This document shows, piece by piece, positions 1 through 64,000 of a stretch of 64,000 nt of DNA. The DNA comes from Macrostomum lignano. Its lineage: Eukaryota. Both the position numbers and the translations under genes were made by a program. The DNA lies in contig NIVC01001420.1 in assembly GCA_002269645.1 (NCBI GenBank), forward strand, positions 1 to 64,000. The letters are read 5' to 3'. The notes beneath the pieces are model-generated. The model had not been told where the DNA came from. It did no database searches and saw only the letters and a program-made list of their open reading frames with translations. Numbering within the stretch: position 1 is the stretch's first letter; each line of letters starts with the position of its first letter.

Positions 1-412
1 GAAGTTGATTGTAAGCCACGAGCTAAAACGCAAAATGTAGAAATCCATGTGCAACTAAAAATTTCGATTGTTGATGTGCTCTGAAAATTCCAAGCCTTTA
101 AATTCGTTATTCAGTATTTTTAAGAAAATAACCGTTTAAAAAAAAACATTTTGTCATAAATGGTAAAAACTCTTTTTTCATTTTTCTTTTAGATTATGAA
201 TGTGTTCTTTTGTTAAACCAATTGATGCTCCTTCACTGTCAAAATTCAAAACCGAACCGGTCGTTCACTGAATTATCGCGCAGTCTAGTACAGTAAGCAC
301 GTAATACGCAAAATTTCATTAATAAGTGAAATATTTACCGCATTCCTTTAGGGCAACTCTTTATCGTGTTTTCTAATTTGAACCTAAATATATTATTGGT
401 ATAAAAATTACA

Positions 413-526
413 ATGGCAGACTTAGAAGCAGTATTAGCCGATGTAAGCTATCTTATGGCAATGGAAAAATCCAAGTCCACTCCAGCGGCAAGGGCAAGTA
501 AGAAAATTACTCTACCACCCGCCCAG
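413..526 (+). CDS. GRK2: GRK2/3-type G protein-coupled receptor kinase, exon 1
   Basis: ATG at 413 reads [36 protein letters not shown], the near-invariant GRK2 N-terminus; donor cag|GTGAGA at 527. The exon is 114 nt, one more than the 113 nt needed to join exon 2 in frame. Confidence 0.95.
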
Positions 527-644
527 GTGAGATCATTTCTTTATTATTAAATTGTACTTGCATATATCCACTGCAGTTGAGTTCAAGCGTAGTCAATAAT
601 TTTATGTATGAGTTATTGACGGCTTTTTTTCACTTCACCCACAG

Positions 645-1098
645 CGTGCGAAGCATTATGATGAAGCATTTATCCAAAGAGAAAGAAATTACGTTTGAGA
701 AGATCTTTAATCAGCGCCTTGCTTCCTATTGATGAAGGAGTTCGTGGAGCAGCAGCTGGAAGACTACGCCCAAGTTTTCGCATTTTACGAAGAAGTACAG
801 AAGTTTGAAGAATTAGATTGCGAAGAAATTGCGATCCGTCTGTGTAGAAATATTTACGACTCATTCATCATGCAAGAACTCCTGGCCCATAGTCATCGAT
901 TCAGCGCAGCTGCTTGCCGCAAGCGTTCAGGAGCACCTGACTGCCGCTCAGAGGACCAAGACTCTTCCGCAGGATACTTTTCGTCCTTATACTAAAGAGA
1001 TTAAAGATCTACTCAGCCGGGAGGCTTTCAAACCATTTATTGCCTCTGATAAATTTACGCGATTTCTGCAATGGAAAAACTTCGAATTAAACATTAGC
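645..1098 (+). CDS. GRK2: GRK2 exon 2 (RGS-homology domain), with two single-base frameshifts as assembled
   Basis: Acceptor cacag|C at 644/645. Reads SVRSIMMKHLSKEKEITFEKIFNQRL[G]FLLMKEF...IYDSFIMQELLAHSHRFS...VQEHL...SDKFTRFLQWKNFELNIS. Frame changes at 721-722 (-1) and 914-915 (+1); donor GTGAGT at 1099. Confidence 0.9.
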
Positions 1099-1196
1099 GT
1101 GAGTGTGTGGGTGTGGGTGTGTGTTTGTAATGCATAATGCATGTACAGCTAACAGGTAAAGTTCTAAATAATATTTAAATTCGTCTACCTCTTCAG

Positions 1197-1601
1197 CTAA
1201 CGATGAACGACTTCAGCGTTCATCGCATCATCGGCCGCGGTGGTTTCGGCGAGGTATACGGCTGTCGCAAAGCCGACACTGGCAGAATGTACGCCATGAA
1301 ATGCCTGGACAAGAAGCGAATCAAAGTCAAAGGCGGAGAGACCTTGGCGTTAAACGAGCGATTCATGCTCTCGTTAGTTAGCACTGGCGAAGGCTGCCCA
1401 TTTATCGTGTGCATGACCTACGCTTTCCAGACCACCGACAAGCTATGCTTCATCCTGGACCTGATGAACGGCGGCGATCTGCACTATCACCTGTCGCAGC
1501 ACGGCGTTTTCCAAGAGCGCGAAGTGAAATTCTATGCAGCCGAAATTGTCCTTGGACTGGAGCACATGCACTCTAGATACGTCGTTTATCGTGATCTCAA
1601 G
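1197..1601 (+). CDS. GRK2: GRK2 exon 3 (kinase N-lobe to catalytic loop)
   Basis: ttcag|CTA ACG ATG; [43 protein letters not shown]...YRDLK; donor GTGAGC at 1602. Confidence 0.97.
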
Positions 1602-1860
1602 GTGAGCTATTAACTATACTTATTAAGAGTGGGTCAGCAGTTCCATGTCTGGTGATAAAGCGTCCTACTCAGGTGGTGTAATGAATCCCAACTCAGTTAG
1701 ATTATTTCCGTAAGCTTGGGTCATTTGCCATTTGACGTCTAGTTTTAGATTGTTTTATCACCTTATGCTGTAATTAGAATTATAGTCTCCTCAGCTTTTT
1801 GAGGTATTAAATAAAGTCCTTTGGAAAAAGCTATATCGGAAGTAGTTTGGTAGAATTATG

Positions 1861-2057
1861 CCAGGATCATTTAGAAAAATCACATCAGGTATTTTGTTAG
1901 AATCAAGAATCACATCAAGGTCATTTGGAAGAATCGCCTCAAGGTCATTTGGAAGAATCGCCTCAAGGTCATTTGGAAAAATTGCCTCAAGGTCATTTGA
2001 AATAATCGCTTCAAGGTCATTTGAAAGGTTCGCCTCAAGGTCATTTGGAAAATTCAT
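1861..2057. repeat. 24-bp minisatellite (TCAAGGTCATTTGGAAGAATCGCC) in GRK2 intron 3
   Basis: Six copies with perfect TCAAGGTCA at 1915, 1939, 1963, 1987, 2011 and 2035, plus degenerate upstream copies. Confidence 0.9.
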
Positions 2058-2731
2058 TTCAGTTCAATTAGCTCGTAGAAGAATCATGGCAAGGTCTTAT
2101 GCATGATTCATTATAGGCCTTTTAAGTTCACCGTCACCGTCACGAGCATATCTCAGGCATTTCTTGGTCTTTCAGTTAAAAGTTCTTTTTTGAAAAAAAA
2201 TCTAAGCTGATTTTTGCAAATAGATAATGTTTGGCTTCTTGTTTAGCTATAAAATTCTGTAAAAGTACGAAGATTTTAGTCTTAAAATGTAACAGATTTT
2301 TCTACCATAGGAAACGCGACCTCCCATCAGAGGCTATTACGATTCAATGAAAGTACATACGGATTTTCGCGAGCAGAAGAGCAACAATGGCAATAAATTA
2401 TTGCTAGCGAGGTCTTTCCGGCTTTAGTTTGAATTTGGTTTTAATGCATTGGCAGGCTTCAAAGAGAGAAATTTATTTTTCTGAGTTAAAACTATAATTT
2501 TGTCTTTTTTAGCTGAATCGCTTGAGAAGTTTTGCTTCGATTGACAGGTCGGATTAGAGCTCATATTTGGCCATGGATACAAACGAAATGCGATTGAAAA
2601 TATGCCGATTAATATATTTTAGTACAGAGAGGAGATGAAAGGAGAGAGTAGAGACGAGACTTTAAAGTTTTCGGTTCATCGATAAAAATATGCTTCAAAG
2701 AGAGATAAACGATTAAGGAGACGAGTAGGCG

Positions 2732-4170
2732 GAAGGAGAGACTAGAGATGAGAGGAAAAGGAGAGACTGGAGATGAGAGTAAAGGGGAGACTAGAGATGA
2801 GAGGAAAGAAGAGACTAGGGATGAGAGTAAAGGAGAGACTAGAGATGAGAGGAAGAAGAGACCAGAGATGAGAGGAGAGGAGAGACTGGAGATGAGAGGA
2901 AAGGAGAGACTGGAGATGAGAGGAAAGAAGAGACTAGAGATGAGAGTAAAGGAAAGAGAGAGATTAGAGTAAGTAGAGAGGAGAGATAAAAGGAAAGGAG
3001 AGACTAGAGATGAGAGGAAAGGAGAGACTAGAGATGAGAGGAAAGAAGAGACTAGAGATGAGAGGAAAGGAGAGACTGGAGATGAGAGGAAAGGAGAGAC
3101 TAGAGATGAGAGAAAAGGACAGAAGAGAGATTAGAGTAAGTAGAGAGGAGAGATAAAAGGAAAGGAGAGACTAGAGATGAGAGGAAAAGAGAGACTGGAG
3201 ATGAGAGTAAAGGAGAGACTAGAGATGAGAGGAAAGAAGAGACTAGAGATGAGAGGAAAGAAGAGACTAGAAATGAGAGGAAAGGAGAGACTGGAGATGA
3301 GAGGAAAGGAGAGACTAGAGATGAGAGAAAAGGACAGAAGAGAGATTAGAGTAAGTGAGGAGAGATAAAAGGAAAGGAGAGACTAGAGATGAGAGGAAAA
3401 GAGAGACTGGAGATGAGAGTAAAGGAGAGACTAGAGATGAGAGGAAAGAAGAGACTAGAGATGAGAGGAAAGAAGAGACTAGAAATGAGAGGAAAGGAGA
3501 GACTGGAGATGAGAGGAAAGGAGAGACTAGAGATGAGAGAAAAGGACAGAAGAGAGATTAGAGTAAGTAGAGAGGAGAGATAAAAGGAAAGGAGAGACTA
3601 GAGATGAGAGGAAAAGAGAGACTGGAGATGAGAGTAAAGGAGAGACTAGAGATGAGAGGTAGGAGAGACTAGAGATGAGAGGAAAGAAGAGACTAGAGAT
3701 GAGAGGAAAGAAGAGACTAGAGATGAGAGGAAAGAAGAGACTAGAGATGAGAGTAAAGGAGAGACTAGAGATGAGAGGAAAGGAGAGACTGGAGATGAGA
3801 GGAAAGGAGAGACTAGAGATGAGAGTAAAGGACAGAAGAGAGATTAGAGTAAGTAGAGAGGAGAGATACTCGTAAAAGGAAAGGAGAGACTAGAGATGAG
3901 AGGAAAGGAGAGACTAGAGATGAGAGGAAAGGAGAGACTGGATATGAGAGTAAAGGGGAGACTGGATATGAGAGTAAAGGAGAGACTAGAGATGAGAGGA
4001 AAGGAGAGACCGGAGATGAGAGTAAAGGAGAGACTGGAGATGAGAGGAAAGGAGAGACTAGAGATGAGAGGAAAGGACAGAAGAGAGATTAGAGTAAGTA
4101 GAGAGGAGACATAAAAGGAAAGGAGACTAGAGATGAGAGGAATGGAGAGACTAGAGATGAGAACAAGGAG
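2732..4170. repeat. Purine-rich ~24-bp minisatellite (GAGACTAGAGATGAGAGGAAAGGA) with higher-order blocks
   Basis: Directly visible tandem copies; periodic GACAGAAGAGAGATTAGAGTAAGT variants mark larger blocks. Confidence 0.95.
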
Positions 4171-5391
4171 ACAGGAAAGATGTTGGAAAAGGAGGTTACA
4201 CTGCTCCTCAAACCTAATTCACTTCTCCACGTGCCTGGTAATAAAATTTCGAATTCATGGCCACCATTCACCCGAAACCCAGTGAATTATAAAGAAAGCA
4301 GCTTCCCTCCGCATCCACTACAGCTGCCTGATAAATTACTAATTCAGCTCGTTTGAGCCTAAAAATCTGTCGCATGCAAATGCTCGCTTTGCCTTTATTG
4401 GCTATTCTATAGCAGCTAAATATGGATCTGAAATGCACTGCAGGGGGTGGATTGGGGTTCAGCTCTGTTAAAGAAAACTGGATTTCTGAGCACTAACGCT
4501 GCCGAGATGATGGGAGTCGATTAGGGGGAAAGAGATTTGCGACCGAGAGCCCACCCCCCCCCCACCGACCTCCCAACCTCTGTCCAGATTCGAAAGCAGA
4601 GATTGAGAAACACAGGGAGAGAGCAAAACAGCTCAGCATAGCCAGGGCGATGGGGGGGGGGCTTATACCGACTTGCTACTCATTTTGCCGACGATCGCGT
4701 GGCTTGCTGAGGAGACAGGCAAGGCGGGCAGGCGGGCAGGCAGGCAGGAGAGAAGCAGGACCCTTCGCTAGGATAAAAATCCCTACTTGGCTTCTATCCT
4801 CCCTTCCGTCTCTGCCTCTCCCTCTCGCCTCTCTCTCTTTCGGTTTAACAGTCCCAGTTCGCGTACAAGAATGCGCTATGAACGCTGAATCAGCGCCCCC
4901 CCCCCAGCGGGCATATTAGAGAGTCGTCTCCACAACCGTGCGGTCTCAGCTTTCCAAATTTCCCGCCGGGTGACTTTAGCAAGGATCTTCGAGCCTTCGT
5001 TGCGGGGTCTGGGGTACGGGGCTTGGGTTGGCCCGGGGTGAGCTAAGAGGGGCGGGCTTATGCAGAGAGGTGGGATGTGTATCATCATCATTAGCAGTCG
5101 TCATTATTTTTGCTGTTTTTGTCGTTTCTACGAAATCAGCGTGATTGTGGAGGGGGGAAACGCGGATTTTTCAGCTACTGTTGTGAAGCCTCCGCCTATT
5201 GACAATGCTCCGTACTATCTGGGGATCTCAAAAAGAGAATTGAGCTGAATTCAGTCAACTTGACGCACAATCAACAGAGCTGGAGTGATCTAGTTCTTTT
5301 TTATAATCTCCAGTGCTGCGTGTAGGGCATTTTATTATCTGGAATAAATTGGTTGCAAAAACGATGCTTATATGCAATCTTAGTGCTTAGG

Positions 5392-8300
5392 AAGGAGAGT
5401 GAGGCAGAGAGGCTGAGGGAGAGTGGCAGAGAGAGGGGTAGGGAGAGGGGTAGGGAGAGGGGCAGGGAGAGGGGCAGGAGAGGGCTAGGGAGAGGGCAGG
5501 GAGAGAGGCGCAGGGAGAGAGGGGCAGGGAGAGAGGGGTAGGGAGAGAGAGGCAGGGAGAGAGGGGTAGGGAGAGGGCAGAGAGAGGGGCAGAGAGAGGG
5601 GCAGGGAGAGGGGCAGGAGAGGGCAGGGAGAGGGGCAGGGAGAGGGGCAAGGAGAGGGGCAGGGAGAGGGGCAGGGAGAGGGGCAGAGAGAGGGGAAGGG
5701 AGAGAGGCGCAGGGAGAGAGGCGCAGGGAGAGAGGCGCAGGGAGAGAGGGGTAGGGAGAGGGGCAGAGAGAGGGGCAGGGAGGGGCAGGGAGAGGGGCAG
5801 GGAGAGGGGCAGGGAGAGGGGCGGAGATACTGGCAGGGAGAGGGGCAGGGAGAGGGGCAGGGAGAGGGGCAGGGAGAGGGGCAGGGAGAGGGCAGGGAGA
5901 GGGGCGGGAGATACTGGCAGGGAGAGGGGCGGGAGATACTGGCAGGGAGAGGGCGGGAGATACTGGCAGGGAGAGGGGCAGGGAGAGGGGCAGGGAGAGG
6001 GGCGGAGATACTGGCAGGGAGAGGGGCAGGGAGAGGGGCAGGGAGAGGGGCAGGGAGAGGGGCAGGGAGAGGGGCAGGGAGAGGGGCGGGAGATACTGGC
6101 AGGGAGAGGGGCGGGAGATACTGGCAGGGAGAGGGGCAGGGAGAGGGGCAGGGAGAGGGCGGGAGATACTGGCAGGGAGAGGGGCGGGAGATACTGACAG
6201 GGAGAGGGGCGGGAGATACTGGCAGGGAGAGGGGCGGGAGATACTGGCAGGGAGAGGGGCGGGAGATACTGGCAGGGAGAGGGGCAGGGAGAGGGCAGGG
6301 AGAGGGGCGGAGAGGGGTAGGGAGAGGGGCAGGGAGAGGGGCAGGGAGAGGGCAGGGAGAGGGCAGAGAGAGGGGCAGGGAGAGGGGCGGGAGATACTGG
6401 CAGGGAGAGGGGCGGGAGATACTGGCAGGGAGAGGGGCGGGAGATACTGGCAGGAGAGGGGCGGGAGATACTGGCAGGGAGAGGGGCAGGGAGAGGGGCA
6501 GGGAGAGGGGCAGGGAGAGGGGCAGGGAGAGGGGCGGGAGAGGGCAGGGAGAGGGGCAGGGAGAGGGGCGGGAGATACTGGCAGGGAGAGGGGCGGGAGA
6601 TACTGGCAGGAGAGGGCGGGAGATACTGGCAGGGAGAGGGGCAGGGAGAGGGGCAGGGAGAGGGGCAGGAGAGGGGCAGGGAGAGGGGCAGGGAGAGGGG
6701 CAGGGAGAGGGGCGGGAGAGGGGCAGGGAGAGGGCAGGGAGAGGGGCAGGAGAGGGCTAGGGAGAGGGGCAGGAGAGAGGCGCAGGGAGAGAGGGGCAGG
6801 GAGAGAGGGGTAGGGAGAGAGAGGCAGGGAGAGAGGGGTAGGGAGAGGGGCAGAGAGAGGGGCAGAGAGAGGGGCAGGGAGAGGGGCAGGAGAGGGCAGG
6901 GAGAGGGGCAGGGAGAGGGGCAAGGAGAGGGGCAGGGAGAGGGGCAGGGAGAGGGGCAGAGAGAGGGGAAGGGAGAGAGGCGCAGGGAGAGAGGCGCAGG
7001 AGAGAGGCGCAGGGAGAGAGGGTAGGGAGAGGGGCAGAGAGGGGCAGGGAGAGGGCAGGGAGAGGGGCAGGGAGAGGGGCAGGGAGAGGGGCGGAGATAC
7101 TGGCAGGAGAGGGGCAGGGAGAGGGGCAGGGAGAGGGCAGGGAGAGGGGCAGGGAGAGGGGCAGGAGAGGGGCGGGAGATACTGGCAGGGAGAGGGGCGG
7201 GAGATACTGGCAGGGAGAGGGGCGGGAGATACTGGCAGGGAGAGGGGCAGGGAGAGGGGCAGGGAGAGGGGCGGAGATACTGGCAGGGAGAGGGGCAGGG
7301 AGAGGGCAGGGAGAGGGGCGGGAGATACTGGCAGGGAGAGGGGCGGGAGATACTGGCAGGGAGAGGGGCGGGAGATACTGGCAGGGAGAGGGGCAGGGAG
7401 AGGGGCAGGGAGAGGGGCAGGAGAGGGGTAGGGAGAGGGGCAGGGAGAGGGCGGGAGAGGGGCAGGGAGAGGGGCAGGGAGAGGGGCGGGAGATACTGGC
7501 AGGGAGAGGGGCGGGAGATACTGACAGGGAGAGGGGCGGGAGATACTGGCAGGGAGAGGGGCGGGAGATACTGGCAGGGAGAGGGGCGGGAGATACTGGC
7601 AGGGAGAGGGGCAGGGAGAGGGGCAGGGAGAGGGGCGGGAGAGGGGTAGGGAGAGGGGCAGGGAGAGGGGCAGGGAGAGGGGCAGGGAGAGGGGCAGAGA
7701 GAGGGGCAGGGAGAGGGGCGGGAGATACTGGCAGGGAGAGGGGCGGGAGATACTGGCAGGGAGAGGGCGGGAGATACTGGCAGGGAGAGGGGCGGGAGAT
7801 ACTGGCAGGGAGAGGGGCAGGGAGAGGGGCAGGGAGAGGGGCAGGGAGAGGGCAGGGAGAGGGGCGGGAGAGGGCAGGGAGAGGGGCAGGGAGAGGGCGG
7901 GAGATACTGGCAGGGAGAGGGGCGGGAGATACTGGCAGGGAGAGGGGCGGGAGATACTGGCAGGGAGAGGGGCAGGGAGAGGGGCAGGGAGAGGGGCAGG
8001 AGAGGGGCAGGGAGAGGGGCAGGGAGAGGGGCAGGGAGAGGGGCGGGAGAGGGGCAGGGAGAGGGGCAGGGAGAGGGGCGGGAGATACTGGCAGGGAGAG
8101 GGGCGGGAGATACTGGCAGGGAGAGGGGCGGGAGATACTGGCAGGGAGAGGGGCAGGGAGAGGGGCAGGGAGAGGGGCAGGAGAGGGGTAGGGAGAGGGG
8201 CAGGGAGAGGGGCAGGGAGAGGGGCAGAGAGAGGGGCAGAGAGAGGGGCGGGAGAGGGGCAGGGAGAGGGGCAGGGAGAGGGGCAGGAGAGGGGCAGGGA

Positions 8301-8586
8301 GAGGGGCAGGGAGAGGGGCAGGGAGAGGGGCAGAGAGAGGGGCGGGAGAGGGGCAGGGAGAGGGGCAGGGAGAGGGGCGGGAGATACTGGCAGGGAGAGG
8401 GGCGGGAGATACTGGCAGGGAGAGGGGCGGGAGATACTGGCAGGGAGAGGGGCAGGGAGAGGGGCAGGGAGAGGGGCAGGAGAGGGGTAGGGAGAGGGGC
8501 AGGGAGAGGGGCAGGAGAGGGGCAGGGAGAGGGGCAGGAGAGGGGCGGGAGATACTGGCAGGGAGAGGGGCGGGAGATACTGGCAG
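5392..8586. repeat. G-rich minisatellite (GGGCAGGGAGAG 12-mer mixed with GGGCGGGAGATACTGGCAGGGAGAG)
   Basis: About 3.2 kb of tandem G3-run units on the + strand; source of the spurious 540-aa and 707-aa minus-strand ORFs. Confidence 0.95.
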
Positions 8587-8805
8587 GTGACAGTGGCCTA
8601 GCGAAGAGGAGGAAATAAAGACAGGCAGTTCAGTAAGCCGAAAGCTGCTAGTTAGGGAAACAGTACGTGAAAAGCAGAAACAGAAAGCCACAACACACAG
8701 GAGCATTTCCTTCTCCCTAGCGTCCCTCACTCTGAGCCGTTCCAGCTGCGTTCGGCGAGCCATTCGAGACGCGGGCGGAGAAAGGAAGGAAGAGGCGGAG
8801 GGGAC

Positions 8806-8806
<1 letters not shown>

Positions 8807-8863
<57 letters not shown>
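8807..8863. repeat. (CAG)~19 microsatellite
   Basis: Pure CAG run in GRK2 intron 3. Confidence 0.95.
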
Positions 8864-8868
<5 letters not shown>

Positions 8869-9228
8869 GAAGCCCTGCACTCAGTGGCAGGATAGGAAGC
8901 AGAGCTCACAAAAGAATTCCAAACAACTCGGGCTTATCTCCGTTAGGCCTCTAGAGGCGCCAATCCTATGCAGAGCAACTTATTGCTGCTCCAGAGCAGG
9001 GTCTCTCTCTAACTACATGAATGATTGACAAAGATCCGGTTGCCTGCTCCGCTTGTTTCCGTGTCGCAGCTAACCTCCCCCCCCCCCGGGGAGCTTTAGT
9101 TGCTGCTTCCTCTGTCTGCACTCTTCTTTGTTTCAAAGCAGAAAGTACCCGCATATTCTTTTCATTCGGAACCTTACGCGGTCCTAAACATTGAATAACA
9201 AACTGATCGCGGGTTTAGTAACGAAAAT

Positions 9229-9286
9229 TTGACTGTCAGTGACAATTTGACTATCAGTGACAATTTGACTATCAGTGACAATTTGA
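9229..9286. repeat. 18-bp repeat x3 (TGACTATCAGTGACAATT) just upstream of the exon 4 acceptor
   Basis: Directly visible; explains the TISDNL repeats at the start of ORF 9229..10044. Confidence 0.85.
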
Positions 9287-9306
9287 GTGTCCCGCCCACC
9301 CCGCAG

Positions 9307-9844
9307 CCGGCCAACATCCTGCTAGACGAGAACGGTCACGTGCGCATCAGCGACCTCGGCCTCGCCTGCGACTATTCGCGCAAGAAGCCCCACGCCAGCG
9401 TCGGCACGCACGGCTACATGGCGCCTGAAGTGCTGCAGAAGGGCGTCGCCTACGACAGCTCTGCCGATTGGTTCAGCTTCGGCTGCGTGCTGTACAAACT
9501 GCTCTGCGGCCGGAGCCCCTACAGGCAGCAGCAGAGGTCGCGAGACCAACGCCAGGCTGACAGCGAAGACCGGCACGCGCTGAACCTAAGCGCCGATCTG
9601 GGCGACACGGCTTCGCCGGAGGTTCGCAGCCTGCTGGAGGGCCTCCTGGCTCGGCAGGTTGCGGACCGGCTGGGCTGTCGAGGCCGCGGCGCTGCCGAGG
9701 TGCGCGAGCACGCCTTCTTCGACGGCATCGACTGGACGCAGGTTGTGCAGCGGAAGTATCCGACGCCGTTGGTGCCGCCCAGAGGCGAGGTCAACGCGCA
9801 CGACGCATTCGATATTGGCTCGTTCGATGACGAGGAGACGAAAG
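9307..9844 (+). CDS. GRK2: GRK2 exon 4 (kinase C-lobe and AGC tail)
   Basis: ccgcag|CCG; [57 protein letters not shown]...[23 protein letters not shown]; joins exon 3 in phase 0; phase-1 donor GTTGGC at 9845. Confidence 0.96.
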
Positions 9845-9911
9845 GTTGGCGAACTCCGGACATCAGCATTCTGTCACCTGTTGCTCCACTTCATGACTCT
9901 CGTATGTCTTT

Positions 9912-12900
9912 CTCACTCACTCCATTGTCACTCTTGTCACTCCACTGTCACTCTTGTCACTCCACTGTCACTCTTGTCACTCCACTGTCACTCTTGTCAC
10001 TCCACTGTCACTCTTGTCACTCCACTGTCACTCTTGTCACTTAATTGTCGCTCGTGTCCCTTCCCTCACTCTCTAATCACTCAACTGTCACTCTTGTTCC
10101 TTCCCTCACTCTCTAATCACTCAACTGTCACTCTGGTCCCTTCCCTCACTCTTTAATCACTCAACTGTCACTCTTGTTCCTTCCCTCACTCTCTAATCAC
10201 TCAACTGTCACTCTTGTCACTCCATTGTCACTCTTGTCACTCCACTGTCACTCTTGTCACTCCACTGTCACTCTTGTCACTCCACTGTCACTCTTGTCAC
10301 TTAATTGTCGCTCGTGTCCCTTCCCTCACTCTCTAATCACTCAACTGTCACTCTTGTTCCTTCCCTCACTCTCTAATCACTCAACTGTCACTCTTGTTCC
10401 TTCCCTCACTCTCTAATCACTCAACTGTCACTCTTGTTCCTTCCCTCACTCTCTAATCACTCAACTGTCACTCTGGTCCCTTCCCTCACTCTCTAATCAC
10501 TCAACTGTCACTCTTGTTCCTTCCCTCACTCTCTAATCACTCAACTGTCACTCTTGTTCCTTCCCTCACTCTCTAATCACTCAACTGTCACTCTTGTTCC
10601 TTCCCTCACTCTCTAATCACTCAACTGTCACTCTTGTTCCTTCCCTCACTCTCTAATCACTCAACTGTCACTCTTGTTCCTTCCCTCACTCTCTAATCAC
10701 TCAACTGTCACTCTTGTCACTCCATTGTCACTCTTGTCACTCCACTGTCACTCTTGTCACTCCACTGTCACTCTTGTCACTCCACTGTCACTTTGTCACT
10801 CCACTGTCACTTTGTCACTCCACTGTCACTTTGTCACTCCACTGTCACTCTTGTCACTCCACTGTCACTCTTGTCACTCCACTGTCACTCTTGTCACTCC
10901 ACTGTCACTCTTGTCACTCCACTGTCACTCTTGTCACTCCATTGTCACTCTTGTCACTCCACTGTCACTCTTGTCACTCCATTGTCACTCTTGTCACTCC
11001 ACTGTCACTCTTGTCACTTAATTGTCGCTCGTGTCCCTTCCCTCACTCACTAATCACTCAACTGTCACTCTTGTTCCTTCCCTCACTCTCTAATCACTCA
11101 ACTGTCACTCTTGTTCCTTCCCTCACTCTCTAATCACTCAACTGTCACTCTTGTTCCTTCCCTCACTCTCTAATCACTCAACTGTCACTCTTGTTCCTTC
11201 CCTCACTCTCTAATCACTCAACTGTCACTCTTGTTCCTTCCCTCACTCTCTAATCACTCAACTGTCACTCTTGTTCCTTCCCTCACTCTCTAATCACTCA
11301 ACTGTCACTCTTGTTCCTTCCCTCACTCTCTAATCACTCAACTGTCACTCTTGTTCCTTCCCTCACTCTCTAATCACTCAACTGTCACTCTTGTTCCTTC
11401 CCTCACTCACTAATCACTCAACTGTCACTCTTGTTCCTTCCCTCACTCTCTAATCACTCAACTGTCACTCTTGTTCCTTCCCTCACTCTCTAATCACTCA
11501 ACTGTCACTCTTGTTCCTTCCCTCACTCTCTAATCACTCAACTGTCACTCTTGTTCCTTCCCTCACTCTCTAATCACTCAACTGTCACTCTTGTTCCTTC
11601 CCTCACTCTCTAATCACTCAACTGTCACTCTTGTTCCTTCCCTCACTCACTAATCACTCAACTGTCACTCTTGTTCCTTCCCTCACTCACTAATCACTCA
11701 ACTGTCACTCTTGTTCCTTCCCTCACTCACTAATCACTCAACTGTCACTCTTGTTCCTTCCCTCACTCTCTAATCACTCAACTGTCACTCTTGTTCCTTC
11801 CCTCACTCTCTAATCACTCAACTGTCACTCTTGTTCCTTCCCTCACTCTCTAATCACTCAACTGTCACTCTTGTTCCTTCCCTCACTCTCTAATCACTCA
11901 ACTGTCACTCTTGTTCCTTCCCTCACTCTCTAATCACTCAACTGTCACTCTTGTTCCTTCCCTCACTCTCTAATCACTCAACTGTCACTCTTGTTCCTTC
12001 CCTCACTCACTAATCACTCAACTGTCACTCTTGTTCCTTCCCTCACTCTCTAATCACTCAACTGTCACTCTTGTTCCTTCCCTCACTCTCTAATCACTCA
12101 ACTGTCACTCTTGTTCCTTCCCTCACTCTCTAATCACTCAACTGTCACTCTTGTTCCTTCCCTCACTCACTAATCACTCAACTGTCACTCTTGTTCCTTC
12201 CCTCACTCTCTAATCACTCAACTGTCACTCTTGTTCCTTCCCTCACTCTCTAATCACTCAACTGTCACTCTTGTTCCTTCCCTCACTCTCTAATCACTCA
12301 ACTGTCACTCTTGTTCCTTCCCTCACTCTCTAATCACTCAACTGTCACTCTTGTTCCTTCCCTCACTCACTAATCACTCAACTGTCACTCTTGTTCCTTC
12401 CCTCACTCTCTAATCACTCAACTGTCACTCTTGTTCCTTCCCTCACTCTCTAATCACTCAACTGTCACTCTTGTTCCTTCCCTCACTCTCTAATCACTCA
12501 ACTGTCACTCTTGTTCCTTCCCTCACTCTCTAATCACTCAACTGTCACTCTTGTTCCTTCCCTCACTCTCTAATCACTCAACTGTCACTCTTGTTCCTTC
12601 CCTCACTCTCTAATCACTCAACTGTCACTCTTGTTCCTTCCCTCACTCTCTAATCACTCAACTGTCACTCTTGTTCCTTCCCTCACTCTCTAATCACTCA
12701 ACTGTCACTCTTGTTCCTTCCCTCACTCACTAATCACTCAACTGTCACTCTTGTTCCTTCCCTCACTCACTAATCACTCAACTGTCACTCTTGTTCCTTC
12801 CCTCACTCTCTAATCACTCAACTGTCACTCTTGTTCCTTCCCTCACTCACTAATCACTCAACTGTCACTCTTGTTCCTTCCCTCACTCACTAATCACTCA

Positions 12901-14058
12901 ACTGTCACTCTTGTTCCTTCTCTCACTCTCTAATCACTCAACTGTCACTCTTGTTCCTTCCCTCACTCTCTAATCACTCAACTGTCACTCTTGTTCCTTC
13001 CCTCACTCTCTAATCACTCAACTGTCACTCTTGTTCCTTCCCTCACTCTCTAATCACTCAACTGTCACTCTTGTTCCTTCCCTCACTCTCTAATCACTCA
13101 ACTGTCACTCTTGTTCCTTCCCTCACTCACTAATCACTCAACTGTCACTCTTGTTCCTTCCCTCACTCTCTAATCACTCAACTGTCACTCTTGTTCCTTC
13201 CCTCACTCTCTAATCACTCAACTGTCACTCTTGTTCCTTCCCTCACTCACTAATCACTCAACTGTCACTCTTGTTCCTTCCCTCACTCTCTAATCACTCA
13301 ACTGTCACTCTTGTTCCTTCCCTCACTCTCTAATCACTCAACTGTCACTCTTGTTCCTTCCCTCACTCTCTAATCACTCAACTGTCACTCTTGTTCCTTC
13401 CCTCACTCTCTAATCACTCAACTGTCACTCTTGTTCCTTCCCTCACTCTCTAATCACTCAACTGTCACTCTTGTTCCTTCCCTCACTCACTAATCACTCA
13501 ACTGTCACTCTTGTTCCTTCCCTCACTCACTAATCACTCAACTGTCACTCTTGTTCCTTCCCTCACTCTCTAATCACTCAACTGTCACTCTTGTTCCTTC
13601 CCTCACTCTCTAATCACTCAACTGTCACTCTTGTTCCTTCCCTCACTCTCTAATCACTCAACTGTCACTCTTGTTCCTTCCCTCACTCACTAATCACTCA
13701 ACTGTCACTCTTGTTCCTTCCCTCACTCTCTAATCACTCAACTGTCACTCTTGTTCCTTCCCTCACTCACTAATCACTCAACTGTCACTCTTGTTCCTTC
13801 CCTCACTCTCTAATCACTGAACTTTCACTCTTGTCCCTTCCCTCACTCACTAATCACTCAACTTTCACTCTTGTCACTTCCTTCACTGTCTAGTCACTCA
13901 ACTTTCACTCTTGTCCCTTCCCTCACTCTCTAATCACTTAACTTTCATTCTTGTCACTTTCTTCACTGTCTAAGCACTCCAATATCACTCGTTTCACTTC
14001 CTACACTCTCTAGTCACTCTACTGTCACTCTTTTCACTTCCTTCACTCGTCACTCTCC
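9912..14058. repeat. 20-bp/40-bp satellite filling GRK2 intron 4
   Basis: 20-mer CACTCCACTGTCACTCTTGT blocks and a near-perfect 40-mer CACTCAACTGTCACTCTTGTTCCTTCCCTCACTCTCTAAT (continuous ~11040-13830) with one recurring CTC/CAC variant. Confidence 0.97.
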
Positions 14059-14111
14059 CAGTATTTGTGACTCCCCCGGACCGCACACCTGTCACCTTCT
14101 GTCACCGGCAG

Positions 14112-14575
14112 GCATCAAGCTCACAGACGTGGACCAGCAATTGTACCGCAACTTTAACCTGACCGTTTCCGAGCGCTGGCAGCTAGAAGTAGCCGACACC
14201 GTCTTCGAGGCAGTGAACCTCGAGGAGGATAAAATTGAAGCTCGACGAACGAAATGGCCAATCGAATCATCGGCGGATGTCGCTCCGGGCGCGTCGGCTG
14301 GCGACGCCGCCGCGGCAAGCTCCGACTGCATCGTTGAGGGCGAAGTCCTCCGCCTTGGTGGCCACTTTCAGGCCAGCCAGAAGCGCTACCTGAGGCTGTT
14401 CCCCAACCGCCTGGAGATGCACTGCAAGCCCGGCCTGCAGCGCAAGCCGGCCGTTGAACTGCTGGCCATGTTCGACATTCGCGAAGTCAGCAAAGAATTC
14501 CAAAAGCTTGGCAAGCACGAAAATTGCATACTCATCAGCTTGAAGACGGATCAGCGGATCTACCTGACTTGCACG
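14112..14575 (+). CDS. GRK2: GRK2 exon 5 (kinase extension and PH domain)
   Basis: ggcag|GC completes Gly; GIKLTDVDQQLYRNFNLTVSERWQLEVADTVF...KRYLRLFPNRLEM...QRIYLTCT; donor GTACGG at 14576. Confidence 0.93.
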
Positions 14576-14639
14576 GTACGGGGGCTCTGGCTGCTTGGTT
14601 TATCGACAGGGAGGCGAGGTGGCTGTACGTTACTCACCA

Positions 14640-15200
14640 CTGCAGTCACTCCCGTACACACCGAACCCCCAACCCCTAACTCATGTAGTCACTCCTGTAC
14701 ACCCCAATGCCATAGTCACCCCGACCCCCCCAGCCCCAGAGTCACTCCTGTACACACCGACCACCCAACCACATAGTCACTCCTGTACACCCCCAACGCC
14801 ATAGTCGCTCCCTTACACCCCAATGCCATAGTCACTCCTGTACACACCGACCACCCAACCACATAGTCACTCCTGTACACCCCCAACGCCATAGTCGCTC
14901 CCTTACACCCCAATGCCATAGTCACTCCTGTACACACCGACCACCCAACCACATAGTCACTCCTGTACACCCCCAACGCCATAGTCGCTCCCTTACACCC
15001 CAATGCCATAGTCACTCCTGTACACCCCCAACCCATAGTCACTCCTGTAAACCCCGACCCCCAGCCCCAGAGTCACTCCTGTACACACCGACCCTCCCAA
15101 CCCCAGAGTCACTCCTGTACACACCGACCCTCCCAACCCCAGAGTCACTCCTGTACACACCGACCCCCCAACCTCATAGTCACTCCTGTACACACCGGCC
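14640..15200. repeat. Composite minisatellite (CATAGTCACTCCTGTACAC core; three 90-bp units then ~37-bp units) in GRK2 intron 5
   Basis: CCACCCAACCACATAG recurs at 14761, 14851 and 14941. Confidence 0.9.
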
Positions 15201-15315
15201 CCGTACACAATTAAAGACCCATAGGCTATAGAATAATGATCATAGAAGAGCAAATTTTCAAAGTGAAATTTTCAATAAACGAGCACTTACGAAAAGTTTT
15301 AAACGCCTCAATCAG

Positions 15316-15570
15316 GACCGAGTCCTGGCCGAGCAATGGAAAGAAGAAATCGTTGCCGCTTTCGAAGCCAGCCAGACCGTCTTATCCAGAATGAACACCA
15401 AGGCTCATAGGTGGTACGGAGCCGACACAATGGACGTGGCATCCGCCTCTCCATCCGTCCAGGCGTCCGCCCCTTCATCCGCCCCGGGATCCGCCCACTT
15501 GTCCGCCCCGGCGGCGGCCGCCGCAGAATCCGCCGCAGCGCCAGTGGCTTCATCTGAGAGTAGCGCCTGA
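15316..15570 (+). CDS. GRK2: GRK2 exon 6 (PH C-terminal helix plus Ala/Ser/Pro-rich tail, stop)
   Basis: atcag|GAC; DRVLAEQWKEEIVAAFEASQTVLSRMNTK matches the PH terminal helix (QWKKEL in GRK2); TGA at 15568-15570. Not in the ORF track on this frame. Confidence 0.88.
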   Translation, partial: DRVLAEQWKEEIVAAFEASQTVLSRMNTKAHRWYGADTMDVASASPSVQASAPSSAPGSAHLSAPAAAAAESAAAPVASSESSA

Positions 15571-16105
15571 TTCGAATAACCGAACCGAATCGAGCTTATC
15601 GAACTGACAGTTTTGCAGTTTTTATGTACATAATCCAACTGGTTTGACTGTTTTTATGTACTATAAGTAAGAGCTAATCTGTTTCTTTTTTACAGTCCCT
15701 GTGCCCGCCTCTCTATCCTCTCTTATATCGTTGAACTTAATTTAATTTTCTGCACTACTACCGCAGACAAAGATGGAAAGGCGTTCGTTTTGATGCAGAG
15801 CGTGGCAGCTGCTGAGAGAGAGTTACTTGCATTCACTTCAGAAGATTTGGATCTGAATTAAGATTTGCGCTATCTCGAGCTAAAAACTCTCGAAAGTTTC
15901 TAAAATTTGTTTTTTTTAATTTACTTTTTCTTGGATAGAAGTCACAGTATATTAAAATTATTTTTGTTGTTGCTTCTGTAATTCGCGTTGTGATTATACT
16001 GCAAAGCAAAAGAAAATTATAAACTGTAAAGACCGTCATAAATTGTGACAGACACTCCTCATTTGAGTCAGCCTTTTCCTTCGTTCAAGCAGTTAGAATA
16101 CAAAT

Positions 16106-17142
<1,037 letters not shown>

Positions 17143-17985
17143 GGTAATTTCCCACGGCCGGACTGCAGGGCGGAATCCGGCACAGTTCTCACGCAAGGAA
17201 TGGCGAAAATCAAGACCGTCTCTAAAGCGGCTCGGGGACAGCAAAATAAAAATAAGTAACGCGAGTTCGGGTCGCCTGCCCTCCAGCTCTGGCCTGGATT
17301 TGGCCAACTCAATTGCGAAAGCCCCCAGCTGCCAGCCTTCTGGCTTTTCCCCGCAACCCTCCTCCCCCATCCTCCAATTTAGATTTTGAAAGCCTTCTCC
17401 GCATTCGTGAGATTCTTTCGGCTGTTTGAATCTGTCCTCTTCGTTTACTCAATTCACAGTTGGAATATACGAGTATAAATTTCTACGAAAAATTCAATTT
17501 TGTCTACTGCAGACGCTTTGCTAAGTAGACTAAAGTGAATGCGTCCTTTTAAATTTAGGTTGCTACTAAAAAAATAAACTTTTTGGGTTTCAAAAAAATC
17601 TTTGGTCCAGTTCAGACTGCCGATGCGAGCTATTTAGCCCTCGGGGGTTAAAATCCCATGCTACGAGTATGCAGCTCAAGCAGACCTAGCTATATATCAA
17701 GCAGACTTGAGAATAATTAGTCTATCCCTAATCGAATTGGGCTGCGGCAATGCCCTAATCCGATGGGACACTTCCAGCTGACCAAAATGCTGAAGAAGCA
17801 CAAAAACTGAGGAAAATCAAGCCAAAGTCAATATGCACTGCAGGCATCATCATTTTAAGTTGCTACCAAATCTGGATCGTGTACTTAGTTTATCACAGAG
17901 ACAGTTAATCACAGTAATGCTGTACAACTGTATACAGACTCTGTGCTCTGTATGCAGTACAGGAGCACTATGGGTATGGGATCAA

Positions 17986-19335
17986 TGTGGAATCAGAGAT
18001 GATCAATGTGGGATGTGGGATGTGGGATCGGAGATGATCAATGTGGGATCAGATATGATCAATGTGGGATGTGGGATGTGGGATCGGAGATGATCAATGT
18101 GGGATCAGAGATGATCGATGTGAGATCAGAGATTATCAATATGGGATCGGAGATGATCAATGTGGGATCAGAGATGATCGATGTGGGATCAGAGATGATC
18201 AATAGGGGGTCGGAGATGATCAATATGGGATCGGAGATGATCAATGTGGGATCGGAGATGATCAATGGGGGATCGGAGATGATAAATGTGGGATCATAGA
18301 TGATAAATGTGAGATGTGGGATGTCGGATCGGAGATGATCAATGTGGGATCAGAGATGATCAATGTGGGATCAGAGATGATCAATGTGGGATCAGAGATG
18401 ATCAATGTGGGATCGGAGATGATCAATGTGGGATCGGAGATGATCAATTTGGGATCGAAGATGATCAATGTGGGATCAGAGATGATCAATGTGGGATCAG
18501 AAATGATCAATGTGGGATCAGAGATGATCAATGTGGGATCGGAGATGATCAATGTGGGATCATAGATGATAAATGTGAGATGTGGGATGTCGGATCAGAG
18601 ATGATCAATGTGGGATCGGAGATGATCAATGTGGGGTCAGAGATTGTCAATGTGGGATCAGAGATGATCAATGTGGTATCAGAGATGATCAATGTGGGAT
18701 CAGAGATGATCAATGTGGGATCAGAAATGATCAATGTGGGATCGGAGATGATCAATGTGGGATCATAGATGATAAATGTGAGATGTGGGATGTGGGATCA
18801 GAGATGATCAATGTGGGATCAGAGATGATCAATTTGGGATCGAAGATGATCAATGTGGGATCAGAGATTGTCTATGTGGTATCAGAGATGATCAATGTGG
18901 GATCAGAGATGATCAATGTGGGATCAGAGATGATCAATGTGGGATCAGAAATGATCAATGTGGGATCAGAGATTGTCAATGTGGTATCAGAGTTGATCAA
19001 TATGGGATCAGAGATGATCAATGTGGGATCAGAGATGATCAATGTGGGATCAAAGATGATCAATGTGGGATCAGAGATGATCAATGTGGGATCAGAGATG
19101 ATCAATGTGGGATCAGAGATTGTCAATGTGGTATCAGAGTTGATCAATATGGGATCAGAGATGATCAATGTGGGATCAGAGATGATCAATGTGGGATCAA
19201 AGATGATCAATGTGGGATCAGAGATGATCAATGTGGGATCAGAGATGATCAATGTGGGATCAGAGATGATCAATGTGGGATCGGATTATCAATGTGGGAT
19301 CAGAGATGATCAATGTGGGATCAGAGATTATCAAC
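17986..19335. repeat. 21-bp minisatellite (ATGATCAATGTGGGATCAGAG)
   Basis: About 60 copies; the unit is a multiple of 3, producing the MINVGSE / CGIRDDQ repeat ORFs. Confidence 0.95.
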
Positions 19336-20320
19336 ATCATCCGATTCAATTTGACAATTGTGTGACAATAGACTAGAATGGTTGCAGATGTAGCCAGGTG
19401 GCATTTACCTGTAGTTAAAATTTAACTCCTCCCCCCTAAGACATTGCCTATATGCAAAAATTAATTAATCATTTTTTCGATCCAATTTTCATTTAAAAAA
19501 ACGACATGAAATCGATATCTTGATGTCGTTTCGATGTACCCTTTCCCAGTGGGATCAGCTGCAGAAAGTGCAGGCAGTTTTATTCCCAAAGCGGAGAAGA
19601 ACAGCCTGGCCAGCTTGGAAGCTCTGAGCTCCCCTCCCCCAGAAAGACAAATATCCTCATCACAGCCTGTACATTCGATGGCTGGCTGGCTGAGGGGTTC
19701 TAAAATTCAGCGAGAGACAAAAGCTAAGATGAAGCCAGGAGGGAAGGAGGCTGGGAGAGTACACTGCCCTGTCTGGAGACTGGCAGCTTGCAGCTGCAAT
19801 AAAAAGTTGCTGAATTTCTTTCCCAAGCTATAGGCTCTGTTTTCGCCAAGAAGCATTGATGCTGGGCTTCTTTATTCTTTGCTACACAGCTCAGGCATGA
19901 GGCTGCAGTTTCATAGCCTCGCATAGCGTGTTGGCAAGTAAACCCTCTACCAGCCCATGAAGGTGTGAAACGTAACGCCTTCTACCATTCTTTTGCATTG
20001 TACAGCGCTGTAATTTCTTGGGGGGGGGCGGGGTTGGAGGTTGGAAGAGTGGGTTGTGGGTGAGTGCTCAGGTGTGAAACTCTTGCTCCAACCTTGGACA
20101 TACTTACTATAAAATGGTTATTCTGTTTCTCCAGAGAATTGCTTTTGCTACAGAAATATTGGCGTGAAAAGGATTTTGTAGCAGCATATGGATTTACTGC
20201 GCACTGCTTTAGTGCTCAAAAAAATATGACGATATATTGTACGGAATGAAAATTGTGTTGAATTTTAAGATAAAATGCGCAAAAAAACTGATGGAGAATA
20301 GTCATTATAGAGTGCAGATT

Positions 20321-21012
20321 ACACAGGGCTAAGGGCTAATGACACAGGGCTAATGACACAGGGCTAATGACACAGGGCTAATGACACAGGGCTAATGACA
20401 CAGGGCTAATGACACAGGGCTAATGACACAGGGCTAATGACACAGGGCTAATGACACAGGGCTAATGACACAGGGCTAATGACACAGGGCTAATGACACA
20501 GGGCTAATGACACAGGGCTAATGACACAGGGCTAATGACACAGGGCTAATGACACAGGGCTAATGACACAGGGCTAATGACACAGGGCTAATGACACAGG
20601 GCTAATGACACAGGGCTAATGACACAGGGCTAATGACACAGGGCTAATGACACAGGGCTAATGACACAGGGCTAATGACACAGGGCTAATGACACAGGGC
20701 TAATGACACAGGGCTAATGACACAGGGCTAATGACACAGGGCTAATGACACAGGGCTAATGACACAGGGCTAATGACACAGGGCTAATGACACAGGGCTA
20801 ATGACACAGGGCTAATGACACAGGGCTAATGACACAGGGCTAATGACACAGGGCTAATGACACAGGGCTAATGACACAGGGCTAATGACACAGGGCTAAT
20901 GACACAGGGCTAATGACACAGGGCTAATGACACAGGGCTAATGACACAGGGCTAATGACACAGGGCTAATGACACAGGGCTAATGACACAGGGCTAATGA
21001 CACAGGGCTAAT
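20321..21012. repeat. 14-bp minisatellite (GACACAGGGCTAAT), ~48 apparently identical copies
   Basis: Perfect array 20341-21012 preceded by a partial seed copy. Confidence 0.97.
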
Positions 21013-21632
21013 TTGTATCTCAAACAGCCGAGCCGTGGACCAGCCTGCGGTAAGATCTGACAGAGCTGATAAAACAACAGAAAAGTTTCACTGCTGTAGC
21101 AATTTCAATCAAATTTATTAATCAAGCAGCCTCAGAATTGCAATCGGAACGTCGGGTGTTTTAACAAAAACCCCCCATCGTTCGATCCAAGAGTTCACCG
21201 GCTACTTGAGCAATAAATCTGGCAGCAGAAATATTGAAATTGTGTTTATTAGTTATCGACATCAGCTATGCCAAAATCTTGCCTCACGCTGTAATTGATG
21301 ACTTGGTCCAACCTTGTGCTGCTACTCGTATATACTCACCTTTCGCTATTCAAACGTGAGTAGGGTTCTCAATGCAGGCGCTTTAAAATGGAACGTATAC
21401 CTTTACCTGAAGGAGAGAAGCGGGCTTATAAAATCATGCATAAGATTGCCTCACTTCTGCCTACTGCAGACACCCTCCCTCTCCCCTCCTCCTTCTCGCT
21501 CTTCTCGTGCCCTGATTGGCCACTGTTGGGACGATGACTAAAAACTCGAATCTATAATGAAATGGTTAAGCGGAGAAATCGTCCAGTTGTTAAATAGTTG
21601 GCTTTGAAACCAAGGGTTGGCGATTTTTTAGA

Positions 21633-22328
21633 CGAGAGGAGAGGAGAGGAGAGCAGAGGAGAGGAAGGGAGAGGAGAGGAGAGGAGAGGAGAGGAGAGGA
21701 GAGGAGAGGAGAGGAGAGGAGAGGAGAGCAGAGGAGAGGAGAGGATGAGATGAGAGGAGAGGATGAGAGGAGAGGAGAGGAGAGGAGAGGAGAGGAGAGG
21801 AGAGGAGAGGAGAGGAGAGGAGAGGAGAGGAGAAGAGAGCAGAGGAGAGGAGAGGATGAGAGGAGAGGAGAGGAGAGGAAGGGAGAGGAGAGGAGAGGAG
21901 AGCAGAGGAGAGGAAGGGAGAGGAGAGGAGAGGAGAGGAGAGGAGAGGATGAGAGGAGAGGAGAGGAGAGCAGAGGAGGAGGGAGAGGAGAGGAGAGGAG
22001 AGAAGAGGGGAGGAGGAGAGGAGAGGAGAGGAGAGGAGAGCAGAGGAGAGGAAGGGAGAGGAGAGGAGGGAGAGGAGAGGAGAGGAGAGGAGGGAGAGGA
22101 GAGGAGGGAGAGGAGAGGAGAGGAGAGGAGGAGAGGAGAGGAGAGGAGAGCAGAGGAGAGGAAGGGAGAGGAGAGGAGAGGAGAGCAGAGGAGAGGAAGG
22201 GAGAGGAGAGGAGGGAGAGGAGAGGAGAGGAGAGGAGGGAGAGGAGAGGAGAGGAGGAGAGGAGAGGAGAGGAGGAGAGGAGAGGAGAGAGGAGAGAAGA
22301 GGAGAGGAGAGGAGAGAGGAGAGAGGAG
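21633..22328. repeat. (GAGAG)n pentamer array with variants
   Basis: Directly visible. Confidence 0.95.
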
Positions 22329-23048
22329 ATTCGAGACAAGACATCTGAGAATGAGACAAGACGAAAACCTTGAGCGGGCCGGGTTGATATTGTGAAGTTT
22401 CAAAGGACCCGAGGGCCGGATAAAGTGGCTTCGCGGGCCCTCTGTATGTGGCCGACCCCAGTTTCAGCCCACACAAGGACAGGATATTGCCCTACGATAG
22501 CGTACTGTTAAAAGACTGACCAATCCAAGAAGCGCGGCGCAAAAGCCAGTATTTTCTAGCACCGCAAGCACCTTGGCAGGGTTTGAGCTATTTTTCTCTC
22601 TACTTCTCTCTTCTGCTTAAGCAAGACAAACAAACCAGAAGGCGAGTCTACTCAATTCAGCCCTGCTTTAGCCAGCTCCGCTATTCTCCAACAATTTCGC
22701 TTGAACATTGAAGTCTTGTTTGTGTTTGATTGCACAATATTGAACTAGGACTGGGGTGGGGGGGGGGTTTGAGTGAGCGGAGCTGCGGGGAGAATGAGTG
22801 AAAATGGGGTTTGCAAGGCACAGCGTCACGCCTGTCACTCAGCTTGGCCCGTGAGAGGGTGGCTCAGTTCAGGCAAATAGTTTTGTGGAGATGGCTTGTA
22901 GATAGCAAAAGCTCGCATAGCCATAACAATAAAATCTCTAAAAATTGATTGATTCGTTTTGGAGCGCTCGGTGCAAGCACGTTATGATTTTGACATGAGA
23001 TGCGCCTGACTTGGGTATATGATATATGGCTGACTATTGCCACTGCCC

Positions 23049-23769
<721 letters not shown>

Positions 23770-24524
23770 TAATGTGAGTTCTGCGTGAATTGTCTGCATT
23801 TTTATAAAACTTTTTCCTTCCATCCTGTTTCATTTCTCCCCAGCTTCTAGGTGCCGTCAAACTGCGCAGAAGTTCTCGAACTTCCCCCTAATTCTATATT
23901 TCAGTGGCCGCAATGCAGACCGGCGCTCAGTCATTGCGCTCGGACACGAGCCTCTTAGCCTCTAGGAAAAAGCAGTTGAAATTCGGAAAACTGCATCGCC
24001 CAGACACGGGAGGAGAAAAAGACAGGGGGGGGGGTAGCAGAGAGCAACCAGAAAAATGCGCAATAGGAGCATCATAATGTAGGCAACGATCCCTCACTTC
24101 AACTCGCCCCATGCGGTCGGTATGCATCGTCGGTCGGTAAGTTTTTATGATGTAGAAAAAAATCCCCACCAGAAAAAAACCAATTTTCCAGATCGATCGG
24201 GAATGCTTGATCTCCGTCCGCCTTGAAACCTTTCAACAGAAACCACTGTTAGATTAGTGTGAGCGAGTGCATGAGTGCGTGCCTTGCGTACAGACGTATT
24301 TGCGCGCTTGTATGTGCGCTCATGAAAGTCTAGCTCCAGCAAATATTATTTGCTTTAAAGAAGAATAACTGTAACAAAAATTGGTTACCATGGACCACCC
24401 GAAAACTAAGCGATAGTCGCATGTATGACATTTCATGTTATTTAAGCGGGGATTTAGCGGCTTAATAATCGGGGACGACTAAACAGGAAAATTTTAAATT
24501 AAAAAAAATTATCTAGCAAAGGGC

Positions 24525-25636
24525 GAAGAGTGTAACAGGGGGAGGGGTAAAGAGGGTAACTGGAATGTAGGAAAGGATGGTAACGAGGAGGATAAAGAGA
24601 GGGTAACGGGTAAGGGAGAGGGTAACGAAGAGGGTAACGGGTGGGGGAGAGAGGGTAACGGGTGGGGGGGAGAGGGTAACGGGTGGGGGAGAGAGGGTAA
24701 CAGGTGGGGGGAGAGGGTAACAGGTAAGGGAGAGAGGGTAACAGGTGGGGAGAGAGGGTAACAGGTAAGGGAGAGAGGGTAACGGGTGGGGGAGAGAGGG
24801 TAACAGGTAAGGGAGAGAGGGTAACAGGTGGGGAGAGAGGGTAACAGGTGGGGGGAGAGGGTAACAGGTGGGGAGAGAGAGTAACAGGTAAGGGAGAGAG
24901 GGTAACAGGTGGGGAGAGAGAGTAACAGGTAAGGGAGAGAGGGTAACAGGTGGGGAGAGAGGGTAACAGGTAAGGGAGAGAGGGTAACAGGTGGGGAGAG
25001 AGGGTAACAGGTAAGGGAGAGAGGGTAACAGGTGGGGAGAGAGAGTAACAGGTAAGGGAGAGAGGGTAACAGGTAAGGGAGAGAGGGTAACAGGTGGGGA
25101 GAGAGGGTAACAGGTAAGGGAGAGAGGGTAACAGGTGGGGAGAGAGAGTAACAGGTAAGGGAGAGAGGGTAACAGGTGGGGAGAGAGGGTAACAGGTGGG
25201 GAGAGAGGGTAACAGGTGGGGGGAGAGGGTAACAGGTGGGGAGAGAGAGTAACAGGTAAGGGAGAGAGGGTAACAGGTAAGGGAGAGAGGGTAACAGGTG
25301 GGGAGAGAGGGTAACAGGTAAGGGAGAGAGGGTAACAGGTGGGGGGAGAGGGTAACAGGTGGGGAGAGAGAGTAACAGGTAAGGGAGAGAGGGTAACAGG
25401 TAAGGGAGAGAGGGTAACAGGTGGGGAGAGAGGGTAACAGGTAAGGGAGAGAGGGTAACAGGTGGGGGGAGAGGGTAACAGGTGGGGAGAGAGAGTAACA
25501 GGTAAGGGAGAGAGGGTAACAGGTGGGGAGAGAGGGTAACAGGTAAGGGAGAGAGGGTAACAGGTGGGGAGAGAGGGTAACAGGTAAGGGAGAGAGGGTA
25601 ACGGGTGGGGGAGAGAGGGTAACAGGTAAGGGAGAG
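24525..25636. repeat. ~22-bp G-rich minisatellite (GGGAGAGAGGGTAACAGGT[AA/GG])
   Basis: Alternating GTAAGGG and GTGGGG variants in tandem. Confidence 0.93.
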
Positions 25637-25984
25637 AATTGGAGCAAGAGATAAAATGAGTGAGGTAGTCATGGGAGAAACGGAGAAGAGAAGGGCATAA
25701 AGACAGTGATGAAGAATGAACCAGCTTCCAGACATTTCATCTCTCTAGCTGTAATACTCCCGCGAACCCAATGATTGATTTGTAGCAAAACTGTCTTTCA
25801 GCTTGGCCAATAGGAAAAGAAGGAGATCATGAACAACTGCTAACTGCTGGGTCGTAATGTTTATGTAAAAAGCATACGAATCGGAGTTTGATTCATTTGG
25901 TTCTAAGGCTTTATGCGGGTCTAAAATTTAAAATGCTTGATACCGCTGCTCTCTCATAGATTGTAAACAACTTGGAAAAAAGCA

Positions 25985-26490
25985 ATTAGAGAATCTCACT
26001 CTCTGCAAGAATTCCCCATTTGAGAATCTCCCTCAGTGTAAGAATTCCCCATTAAAGAATCTACCTCTGTAAGAATTCCCCTTTAGAGAATCTCCCTCTC
26101 TGCACGAATTCCCCATTAGAGAATCTCCCTCTATGCGAGAATTCCTCATTAGAGAATCTACTCTGCAAGAATTCCCCATTTGATAATCTCCCTCTGCACA
26201 AATTCCCCATTAGAGAATCCTTCTCTTTGAAAGAATTCGCCATTAGAGAGTCTCCCTCAGTCTAAGAACTCCCCATTAGGGAATCTCCCTCTCTGCACGA
26301 ATTCCCCATTAGAGAATCTCCCTGAGTGAGCATTCCCCATTAGAGAATCTCCCTATGAGAGAGAATTCTCCATTAGAGAATCCTCCTCAGTTGTAAGAAT
26401 TTTCCATTCAAGAATCTCCCCCTGTGTGAGAATTCCCCATTAGATAATCTCCCTCACGTACTGTAAGAATTCTCCATTAGAGAGTTTCCT
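25985..26490. repeat. Degenerate ~33-bp minisatellite (CCCCATTAGAGAATCTCCCTCTCTGCAAGAATT)
   Basis: About 14 diverged copies. Confidence 0.85.
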
Positions 26491-26921
26491 TCTCTGTGAA
26501 ATCACTCATAAAATTTCATACTAGTGGTTTTTTAGTTATCAGCATTTTGACAGACACATTCTGCACAACACAGATTAAAGACAAGCATTGTTTGTCTGCT
26601 CAAACTTCACTGCAGCCGACCTATTGAACACAGTTTAAGCCATGTGTTGTCATACGCTCGTACTTCGTAGAGCGATCGGACCAACTCCTCAACACAATTC
26701 AGTTCAATAAGTGATGAGACCTCACAAAAGAACCGCAATGAACGCTGAGGCTTTTTTCTTAGTCATGAGAAAGCTGGAGAAGACCAGCTCAAGACAAATA
26801 TTTGTCCAGTCAAAGTGAATTAGGCAGGAGCAAAAGCTGTGTGCGGTGCTTGCCGCTTGTGGCAGTCTGCTCTCCGATTTGGTGCTGTTTTCTCTCCGCA
26901 TTGTAGCTTGAGCAAACTGAA

Positions 26922-27316
<395 letters not shown>

Positions 27317-28091
27317 TACGTGTTTTTAGTTCTTTTTTGTTTTTATCATAAGCCTGGTATTTTTTTAGCTTGCTCTGTGAAGCAACCTCGGGAGTAGTGT
27401 CTCGGGTAATTGGCAAAGCTAAAAAAAGCTAATTCCAGCAGATGTGTTTACTGGGACTTATTTTAGTCCAGGTATTGCGATAGGTTCGCAGGTGTTGTCT
27501 CGAGACGATAGAGACTCGCTAAATGAAGAATTGCAGGATAGAGAGGGGGTGACGCTGCTATAGATAGGGAAGGGACTAATATCTGCGCATGAACTTAAAT
27601 CACCCCACTGGAACAAATAGCCGAATTTTTCTACTTTAAGTAATCATAGCGAGACTTACTGCTAATTGTTTTGAAATGGTAAATTTCGCTGTCGCTGTTT
27701 CTATTGCAAAGGCAGCACGCATTTAAATAGGTGCAGGTGTACAGCTGATTTAATCCACTACTCTCTTATTCACAAGTGCGCCGAAACTTTCTAACGAATG
27801 CTTTATTTCGTTCTAAAAAAGGAGACGCTGATTTCTATACTGCGGCTTGTAAATTAACAAATACGAGACAAGGGTTAGGCGTCAATGAAGGTGAAGGTTG
27901 GCTTCGGTATGGAGGCTAGCTCGGGTTCGCGGTGTTCATATGTGCATTGAAAATGTTAGCTTCTTGCCAACTGCTTCCCTGAATAGCTATGGATGACGTC
28001 ATCGTCCCTCAAAAGGCTCTGTGGAGTTAGAGGAGTCTTGGCTGAAGTAGGCTCAATTTGAAGATCTGTGCGACACGTCAGAATGTACATT

Positions 28092-28292
<201 letters not shown>

Positions 28293-28973
28293 GTCAGTCA
28301 GGACTCGCTAACGGTTAGAAATCAGAAAGACTTGTAGTCTTTAACTACATTAACTACAATGAAGTAGACATTGAGAGTGTATATGGTAGGCAATAGAAGT
28401 AGGTAGTCCAAGCGGTTTTCGAGCTAGGGCGCGCACTTACCAAATCAGCTTGACTTTGCTGAACAGGAGTATAGAAGAGGAGAGGAGAGGGCAGGACAGA
28501 GTACAGCAGTGAAGCAGCGGGCAGAGTACAGCGGCAGGGCGCATTTTCAGAGAGACAGGGGGAGGCACGGAGAAATGGGAGGAGAGAGAATTAGCATGAG
28601 GGCGCAGGATGGACAGCCCTTGGGAACCTCTCCTGCGGGAGCCAATAGACTCTGGGCTACTGATATCTGTTTAAAAGGGGAGCGGAATCGCCAGCGCACG
28701 TTCTATCGCGTCATCTTTCTTGCCTTCTTGGCCCAATACTAGCAGGGTGTGTTTTTAGGCTATAGTTCAAACAATATCGTGCTGTTGATTTCTGGACTTC
28801 ATTTTTCCCCGGCATATTTACCGGAAGTTAAACTGGGCGAACTGGCTGAACCAACATAGGAAAGTAGTGCTGACTCGAATATTTGAGGTCCCAGAGTTGA
28901 CAACAAAGTTGTCTTCGATCAAGGCGGTAAGTAATTAACTATTGACAACTAAACAGACAGGAAGACATTGACG

Positions 28974-29397
<424 letters not shown>

Positions 29398-30474
29398 CTC
29401 TTACGACTGTCTGTGTGTTTAGCGGGACCTGAGTTATGTTAATGCGTTACGTGGACCACGCAATTCCGGTTAAAAAATAGAGTCTGTTTTGACAACGCGA
29501 AAGGCTAGCTAGGGTTATCTTTTTGTTAACTTGACGGAATAGCCAGTTCGGGGAAACTGTGGTGGTTCACTAACTACGTTTTGGGGACCGGGTTAGGTGG
29601 ACCGCAAAAAAACAGTTGGTTTAGTTAGACCTCTTTCGTTGTAGAAAATTTATTGCTTTAAACTGTTCTTTTGAACTAATTAAAACAGAAATTCTCAAAA
29701 AGAACAGATAAAAGGGTTACGACGTCATTTAATGAAAATATCCCAAGTTCAAACCAATTTATTTAGCATTATTAATCGGGTTAATCGGGTTAAACAAATG
29801 TACGATCGCATTAGTTAGTTGCGTCGCGTGAATACAAGAAGGTGAATGAAAATAAAGCATTTTAAAAATAAATACCGAATCATATCAAATACTAACTGTA
29901 AACTCATTAAAACTAATTTAGGTCAAAATGTATGCTTCAAATACATGTTAACAAACGTAAGATTCCATTAGTTAATAAAGGTCATCCGAGTACGAGCCTA
30001 CAAGAAGTTGAAGGGCATTTTTAATAACGACAAAAGTTACTAAAACTGAAATTAAATTTATTTGACTACATCAGTCCTATTATACTGAATGAGTTGGTGA
30101 GCAATCATATGCTAAGCCAATCATTTTACCGACTTTCATCTTTTCGTTCACGCAGATGATGGCTTAATCTTCTTATTTTTTCTACGAAATATTCTCCTGG
30201 ACCTTCCCTGCCTCCGTGGTCCGGGAACGCTTCTGTTATTGATCTGTCATTGCCTCTCTCACGAAGTTCAGCTTACTCAGCCATCGAATCCGCTTTCGTC
30301 AGCTCAGCTCTATGATGAACCTTTCTATATTTCTCGTCAATTAGTGGTTTGAATCTTCTTTTAAAGTTCGTTTTAACCTTCATCTCGGTGAAACGCAGTC
30401 AGTCTCGTCGAGATCAGGCGAACAAAATCAACCACAGGCTCCTACAAAGGTAGAAAATAAAATTAACTGACAAT

Positions 30475-33400
30475 CAAACAGACACAGAAATCTGTTCCAG
30501 TTGTGTCTGTAGGTTATGTGGACCACCTGAGAGCCAGAGCCTCAAACAGACAGAGAAATCTGTTCGAGTTGTGTCTGTAGGTTAGATGGACCAGCTATTC
30601 TACAGCACTTCTAGGCGATAATCTGAGCCAGGAATCTCCAAGAGCCTCTCGTTACACATCCAGATGTTCTGCCTTGATGCTGGACTAGCTCACTTTCTAG
30701 GAATCTGTTCTGATTGCATTCTAACAAACTGAAGCATTCTCGGCACTAAACTTTCTCGGCGGCTCTGAGAGCCAGAGCCTCAAACAGACAGAGAAATCTG
30801 TTCGAGTTGTGTCTGTAGGTTAGGTGGACCAGCTATTCTACAGCACTTCTAGGCGATAATCTGAGCCAGGAATCTCCGAGAGCCTCTCGTTACACATCCA
30901 GATGTTCTGCCTTGATGCTGGACTAGCTCACTTTCTAGGAATCTGTTCTGATTACATTCTAACAAACTGAAGCATTCTCGGCACTAAACTTTCTCAGCGG
31001 CTCTGAGATCCAGAGCCTCAAACAGACAGAAATCTGTTCGAGTTGTGTCTGTAGGTTAGGTGGACCAGCTACTCCACAGCACTTCTAGGCGATAATCTGA
31101 GCCAGGAGTCTTCGAGAGACTTTCGTTACACATCCAGATGTTCTGCCTTGATGCTGGACTAGCTCACTTTCTAGGAATCTGTTCTGATTGCATTCTAACA
31201 AACTGAAGCATTTTCTGCACTAAACTTTCTCGGCGGCTCTAAGAGCCAGAGCCTAAACAGACAGAGAAATCTGCTCGAGTTGTGTCTGTAGGTTAGGTGG
31301 ACCACCTTCTGAGAAACAAAGCCTCAAACAGACTGAGAGAGCTGCTTCAGTTCTGTCTGTAGGTTATGTGGACCATTTAAGAGCCAGAGTCTCAAACAGA
31401 CAGAGAAATCTGTTCGAGTTGTGTCTGTAGGTTAGGTGGACCAGCTATTCTACAGCACTTCTAGACGATAATCCGAGCCAGGAATCTCCGAGAGCCTCTC
31501 GTTACACATCCAGATGTTCTGCCTTGATGCTGGACTAGCTCACTTTCTAGGAATCTGTTCTGATTGCATTCTAACAAACTGAAGCATTTTCTGCACTAAA
31601 CTTTCTCGGTGGCTCTAAGAGCCAGAGCCTAAACAGACAGAGAAATCTGCTTGAGGAGTTGTGTCTGTAGGTTAGGTGGACCACCTTCTGAGAGACAAAG
31701 CCTCAAACAGACTGAGAGAGCTGCTTCAGTTCTGTTTGTAGGTTATGTGGACCATTTAAGAGCCAGAGCCTCAAACAGACAGAGAAATCTGTTCGAGTTG
31801 TGTCTGTATGTTAGGTGGACCAGCTATTCTACAGCACTTCTAGGCGATAATCTGAGCCAGGAATCTCCAAGAGCCTCTCGTTACACATCCAGATGTTCTG
31901 CCTTGATGCTGGACTAGCTCACTTTCTAGGAATCTGTTCTGATTGCATTCTAACAAACTGAAGCATTCTCGGCACTAAACTTTCTCAGCGGCTCTGAGAG
32001 CCAGAGCCTCAAACAGACAGAGAAATCTGTTCGAGTTGTGTCTGTAGGTTAGGTGGACCAGCTACTCCACAGCACTTCTAGGCGATAATCTGAGCCAGGA
32101 ATCTCCGAGAGCCTCTCGTTACACATCCAGATGTTCTGCCTTGATGCTGGACTAGCTCACTTTCTAGGAATCTGTTCTGATTGCATTCTAACAAACTGAA
32201 GCATTCTCGGCACTAAACTTTCTCAGCGGCTCTGAGAGCCAGAGCCTCAAACAGACAGAAATCTGTTCGAGTTGTGTCTGTAGGTTAGATGGACCAGCTA
32301 TTCTACAGCACTTCTAGGCGATAATCTGAGCCAGGAATCTCCAAGAGCCTCTCGTTACACATCCAGATGTTCTGCCTTGATGCTGGACTAGCTCACTTTC
32401 TAGGAATCTGTTCTGATTGCATTCTAACAAACTGAAGCATTCTCGGCACTAAACTTTCTCGGCGGCTCTGAGAGACAGAGCCTCAAACAGACAGAGAAAT
32501 CTGTTCGAGTTGTGTCTGTAGGTTAGGTGGACCAGCTATTCTACAGCACTTCTAGGCGATAATCTGAGCCAGGAATCTCCGAGAGCCTTTCGTTACACAT
32601 CCAGATGTTCTGCCTTGATGCTGGACTAGCTCACTTTCTAGGAATCTGTTCTGATTACATTCTAACAAACTGAAGCATTCTCGGCACTAAACTTTCTCAG
32701 CGGCTCTGAGATCCAGAGCCTCAAACAGACAGAAATCTGTTCGAGTTGTGTCTGTAGGTTAGATGGACCAGCTACTCCACAGCACTTCTAGGCGATAATC
32801 TGAGCCAGGAGTCTTCGAGAGACTTTCGTTACACATCCAGATGTTCTGCCTTGATGCTGGACTAGCTCACTTTCTAGGAATCTGTTCTGATTGCATTGTA
32901 ACAAACTGAAGCATTTTCTGCACTAAACTTTCTCGGCGGCTCTAAGAGCCAGAGCCTAAACAGACAGAGAAATCTGCTCGAGTTGTGTCTGTAGGTTAGG
33001 TGGACCACCTTCTGAGAGACAAAGCCTCAAACAGACTGAGAGAGCTGCTTCAGTTCTGTCTGTAGGTTATGTGGACCATTTAAGAGCCAGAGCCTCAAAC
33101 AGACAGAGAAATCTGTTCGAGTTGTGTCTTTAGGTTAGGTGGACCAGCTATTCTACAGCACTTCTAGGCGATAATCCGAGCCAGGAATCTCCGAGAGCCT
33201 CTCGTTACACATCCAGATGTTTTGCCTTGATGCTGGACTAGCTCACTTTCTAGGAATCTGTTCTGATTGCATTCTAACAAACTGAAGCATTTTCTGCACT
33301 AAACTTTCTCGGTGGCTCTAAGAGCCAGAGCCTAAACAGACAGAGAAATCTGCTCGAGTTGTGTCTGTAGGTTAGGTGGACCACCTTCTGAGAGACAAAG

Positions 33401-36400
33401 CCTCAAACAGACTGAGAGAGCTGCTTCAGTTCTGTTTGTAGGTTATGTGGACCATTTAAGAGCCAGAGCCTCAAACAGACAGAGAAATCTGTTCGAGTTG
33501 TGTCTGTATGTTAGGTGGACCAGCTATTCTACAGCACTTCTAGGCGATAATCTGAGCCAGGAATCTCCGAGAGCCTCTCGTTACACATCCAGATGTTCTG
33601 CCTTGATGCTGGACTAGCTCACTTTCTAGCATACATGCGCAACAGTCGGCCGAGTCGGCCGATCCGGCCGACCGATTTGGCGGCCAACCAAGGTAAGTCG
33701 CAAAAATGCCCACCCGAAAGAATCATACGTAGTACTAATTAGATGACGAGGCATTTAGCCCTTATAAGACAGTTATAGTTACTCCTGCCGTTTACCCAAA
33801 ATTGCGTTCATTTTGCTTAAGGGTTTCTTTTACAGGTAAGTCGCATTTTTGGCCAAAAACTACGTCGCATTTTTTGTTAAAACTAAGTCGCACGGCCGAC
33901 CGAATTTTGGAGGTTGCGCATGTATGCTTTCTAGGAATCTGTTCTGATTGCATTCTAACAAACTGAAGCATTCTCGGCACTAAACTTTCTCGGCGGCTCT
34001 GAGAGCCAGAGCCTTAAACAGACAGAAATCTGTTCGAGTTGTGTCTGTAGGTTAGATGGACCAGCTATTCTACAGCACTTCTAGGCGATAATCTGAGCCA
34101 GGAATCTCCAAGAGCCTCTCGTTACACATCCAGATGTTCTGCCTTGATGCTGGACTAGCTCACTTTCTAGGAATCTGTTCTGATTGCATTCTAACAAACT
34201 GAAGCATTCTCGGCACTAAACTTTCTCGGCGGCTCTGAGAGCCAGAGCCTCAAACAGACAGAGAAATCTGTTCGAGTTGTGTCTGTAGGTTAGGTGGACC
34301 AGCTATTCTACAGCACTTCTAGGCGATAATCTGAGCCAGGAATCTCCGAGAGCCTCTCGTTACACATCCAGATGTTCTGCCTTGATGCTGGACTAGCTCA
34401 CTTTCTAGGAATCTGTTCTGATTACATTCTAACAAACTGAAGAATTCTCGGCACTAAACTTTCTCAGCGGCTCTGGGATCCAGAGCCTCAAACAGACAGA
34501 AATCTGTTCGAGTTGTGTCTGTAGGTTAGGTGGACCAGCTACTCCACAGCACTTCTAGGCGATAATCTGAGCCAGGAGTCTTCGAGAGACTTTCGTTACA
34601 CATCCAGATGTTCTGCCTTGATGCTGGACTAGCTCACGTTCTAGGAATCTGTTCTGATTGCATTGTAACAAACTGAAGCATTTTCTGCACTAAACTTTCT
34701 CGGCGGCTCTAAGAGCCAGAGCCTAAACAGACAGAGAAATCTGCTCGAGTTGTGTCTGTAGGTTAGGTGGACCACCTTCTGAGAGACAAAGCCTCAAACA
34801 GACTGAGAGAGCTGCTTCAGTTCTGTCTGTAGGTTATGTGGACCATTTAAGAGCCAGAGCCTCAAACAGACAGAAATCTGTTCGAGTTGTGTCTGTAGGT
34901 TAGGTGGACCAGCTACTCCACAGCACTTCTAGGCGATAATCCGAGCCAGGAATCTCCGAGAGCCTCTCGTTACACATCCAGATGTTCTGCCTTGATGCTG
35001 GACTAGCTCACTTTCTAGGAATCTGTTCTGATTGCATTCTAACAAACTGAAGCATTTTCTGCACTAAACTTTCTCGGTGGCTCTAAGAGCCAGAGCCTAA
35101 ACAGACAGAGAAATCTGCTCGAGTTGTGTCTGTAGGTTAGGTGGACCACCTTCTGAGAGACAAAGCCTCAAACAGACTGAGAGAGCTGCTTCAGTTCTGT
35201 CTGTAGGTTATGTGGACCATTTAAGAGCCAGAGCCTCAAACAGACAGAGAAATCTGTTCGAGTTGTGTCTGTAGGTTAGGTGGACCAGCTATTCTACAGC
35301 ACTTCTAGGCGATAATCCGAGCCAGGAATCTCTAAGAGCCTCTCGTTACGCATCCAGATGTTCTGCCTTGATGCTGGACTAGCTCACTTTCTAGGAATCT
35401 GTTCTGATTGCATTCTAACAAACTGAAGCATTCTCGGCACTAAACTTTCTCGGCGGCTCTAAGAGCCAGAGCCTCAAACAGACAGAGAAATCTGTTCGAG
35501 TTGTGTCTGTAAGTTAGATGGACCAGCTATTCTACAGCACTTCTAGGCGATAATCTGAGCCAGGAATCTCCGAGAGCCTCTCGTTACACATCCAGATGTT
35601 CTGCCTTGATGCTGGACTAGCTCACATTCTAGGAATCTGTTCTGATTGCATTCTAACAAACTGAAGCATTCTCGGCAACAAAAAATTCTCGGCGGCTCTG
35701 AGAGCCAGAGCCTCAAACAGACAGAGAAATCTGTTCGAGTTGAGTCTGTAGGTTAGGTGGACCAGCTACTCCACAGCACTTCTAGGCGATAATCTGAGCC
35801 AGGAATCTCCGAGAGCCTCTCGTTACACATCCAGATGTTCTGCCTTGATGCTGGACTAGCTCACTTTCTAGGAATCTGTTCTGATTGCATTCTAACAAAC
35901 TGAAGCATTCTCGGCACTAAACTTTCTCGGCGGCTCTGACAGCCAGAGCCTTAAACAGACAGAAATCTGTTCGAGTTGTGTCTGTAGGTTAGATGGACCA
36001 GCTATTCTACAGCACTTCTAGGCGATAATCTGAGCCAGGAATCTCCAAGAGCCTCTCGTTACACATCCAGATGTTCTGCCTTGATGCTGGACTAGCTCAC
36101 TTTCTAGGAATCTGTTCTGATTGCATTCTAACAAACTGAAGCATTCTCGGCACTAAACTTTCTCGGCGGCTCTGAGAGCCAGAGCCTCAAACAGACAGAG
36201 AAATCTGTTCGAGTTGTGTCTGTAGGTTAGGTGGACCAGCTATTCTACAGCACTTCTAGGCGATAATCTGAGCCAGGAATCTCCGAGAGCCTCTCGTTAC
36301 ACATCCAGATGTTCTGCCTTGATGCTGGACTAGCTCACTTTCTAGGAATCTGTTCTGATTGCATTCTAACAAACTGAAGCATTCTCGGCACTAAACTTTC

Positions 36401-39400
36401 TCAGCGGCTCTGGGATCCAGAGCCTCAAACAGACAGAAATCTGTTCGAGTTGTGTCTGTAGGTTAGGTGGACCAGCTACTCCACAGCACTTCTAGGCGAT
36501 AATCTGAGCCAGGAGTCTTCGAGAGACTTTCGTTACACATCCAGATGTTCTGCCTTGATGCTGGACTAGCTCACGTTCTAGGAATCTGTTCTGATTGCAT
36601 TGTAACAAACTGAAGCATTTTCTGCACTAAACTTTCTCGGCGGCTCTAAGAGCCAGAGCCTAAACAGACAGAGAAATCTGCTCGAGTTGTGTCTGTAGGT
36701 TAGGTGGACCACCTTCTGAGAGACAAAGCCTCAAACAGACTGAGAGAGCTGCTTCAGTTCTGTCTGTAGGTTATGTGGACCATTCAAGAGCCAGAGCCTC
36801 AAACAGACAGAAATCTGTTCGAGTTGTGTCTGTAGGTTAGGTGGACCAGCTACTCCACAGCACTTCTAGGCGATAATCCGAGCCAGGAATCTCCGAGAGC
36901 CTCTCGTTACACATCCAGATGTTCTGCCTTGATGCTGGACTAGCTCACTTTCTAGGAATCTGTTCTGATTGCATTCTAACAAACTGAAGCATTTTCTGCA
37001 CTAAACTTTCTCGGTGGCTCTAAGAGCCAGAGCCTAAACAGAAAGAAAAATCTGCTCGAGTTGTGTCTGTAGGTTAGGTGGACCACCTTCTGAGAGACAA
37101 AGCCTCAAACAGACTGAGAGAGCTGCTTCAGTTCTGTTTGTAGGTTATGTGGACCATTTAAGAGCCAGAGCCTCAAACAGACAGAGAAATCTGTTCGAGT
37201 TGTGTCTGTAGGTTAGATGGACCAGCTATTCTACAGCACTTCTAGGCGATAATCTGAGCCAGGAATCTCCAAGAGCCTCTCGTTACACATCCAGATGTTC
37301 TGCCTTGATGCTGGACTAGCTCACTTTCTAGGAATCTGTTCTGATTGCATTCTAACAAACTGAAGCATTCTCGGCACTAAACTTTCTCGGCGGCTCTGAG
37401 AGCCAGAGCCTCAAACAGACAGAGAAATCTGTTCGAGTTGTGTCTGTAGGTTAGGTGGACCAGCTATTCTACAGCACTTCTAGGCGATAATCTGAGCCAG
37501 GAGTCTTCGAGAGACTTTCGTTACACATCCAGATGTTCTGCCTTGATGCTGGACTAGCTCACGTTCTAGGAATCTGTTCTGATTGCATTGTAACAAACTG
37601 AAGCATTTTCTGCACTAAACTTTCTCGGCGGCTCTAAGAGCCAGAGCCTAAACAGACAGAGAAATCTGCTCGAATTGTGTCTGTAGGTTAGGTGGACCAC
37701 CTTCTGAGAGACAAAGCCTCAAACAGACTGAGAGAGCTGCTTCAGTTCTGTCTGTAGGTTATGTGGACCATTTAAGAGCCAGAGCCTCAAACAGACAGAG
37801 AAATCTGTTCGAGTTGTGTCTGTAGGTTAGGTGGACCAGCTATTCTACAGCACTTCTAGGCGATAATCCGAGCCAGGAATCTCCGAGAGCCTCTCGTTAC
37901 ACATCCAGATGTTCTGCCTTGATGCTGGACTAGCTCACTTTCTAGGAATCTGTTCTGATTGCATTCTAACAAACTGAAGCATTTTCTGCACTAAACTTTC
38001 TCGGTGGCTCTAAGAGCCAGAGCCTAAACAGACAGAGAAATCTGCTCGAGTTGTGTCTGTAGGTTAGGTGGACCACCTTCTGAGAGACAAAGCCTCAAAC
38101 AGACTGAGAGAGCTGCTTCAGTTCTGTCTGTAGGTTATGTGGACCATTTAAGAGCCAGAGCCTCAAACAGACAGAGAAATCTGTTCGAGTTGTGTCTTTA
38201 GGTTAGGTGGACCAGCTATTCTACAGCACTTCTAGGCGATAATCTGAGCCAGGAATCTCCGAGAGCCTCTCGTTACACATCCAGATGTTCTGCCTTGATG
38301 CTGGACTAGCTCACTTTCTAGGAATCTGTTCTGATTGCATTCTAACAAACTGAAGCATTCTCGGCACTAAATTTTCTCGGCGGCTCTGAGAGCCAGAGCC
38401 TCAAACAGACAGAGAAATCTGTTCGAGTTGTGTCTGTAGGTTAGGTGGACCAGCTATTCTACAGCACTTCTAGGCGATAATCTGAGCCAGGAATCTCCAA
38501 GAGCCTCTCGTTACACATCCAGATGTTCTGCCTTGATGCTGGACTAGCTTACTTTCTAGGAATCTGTTCTGATTACATTCTAACAAACTGAAGCATTCTC
38601 GGCACTAAACTTTCTCGGCGGCTCTGAGAGCCAGAGCCTCAAACAGACAGAAATCTGTTCGAGTTGTGTCTGTAGGTTAGGTGGACCAGCTACTCCACAG
38701 CACTTCTAGGCGATAATCTGAGCCAGGAGTCTTCGAGAGACTTTCGTTACACATCCAGATGTTCTGCCTTGATGCTGGACTAGCTCACTTTCTAGGAATC
38801 TGTTCTGATTGCATTGTAACAAACTGAAGCATTTTCTGCACTAAACTTTCTCGGCGGCTCTAAGAGCCAGAGCCTAAACAGACAGAGAAATCTGCTCGAG
38901 TTGTGTCTGTAGGTTAGGTGGACCACCTTCTGAGAGACAAAGCCTCAAACAGACTGAGAGAGCTGCTTCAGTTCTGTCTGTAGGTTATGTGGACCATTTA
39001 AGAGCCAGAGCCTCAAACAGACAGAGAAATCTGTTCGAGTTGTGTCTGTAGGTTAGGTGGACCAGCTATTCTACAGCACTTCTAGGCGATAATCCGAGCC
39101 AGGAATCTCTAAGAGCCTCTCGTTACGCATCCAGATGTTCTGCCTTGATGCTGGACTAGCTCACTTTCTAGGAATCTGTTCTGATTGCATTCTAACAAAC
39201 TGAAGCATTCTCGGCACTAAACTTTCTCGGCGGCTCTAAGAGCCAGAGCCTCAAACAGACAGAGAAATCTGTTCGAGTTGTGTCTGTAAGTTAGATGGAC
39301 CAGCTATTCTACAGCACTTCTAGGCGATAATCTGAGCCAGGAATCTCCGAGAGCCTCTCGTTACACATCCAGATGTTCTGCCTTGATGCTGGACTAGCTC

Positions 39401-40878
39401 ACATTCTAGGAATCTGTTCTGATTGCATTCTAACAAACTGAAGCATTCTCGGCAACAAAAAATTCTCGGCGGCTCTGAGAGCCAGAGCCTAAACAGACAG
39501 AGAAATCTGTTCGAGTTGAGTCTGTAGGTTAGGTGGACCAGCTACTCCACAGCACTTCTAGGCGATAATCTGAGCCAGGAATCTCCGAGAGCCTCTCGTT
39601 ACACATCCAGATGTTCTGCCTTGATGCTGGACTAGCTCACTTTCTAGGAATCTGTTCTGATTGCATTCTAACAAACTGAAGCATTCTCGGCACTAAACTT
39701 TCTCGGCGGCTCTGAGAGCCAGAGCCTCAAACAGACAGAGAAATCTGTTCGAGTTGTGTCTGTAGGTTAGGTGGACCAGCTACTCCACAGCACTTCTAGG
39801 CGATAATCTGAGCCAGGAATCTTCAAGAGACTTTCGTTACACATCCAGATGTTCTGCCTTGATGCTGGACTAGCTCACTTTCTAGGAATCTGTTCTGATT
39901 GCATTCTAACAAACTGAAGCATTCTCGGCACTAAATTTTCTCGGCGGTTCTGAGAGCCAGAGCTTCAAACAGACAGAGAAATCTGTTCGAGTTGTGTCTG
40001 TAGGTTAGGTGGACCAGCTATTCTACAGCACTTCTAGGCGATAATCCGAGCCAGGAATCTCCGAGAGCCTCTCGTTACACATCCAGATGTTCTGCCTTGA
40101 TGCTGGACTAGCTCACTTTCTAAGAATCTGTTCTGATTGCATTCTAACAAACTGAAGCATTCTCGGCACTAAATTTTCTCGGCGGCTCTGAGAGCCAGAG
40201 CCTCAAACAGACAGAAATCTGTTCGAGTTGTGTCTGTAGGTTAGGTGGACCAGCTATTCTACAGCACTTCTAGGCGATAATCCGAGCCAGGAGTCTCCGA
40301 GAGCCTCTCGTTACACATCCAGATGTTCTGCCTTGATGCTGGACTAGCTCACTTTCTAGGAATCTGTTCTGATTGCATTCTAACAAACTGAAGCATTTTC
40401 TGCACTAAACTTTCTCGGCGGCTCTGAGAGCCAGAGCCCTAAACAGACAGAGAAATCTGTTCGAGTTGTGTCTGTAGGTTAGGTGGACCACCTTCTGAGA
40501 GACAAAGCCTCAAACAGACTGAGAGAGCTGCTTCAGTTCTGTCTGTAGGTTATGTGGACCACCTAATAGCCAGAGCTCTAAACAGACAGAGAAATCTGTT
40601 CGAGTTGTGTCTGTAGGTTAGGTGGACCAGCTATTCTATAGCACTTCTAGGCGATAATCTGAGCCAGGAATCTCCGAGAGCCTCTCGTTACACATCCAGA
40701 TGTTCTGCCTTGATGCTGGACTAGCTCACTTTCTAGGAATATGTTCTGATTGCATTCTAACAAACTGAAGCATTCTCGGCACTAAACTTTCTCAGCGGCT
40801 CTGAGAGCCAGAGCCTCAAACAGACAGAGAAATCTGTTCGAGTTGTGTCTGTAGGTTAGGTGGACCAGCTTCTCTACA
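30475..40878. repeat. Complex satellite: ~237-bp monomers plus ~70-bp short monomers in higher-order blocks
   Basis: GAGCCAGAGC heads at 30531, 30769 and 31007 give a 238-bp period. By eye about 35 long monomers and 12 short-monomer pairs, all starting with the same ~60-bp head ending GTGGACCA. Confidence 0.97.
33630..33926. mobile_element. hAT-type MITE (297 bp) inserted in one satellite monomer
   Basis: Perfect 14-bp TIR CATACATGCGCAAC / GTTGCGCATGTATG; perfect 8-bp TSD CTTTCTAG at 33622-33629 and 33927-33934, fitting the hAT nTnnnnAn pattern; subterminal AAGTCGCA repeats. Confidence 0.92.
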
Positions 40879-42611
40879 GCAATTGAGTTGCAGGCCTTGC
40901 AGCTAGCTACTTTGAGATCATCAAACGAAACTCACTTTTCTGGACTCGGTGTCGACGGATTTGCGAGCAGACTGATGATTTTCACCAGGCGATGCGGCTT
41001 CTTCGATTTCGCAGTGGCTTTTTGCGACGGTGTTTTTTTAGTTTTTATTTTAGGCTTGGCGTCCTTTTTTGCGGGTCATCATATCTTGGTTGTAGATTAC
41101 AGTTTTTGGCACAATAAATTTATATATGGATGAAACTTGGAGTAATGATTAACATTAGACCTATTAAGTATAAAAAACCGTTCTAATTTATACAATTGCA
41201 ATCCTTTAGAGTTGTATAGTATGGATTATAAGTACTTTCTTTTAAACTGTCTGTGTCTGGTCTCACTACGCCATGGTTTACGTGGACCACCCGCTTAGAC
41301 ATTATATATCCCTCTCTCCACTGTCTTACCTTCAGAACGCTTGCGGGTTTCCTATTGGCTGCGGTCGGTCCCATTGTTGGGGTGGATCTATCCTCCTAAG
41401 TGTTAACCAGCCAATTATAGAAAGGGAGGTCTGTCTGTCTGTCTGTTCCAACCCTATACTCCTGCACATGTGTTTACGTGGACCAAACAGACAGTGAGTG
41501 TTAGGCTGACTGTTAATGCGTTCTTAGTTTTACTGGGACCGCAATCAAGTCGACCTTTTGCTAGAGAGTCAGAGACCCAATCGCTAGCTAAAAGGCCCTT
41601 CTTAATTGCGTCCTCTTGATCAAATCTTTTGCATGTACATGTATGAATTGTCCTTTTCAATTAGGTAAATTGCATCTTCAACTTTGCACTTGAAAGGCTG
41701 CAGCTTAGGATCTTCTTCTTCCAACATTGGAGGAGGATAGAACAGGATATCCCATAGTGTTTAGGATAGAATTGGCAAGCACTTAATTCATGAAGTTGCT
41801 ATTTTCTTCTTGTGTAATGGTAGAGCCTCAGAAATTCGCATTTACACAGTGTGGCTATCAAGGACCACTGGGAGTTCTTGAGAAGTCATTGAAGAATACT
41901 ATTTAGGCTTCACTTAAATATCTTTCTTGTCTCGGAGTCTTTATCGTTTGATCTGGTTAGCGAATTGGATTTCTTTACGTTGGTGTCTTACTCTGTGAGT
42001 CTGTGCTCAGAGTACGATACCGAAATTGCTGGAACTGAGCTAATTAAATGGAGTTTAAAGTTTACTGTATCAAATTCATTTCGCATACGAGGTTTCAGAA
42101 TTTAACCTGCGTACCTACTTGAATGTCAAAGATGTTGAACGCATATTGTTTTAAAGCCAGTGGCGGTCATAATATGATGTTAACATAGCCATTTGTTCGT
42201 AAGGTAATGATCTGTAAAAAATTCAGTTTTGCATCGAATCTATGCTTAATAACTGCTATACACAAACAGACACAAACAGACACAAACAGACACAAACAGA
42301 CGATTTTCGAAAAATTTTCTAAAATTTTTCGGTTTACGTGGACCAGACTCGCTCAGTTTAGGTAGACCAGGCTGGAGGTCCAGCTAAACTGAAATGCAAA
42401 TAACTTTGGAAAAAACCATGCTAGACATCCCAAAATTGCTTAAGCCTTTCTTGACCCGCCTGACATTAATGTGAGATCCTCATCAACGTCTTAACCCCAC
42501 CAGAGACAAAATTATTTGGTGGTCCACCTAAGTGGTCTACCTACACCGGGTGGTCCAGCTAACGAGGCTACTAAACTTCCAAAAAGTCCACGTAAACACA
42601 CAGACAGTAGA

Positions 42612-42630
42612 ACAGACAGACAGACAGACT

Positions 42631-42709
<79 letters not shown>

Positions 42710-42710
42710 T

Positions 42711-42773
<63 letters not shown>

Positions 42774-42774
42774 T

Positions 42775-42834
<60 letters not shown>

Positions 42835-42852
42835 GGCAGACAGACAGACAGA
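42612..42852. repeat. (GACA)n microsatellite, right flank of the element
   Basis: Directly visible. Confidence 0.95.
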
Positions 42853-42910
42853 AAGACTCCAAAAGACCCAATTGATTCGCGCAGGGCAGCTGAGGCCATT
42901 AAAACCTAAG

Positions 42911-43238
42911 ATGCAGCTTGACGGCGGCTGGGGCTGGATGGTGGTGCTTAGCAGCTTCATGCTGCACGTGATCATCGACGGCATCAGCTACGCTTTCGGC
43001 GTGCTGGCAGCCGACCTGGTGCAGGAGCTGGGCTCCACCCGCCAGCTGAACGGCTGGATCGCCTCCACCCTGGTTGGCGTCACTCTGGCAGGCGGCCCGG
43101 TGGCTGGCGCCGTCAGCGCTCGGTTCGGCTATCGGGTGGCGGCGCTGGCCGGCTCCGTCATTGGGGCGGTCGGTTTCGCGGCTTCCTATTTTGTTGAGAC
43201 GGCCTGGCCTCTGGTTATCACCGTTGGCTGCTTGGTTG
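42911..43238 (+). CDS. SLC16/monocarboxylate transporter family, first coding exon (start codon tentative)
   Basis: MQLDGGWGWMVVLSSFMLHVIIDGISYAFGV...RFGYR carries the MCT signature DGGWGW; phase-1 donor GTGAGT at 43239; possible acceptor at 42883-42884. Confidence 0.9.
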
Positions 43239-43261
43239 GTGAGTGTGGGTAAAGTGCCTTT

Positions 43262-43925
43262 CTCACTCCAGAGTGTACATTCTTATCTGCCTCTCTTATA
43301 TCCCGAATGTAAATTCTTATCTGCCCCTCTTATATTCCGAATGTACATTCTTATCTGCCCCTCTTATATCCCGAATGTACATTCTTATCTGCCCCTCTTA
43401 TATTCCGAATGTACATTCTTATCTGCCCCTCTTATATCCCGAATGTACATTCTTATCTTGCGCGTCTTATCTCCCGAATTTACATTCTTATCTGCCCCTC
43501 TTATCTCCTGAATGTACATTCTTATCTGCCCCTCTTATATCCCGAATGTACATTCTTATCTGCCCCTCTTATATCCCGAATGTACATTCTTATCTGCCCC
43601 TCTTATCTCCCGAATGTACATTCTTATCTGCCCCTACTATATCCCGAATGTACATTCTTATCTGCCCCTCTTATATCCCGAATGTACATTCTTATCTTGC
43701 CACTCTTATCTCCCGAATGTACATTCTTATCTGCCCCTCTTATCTCCCGAATCTACATTCTTATCTTGCCACTCTTATATCCCGAATGTACATTCTTAAC
43801 TGCCCCTCTTATATCCCGAATGTACATTCTTATCTGCCCCTCTTGTCTCCCGAATCTACATTCTTATCTGCCCCTCTTATATCCCGAATGTACATTCTTA
43901 TCTGCCCCTCTTATCTCCAGAGTGT
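43262..43925. repeat. 34-bp minisatellite (AATGTACATTCTTATCTGCCCCTCTTATATCCCG) in the MCT intron
   Basis: About 19 copies with period 34 (e.g. 43511, 43545). Confidence 0.93.
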
Positions 43926-44691
43926 ACATTCTTCTGTCTCCATATGTCCCAACGCTCTAGATGTATATCCCCTATAGTTCCCTATCTAGCTATACATTTC
44001 AAAGCTATAGAATTATAGTATTATTTTTTTCCTCTTCGCCATTCTCTTTTTTCAATGGTCTGATCAATTAAACTTTGAAGTACACAGCGAGTCCTCTCTG
44101 TCACGAACTTGCGCAAAAAGTCGTTCTTTGATCTTCAGTTAGTCGATTTTTTTTATAAAATGCAAATTACCTATCGATGCAATTGGATTTAGTATCATGC
44201 ATAATGTAACGAGAGGAAGGTCCTTATAGAAATCTTCTTTGATGTTGTCCAAGAGGAAAGAAATCCCGCCTGCAGTTCCTCAGAGAGCAATGCTTTGCTT
44301 CTTTGCTGCGATTCTTCATTTCTTGAAAACATACAGTCCACAGTGCTGTCGCGTGCGCAACGGGATTTAGCCAGATCCTGTAAGATCCCAGAGCTCTCTC
44401 GCAAAGAGATTAGGCAAGCAGTCTCCCTCGGGTTACGAGTTACAGCTGAGTAGGACTGCATGAGGTTGCGGGCGGATTTAGATGCAAGATTTTGATGAAG
44501 AACTTAGAGAGGAATGGATGCACAGATTCCGCAGCCTCCGATGCCGAGGGTATAGGTAATCAGATTGACTATAGAGCTGCTAGGGGATTCTATATGCTAC
44601 TCCCGGAGTAGAACTCTCTATGCAGCTTTTTATAGTCAGAATCGAGCGCGAGAAAAACAGAGGAAGCTAATTTTATCATTGATCATTTCAG

Positions 44692-44799
44692 GCTTCGGCA
44701 TGAGTCTGATCTATCTGCCAGCTATAATCTGCGTGGGCATCTACTTTGAGAAGTACAGGTCAACAGCGATTGGTATTGCAGTGTGCGGCTCCGGAGTCG
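44692..44799 (+). CDS. MCT exon (TM4-TM5)
   Basis: ttcag|GC; GFGMSLIYLPAIICVGIYFEKYRSTAIGIAVCGSGV matches the MCT YFxKRR/AxGIAxxGSG motif; donor GTGAGG at 44800. Confidence 0.92.
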
Positions 44800-45057
44800 G
44801 TGAGGCTTGAAGACTCAATCCACCAATTATAATAATTATTTTAATTGCTTATAGCGAAAGAAAATTGCCTCTGATAAAATGATTCCATCCAGCTAGTCAG
44901 ATGGCTGTAATTTTCTCGGCGCATTTTGTTTTGACGGTGCATAAATGTATTTAACGAGCACGGGCCCACCCTATGCAAGAAAATTGCTCAGCTGCAATTT
45001 TTAAAAACAAAAACAACCACTTCTATCTCTTACCTAGTGTACAAAACTCTCTAACCA

Positions 45058-45305
45058 CTCACCCCAGTCTGCCATCCAGTGTGTACATGGCTTCCGAGCC
45101 ACCCATCCCAATCTCTCACCCAGTGTACATGACTCCCAAACTACCCACCCCAATCTCTCACCCAGTGTACATGACTCCCCCCACCCCAATCTCTCACCCA
45201 GTGTACATGCCTAACAAACCATCCACTTTAATCTCTCACCCAGTGTACATGTACATGACTCCCGAGCCACCCACCCCAACATCCTGAATCTTACCCAGTG
45301 TACAT
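45058..45305. repeat. Degenerate CTCTCACCCAGTGTACATG minisatellite
   Basis: About 6 diverged copies in the MCT intron. Confidence 0.75.
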
Positions 45306-45359
45306 ATCTCCTGAACCACCCAGCCCCTAACAATCTGTCACCTTCAAAATGCAATCCAG

Positions 45360-45762
45360 GCACTCTGGCGATGAGCCCGCTAATTAGCTTCCTGTTGCGC
45401 CAGTACACCTGGAGAGGGACCATGATCATACTATCTGCCGCCGTGCTCCAGTGCGCCGTATTCGCTGCTCTGTTCCGACCGTTCAAACTCGACCAGATTT
45501 TATCTTCTTCATCGTCGACAGATCAGTCGCCTCCGGAGAAACAGCTGGAGGCTAATCAGCCCGAAATCGACATCGACATCGACAATGACAACGACAAGAC
45601 GACGCCGCTGCCAACTCCTGGACGTCATCATCAATTGCTGTCGCCGTCGTCGCCGCACCCGCTGCCCATTGTTCGTCGAGCGTCGGCTGACGAAGGTGGC
45701 GACGACGGCGGCCGGTCGCTGCTGCTGACGACGATGCTGCCACCAGGGAACGAGACAGCAAA
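45360..45762 (+). CDS. MCT exon (TM6 and start of the cytoplasmic loop); 3' end uncertain
   Basis: tccag|GC; GTLAMSPLISFLLRQYTWRGTMIILSAAVLQCAVFAALFRP; candidate phase-2 donor GTACAT at 45763. Confidence 0.75.
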
Positions 45763-45990
45763 GTACATTTTGGACTGTTGGTGCTATAAGCTCAAAATAC
45801 TCGTAGTTTTGAATGCCACTGCATGGGTTGCGATTAGCCTAGCTACTTTAAAATTGTATAGAGAAGCCTAGCTAGGGGCGTTCGATTCGCTGCCCAGCAT
45901 TCATTTGAGGCTCGAGAAACGATTAGAAAGTCAAAAGAGCCGCTGTACACCCTGTGTGAGCTGTGTGCATGAGTGCGTGCCTGCGGACAG

Positions 45991-46793
45991 CATTGGCGCG
46001 CTTGCATGTGCTCAGGAGCCAGCGGAATGCATGGGCAGAACTGCTCTTAAGTCTCAGCCATTCTTGCCTGGCTCCCAATTCAGAAGCAACTCTTCCGTCG
46101 CTGACGTGGCCGACAATGATCAGCTTCTAGGAGACGGCAACAAGCAGCAGATGTTGCAGCAGCCGATTCCAGCGGTCGCTGATTTCCTGTCCGTGCAAGA
46201 CATGCGGCCGCGAGTGCAGTGCCAGCCGCGATCTCAGGCTCTGCTGCAGCCGCCGCATCATCAGCAGCGTCATCACCATCTGACCAGCGCCAGTCTCACT
46301 AACGTGAGTCGACCGGTGCAGTTCGTCCGCTCCATCACCAGCCTCACCTCCGTGCCAGCAGCCGGCGCTACTCATGGCTCGGCCGCTGCAGGCGCCGATT
46401 CCAGCGGCGCAGCGACAACGACGGCAGAGTCTGCGGATGCGCAGAAATTTTTCAACTTGGAGCTGCTGACTAAACCGGTTTTCCTGCTGTTCCTGCTGTC
46501 CAACCTGCTGTGCAGCATCGGGTTCAATGCGCCGTACATCTACACTCCGGACAGGGCGCAGCGGGCCGGACACGAGGACACCGAGAGCGCCCTGCTGGTG
46601 TCGGTGATTGGCGGCGCCAACACTGTGGGCCGGCTGGGGTTCGGCTGGCTGTCAGACCGCGGCGCAGACAGTCGGCGGCTGCAGCTGTACTGGGCATCCC
46701 TGGCGGTGTCTGGAGCGGCTCTGGCCATCAGCTGCCTGTCCGATGAATACGCCTTCAGCGCTGCCTGCTGCGCCGCCTTCGGTCTGTTCTCAG
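45991..46793 (+). CDS. MCT exon (loop and TM7-TM10); 5' end uncertain
   Basis: Lies in ORF 45905..46807: FFNLELLTKPVFLLFLLSNLLCSIGFNAPYIY...ANTVGRLGFGWLSDR...FGLFS. A phase-2 acceptor gacag|C at 45990/45991 fits the previous donor; donor GTGAGA at 46794. Confidence 0.8.
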
Positions 46794-46883
46794 GTGAGAT
46801 TAATTGATATATATCTACATTCCGAGATAGATTGATGCAATTTGATGGAAGAAGCATGCATTCGAAAATCCTACGCAGGCAGT

Positions 46884-47193
46884 CAGCGGCGTCGCTAACG
46901 GGAGGGGACAGGGGGGACATGTCCCCCCCCCAGTAAAAGATCTGGGGGGGAACATGCCAATGCTTTGTTCCCCCACCCCAACTTGTGACCCGAGATGGAA
47001 ATCAATAATTTTGCTGCAGGGCCTGTGGTGCCAAAATGAGTCCTGCGGCGCTAAAATGAGTGCCTGCGGCGCTAAAATGAGTACTAACAACACCGATTCT
47101 GAAAATAGTGTACATGTAAGAATTGTCATGTACATGTACACGTATAATTTTTGGCTTTGTCCCCCCACCATAAAATCCATGGCGACGCCCCTG
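46884..47193. mobile_element. hAT-like MITE (~310 bp) ending 5 nt before an MCT splice acceptor
   Basis: TIR CAGCGGCGTCGCTA vs reverse complement of TGGCGACGCCCCTG (12/14); direct repeat CGCAGGC at 46874-46880 and 47194-47200 (the left copy is offset by 3 nt). Confidence 0.75.
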
Positions 47194-47198
47194 CGCAG

Positions 47199-47324
47199 GC
47201 TCATTCGTGACGCTGACGTCACCGGTCCTGGTTGACCTGGTCGGCATCGACAAGCTCAGCGATTCGTTCGGCCTGACGCTGCTGTTTCAAGGAGTTGGCG
47301 TGCTGGCTGGACCGCCTTTGGCTG
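47199..47324 (+). CDS. MCT exon (TM10-TM11)
   Basis: cgcag|GC; GSFVTLTSPVLVDLVGIDKLSDSFGLTLLFQGVGVLAGPPLA matches the MCT motif LVDLVG...AFG...GPPIAG; donor GTGTGT at 47325. Confidence 0.9.
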
Positions 47325-47436
47325 GTGTGTAGCTAGCTGATGACTTTGTTGATTTGTAATTTTCTTTGTTGTCACCCTGCCACTAGCTAAATTGAATCCG
47401 TCCGTCAGTCACCTCGACACTTCACTACATACGCAG

Positions 47437-47591
47437 GCCTTCTTTACGACTGGACATCATCATTTGACGTACCTTTCCTGGTGTGCGGTTGCAGCCTCAT
47501 CGCCAGTGGATTAGTGATGGTGCCAGCGCATTGGCTGCTCAGAGCCGAACAACAGCAACAGCAGCTGAACTGCATCACCCAGGAACTGTGA
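47437..47591 (+). CDS. MCT last exon (TM12, stop)
   Basis: acgcag|GC; GLLYDWTSSFDVPFLVCGCSLIASGLVMVPAHWLL...QEL*; TGA at 47589-47591. Confidence 0.88.
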
Positions 47592-49756
47592 CTGACGGTG
47601 TCCCTTGAAAGACAGACAGCATCTGTCCCTGGCTTAATCCGTTCCGGAAGATGCTGTCTATGAAATTAATTGGCTTGTGTGCAAAGCTTAATTATTTCTG
47701 CCGATTGTCAGTGGCATTGCTCGAATCGAATGTGATTTGTTATAGATAAAATTTATAGATATTATTTCTCGATATGCTAGCGTAGGTACATATCGGCCGG
47801 GCCTCAGAGTGCCGAAAATGCAGGAGTCAAACAAAATAATTTAAGCTTTTATCGGGACATCCGTTATGTATATATTTAGCTACATGTTCTTGCTTCAATT
47901 GTTTGTTTGACAGTTATGCTTTCAGTTAATTAATTTTTTAGCTTTCATCGTTTTGGTCGTTTTGCTTTGTCGTAATAATTGTCTTATGTATTTTCTTTAT
48001 TAAGTTGACAATTTTTTACGTAACCATTATAGTTTAAGGGCAAATAAATTATAGCTGGCTAAGTAAGCATTTGAAAAAAACTTTGCTTGGGAAATACATG
48101 TACATTAAGCGAGCTAAATATATTCTAAACAAAGATGCTAAAATAATTTGTCACGAAGTGTAACCACACATTCTCACCGCCAACTTTGTGTTCCTCTGCT
48201 TTAATGTTCTGTAAACAAAAGTACTGAATGCACTATTGGATTACAAATAATTAAAGCTTCTCAATGCAATTTTCATATTGTTGTCTGGTTCTTTTCCTTC
48301 CTTTTTCAAATATGATCGATAGATTATTTGATTTGTTTGATTGTTTATTGAAAAAAAACAATTTAAAAAATAAACTAAAACCATTTATGATCAGTTATTT
48401 GTGAGTTTATCTTTGTTGACCTGTGTACTTCTACAAATATGCTTCTTAAATACTTCAAAGTTTTTCTCTTCTAAAAGGTAATCTATTTTAATAAATTAAC
48501 CTTTAAAAACGTTTAAGATGTGAAATGTCAATGAAGACAAAAAAGATTATTGTGTACTTTGATATTTGCTTGACCTACAATAAGCAGGTACGAGCACGGC
48601 AAACAGCTTTAAGCATCAATTCTTTTATGGGCACAGAAAAAAGCAAAAAAACTTGATTGCATTCTGTTATTCTAGCAGCCTAAAGGCCAAATTTTTATAA
48701 CCTTTTGTGTCGTCTATACAAAGCTAGCCAAGTGTGCCTCACAGGATAATGGAATTAGTGGCACAGCTGACGGTGTACCAACATAAAATGACGTCAGGCA
48801 CTTTACAAACATCGCAGAAGAGGTCCTGAATATCAACAAACACGAAGTGGCACGAACTAAATCCTTTTTTTAGTTTTTTTAGCTAGCTACTAGATTTTCT
48901 TTGAAATGATCTGGAGAAGGAACGCAGCTTTACATTTGTCGGATCGCTAGTGAATTTAGGATGCAGCTTTTTTAGGAAAATTAAGTGCGTAGCGTCCTAC
49001 TTCAGTTTTTCAGCAGGACGTCAAGCTAAGTGTACCGGCACGAGTATGGTACATTATACACCAAAAAACTATAAAGCTAAAGCTGCACAGCTCGATAATC
49101 TCTATAAACGAGAACCTGTTGTACCTAAGTGTCGCTACTTTAAAAACAAGAACTAGGCTTCTTTGGATGCAGATGAGAAGTTCGATTATATTGTTGTCTA
49201 CACGCGACTTTTGCAAATGTATCAAAGCAATATGCCATTATACATTCACTTATTGGTGCCAGCTTGCCTAGTTGTTTAATGGACAGGCTATTCTGGATAC
49301 AAATTCCGCACTAACCATTTAAGGTTATCTAAGCTTATCCTAGCCATCTAGCCAGAAAAGCTCAATGGTAAAGGCGTCATCTGACTCCACTAACCCAGGT
49401 TCTGATCGATTGTCGTGCGCTTGGCGGCCAACCGCCAAGACGAAGTACATGTACATGCCCGACGATTAGAAAGTGAACAAGGTCCGCTATACAGCCTATG
49501 CTTGTATGTGCTCAGCTGGAGTCGATCGAATGAGCAGAATTGCCATGGTGGCCCACAACCTTGCCTGCCCTCGTGCCAATATTTATGGTATAGGTATATT
49601 ATAAATTTTATAAGCGTATATTGTGACACTTCTTCTAATCGGATAAGTTCAGAAGTCAACAATTCAGTTGTGTCTTCTTCATTTTGCCTCGGGCAAAAAA
49701 ACAGCAAGACAATTCAACGAACGCAGGCAAAATGCAACAAGGAGAATGATCCAATG

Positions 49757-50076
49757 GGGGGGCATCACAAACCCGGAAAATCACAACTCCGTAAAGCGCT
49801 TTCCATCATAGACCCGAAATATCATAAACCCGAAATATCACAAACCCGAAATATCATAACTCCGAAATTGATAGCAACACACATCACAAACCCGAAATAT
49901 CATATCTCTGAAAACAAAAATAGCATTGTCCATCACAAACCCGAAGTATCATAACTCCGAAGGTTCTAGCAATGTTGGTTTTCGAAGTTATGATATTTCG
50001 GGCTTATGATGGGCAATGCTATTTTGCCATTTTTGGTTTCGGAGTTGTGATTTTTCGGGTTTATGATGGCGACCCG
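49757..50076. mobile_element. Foldback-type MITE, CpG-intact copy
   Basis: Left arm of ATCACAAACCCGAAATATCATAACTCCG repeats, right arm their reverse complement; flanking direct repeat ATCCAATG at 49749-49756 and 50078-50085; ends in GGCGACCC. Confidence 0.7.
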
Positions 50077-51028
50077 CATCCAATGCACAAAGAGAGAAAT
50101 ACAACTTAGGGGCAAATTGCAAGCCCTAATGCACTTGCAGACGTACCGGAAAAGACTTACTCTCAATTCTCAGTTGGAGCTCAAACTTTGGAACAAAAAC
50201 TTACAAGTGCTTAACAATTGAATTGTTGATTATTTAACTTATCCGACGAGAAGGAGTGTCAAAATTTAGTCTTATTTTGGCCCCATTTTATTAAAACATG
50301 TTTTCGTGGGTCTCTCAATTGAGTTAGAGATACCCAGAAATCTTATAGAGAAGTCCTTATTCTTATTCCTTAAGTTTGAACATAAGGAGATTAAATATCA
50401 TAGAATCCCCTGTTTCAAGGATCTTACATGTAAAGAAAGTGCAAAAATGGGCGAGTCCATCACATGCTTTAATTGTAGTCAAATCGAAAAGCCAAAGCCA
50501 ATATTTTAATTATTTTCTAAGCAAGTAGAAAAACTTTTGCTTGATTCAAAGGATTTAAGTGATAAGATAGAAATAGGATTTATTTAGAAGAAAATTCCAA
50601 CTGGCACAATTGAAGTCTAAGAAATTGCAGATCTTGAATTTTAGTAACAACAAAAAGAAAAACAAATTAGAGTCGTTGGTTGCTTGTTGCTTTTTAAAGC
50701 CTCTTTGTCAGAAGAAAAATGAATTTATTATTAATAAAGGTGAAAATAAAGAGAAAAATTATTAATATGAAATTTAAATTGCACATAATATTTTTATTAC
50801 TTGGTAACTACTAGCTGGTGTATTATATAGATTTCTATGCCAGTGTTGAAACAATAGGTTTAAAAAATTTTCAATAAGCTTTTATTAATGTTAATAGCGG
50901 GCAAATTAATTTAATTTGGAACGAAAACAATAATAATAATTATGACCATTGGATTTATTAAAAGGAAACTAAATAAGTTGTCAAATCCATTCTCTAACAA
51001 GGCAACAAGTAGGCAAATTCTCAACTAG

Positions 51029-51346
51029 CTACTTGTGCTTCTCAACCAACTTCACCAGGCCATCGAAATCGGCACCAAGCATCTTGTCAACCTGGCTCTT
51101 GTCCTTGAACAGTAGGAACGTTGGCATAGCCTCGATGCCCTGACTGCCGGCCGTCTCTTCGTTCTCGTCCACGTCAACTTTGGCGAAGACCACATCGGGC
51201 GTGTCTTTGGACAGTTGCTCAAATTTCGGCGCAATCATGCGGCATGGAGGGCACCAGGTGGCGGTGAAGTCAATCACCACCAGCTTGCTGCCTGACTCGG
51301 CCAGAAGGGCATCGAACTCGGCTTTAGTGGCTAGTACTTTTACCAT
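51029..51346 (-). CDS. TXN: Thioredoxin (105 aa, WCPPC active site), no intron in the CDS
   Basis: KLVVIDFTATWCPPCRMIAPKFEQLS...VFAKVDVDE...IEAMPTFLLFKD is a classic Trx fold with the cis-Pro motif MPTF. Confidence 0.96.
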   Translation of the reverse strand: MVKVLATKAEFDALLAESGSKLVVIDFTATWCPPCRMIAPKFEQLSKDTPDVVFAKVDVDENEETAGSQGIEAMPTFLLFKDKSQVDKMLGADFDGLVKLVEKHK

Positions 51347-51751
51347 CGTGAATTATTAGTTGAAATAGCAATTTATAAATTTTTCACGTGGGCTTCTTGT
51401 CTTAGCAAAGCATGCAATAAATTGGCTTTTCTCATGTCTTACTTGAAATTAAACTGCCTGAAAATCATCACTAGAAAAGCTGCGTTATAGGTTTGGAGTT
51501 TGTGGGTGTTATGAAGTTTTTTTCTGGCTGCTAAATAGGAATCTTACTAAAGTACACGCGTAGATTTAAACCCGAAGTTTCTAAGAAAAGTTATATTCCA
51601 ACTTCCAAGCCCGCGCCTTTTTGCAACCGGAAATATGAAGAATAAAGAGATTTTCAACTGTGAAATGTATGATACACTTTCAGCAGCTAAAAATGGAAGC
51701 GTCTTTTTTCAGAATATCATCCTCATTCGGTTGCAATAATTGATTACACCT

Positions 51752-51957
51752 GCACCAATGGGGGGGGCGGATGTACAACCGACAGCTCAGCCGCAGCTAT
51801 TGCGCGGCACATCTGAAGGCTGCGTAAGGCTGTTCAGTCCAAGGACTGGGGGGGGGGTCGCTTAAGAACACAAATTGTTCCGAGTGGGTCAAGAATCGAA
51901 CCCCTGACCTTTCAGTCAGTCGTGAGTCCGACGCTCTGACCACTAGGCTACAATCTT
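51752..51957 (-). mobile_element. tRNA-derived SINE-like sequence (tRNA-like head ~51885-51955)
   Basis: Minus strand has an A-box-like TAGCCTAGTGG and a B-box GGTTCGATTC with a T-arm-like hairpin. The acceptor stem does not pair, so it is not a functional tRNA. Body extent is uncertain. Confidence 0.55.
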
Positions 51958-52576
51958 TACAAAAACAGGGAACTTGTGTGACCCTAAATAAACTATGAAA
52001 AAAACAAGACAAAATGCTTTGTTTATCGATTTGTAATTAACAGATCGAACCAAAACGTTTATACTTTTTTGAAAACAAAAATTAACTTTAAAGAATCGAA
52101 CAGGATATATATATATATATATATATAATAAAGTGCGAAATTAAAGTCGATTTTGAAAAAAAAAACTTACTTAAAGTAGTAATAAACAGACAAGTTAGTT
52201 TTTATTGCAAAAATTGTGATTAGACAGACTGCTATTGAGAGTAGAATAACTGGTGATAAAAAATTAAATTAACACATTCCGGTTACATGTGAGTTTTATG
52301 CGAAAGCTTGAAATGTTCTCATAGCATATTGCACAGTGGGAAACAGATTATTGGCAGATTATTAATACAGAAAGTTGCTTTTGCATTGCAATAATAATCG
52401 TAGAAAAAGTACTTTAATTTTATACTACGATTCTTATGTACATTTTTTCGAGTACTTCTGGGGAGGACTCTTAGGGACTTTAGGGCTATATAAAATTTAC
52501 TAATCTAGGTTAACTAATCAAGATCTATATAGAAACACATTGATGTCTAATAGTAGTCAGTAGTGACAAGTTAAAT

Positions 52577-52723
52577 TTAATTATCAACTCCAGCTTGGGT
52601 CATTAGTTCCGCAACATTGCGCTCGATATCGTCAATTCTGGTGCCCATCTCGTCCATGCGGCTGCTGATCTGATCAGACATTTCTTGGAATCGCTGCTGC
52701 ATCTGTTCCAGTGAGTTCTGGAT
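52577..52723 (-). CDS. HSBP1: Heat shock factor binding protein 1, exon 2
   Basis: tgtag|ATC; IQNSLEQMQQRFQEMSDQISSRMDEMGTRIDDIERNVAELMTQAGVDN* aligns by eye to the HSBP1 sequence [40 protein letters not shown]. Confidence 0.95.
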   Translation of the reverse strand: MQNSLEQMQQRFQEMSDQISSRMDEMGTRIDDIERNVAELMTQAGVDN

Positions 52724-54549
52724 CTACAAAAAACATTTAATCACACAAATATAGCAAAAAGAAAAAAGTTTTATACACTTTTTATAATCTGTATTAACCT
52801 TATTTTATAGTTATTTTTAACCTTTTCATTAATCAATGCTACTATCGTTAGGTAAATTTGTTTTTTTACAAATGCCTCATTACTATAACCACAAAAATTA
52901 TATGGGAATTAATTTAATAAACCTTCTCTTAATAAAAAACCACCCTGACACATGGATGTGTCAGAACATAGGTAGGTACCCATCTCAAGTAGGTACCCAA
53001 GTAGCTATAGTCATAATTTAATAAACCAAATAAACTATAAGCAGCAACCTAGGGGCTATGGTAGACCACATCCTACATGGATAGACATCAATTTATGTAT
53101 TCATATAGAGGCCTACTTTAAAATGTTTAAAATCATTAAACTGAGAAATTATCAACTTCAAACTGCCTGTCTCTGTTGTTTAGGGAATAACAAAAATGTA
53201 ATAAAAGGTTAAATATGAGCATACAAAGGCAATTTTAATTTTAAAACCTGACTAAACTTTGCCATGAATTTAGTCAAAAACAGTAGTAAAACACTTTGAA
53301 GATCAATCTGCATAATATGGATATAAAGCAATCAAATCAAATTGCCTTGCTATCTATTAAATTACATAAAAAATCTTTCATCTTTCTTAGTTCAATCACA
53401 TCAAGTCAATTTTACCATGTTTTTAGGGGTCAGACATGATTTATATTTGTGATCACAATTTTATGAATTCAAAACAGCAACTTTTTATGAATGTGTGATT
53501 ACTAAATTTACTATTCACTGGTTTTGAGGTAGGGAACTTGATGCTTCCTTTTTATTTTAATTATAACTTTCCTATTAGATTTACAAAGATAAAAATATGA
53601 ACATGAATATGTAAAACTATAATAAAGTTTATTTAACAATATTGCCAATCCAACATATTAAAAGAAAATTAATTATTAAGTTAAGTAAACAATGAGACTG
53701 CATTGTCTTTTTTATGATCATAATGATTATCATGCCTGGATAAAAAAAGTTACTTTCTTTTTCACATCTAATTAAATATTTCAAGCTTGACTATCCCCTA
53801 TTTGAGCTAGCTCATCTGATTAACATTAGTGGGTATATGTCACGCACAAACTTGTCTAATACACAATGAAGTTGTTAGATAGATCTAGTAAGGCAAACAA
53901 ACTACTTGATAATATCTATAACCATTTTTATACAAAGTATGGTACCAAGCATGAATAAACTTCCAAGCCAAAGAGTGCTCTAATTAGCTGGAGAATGCAA
54001 ATCTGGTCATTAGCAAGATTTGTGAGACTATTGTCTTATCTGCCACTGCAAAACAAGGTGATCAAAGCTCTTCAGATAGGACCATACTGAGGATTACAAA
54101 CTCTATGAGCACAATTATTGTAGTCAATGACCTACATAAGCTATGGTTGGAAGTCACTAGGCTGCAAGTCTTGAACCTGGAGGCAAAGCTAAAAAAGCAA
54201 GAAACAATCCAACTAATTTTTGTTTTGTTTGAGTAGTGCCACATACTTGTTATTATCAAAATTAGGATGCAGTGCATATTGCATCCTATATAGCAACTTA
54301 GCAAATTGTTCCTAAAGTGGCTTTCTAATGACTTAGAAGTTAGTAAAGTACAAAAGATACAACAATGAAATTATTTGGCAATGTAGCAAAGGACAATTAA
54401 TAAAAAAGAAGGCTAAAGAGCTGCATGCTTGTAGGCATTTTAAGTGGCAAACCAGCCTAGCCATAGTGGAAAAATGAAGTTACTGATTGAGAATGAAAAT
54501 TGATAAAAATCTGAATGTCTAATCTGCCTATCTAAGCACACCTCACCCA

Positions 54550-55065
54550 GGATTGCTTTTACAAGCTCGAAATTTCATAACCTCGAAACCAGTTACTTTT
54601 ATAAGCTCAAAATTTCATAAACTTGAAATTTCACAACCTCAAAAACCATTTTAGCAGCCGACTTAACAAGTTCAAAATTTCATATCCCCAAAAATTTTAG
54701 CAAGTAATTTCACAAGCTCAAAATTTCACAACCTTGAAAACTATTTTAGCAGCCAACTTCACAAGCTCAAAATTTCACAACCTCAAAAATTGAAATTCAC
54801 CTGCTAAAATGGTTTTTGAGGTTGTGTAATTTCAAGCTTATGAAGTCACTTGCTAAAATTTTTGAGGATATGAAATTTTGAGCTTATGAAGTTTCTGGTT
54901 TGTGAAAGTGGCTGCTAGAAATGTTTTTGAGGTTGTGAAATTTTGAGCTTATGAAGTTGGCTGCTAAAATTTTTGAGGTTGTGAAATTTTGAGCTTATGA
55001 AGTTTAGGGTTTGTGAAAGGAAATACTTTTCAAGGCTGTGAAATTTTGAGCTTGTGAAGCGACCC
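54550..55065. mobile_element. Foldback-type MITE, CpG-decayed relative of 49757-50076
   Basis: Perfect 9-bp direct repeat CCTCACCCA at 54541-54549 and 55066-55074; imperfect TIRs (GGATTGCTTTTACAAGC vs GGGTCGCTTCACAAGC); arms of TTCACAAGCTCAAAATTTCACAACCTC repeats in inverted orientation. Confidence 0.78.
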
Positions 55066-56589
55066 CCTCACCCAAGACACACAAGGAACACAATGATTTA
55101 GTCCAGTTTTTGGCCTGCCAGCCTATAAATTGAACCCACCTGACTGCAAAGAAGCCCCATATTTTTAATAACTATAGACCATTATGAAGACCAGTATTAA
55201 GAGCTATGCACAAAATTGAATATAAAGAATGGATAATAATGACAATATTGATAAATTCCTACAAGATCTTCTAGAAGACAGTGCTTTGAAAGAGCAACAA
55301 GAGCAAGAGCAAGAGCAACAAGAACAGTGAGAGAACAATGCCCCTTTAAGGCAGCCAACTTGCCTGAAGCTTTCAAGTGAGGATTCTACCACCAAGTGCC
55401 AAGGCCAAGTAGGGCATTGCCTACAACAAATTCAAACCAGCCCTGTGAACTGGAGAAAAAAGGGCCACTCTATTAGAATGACAGGCCACTTTACCAATTC
55501 TATAGGAAGTCACCAATTGACTCCAGTGCATGCTTCAAGCTGATACCCAGCCAATGCAGCATTAGTGGATCAACATAGAGCTATGACTTCTAAGGTTTTA
55601 ATTACTGAACATTGAACATTTTATAGTATGCTTATTTTTCTTTTGTGTGTCTTAAACTTTTATTCAACTGTTCACTTATGCACTGCATTGCATTATGCCT
55701 TCTAGTGCTAACTCAGAGAGGCTTTTTAGTGCAGAAAATCTCATTGTGACCAAGAAATGCAATTGTTTGAGCCTTAAGTCAGCATAGTGCTTTCTTTTTA
55801 TTAATGCAAACATTGGAAACAATCTTTAATAAGTCTTATATTTTTATAAGTGTTTTACCCTTTTGTTTTTCTAAGTTAGGCTATTTTCATAGTAGATTTT
55901 TCCCTAATTAGGGTAGCCACTGAACTAAGGGCTTGTTCACAATTCAAAATCAAGATTGTACATTTTTGTTCAGCTTCATTAAATCATTTAATAAATTTAC
56001 ACCAAAATGTGTCTTTTGATGGCGATATGAACAAATTTATAAAATGTGAATAGCCAAACAAATATCTCTGTAACCTTTTGATTTAAAAGCTTTTATTTAT
56101 GCCATTTTGTGTTTTTTGTGCCATGTCTGATGATTGATATGCCATAGCTGGTAGCTACATTCAATTTCATATATTTCTTTTTCAAAGTTGCAACTTGCAA
56201 TGCTGCTATCATGGCTTCTTTCCATGTGTAATTTTTTGTGCAAAAAAAAAGCCAATGGCAAATGTTTTTCATTAACTTATTTTCTTAAAAGTTTATCTTA
56301 ATATAAACAAGTGAGGTAGCACTAATAATATTCTACTCATTTCTTAGGAAGTTGATTTTGTATGTGATGCCAAATTAAGTTTCTTTTGTTATACTGAATG
56401 AATAAATATTCGAATTATTTTTTTGTTTTAATGTGTGAAAGAAAATCTACTATATATAGGAGCAATTTTTGCAGCAAAATAAGGAGCCCATTCATGAGCT
56501 AAAAGTCTCTAGTGGTTTAATACAAATACTCAGAGTTCAAAGTGAAGTTACCAATACAAGACTGCTCAGGCTATCTAATATATAAGATG

Positions 56590-56700
56590 CTACCTAGACA
56601 CTACTAGAATTAGACACCAGATGCTACCAGAATTAGGCACCAGATACTCTAGAAATAGACATCAGATGCTACCAGAATTGTACATAAAATGCTACCTAGA
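56590..56700. repeat. ~23-bp repeat x4-5 (TAGACACCAGATGCTACCAGAAT)
   Basis: Directly visible, diverged copies. Confidence 0.7.
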
Positions 56701-57074
56701 AATGTACTAAACCAACTGATTCTAAGAAAATAATTAGACACATTAGTAGTAGAACAACTTAGTGGCTAATTGGTGCAATTGCTTTAGAGGATAGAAGCGA
56801 CATACCTATGAATACAACAACTTTTGTGGCATAACAGTAAGATTTATAGAGACAGAGATAAACATATATTATACAAGTTTTGAAAACTTTCAATATTTTC
56901 TTTTATTAAAAAATGTTATAATATCATGTAACAATTCATAGTAGAAGTAGAACTAAACTTCCAATCTAAGTCTATTCCTTTTAAATTGTTTTTGCTAGAT
57001 ACTAGACAGATATAGTATAAGTATAAGCCTGTGATAGATAGAATCTTGTTAGTCAATTTATATGTGGTGGCTCC

Positions 57075-57568
57075 TTTCAGGGACCCTTGGCTCCAATCCT
57101 TGCAGCCACCATCAATCATAGCATTAAAGCCTGGGCCTCTGCCCTGCATAGGGACAGATAACAAACCTCACAACCTGCCACCAATCATGTGTGATGGTCC
57201 CTTGTCCATCTTGGAAACTCTGAACTGTCCTCTTAAACCAAAGCAAGAAGGACACCCGAGCTCTTGCTATGACCCTCATAGGTCATGGCTGCTTTGCTAA
57301 GCATTTCTTTTCCTGGGGCAACATCCAGAATGAATTGTGCCCTTTTTGCAAGTACGACAACAAAGATGCTTAGCATTTTGTTTGTCAATGCCCATTCTTC
57401 ACCAGGGAATGGCTAAATCATCTTGGTCCAAACCTATCTATTGATAATATAAATGTTTGTAGACCTGAGAATATCTTGCGGCTTATCCAGTTCCTTCAGG
57501 CAACTAGACAAGCCTCTTTCTTCCCTAATGAAGAAAATGCTACAGGATATACTGGTGGACTACCCTGA
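57075..57568 (+). mobile_element. Decayed 3' end of a non-LTR retrotransposon ORF2 (I/LOA/R1-like zinc knuckle)
   Basis: The frame from 57263 reads LAMTLIGHGCFAKHFFSWGNIQNELCPFCKYDNKDA*HFVCQCPFF...HLGP...LIQFLQATR, with the GH...CxxC...H...C pattern of LINE C-termini. Upstream IKAWASALHRDR* is in another frame. Confidence 0.7.
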
Positions 57569-58995
57569 TTGGCCCTGCATTATTGCTGAAGTGGGTGACC
57601 AGGATTTAGCAGAATGGGCAACTCTTGCTTTCCTGCTACAAGTCAAGTAAGTCAAGGCACTAATAAGATTATTAATTAGATGATAAGACATTTTTGTAAC
57701 TTTAAAGAGCTAGTTATTTCACCATTTGCCTTATATTTTTTGCTTACATTTGATAACATATTCAGATATTTGGAGTTAGATTCAGAATTTTTTTGTACAC
57801 TTGGATTTTGTTTCAAAAACTTGCAAAAATCTACATTTGGTTTATCACTAATATTATGGCTTTTTTATTAAATATGTTAACATTGCATTTTCTATTCAAA
57901 TATAAGTTTTACCAGTATTTTTCAAATGGAAAATATTGATTTTTGTGTTGTTTTTTTTAAAAATTTTTTAGCACATAGTGTAAGTAGACTTATTTGATAG
58001 GAATATCTTTGAGACATAATGCAAGCAAACTTTTTTGATAGGATTTTTTTGGCACATGGCATAATCAAACTTTTTAAAGGATTTCTTTTGGCATAGGCAC
58101 ACCATGATCTTGACTATCTTGATCTTGACTAAATGTATTAGGCATATATCAGAATATACCAAAAAAATTGGTCATTTTTTGGGATATATATAGACTGTTT
58201 TAAATTATAGCATAGGCTTATAGCATATAAAATAACTAAATTCTGAACTTTAAAGAAGCTTTAAGAATCTATTACATTGTAATACATAAATTATAGTAAT
58301 AGCAGCATAATACTACTCTTGTAAGCATAAACACAAATCTATATATGTTTACCTTGGTGTCTAAAGACCTGAACCTGAATGCCCATGCCTAACTGCATCT
58401 GCTCAATTATGGCTTCAACCTTATTTCTAGAATTGAGGACTGAGATTAAGTATTTCTTTTAAAAAATTGCCTCAAAATTATTGAAGAAATGACTAATAGA
58501 GGTTGGACAGGATTGAAATCTTTAGGTAGGATTGGGATTAGAAATAATTTTTTCTTGGGATTGGGACTGGGATTCAGGAATTGGGATCAGGTCTTTTAGT
58601 ATATTATAGTTTGTAGGTCCCTATAAAGTTAAACAAAATTGAATAAAAATGTTAAGATCACAACAAAATCAATGCAAAGTTTTGTAACTAATAAAGTAAT
58701 AATATAATGAGTACAAGTAAAAACAAAATACATATAAGTAATCACTAACTCTAAAAAAATTTAATCAAAAGATCCATTCCTGATTCTTATGTTTTTTAGG
58801 GTTGGAAATATGGGATCCTAGTTGTACTTATCCTAGAAGTCTTATTTTTCAACTTTCAAGAGCAATCCTTTGCTTTAGGGAGCCATATTTCATATCTTTG
58901 ATCATTTGATTACAAAAAATATTCATTATTACAATTATAATTACAATTTTTATTTTTATTTTTCTACTTCTTTTTATTTTGTTTTTAAGTTTAAT

Positions 58996-59325
58996 CATAC
59001 ATGCCCAACCTAAAAATTTTACCCATCTAGTGTGACTTAGTTTTGTCCAGATTTATGACTTGGTTCCCCCAATTGCAACTTAATTTTCACTTTTAAATTA
59101 TTTTTAATTACTTTTAATTATTTTTAAATTTCTTGCTTTTTTTCTCTTTTTTTCTTTTTCTTACTTTCTTCTTTCTCCTCTCTTTTTTCCCTTTCTTTTC
59201 CTTCTCTTTTCCTTTCCTTTTTTCTTCCTCTACTTTTTGTTTTTTGCATTTTAAATTTTGCGACTTACCTTGGCCGGCAGTTATTTTACCTGTCTAGTTT
59301 GGACAGGTAAGATGGGTATTAAGCT
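58996..59325 (-). mobile_element. Diverged copy of the 33630-33926 hAT MITE family
   Basis: CATACATGCCCAAC at 58996 (13/14 to the TIR); GTGTGACTTAGTTTT vs GTGCGACTTAGTTTT; TTTTGCGACTTACCTTGG (59256-59273) shared with the reverse complement of the MITE left end. The far TIR is degenerate. Confidence 0.65.
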
Positions 59326-59653
59326 TGGTTTAAGACCAAGATAGCCACAACTTTGAATCTCTCTGGCTTTGCTTTTTTTTACTAGGCCTATTAATTAGTA
59401 CTAAAATAGCTATTGTTATATTAATGATTATGTTTTATCACTCATATTCATAAATATTGACAATAAAAATAGATTTGAAATATTTACCTATAATACAAAA
59501 AAATTATTCTTTTTCAATGTTTTTGCCAATTGATTTCCTTATCATTATATTTATCAAATCTATCATTATCAGTTTATCAAGAAACTATTGCTACTGGTAA
59601 TGTTATGTAATAATTATGATAAATATACGTAATGTAATAATATGTAATAATTA

Positions 59654-59697
<44 letters not shown>

Positions 59698-59958
59698 TAG
59701 GCTACTTGCTTTATGTAGTGAATAAATATCAATAGGTCAAGCTACATAAATGTCTATATGTCAGGCTACAATAAAAGCTAAAGCCAAGTCAAGGCAAAGG
59801 GAATGTTTATATTATTAATATAATTCCAATATAGCATCTTATAGTGTCTAGTTTCCTAATTACTACCAATAGGAGATGTGTAAAATATATAGATCTAGGC
59901 TTGATATTATTGATTTAGACATTTTGAGCTGTGGCTATCTTGGTGTGTGGCCATCTTA

Positions 59959-60339
59959 GAGCCTTTTCATATCGCTGGTTTGAAAAACGGAACTGGTTCC
60001 GAACTGGTTTGATGCTCTTCAAATTGATGGTTCGAAAAACAGAATCAGTTCTGGAACATAGTTCTGGTTCTGGAATATGGTTTGAGAAATTTTCTCAAAC
60101 CATTGTCATGTTTACACTTTAACAGTAAAGTATATTTGAAATCATCAATTTTTTACTATTGTTAAATAATTATTCTGTTTTTTGTCATATCCAAGAGGAA
60201 ACAAATTCAAAGAACGACAAAATTAAATTGTAAAGACTGTCAAACATAGAATTGGTTCGAAGCTCTTCATTTCACACTGGTTCTGGTTCTAGAACTCGAA
60301 TCTATTCTGGTTCTAGAACCGATTGCTGTGAAGAGGCTC
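59959..60339. mobile_element. Possible PIF/Harbinger-type MITE
   Basis: Imperfect TIR GAGCCTTTTCATA vs GAGCCTCTTCACA (reverse complement); flanks TTA/TTG; internal GGTTCT/AGAACC repeats. Confidence 0.5.
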
Positions 60340-60812
60340 TTGGTCATGCACCATGGCATTGAGCATATATGATTTTAATGAACTAGGCAAGCAATAGCAA
60401 TAGCTAAAGATATAAGTTAGCCTACTGCAATAATGCATATGTTTACAATTAGAAAAACTTTGTTTTAATAATTAAATTCCATTGGTGCTATTTTATCAAA
60501 CTAGGCCTAGGCTTAATCTAGAATGCTTAATATAAGTCTAGCTAGCTGGACTTAGCTGAGCTAGCTATTTCAATTTAATTTCAAAATCATGCACCTTTCT
60601 ATTAATTGACAAAAGGACAAATGGTTTGATGAAAAAGCCCTTATCACAAAATTTCCTGGAACCTTATAGTGGGCCCTGATTTTTAGATCTGGATCTGGTA
60701 AGCTAGGGGCCTGCCTACTGAATGTATACAACATATAGGCGGGATATAGCCCTATTATAGCCTAATAAAAAGCAAAATGTAAATTTTTACATACAAGCTA
60801 AGAAGTACTTAC

Positions 60813-60914
60813 ATATGCATTTAATTCTGCGACATTTTTAGGATCAGTAGATGCAGCGCCTGAGCCTAATTTTTGGGCTGGATTTTCGCGCGAGTGATTA
60901 GTTGTTGAAGCCAT
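60813..60914 (-). CDS. HSBP1: HSBP1 exon 1
   Basis: ATG at 60914; MASTTNHSRENPAQKLGSGAASTDPKNVAELNAY (cf. TDPKTVQDLT); donor GTAAGT at 60812; phase 0 joins exon 2 to give 82 aa. Confidence 0.9.
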
Positions 60915-61641
60915 TTGTGGTTTTAAATTTTGATTTGATTTGTATTACTATTAATCTTGATGAATAGCCTACTATAATATAAGAATAAAAACTTTACTTT
61001 AACTTAAAAATTATAGTTATTGAAGACGTGAAAAGTTGAAATCATACGAGATTTGGCGAAAAAAACAAAACACCACCTAAATAATACACTGGGTGAAATG
61101 AAACAATTTATAATTCTGAAAAAGTCGCCCTTTGAATTTTCGTTTTTTTGGTAGACTTTTAAAACAAAAAAATATTTTTAACCTTATAAGACTTGAGGGT
61201 AAACTACTATAAAATTCTAATTACTTTTAAAATACTTTAAAATTTTAAGGACGTTACCTTGTTATTGTGGACCTTTCTATAAAAGCCTTTATCTTGATTG
61301 CTTTGAAGGTTATTTTATTGATTTTTTTAATATTGTGCCTGCCCCTGTGCTGTGCCTGTTGTTGTATCTTTGTATCAATAATTTCAATAAATCTGAGTAT
61401 TTTCAAACCTAAAGTTCGTAGAGGAAAACATTACTTTACAAATGATCTGGTGAACTCAAATTTCTTCCTGACTTGACTTGACCCAACTGAAACTTAAATA
61501 AAGCACGTTGGATCTTGTGCTAGCCAGCATGCCATGGCTGGCAAGCTAAAAAATTAAATCATTGTGTTGTCATGGGAAAGAAAGAATAACTATATACCTT
61601 TCACTCGAAGTAGTGAATTATTAGTTTTTATCCTATTTAAA
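60915..61641. promoter_or_regulatory. Probable bidirectional promoter region between HSBP1 and MAPK15
   Basis: Divergent start codons 727 bp apart; CpGs reappear locally around 60830-61150. No transcription start site can be placed. Confidence 0.55.
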
Positions 61642-61722
61642 ATGCCTATGGCAAGTGCTATAGCTGAAATAGAAGACCACATTCTTAAAAAATATGAAAT
61701 AAGAAAGAGACTTGGAAAAGGG
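61642..61722 (+). CDS. MAPK15: MAPK15/ERK7-8 first coding exon (gene continues beyond the window)
   Basis: MPMASAIAEIEDHILKKYEIRKRLGKG|GTAAGA matches the MAPK15-type N-terminus (KYEIKKRLGKG-AYG), with the intron at the expected position. Only 27 codons are visible. Confidence 0.8.
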
Positions 61723-63149
61723 GTAAGAAATGTGGACACCTTAAACTAACACAACTGATTTCCTTTCAATTATTTAAAAAATAAATAAACTAAAGTCTAT
61801 AAGTGATTTTAATTCAAAGAAAGTTATCAAAATGATTATAAGCCTATTATATATTATTTTTGCTACTTAAGGGCAAGGCTAAATAGGCCTATATTATTTA
61901 TTTAGCTCTAACTAAGTAAGATTAAGGTTAGATTAAGGGCTAATAATTAATAGTAGAAATTTTAGTTTAGTTTTAGCTTTAGAGTATCTAGCGGGCAATT
62001 CCATATAATTATGGTCGTAACATGACAGGCTATTTTTACTTATAAAATGAAATCTAATAATAGAATACACTAAACCAATATTTTAAATGAAAGATTTTTT
62101 TGTCAAGAATATTTTTATAGAGTTTCATGTAGATATCATCATTAATATAGATGCTATTAAACCTTGAATGGCACTTCTGGTCGTAACGATAGGATTTTTG
62201 ACAGATAGAAACTAAAAGGTAAAAGTCTTATAACATTTTTCATTTTTGATATTTTGCAATAAATTTTTTAAAATTCGACTAAGAACATCTTCAGAAATCA
62301 TACTCTTTTTGTAGAATATATAAACTCAAAAAGGCAACAAAGATACAAAAGAAAAGGCAGCCTTATGGTCATAACATTCTGGTCGTAACATATTTTGTTC
62401 TGTCAATTCAGTAACTTAGAGGTACCAATATATTAAAAATATAATTGATTATTTGTTCATCAATACTTTTATCTGATGATGCAAGTACTATACTTTTATC
62501 TATAGTTTGTTTCAACCTTCCAAAGCTTTCTATTTGTTTTTAAAAGGTTCACAAACTTAATGATGTCTTTTGCTTAAAAAACTGTCCAAATTTTTACAAA
62601 AATTACTTTTTGCCACTTGATAACATACTAATCTAACATTTTATCATTCATTTATTCTTAGATTGTAGATGTTACACATAAAAAACATTTGGTAAAAAAA
62701 TTGGCTAATCAGGCAGTGGCAAGCAAAAATATTGACTTTTTTCTATTTTCCAAATATGTCCATCTTATATGGAATGAGCCTAGCCTATGTCTCTTTATCA
62801 CTATTATTTTGTCTATATTATATAATATTATACAATACTAGTTTAAATACAAGTAAACAATCTATATATATATACAAGCTGTTGAAACCCGCAGATTTTG
62901 AACCCGGGGAATTTCAATCCCGGAACTATTTTTCCATGTATTCTGAAATCTGAGGCCATACTCAAACAAAAACTTATTAATAGTTAGTAGGATAGAGGTA
63001 GACATCAAATGGAGTACATTCATGTAAAATTAGAATTTAAGCAAACATTGATCTTGTTGGCAAGGGTGCTTTTTAGGCAGTTAATGTCTGTCTGACTCTA
63101 AAACATGTATTAGCAAACTCTGGCCTCTGCCTCTGACTCTCCCTACGTC

Positions 63150-64000
63150 CCTTGGATCCTTTGAAACTTCTATCTTCTCTTCTGTTTCCTCTCTTCTCTC
63201 TTGTCTCTCCTCTCTGCTCTCTCTCCTCTCCTCTCTTCTTTTTTTCCTCTCTCTTCTCTCCTCTCTTCTCTCGTATCTTCCCTCATTTCTCTTCTTTTTC
63301 ATCTCTCTTATCTCATCTCTTCTTTTCTTTTCTCTTTCCTCTCCTCCTACTCTTCTCTCATCTTTTTCTTCACCTCTCTTCTCTCACATCTTTATTTGCT
63401 CTCTGATCTCTCCTTTCTCTTCTCTCTCTTCTCTTTTATCTCTTTTCATTTCTCTCTGCTTCTCCCCTCTCTCTCTCTGCTTCTCCCCTCTCTCTCTGCT
63501 TCCCCCTCTCTCTCTCTGCTTCCCCCCTCTCTCTTATCTCTCCTCTCCTATCTTTCTTCTCCTCTCTACTCTCTCCCTTCCATTCTCCTCTTTTCTCTCC
63601 TCTCGCCTCACTCACTTCTCTCTCCCTTTGTCTCTCCTCTCGTCTCTGTAATCTCTTCTCTCTTCTCTCTCCTCTGTTCTCTCTACTCTCCCATCTCTCG
63701 TCTATTCATTTTCATCTTTGCTCTCAGCTCATCCTGCCTCTTTCATCTGTCATCTTTACTGCCTTATATGTTCTCTCATTCTGTCCTCTGTACTCTTTTC
63801 TTTCATCTCTTTTGTCTCCTTACTTTCCTTTCTCCTTTCTTCTCTTCTCTTCTCTTCCCTCTTCTATATACTCTCTCCCTCTCTCGTCTCGTCTCTTCTC
63901 TCTCCACTCTCCTCCTTTATCTCTCATCTCTCATTTCTCATCTCTCCTTATACCTCTCTCATCTGTACAACTTTATCTCTTCTCTCTTCCATTTACTCTC
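63150..64000. repeat. CT-rich low-complexity tract in MAPK15 intron 1
   Basis: Irregular polypyrimidine sequence running to the end of the window. Confidence 0.9.

Follow-up and report, generated by a model that had tools for sequence, protein, structure and literature searches.

The window, a 64-kb stretch of Macrostomum lignano DNA analyzed as a whole, holds the start codon (position 42911) of an SLC16/MCT-like gene and, ahead of it, a repeat-rich unit of 13 kb (29406-42608) bracketed by GACA-type microsatellite tracts (Table 1). Going by the splice consensus, which is the sole basis for this placement, the unit and both tracts probably lie within a 5' intron of this gene. The unit has no recognizable coding capacity: no open reading frame (ORF) of at least 100 aa was present, its non-satellite parts yielded no Pfam domain in any of six frames, and it contained neither an Rfam match nor a tRNA. 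Collections that exclude the source genome returned 0 matches to further copies or relatives (six-frame composite query, exact ORF look-ups and DNA pattern scans) and no paralogue of the host gene, and all readings of the element presented below are based on a single copy at one locus.

Table 1. Positions (in the 64-kb window) of the features in and around the 13-kb unit
Feature	Position	Strand	Details
Probable intron enclosing the whole unit and the tracts	28927..42884	+	GGCG/GTAAGT donor at 28927, CGCAG acceptor at 42884
Left (GACA)n tract	28973..29397	+	~106 units; ACTG variants at 29216, 29288, 29328
8-bp spacer, left tract to left terminus	29398..29405	+	CTCTTACG; no right counterpart, hence not a TSD
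Left terminal inverted repeat (L1)	29406..29460	+	Perfect in 29406-29421, then imperfect
Left sub-terminal region	29406..29603	+	Forward TTASSKRGACC at 29419, 29447, 29593
Left unique spacer, non-coding	29604..30473		No ORF of at least 100 aa, no Pfam match
Satellite array	30474..40866	+	~10.4 kb, 61 heads (TGTCTGTAGGTTAGGTGGACC)
Nested MITE, unrelated	33630..33926		297 bp; 14-bp perfect TIR CATACATGCGCAAC
Right unique spacer	40867..41246		Starts with diverged satellite body
Internal left-end module (L2)	41247..41288	+	CTGTCTGTGTCTGGTCTC, spacer, then GTTTACGTGGACC
Internal left-end module (L3)	41429..41560	+	(GTCT)4TTC, 20-nt spacer, TGTGTTTACGTGGACC
Interior of the L3-right-end sub-element, non-coding	41561..42331		Includes (ACACAAACAG)4 at 42260-42301
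Imperfect palindrome at the forward-to-reverse polarity switch	42353..42392		z of -2.6
Right sub-terminal region	42377..42608	-	Reverse motif at 42377, 42521, 42552; TTACGTGGACT at 42586; TIR end at 42608
AGAA, then right (ACAG)n tract	42609..42857	+	(ACAG)n from ~42610; ACTG variants at 42629, 42709, 42773

Termini, sub-terminal motifs and flanking tracts

A preliminary description of this DNA had reported perfect 16-bp inverted termini, and indeed, ACTGTCTGTGTGTTTA is found at 29406-29421 (plus strand) and, inverted, at 42593-42608 (minus strand), with 16 of 16 positions identical; these are the only two matches in the 64-kb window, even with 2 mismatches tolerated (0.04 expected). A handful of other non-simple 16-bp inverted pairs exist in the window, and the significance of the present pair stems from the combination of position, extension and motif polarity rather than from the bare 16 bp. 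With gaps allowed, the inverted match between L1 and the right end spans ~55 to 60 nt (55 of 61 aligned columns identical), with a score of 60.5, compared to 25.3 ± 4.7 for shuffled sequences (z of ~7.5). TRF assigns the final 13 nt at the right terminus to the adjoining microsatellite, whose phase they share, so that the right boundary is not sharp. The termini matched none of the superfamily consensus sequences testable here.

In the window, the 11-nt motif TTASSKRGACC has 50 matches (0.34 expected), always within 29419-42562 and never outside the 13-kb unit; 47 forward copies, up to 42368, are followed by 3 reverse copies, from 42377 onward. The shorter GTGGACC (62 matches, versus 4.3 expected) follows the same order, with 58 matches on the plus strand between 29451 and 42344 and, after these, a single minus-strand match at 42521; the previously described change from direct to inverted orientation after ~42368 was confirmed. 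The first two copies of TTASSKRGACC lie at mirrored offsets, namely 24 and 52 nt from the left terminus and 23 and 57 nt from the right one. The right arm carries 4 to 5 reverse motif copies in 232 bp. An exact 12- to 13-mer, GGTTAGGTGGACC(A), is common to the left sub-terminus (29591, plus strand), the right sub-terminus (42520-42531, minus strand) and the satellite heads. With its extended, imperfect TIR and its mirror-offset sub-terminal motifs of opposite polarity, the unit is built like a TIR element, one of the two options put forward in the preliminary description.

The microsatellite tracts on both sides have, as reported before, the same orientation and are separated from the inverted repeats by gaps of just 8 bp (CTCTTACG) on the left and 4 bp (AGAA) on the right, the right tract continuing the phase of the element's terminal ACAGACAG. 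Both tracts have degenerate outer edges and sharp inner ones, and the ACTG variant units, spaced 40 to 90 bp apart, carry on across the junction; the two tracts thus look like a single older tract, in agreement with the idea that one GACA tract was split. No direct repeat of 2 to 10 bp was found at the TIR ends or up to 3 nt away from them (flanks CTCTTACG and AGAACAGA). In total, the window contains four GACA tracts, which cover ~2.9% of it, and the six other tract edges all lack end-like sequence; the 16-bp match is therefore not a by-product of GACA-edge sequence, a concern raised earlier. At this coverage, a chance landing in a GACA tract is unlikely, but a single insertion into a repeat occupying ~3% of the window is no proof of microsatellite targeting, which, like the role as satellite-dispersal vehicle suggested in the preliminary description, would be a property of a whole family.

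Satellite array and internal end modules

The satellite, at 30504-40866 within the array interval of Table 1, is composed of 34 long units (236 to 240 bp), one further unit interrupted by the nested MITE, and 25 short, head-only units (66 to 71 bp) that occur in pairs, and all 61 heads point forward. The array has a higher-order structure. Long units share a mean identity of 95.5%, and the partners with 99 to 100% identity are located 1.2 to 3.5 kb apart, indicating block duplication. The MITE is flanked, within satellite sequence, by an 8-bp TSD (CTTTCTAG at 33622-33629 and 33927-33934). The reported resemblance between satellite head and terminus was confirmed, with 17 of 21 columns matching between the head (TGTCTGTAGG-TTAGGTGGAC) and the terminus (TGTCTGTGTGTTTACGTGGAC). 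However, the end-like part amounts to only ~21 bp per 238-bp unit, and the other ~215 bp match nothing elsewhere in the element; the statement that the satellite is built from the element's own ends therefore holds for the 21-nt module and not for the remainder of each unit.

Two additional left-end modules, L2 and L3, are located between the array and the right end, and GTCT runs of 2 to 4 units precede each end module. L3, at 41429-41484, is followed by ~80 nt homologous to L1 (TGTTAATGCGTT, GGGACCGCAAT), a paralogy that scores 48, compared to 28 ± 4.8 for shuffled sequences. The first 20 nt of L3 are perfectly complementary to 42610-42629, i.e., (GTCT)4TTC versus GAA(CAGA)4. Pairing of L3 with the right end scores 47 (shuffle maximum, 26) and is, over the first ~55 nt, about equal to that of L1; beyond the first motif, it drops to chance level (37.5, versus 29.1 ± 4.6), whereas L1 pairs strongly there. 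Nested left-right end pairs of ~13.2, 1.36 and 1.2 kb are thus present at the locus. Because of L2 and L3, and because L3 pairs with the right end, we regard the 13-kb unit as a composite, with the 1.2-kb sub-element as an alternative unit.

Proposed origin and alternative explanations

In the reading that we favor, and to which we attach about even probability, the 13-kb unit (29406-42608) represents a class II TIR element that is non-autonomous, a module of which expanded into a satellite and which inserted into an older GACA tract. The element would be of the cut-and-paste type, its ends being ~60-nt imperfect inverted repeats in which the ~12-nt motif GTTTAsGTGGACC recurs several times, with GTCT-type repeats ahead of it. 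These motifs most likely bind a transposase whose gene lies elsewhere. A left-side module would have been amplified along with ~215 bp of neighboring sequence, by unequal exchange or by slippage during replication and, later on, by the duplication of blocks, giving rise to the 10.4-kb higher-order satellite with its 61 forward motif copies. The two extra internal left ends would have come about when the left end was duplicated again or captured. The element would have landed in a pre-existing (GACA)n tract, either in a short 5' intron of the SLC16/MCT gene or upstream of it, and split that tract. Both the movement by transposition and the order of these events are what we infer. This reading draws on the extended TIR, the motif confined to the unit and its change of polarity, the 12- to 13-mer common to both sub-termini and the heads, the lack of coding capacity, the block-duplicated array, the split tract and the absence of end-like sequence from the other GACA edges. 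Arguing against it are the missing TSD, the single copy, the pairing of L3 with the right end, the blurred right boundary and the lack of a match to a superfamily consensus.

The pairing between L3 and the right end implies that the true transposing unit may be the 1.2-kb part, and that a truncated copy next to it makes up the rest. The 13-kb unit would then never have been mobile as a whole and would consist of two neighbors: a complete element of ~1.2 kb (41429-42629), with TIRs including (GTCT)n/(AGAC)n, and a right-truncated, satellite-bearing relative (29406-41428). The perfect matches that L3 shares with the right end (20 nt of inverted microsatellite and 15 nt of motif), the presence in the window of only one right-type end versus three left-type ends, and the ~80-nt paralogy of L1 and L3 all fit this explanation. 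However, it is L1, and not L3, that matches the right end above chance beyond the first motif, and it is also L1, together with the right end, that is bracketed by the same-orientation split GACA tract, which makes two neighbors rather unlikely.

The other option in the preliminary description was a Helentron-like element, here a Helentron-associated, non-autonomous element of the HINE, DINE-1 or pearl type, moved by rolling-circle transposition. The inverted repeats would represent subTIRs, GTCT/ACAG the typical microsatellite of the family, the satellite its central module of tandem repeats, and the additional left ends inner copies in tandem, truncated at their 3' side. This would account for the lack of a TSD, the GTCT ahead of every end module, the ACAG tracts with ACTG variants, the three left ends in the same direction with a single right end, and the TT located 3 nt upstream of the left inverted repeat. 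Such elements are, however, characterized by a 3' palindrome or stem-loop 8 to 35 nt from the terminus and by 11- to 15-nt subTIRs at 2 to 4 nt (5') and ~38 to 60 nt (3'), with an inverted repeat beside the 5' subTIR. At our locus, the last ~75 nt of either end contain no palindrome (the only one lies ~220 to 255 nt inside), and the ends fold no better than shuffled sequences (z of +0.60 for the last 76 nt on the right and +1.37 for the first 73 nt on the left), with pure microsatellite beyond. Moreover, no inverted repeat complementary to the left repeat (as 5' subTIR) was found within 25 nt; the inverted match is terminal, ~60 nt long and contains several motif copies, rather than being a single 11- to 15-nt subTIR; and the distances from array to ends are 1.1 and 1.7 kb, as opposed to 10 to 500 bp and ~60 bp in Cg_HINE. 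The long microsatellites are outside the inverted repeats instead of internal, the left one being wrongly oriented, and the flanks consist of GACA tracts rather than T-rich sequence. Elements of this type insert at TT and have the terminal ~60 nt in common with a partner encoding Rep/helicase(-endonuclease); no such ORF was seen near the unit in the window. On balance, and above all given the failure of the terminal-palindrome test, we consider a Helentron-like origin improbable.

Transposition might not have been involved at all if the host (GACA)n tract had suffered a double-strand break that was repaired from an ectopic copy of the element, its right end followed by (ACAG)n, with microsatellite homology priming synthesis through the element and end joining closing the far side. 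A right junction that is seamless and microsatellite-phased, a left junction with 8 bp of unmatched filler and no TSD, and the shared orientation of both tracts would be expected from such repair; that L3, read outward, gives GAA(CAGA)4, just as the right end does, suggests habitual joining of ends to this repeat. Even so, only one locus is available, the donor copy is hypothetical and the left junction coincides exactly with the end of the perfect 16-nt TIR, as predicted for transposition and not for a random stop in synthesis, and we attach little probability to this route. Lastly, an assembly artifact, in which a repeat-rich 13-kb segment with GACA flanks was threaded into an unrelated GACA tract, is very improbable, for although GACA tracts are frequent (four in 64 kb) and simple and tandem repeats were reported to hamper assembly of the M. 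lignano genome (PMC5730564), an arbitrary mis-join should neither place inverted ends against the tracts on both sides nor preserve the ACTG-variant spacing across the junction.

Implications and comparison with known systems

To our knowledge, DNA transposons of macrostomid flatworms are poorly described. Simple and tandem repeats make up ~15% of the M. lignano genome (PMC5730564). Should the favored TIR element be confirmed as a family, the locus would provide a clean snapshot of a satellite born from a transposon end module, with the motif present in 61 copies, block duplication of higher order and a nested MITE that can be dated. On present evidence, we view it as an example of a known process of satellite origin and not as a new mechanism. 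That three independent end modules are each associated with GTCT/GACA repeats hints at how some genomic GACA tracts are seeded or targeted. We speculate, as a long shot, that a flatworm DNA-element family with GTCT/GACA tips homes into (GACA)n, by transposase choice or by homology-primed repair, and spreads both the 238-bp satellite and GACA microsatellites in a genome unusually rich in repeats; if true, the ends of an element and the birth of both microsatellites and satellites would be tied together in a single system. As for annotation, the unit accounts for the 13-kb expansion of an otherwise short, probable 5' intron of the transporter gene.

Members of the hAT, CACTA/En-Spm and P superfamilies carry many sub-terminal repeats to which the transposase binds and which face opposite ways at the two ends. 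The unit resembles them in having a short motif repeated near each end, in opposite polarity, but lacks the 8-bp (hAT and P) or 3-bp (CACTA) TSD, and its termini do not start with the CAG/TAG or CACTA consensus. Micron of rice is one of the DNA transposons that target microsatellites. Another is the Mutator-like MuTAnT, found in TA repeats (PMC4486113). Both are, like our unit, TIR elements between same-orientation copies of one microsatellite; those families, however, are defined by hundreds of insertions into the same type of repeat and by a TSD, whereas we describe one insertion without a TSD, in a tetranucleotide repeat that also resembles the element's own tips.

In Tetris, a foldback-type element of Drosophila virilis, the TIRs are long (up to 1.7 kb), both arms hold tandem repeats and the TSDs measure 8 to 10 bp (PMC4079207). 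Like our unit, Tetris is non-autonomous and non-coding, and the ~220-bp tandem repeats of its end regions can grow into satellite-like internal arrays of kilobase size (PMC4079207); by contrast, the array described here is confined to one side, all of its repeats being direct, and the unit has a TIR of ~60 nt and lacks a TSD. Assignment to the foldback elements (FB and Tetris) was rejected, as TIRs with sub-repeats in both arms are absent: the 61 heads are all forward and the right arm has 4 to 5 motifs. In HINEs, subTIRs occur together with a tetranucleotide microsatellite of the GTCY type and with satellite-like repeats in the center, without a TSD (PMC7492417, PMC4067079), and pearl-type elements contain ACGG, ACTG or ACAG microsatellites (PMC3879986). 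Compared to HINE, DINE-1, pearl and DTC84, the present unit has 61 array repeats instead of a few, has multiple sub-terminal motifs, and lacks the 3' palindrome and 5' inverted repeat, but it shares with them the modular inverted repeats, a GTCY (i.e., ACAG/ACGG) microsatellite, although its long tracts lie outside the inverted repeats, the central repeats in uniform orientation and the absence of a TSD (PMC7492417, PMC4067079, PMC3879986).

Inverted termini and motif polarity

The 13-kb inverted-repeat unit is a real, well-delimited feature. Its terminal sequence, ACTGTCTGTGTGTTTA, has exactly two matches in 64 kb (up to two mismatches allowed; expected number, 0.04), and these are inverted with respect to each other, at 29406-29421 and 42593-42608, confirming the 16-bp inverted termini at 29406 and 42608 proposed in the preliminary description. 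When gaps were permitted, the inverted match extended to about 60 nt, with 55 of 61 aligned columns identical and a score of 60.5 (shuffles, 25.3 ± 4.7). The motif TTASSKRGACC was observed 50 times, against 0.34 expected, with every copy located within 29419-42562, while its core, GTGGACC, was found 62 times in the window (4.3 expected). As had been claimed for the core, copies of the wider motif are first direct and then inverted: 47 are in the forward orientation up to 42368 and 3 are in the reverse orientation from 42377, with the switch marked by an imperfect palindrome (42353-42392; z, -2.6). Counting from the left tip, the first two copies are reached after 24 and 52 nt; from the right tip, the corresponding distances are 23 and 57 nt.

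The count of 16-nt inverted repeats across the window is dominated by (AT)n and by a foldback at 54.6-55.1 kb, and a few other non-simple inverted pairs of 16 to 17 nt are present. The foldback-like structure itself (54586-55059; about 470 bp) has both arms made up of sub-repeats of about 46 to 49 bp, with the best pairing of the arms over 47 nt (98% complementarity) and the longest over 136 nt (79%).

The satellite array and the internal left ends

Between 30504 and 40866, 61 satellite heads (modules of about 21 nt) match TGTCTGTAGGTTAGGTGGACC with no more than four substitutions. Their intervals define 34 long units of 236 to 240 bp, one further long unit broken by a foreign insertion, and 25 head-only units of 66 to 71 bp, arranged as 71 + 68 pairs; long units and pairs together account for the higher-order periods of 374, 376, and 474 bp (95 to 97% identity) reported by TRF. 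The long units have a mean identity of 95.5%, and since partners that are 99 to 100% identical lie 1.2 to 3.5 kb apart rather than next to each other, block duplication is how the array grew. The suggestion that each head resembles the terminus held up, with 17 of 21 columns aligning, and an exact 12- to 13-mer, GGTTAGGTGGACC(A), is common to the heads and both sub-termini, where it is forward on the left (29591) and reverse on the right (42520-42531). The remaining ~215 bp of each unit matched nothing elsewhere in the element or window, so the view of a satellite built from the element's own ends stands for the head module only. The two unique spacers showed no similarity to each other or to the satellite body.

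One satellite unit contains a small, unrelated element (MITE), for which the 34 intact long units represent empty sites. Its 8-bp target site duplication (TSD) suggests a hAT or P type, with a TIR start that departs from the hAT consensus. Elsewhere, CATACATGCCCAAC (58996-59009) is a one-mismatch copy of the left MITE TIR, with no matching right end within the next 400 bp.

In each of its five versions, the end module has a GTCT-type run followed by a spacer (0 to 24 nt) and the motif; these versions are the left terminal inverted repeat (L1), the right end, the satellite head, and two left-type modules inside the unit (L2 and L3). The first 20 nt of L3 are perfectly complementary to the GAA(CAGA)4 immediately outside the right terminus, and alignment of L3 with the right end gave a score of 47 (shuffle maximum, 26). 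Two adjacent elements, a complete one of 1.2 kb and a truncated one bearing the satellite, are therefore a possible, though less favored, reading. Past the first motif, L3 resembles L1 (score, 48; shuffles, 28 ± 4.8) but shows no such resemblance to the right end (score, 37.5; shuffles, 29.1 ± 4.6). Given the strong match between L1 and the right end, these two form the better TIR pair, making L2 and L3 paralogous left ends and the unit at 29406-42608 a composite.

GACA tracts and host locus

As described previously, (GACA)n tracts in the same orientation are found on both sides of the unit; they measure 423 and about 250 bp and lie 8 and 4 nt outside the termini. The four GACA tracts make up ~2.9% of the window, and none of the six other tract edges carries end-like sequence or similarity to the element ends, so the inverted match is not a by-product of GACA edges. 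The flanking tracts have degenerate outer and abrupt inner edges, and ACTG variant units, spaced by 40 to 90 bp, continue over the junction (29216, 29288, and 29328 on the left; 42629, 42709, and 42773 on the right), all of which fits a single older tract split by insertion. Pointing away from a simple split tract, the right terminus and the tract next to it share one phase, and GAA(CAGA)n also comes next, reading outward, after L3, an independent end. The ends of this element family may thus habitually adjoin a GACA-type repeat, which could result from target choice, from growth of the repeat at the element's own tip, or from break repair primed by homology.

Both flanking tracts (28973 and 42610) start with GAACAGACAGACAGACAGAC, the exact reverse complement of which is present in L3 (41429-41448); this may reflect chance at repeat edges or a repeat travelling with element ends. 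Additionally, a compound (GATA)n-(GACA)n tract of ~1 kb (16106-17140), with a GACA half rich in GGCA and GAAA variants, has no element-like flanks.

The unit is bracketed by a GGCG/GTAAGT site (28927) and a CGCAG/ site (42884), the latter 27 nt upstream of the point where an SLC16/MCT-like gene has its start codon (42911). Judging from splice consensus, 28927-42884 is probably the 5' intron of that gene. A 17-nt perfect inverted repeat, GTGTACATGTACATGAC (45243-45259 and 47125-47141; 1.9 kb apart), spans MCT exons and may be due to chance. Further upstream, the best protein matches of the GRK2-like kinase exons are from Macrostomum lignano (identity, 80% across the whole query and 97% across half of it), and the introns of this gene are packed with G-rich 12/24-bp repeats and a 40-bp repeat. 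These matches assign the eukaryotic DNA of the window to a flatworm of the genus Macrostomum, which has duplicated chromosomes; the gene would be a paralogue in M. lignano itself or belong to a sister species.

Coordinates of features in and around the unit
Feature	Coordinates	Strand	Remarks
GRK2/beta-adrenergic-receptor-kinase-like exons	1203-1613, ~9300-9860, ~14110-14570	+	90-94% identical to M. lignano proteins (tblastn)
40-bp minisatellite	10217-14048		96 copies, 96% match; inside GRK2-like gene
14-bp repeat	20332-21012		48.6 copies, 100% identity (unusually perfect)
MITE	33630-33926		297 bp; 14-nt perfect TIR CATACATGCGCAAC; 8-bp TSD CTTTCTAG; in one satellite unit (33622-33934 with TSDs)
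L2, left-type end module	41247-41288		Inside unit
L3, left-type end module	41429-41484		Inside unit; (GTCT)4TTC, 20-nt spacer, TGTGTTTACGTGGACC
34-bp minisatellite	43267-43933		19.5 copies; next MCT-like intron, directly after first coding exon

Origin of the unit and comparison with known families

The unit contains no open reading frame of at least 100 aa, and six-frame Pfam scans of its non-satellite parts (29406-30480 and 40866-42608) revealed no match and no decayed transposase. Rfam and tRNA searches of the unit were equally without match, and an RNA-gene or SINE origin was rejected. A protein-level search for copies, using a 1,715-aa composite of stop-free six-frame segments (both ends, internal ends, and satellite), yielded 3,670 word candidates, none with an E value of ≤0.01. 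Exact look-ups of three window ORFs returned no record, the head and terminus DNA patterns had no matches in metagenome and prokaryote genome collections, and a literature search with the motif and terminus strings retrieved unrelated primers only. A search with the host MCT gene for an empty allele or paralogue found no Macrostomum relative (top match, 46% identity).

We give about an even chance to the following reading. The unit would be a non-autonomous TIR DNA element, with the sub-terminal motif copies as putative transposase-binding sites; the satellite would have arisen by amplification of one left module and the sequence adjoining it, the left end would have undergone further duplication, and a GACA tract already in place would have received the insertion. 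The anatomy is observed directly; transposase binding, mobility, and this order of events are what we infer. The interpretation offered in the preliminary description is thus supported in part. A TSD is absent: none of 2 to 10 bp was found at the TIR ends or shifted boundaries, at the L3-right end pair, or at the microsatellite outer edges. The unit is flanked by CTCTTACG on the left and AGAACAGA on the right, and shifting the boundaries creates no TSD.

Helentron-derived non-autonomous elements (HINE, DINE-1, and pearl) contain subTIRs, a tetranucleotide microsatellite of the sequence GTCY (= ACAG/ACGG), and satellite-like repeats at their center, without TSDs (PMC7492417, PMC4067079, PMC3879986), and their modular resemblance to the unit is real. 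However, their defining 3' palindrome is missing within ~75 nt of either end of the unit, no inverted repeat lies beside the 5' repeat, the long microsatellites are outside the inverted repeats, and the flanks are not T-rich; on these grounds we consider the HINE assignment, the Helentron-like alternative originally raised, unlikely. Copying during break repair, with priming by microsatellite homology, would account for a right junction that shows no seam, for the 8-nt filler at the left junction, and for the absent TSD; we regard this origin, too, as improbable. Micro- and minisatellites saturate the window, consistent with the M. lignano genome, in which simple and tandem repeats are reported to amount to ~15% and to be an obstacle to assembly (PMC5730564). 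Mis-assembly of the unit is very improbable.

Repeated sub-terminal motifs of opposite polarity are known from hAT, CACTA, and P elements, which the proposed TIR element recalls in this respect; since TSD and terminal consensus do not fit, the likeness is a lead only. What defines transposons that target microsatellites, MuTAnT for example, is a large number of insertions (PMC4486113), whereas a single insertion was examined here. The closest functional parallel is Tetris, which is non-autonomous and in which tandem repeats of the end regions have expanded into satellite arrays (PMC4079207); unlike the unit, it has long TIRs, repeats in both arms, and TSDs of 8 to 10 bp. Non-autonomous DNA elements bearing tandem repeats are already known, and on the reading favored here the unit would be another such element.
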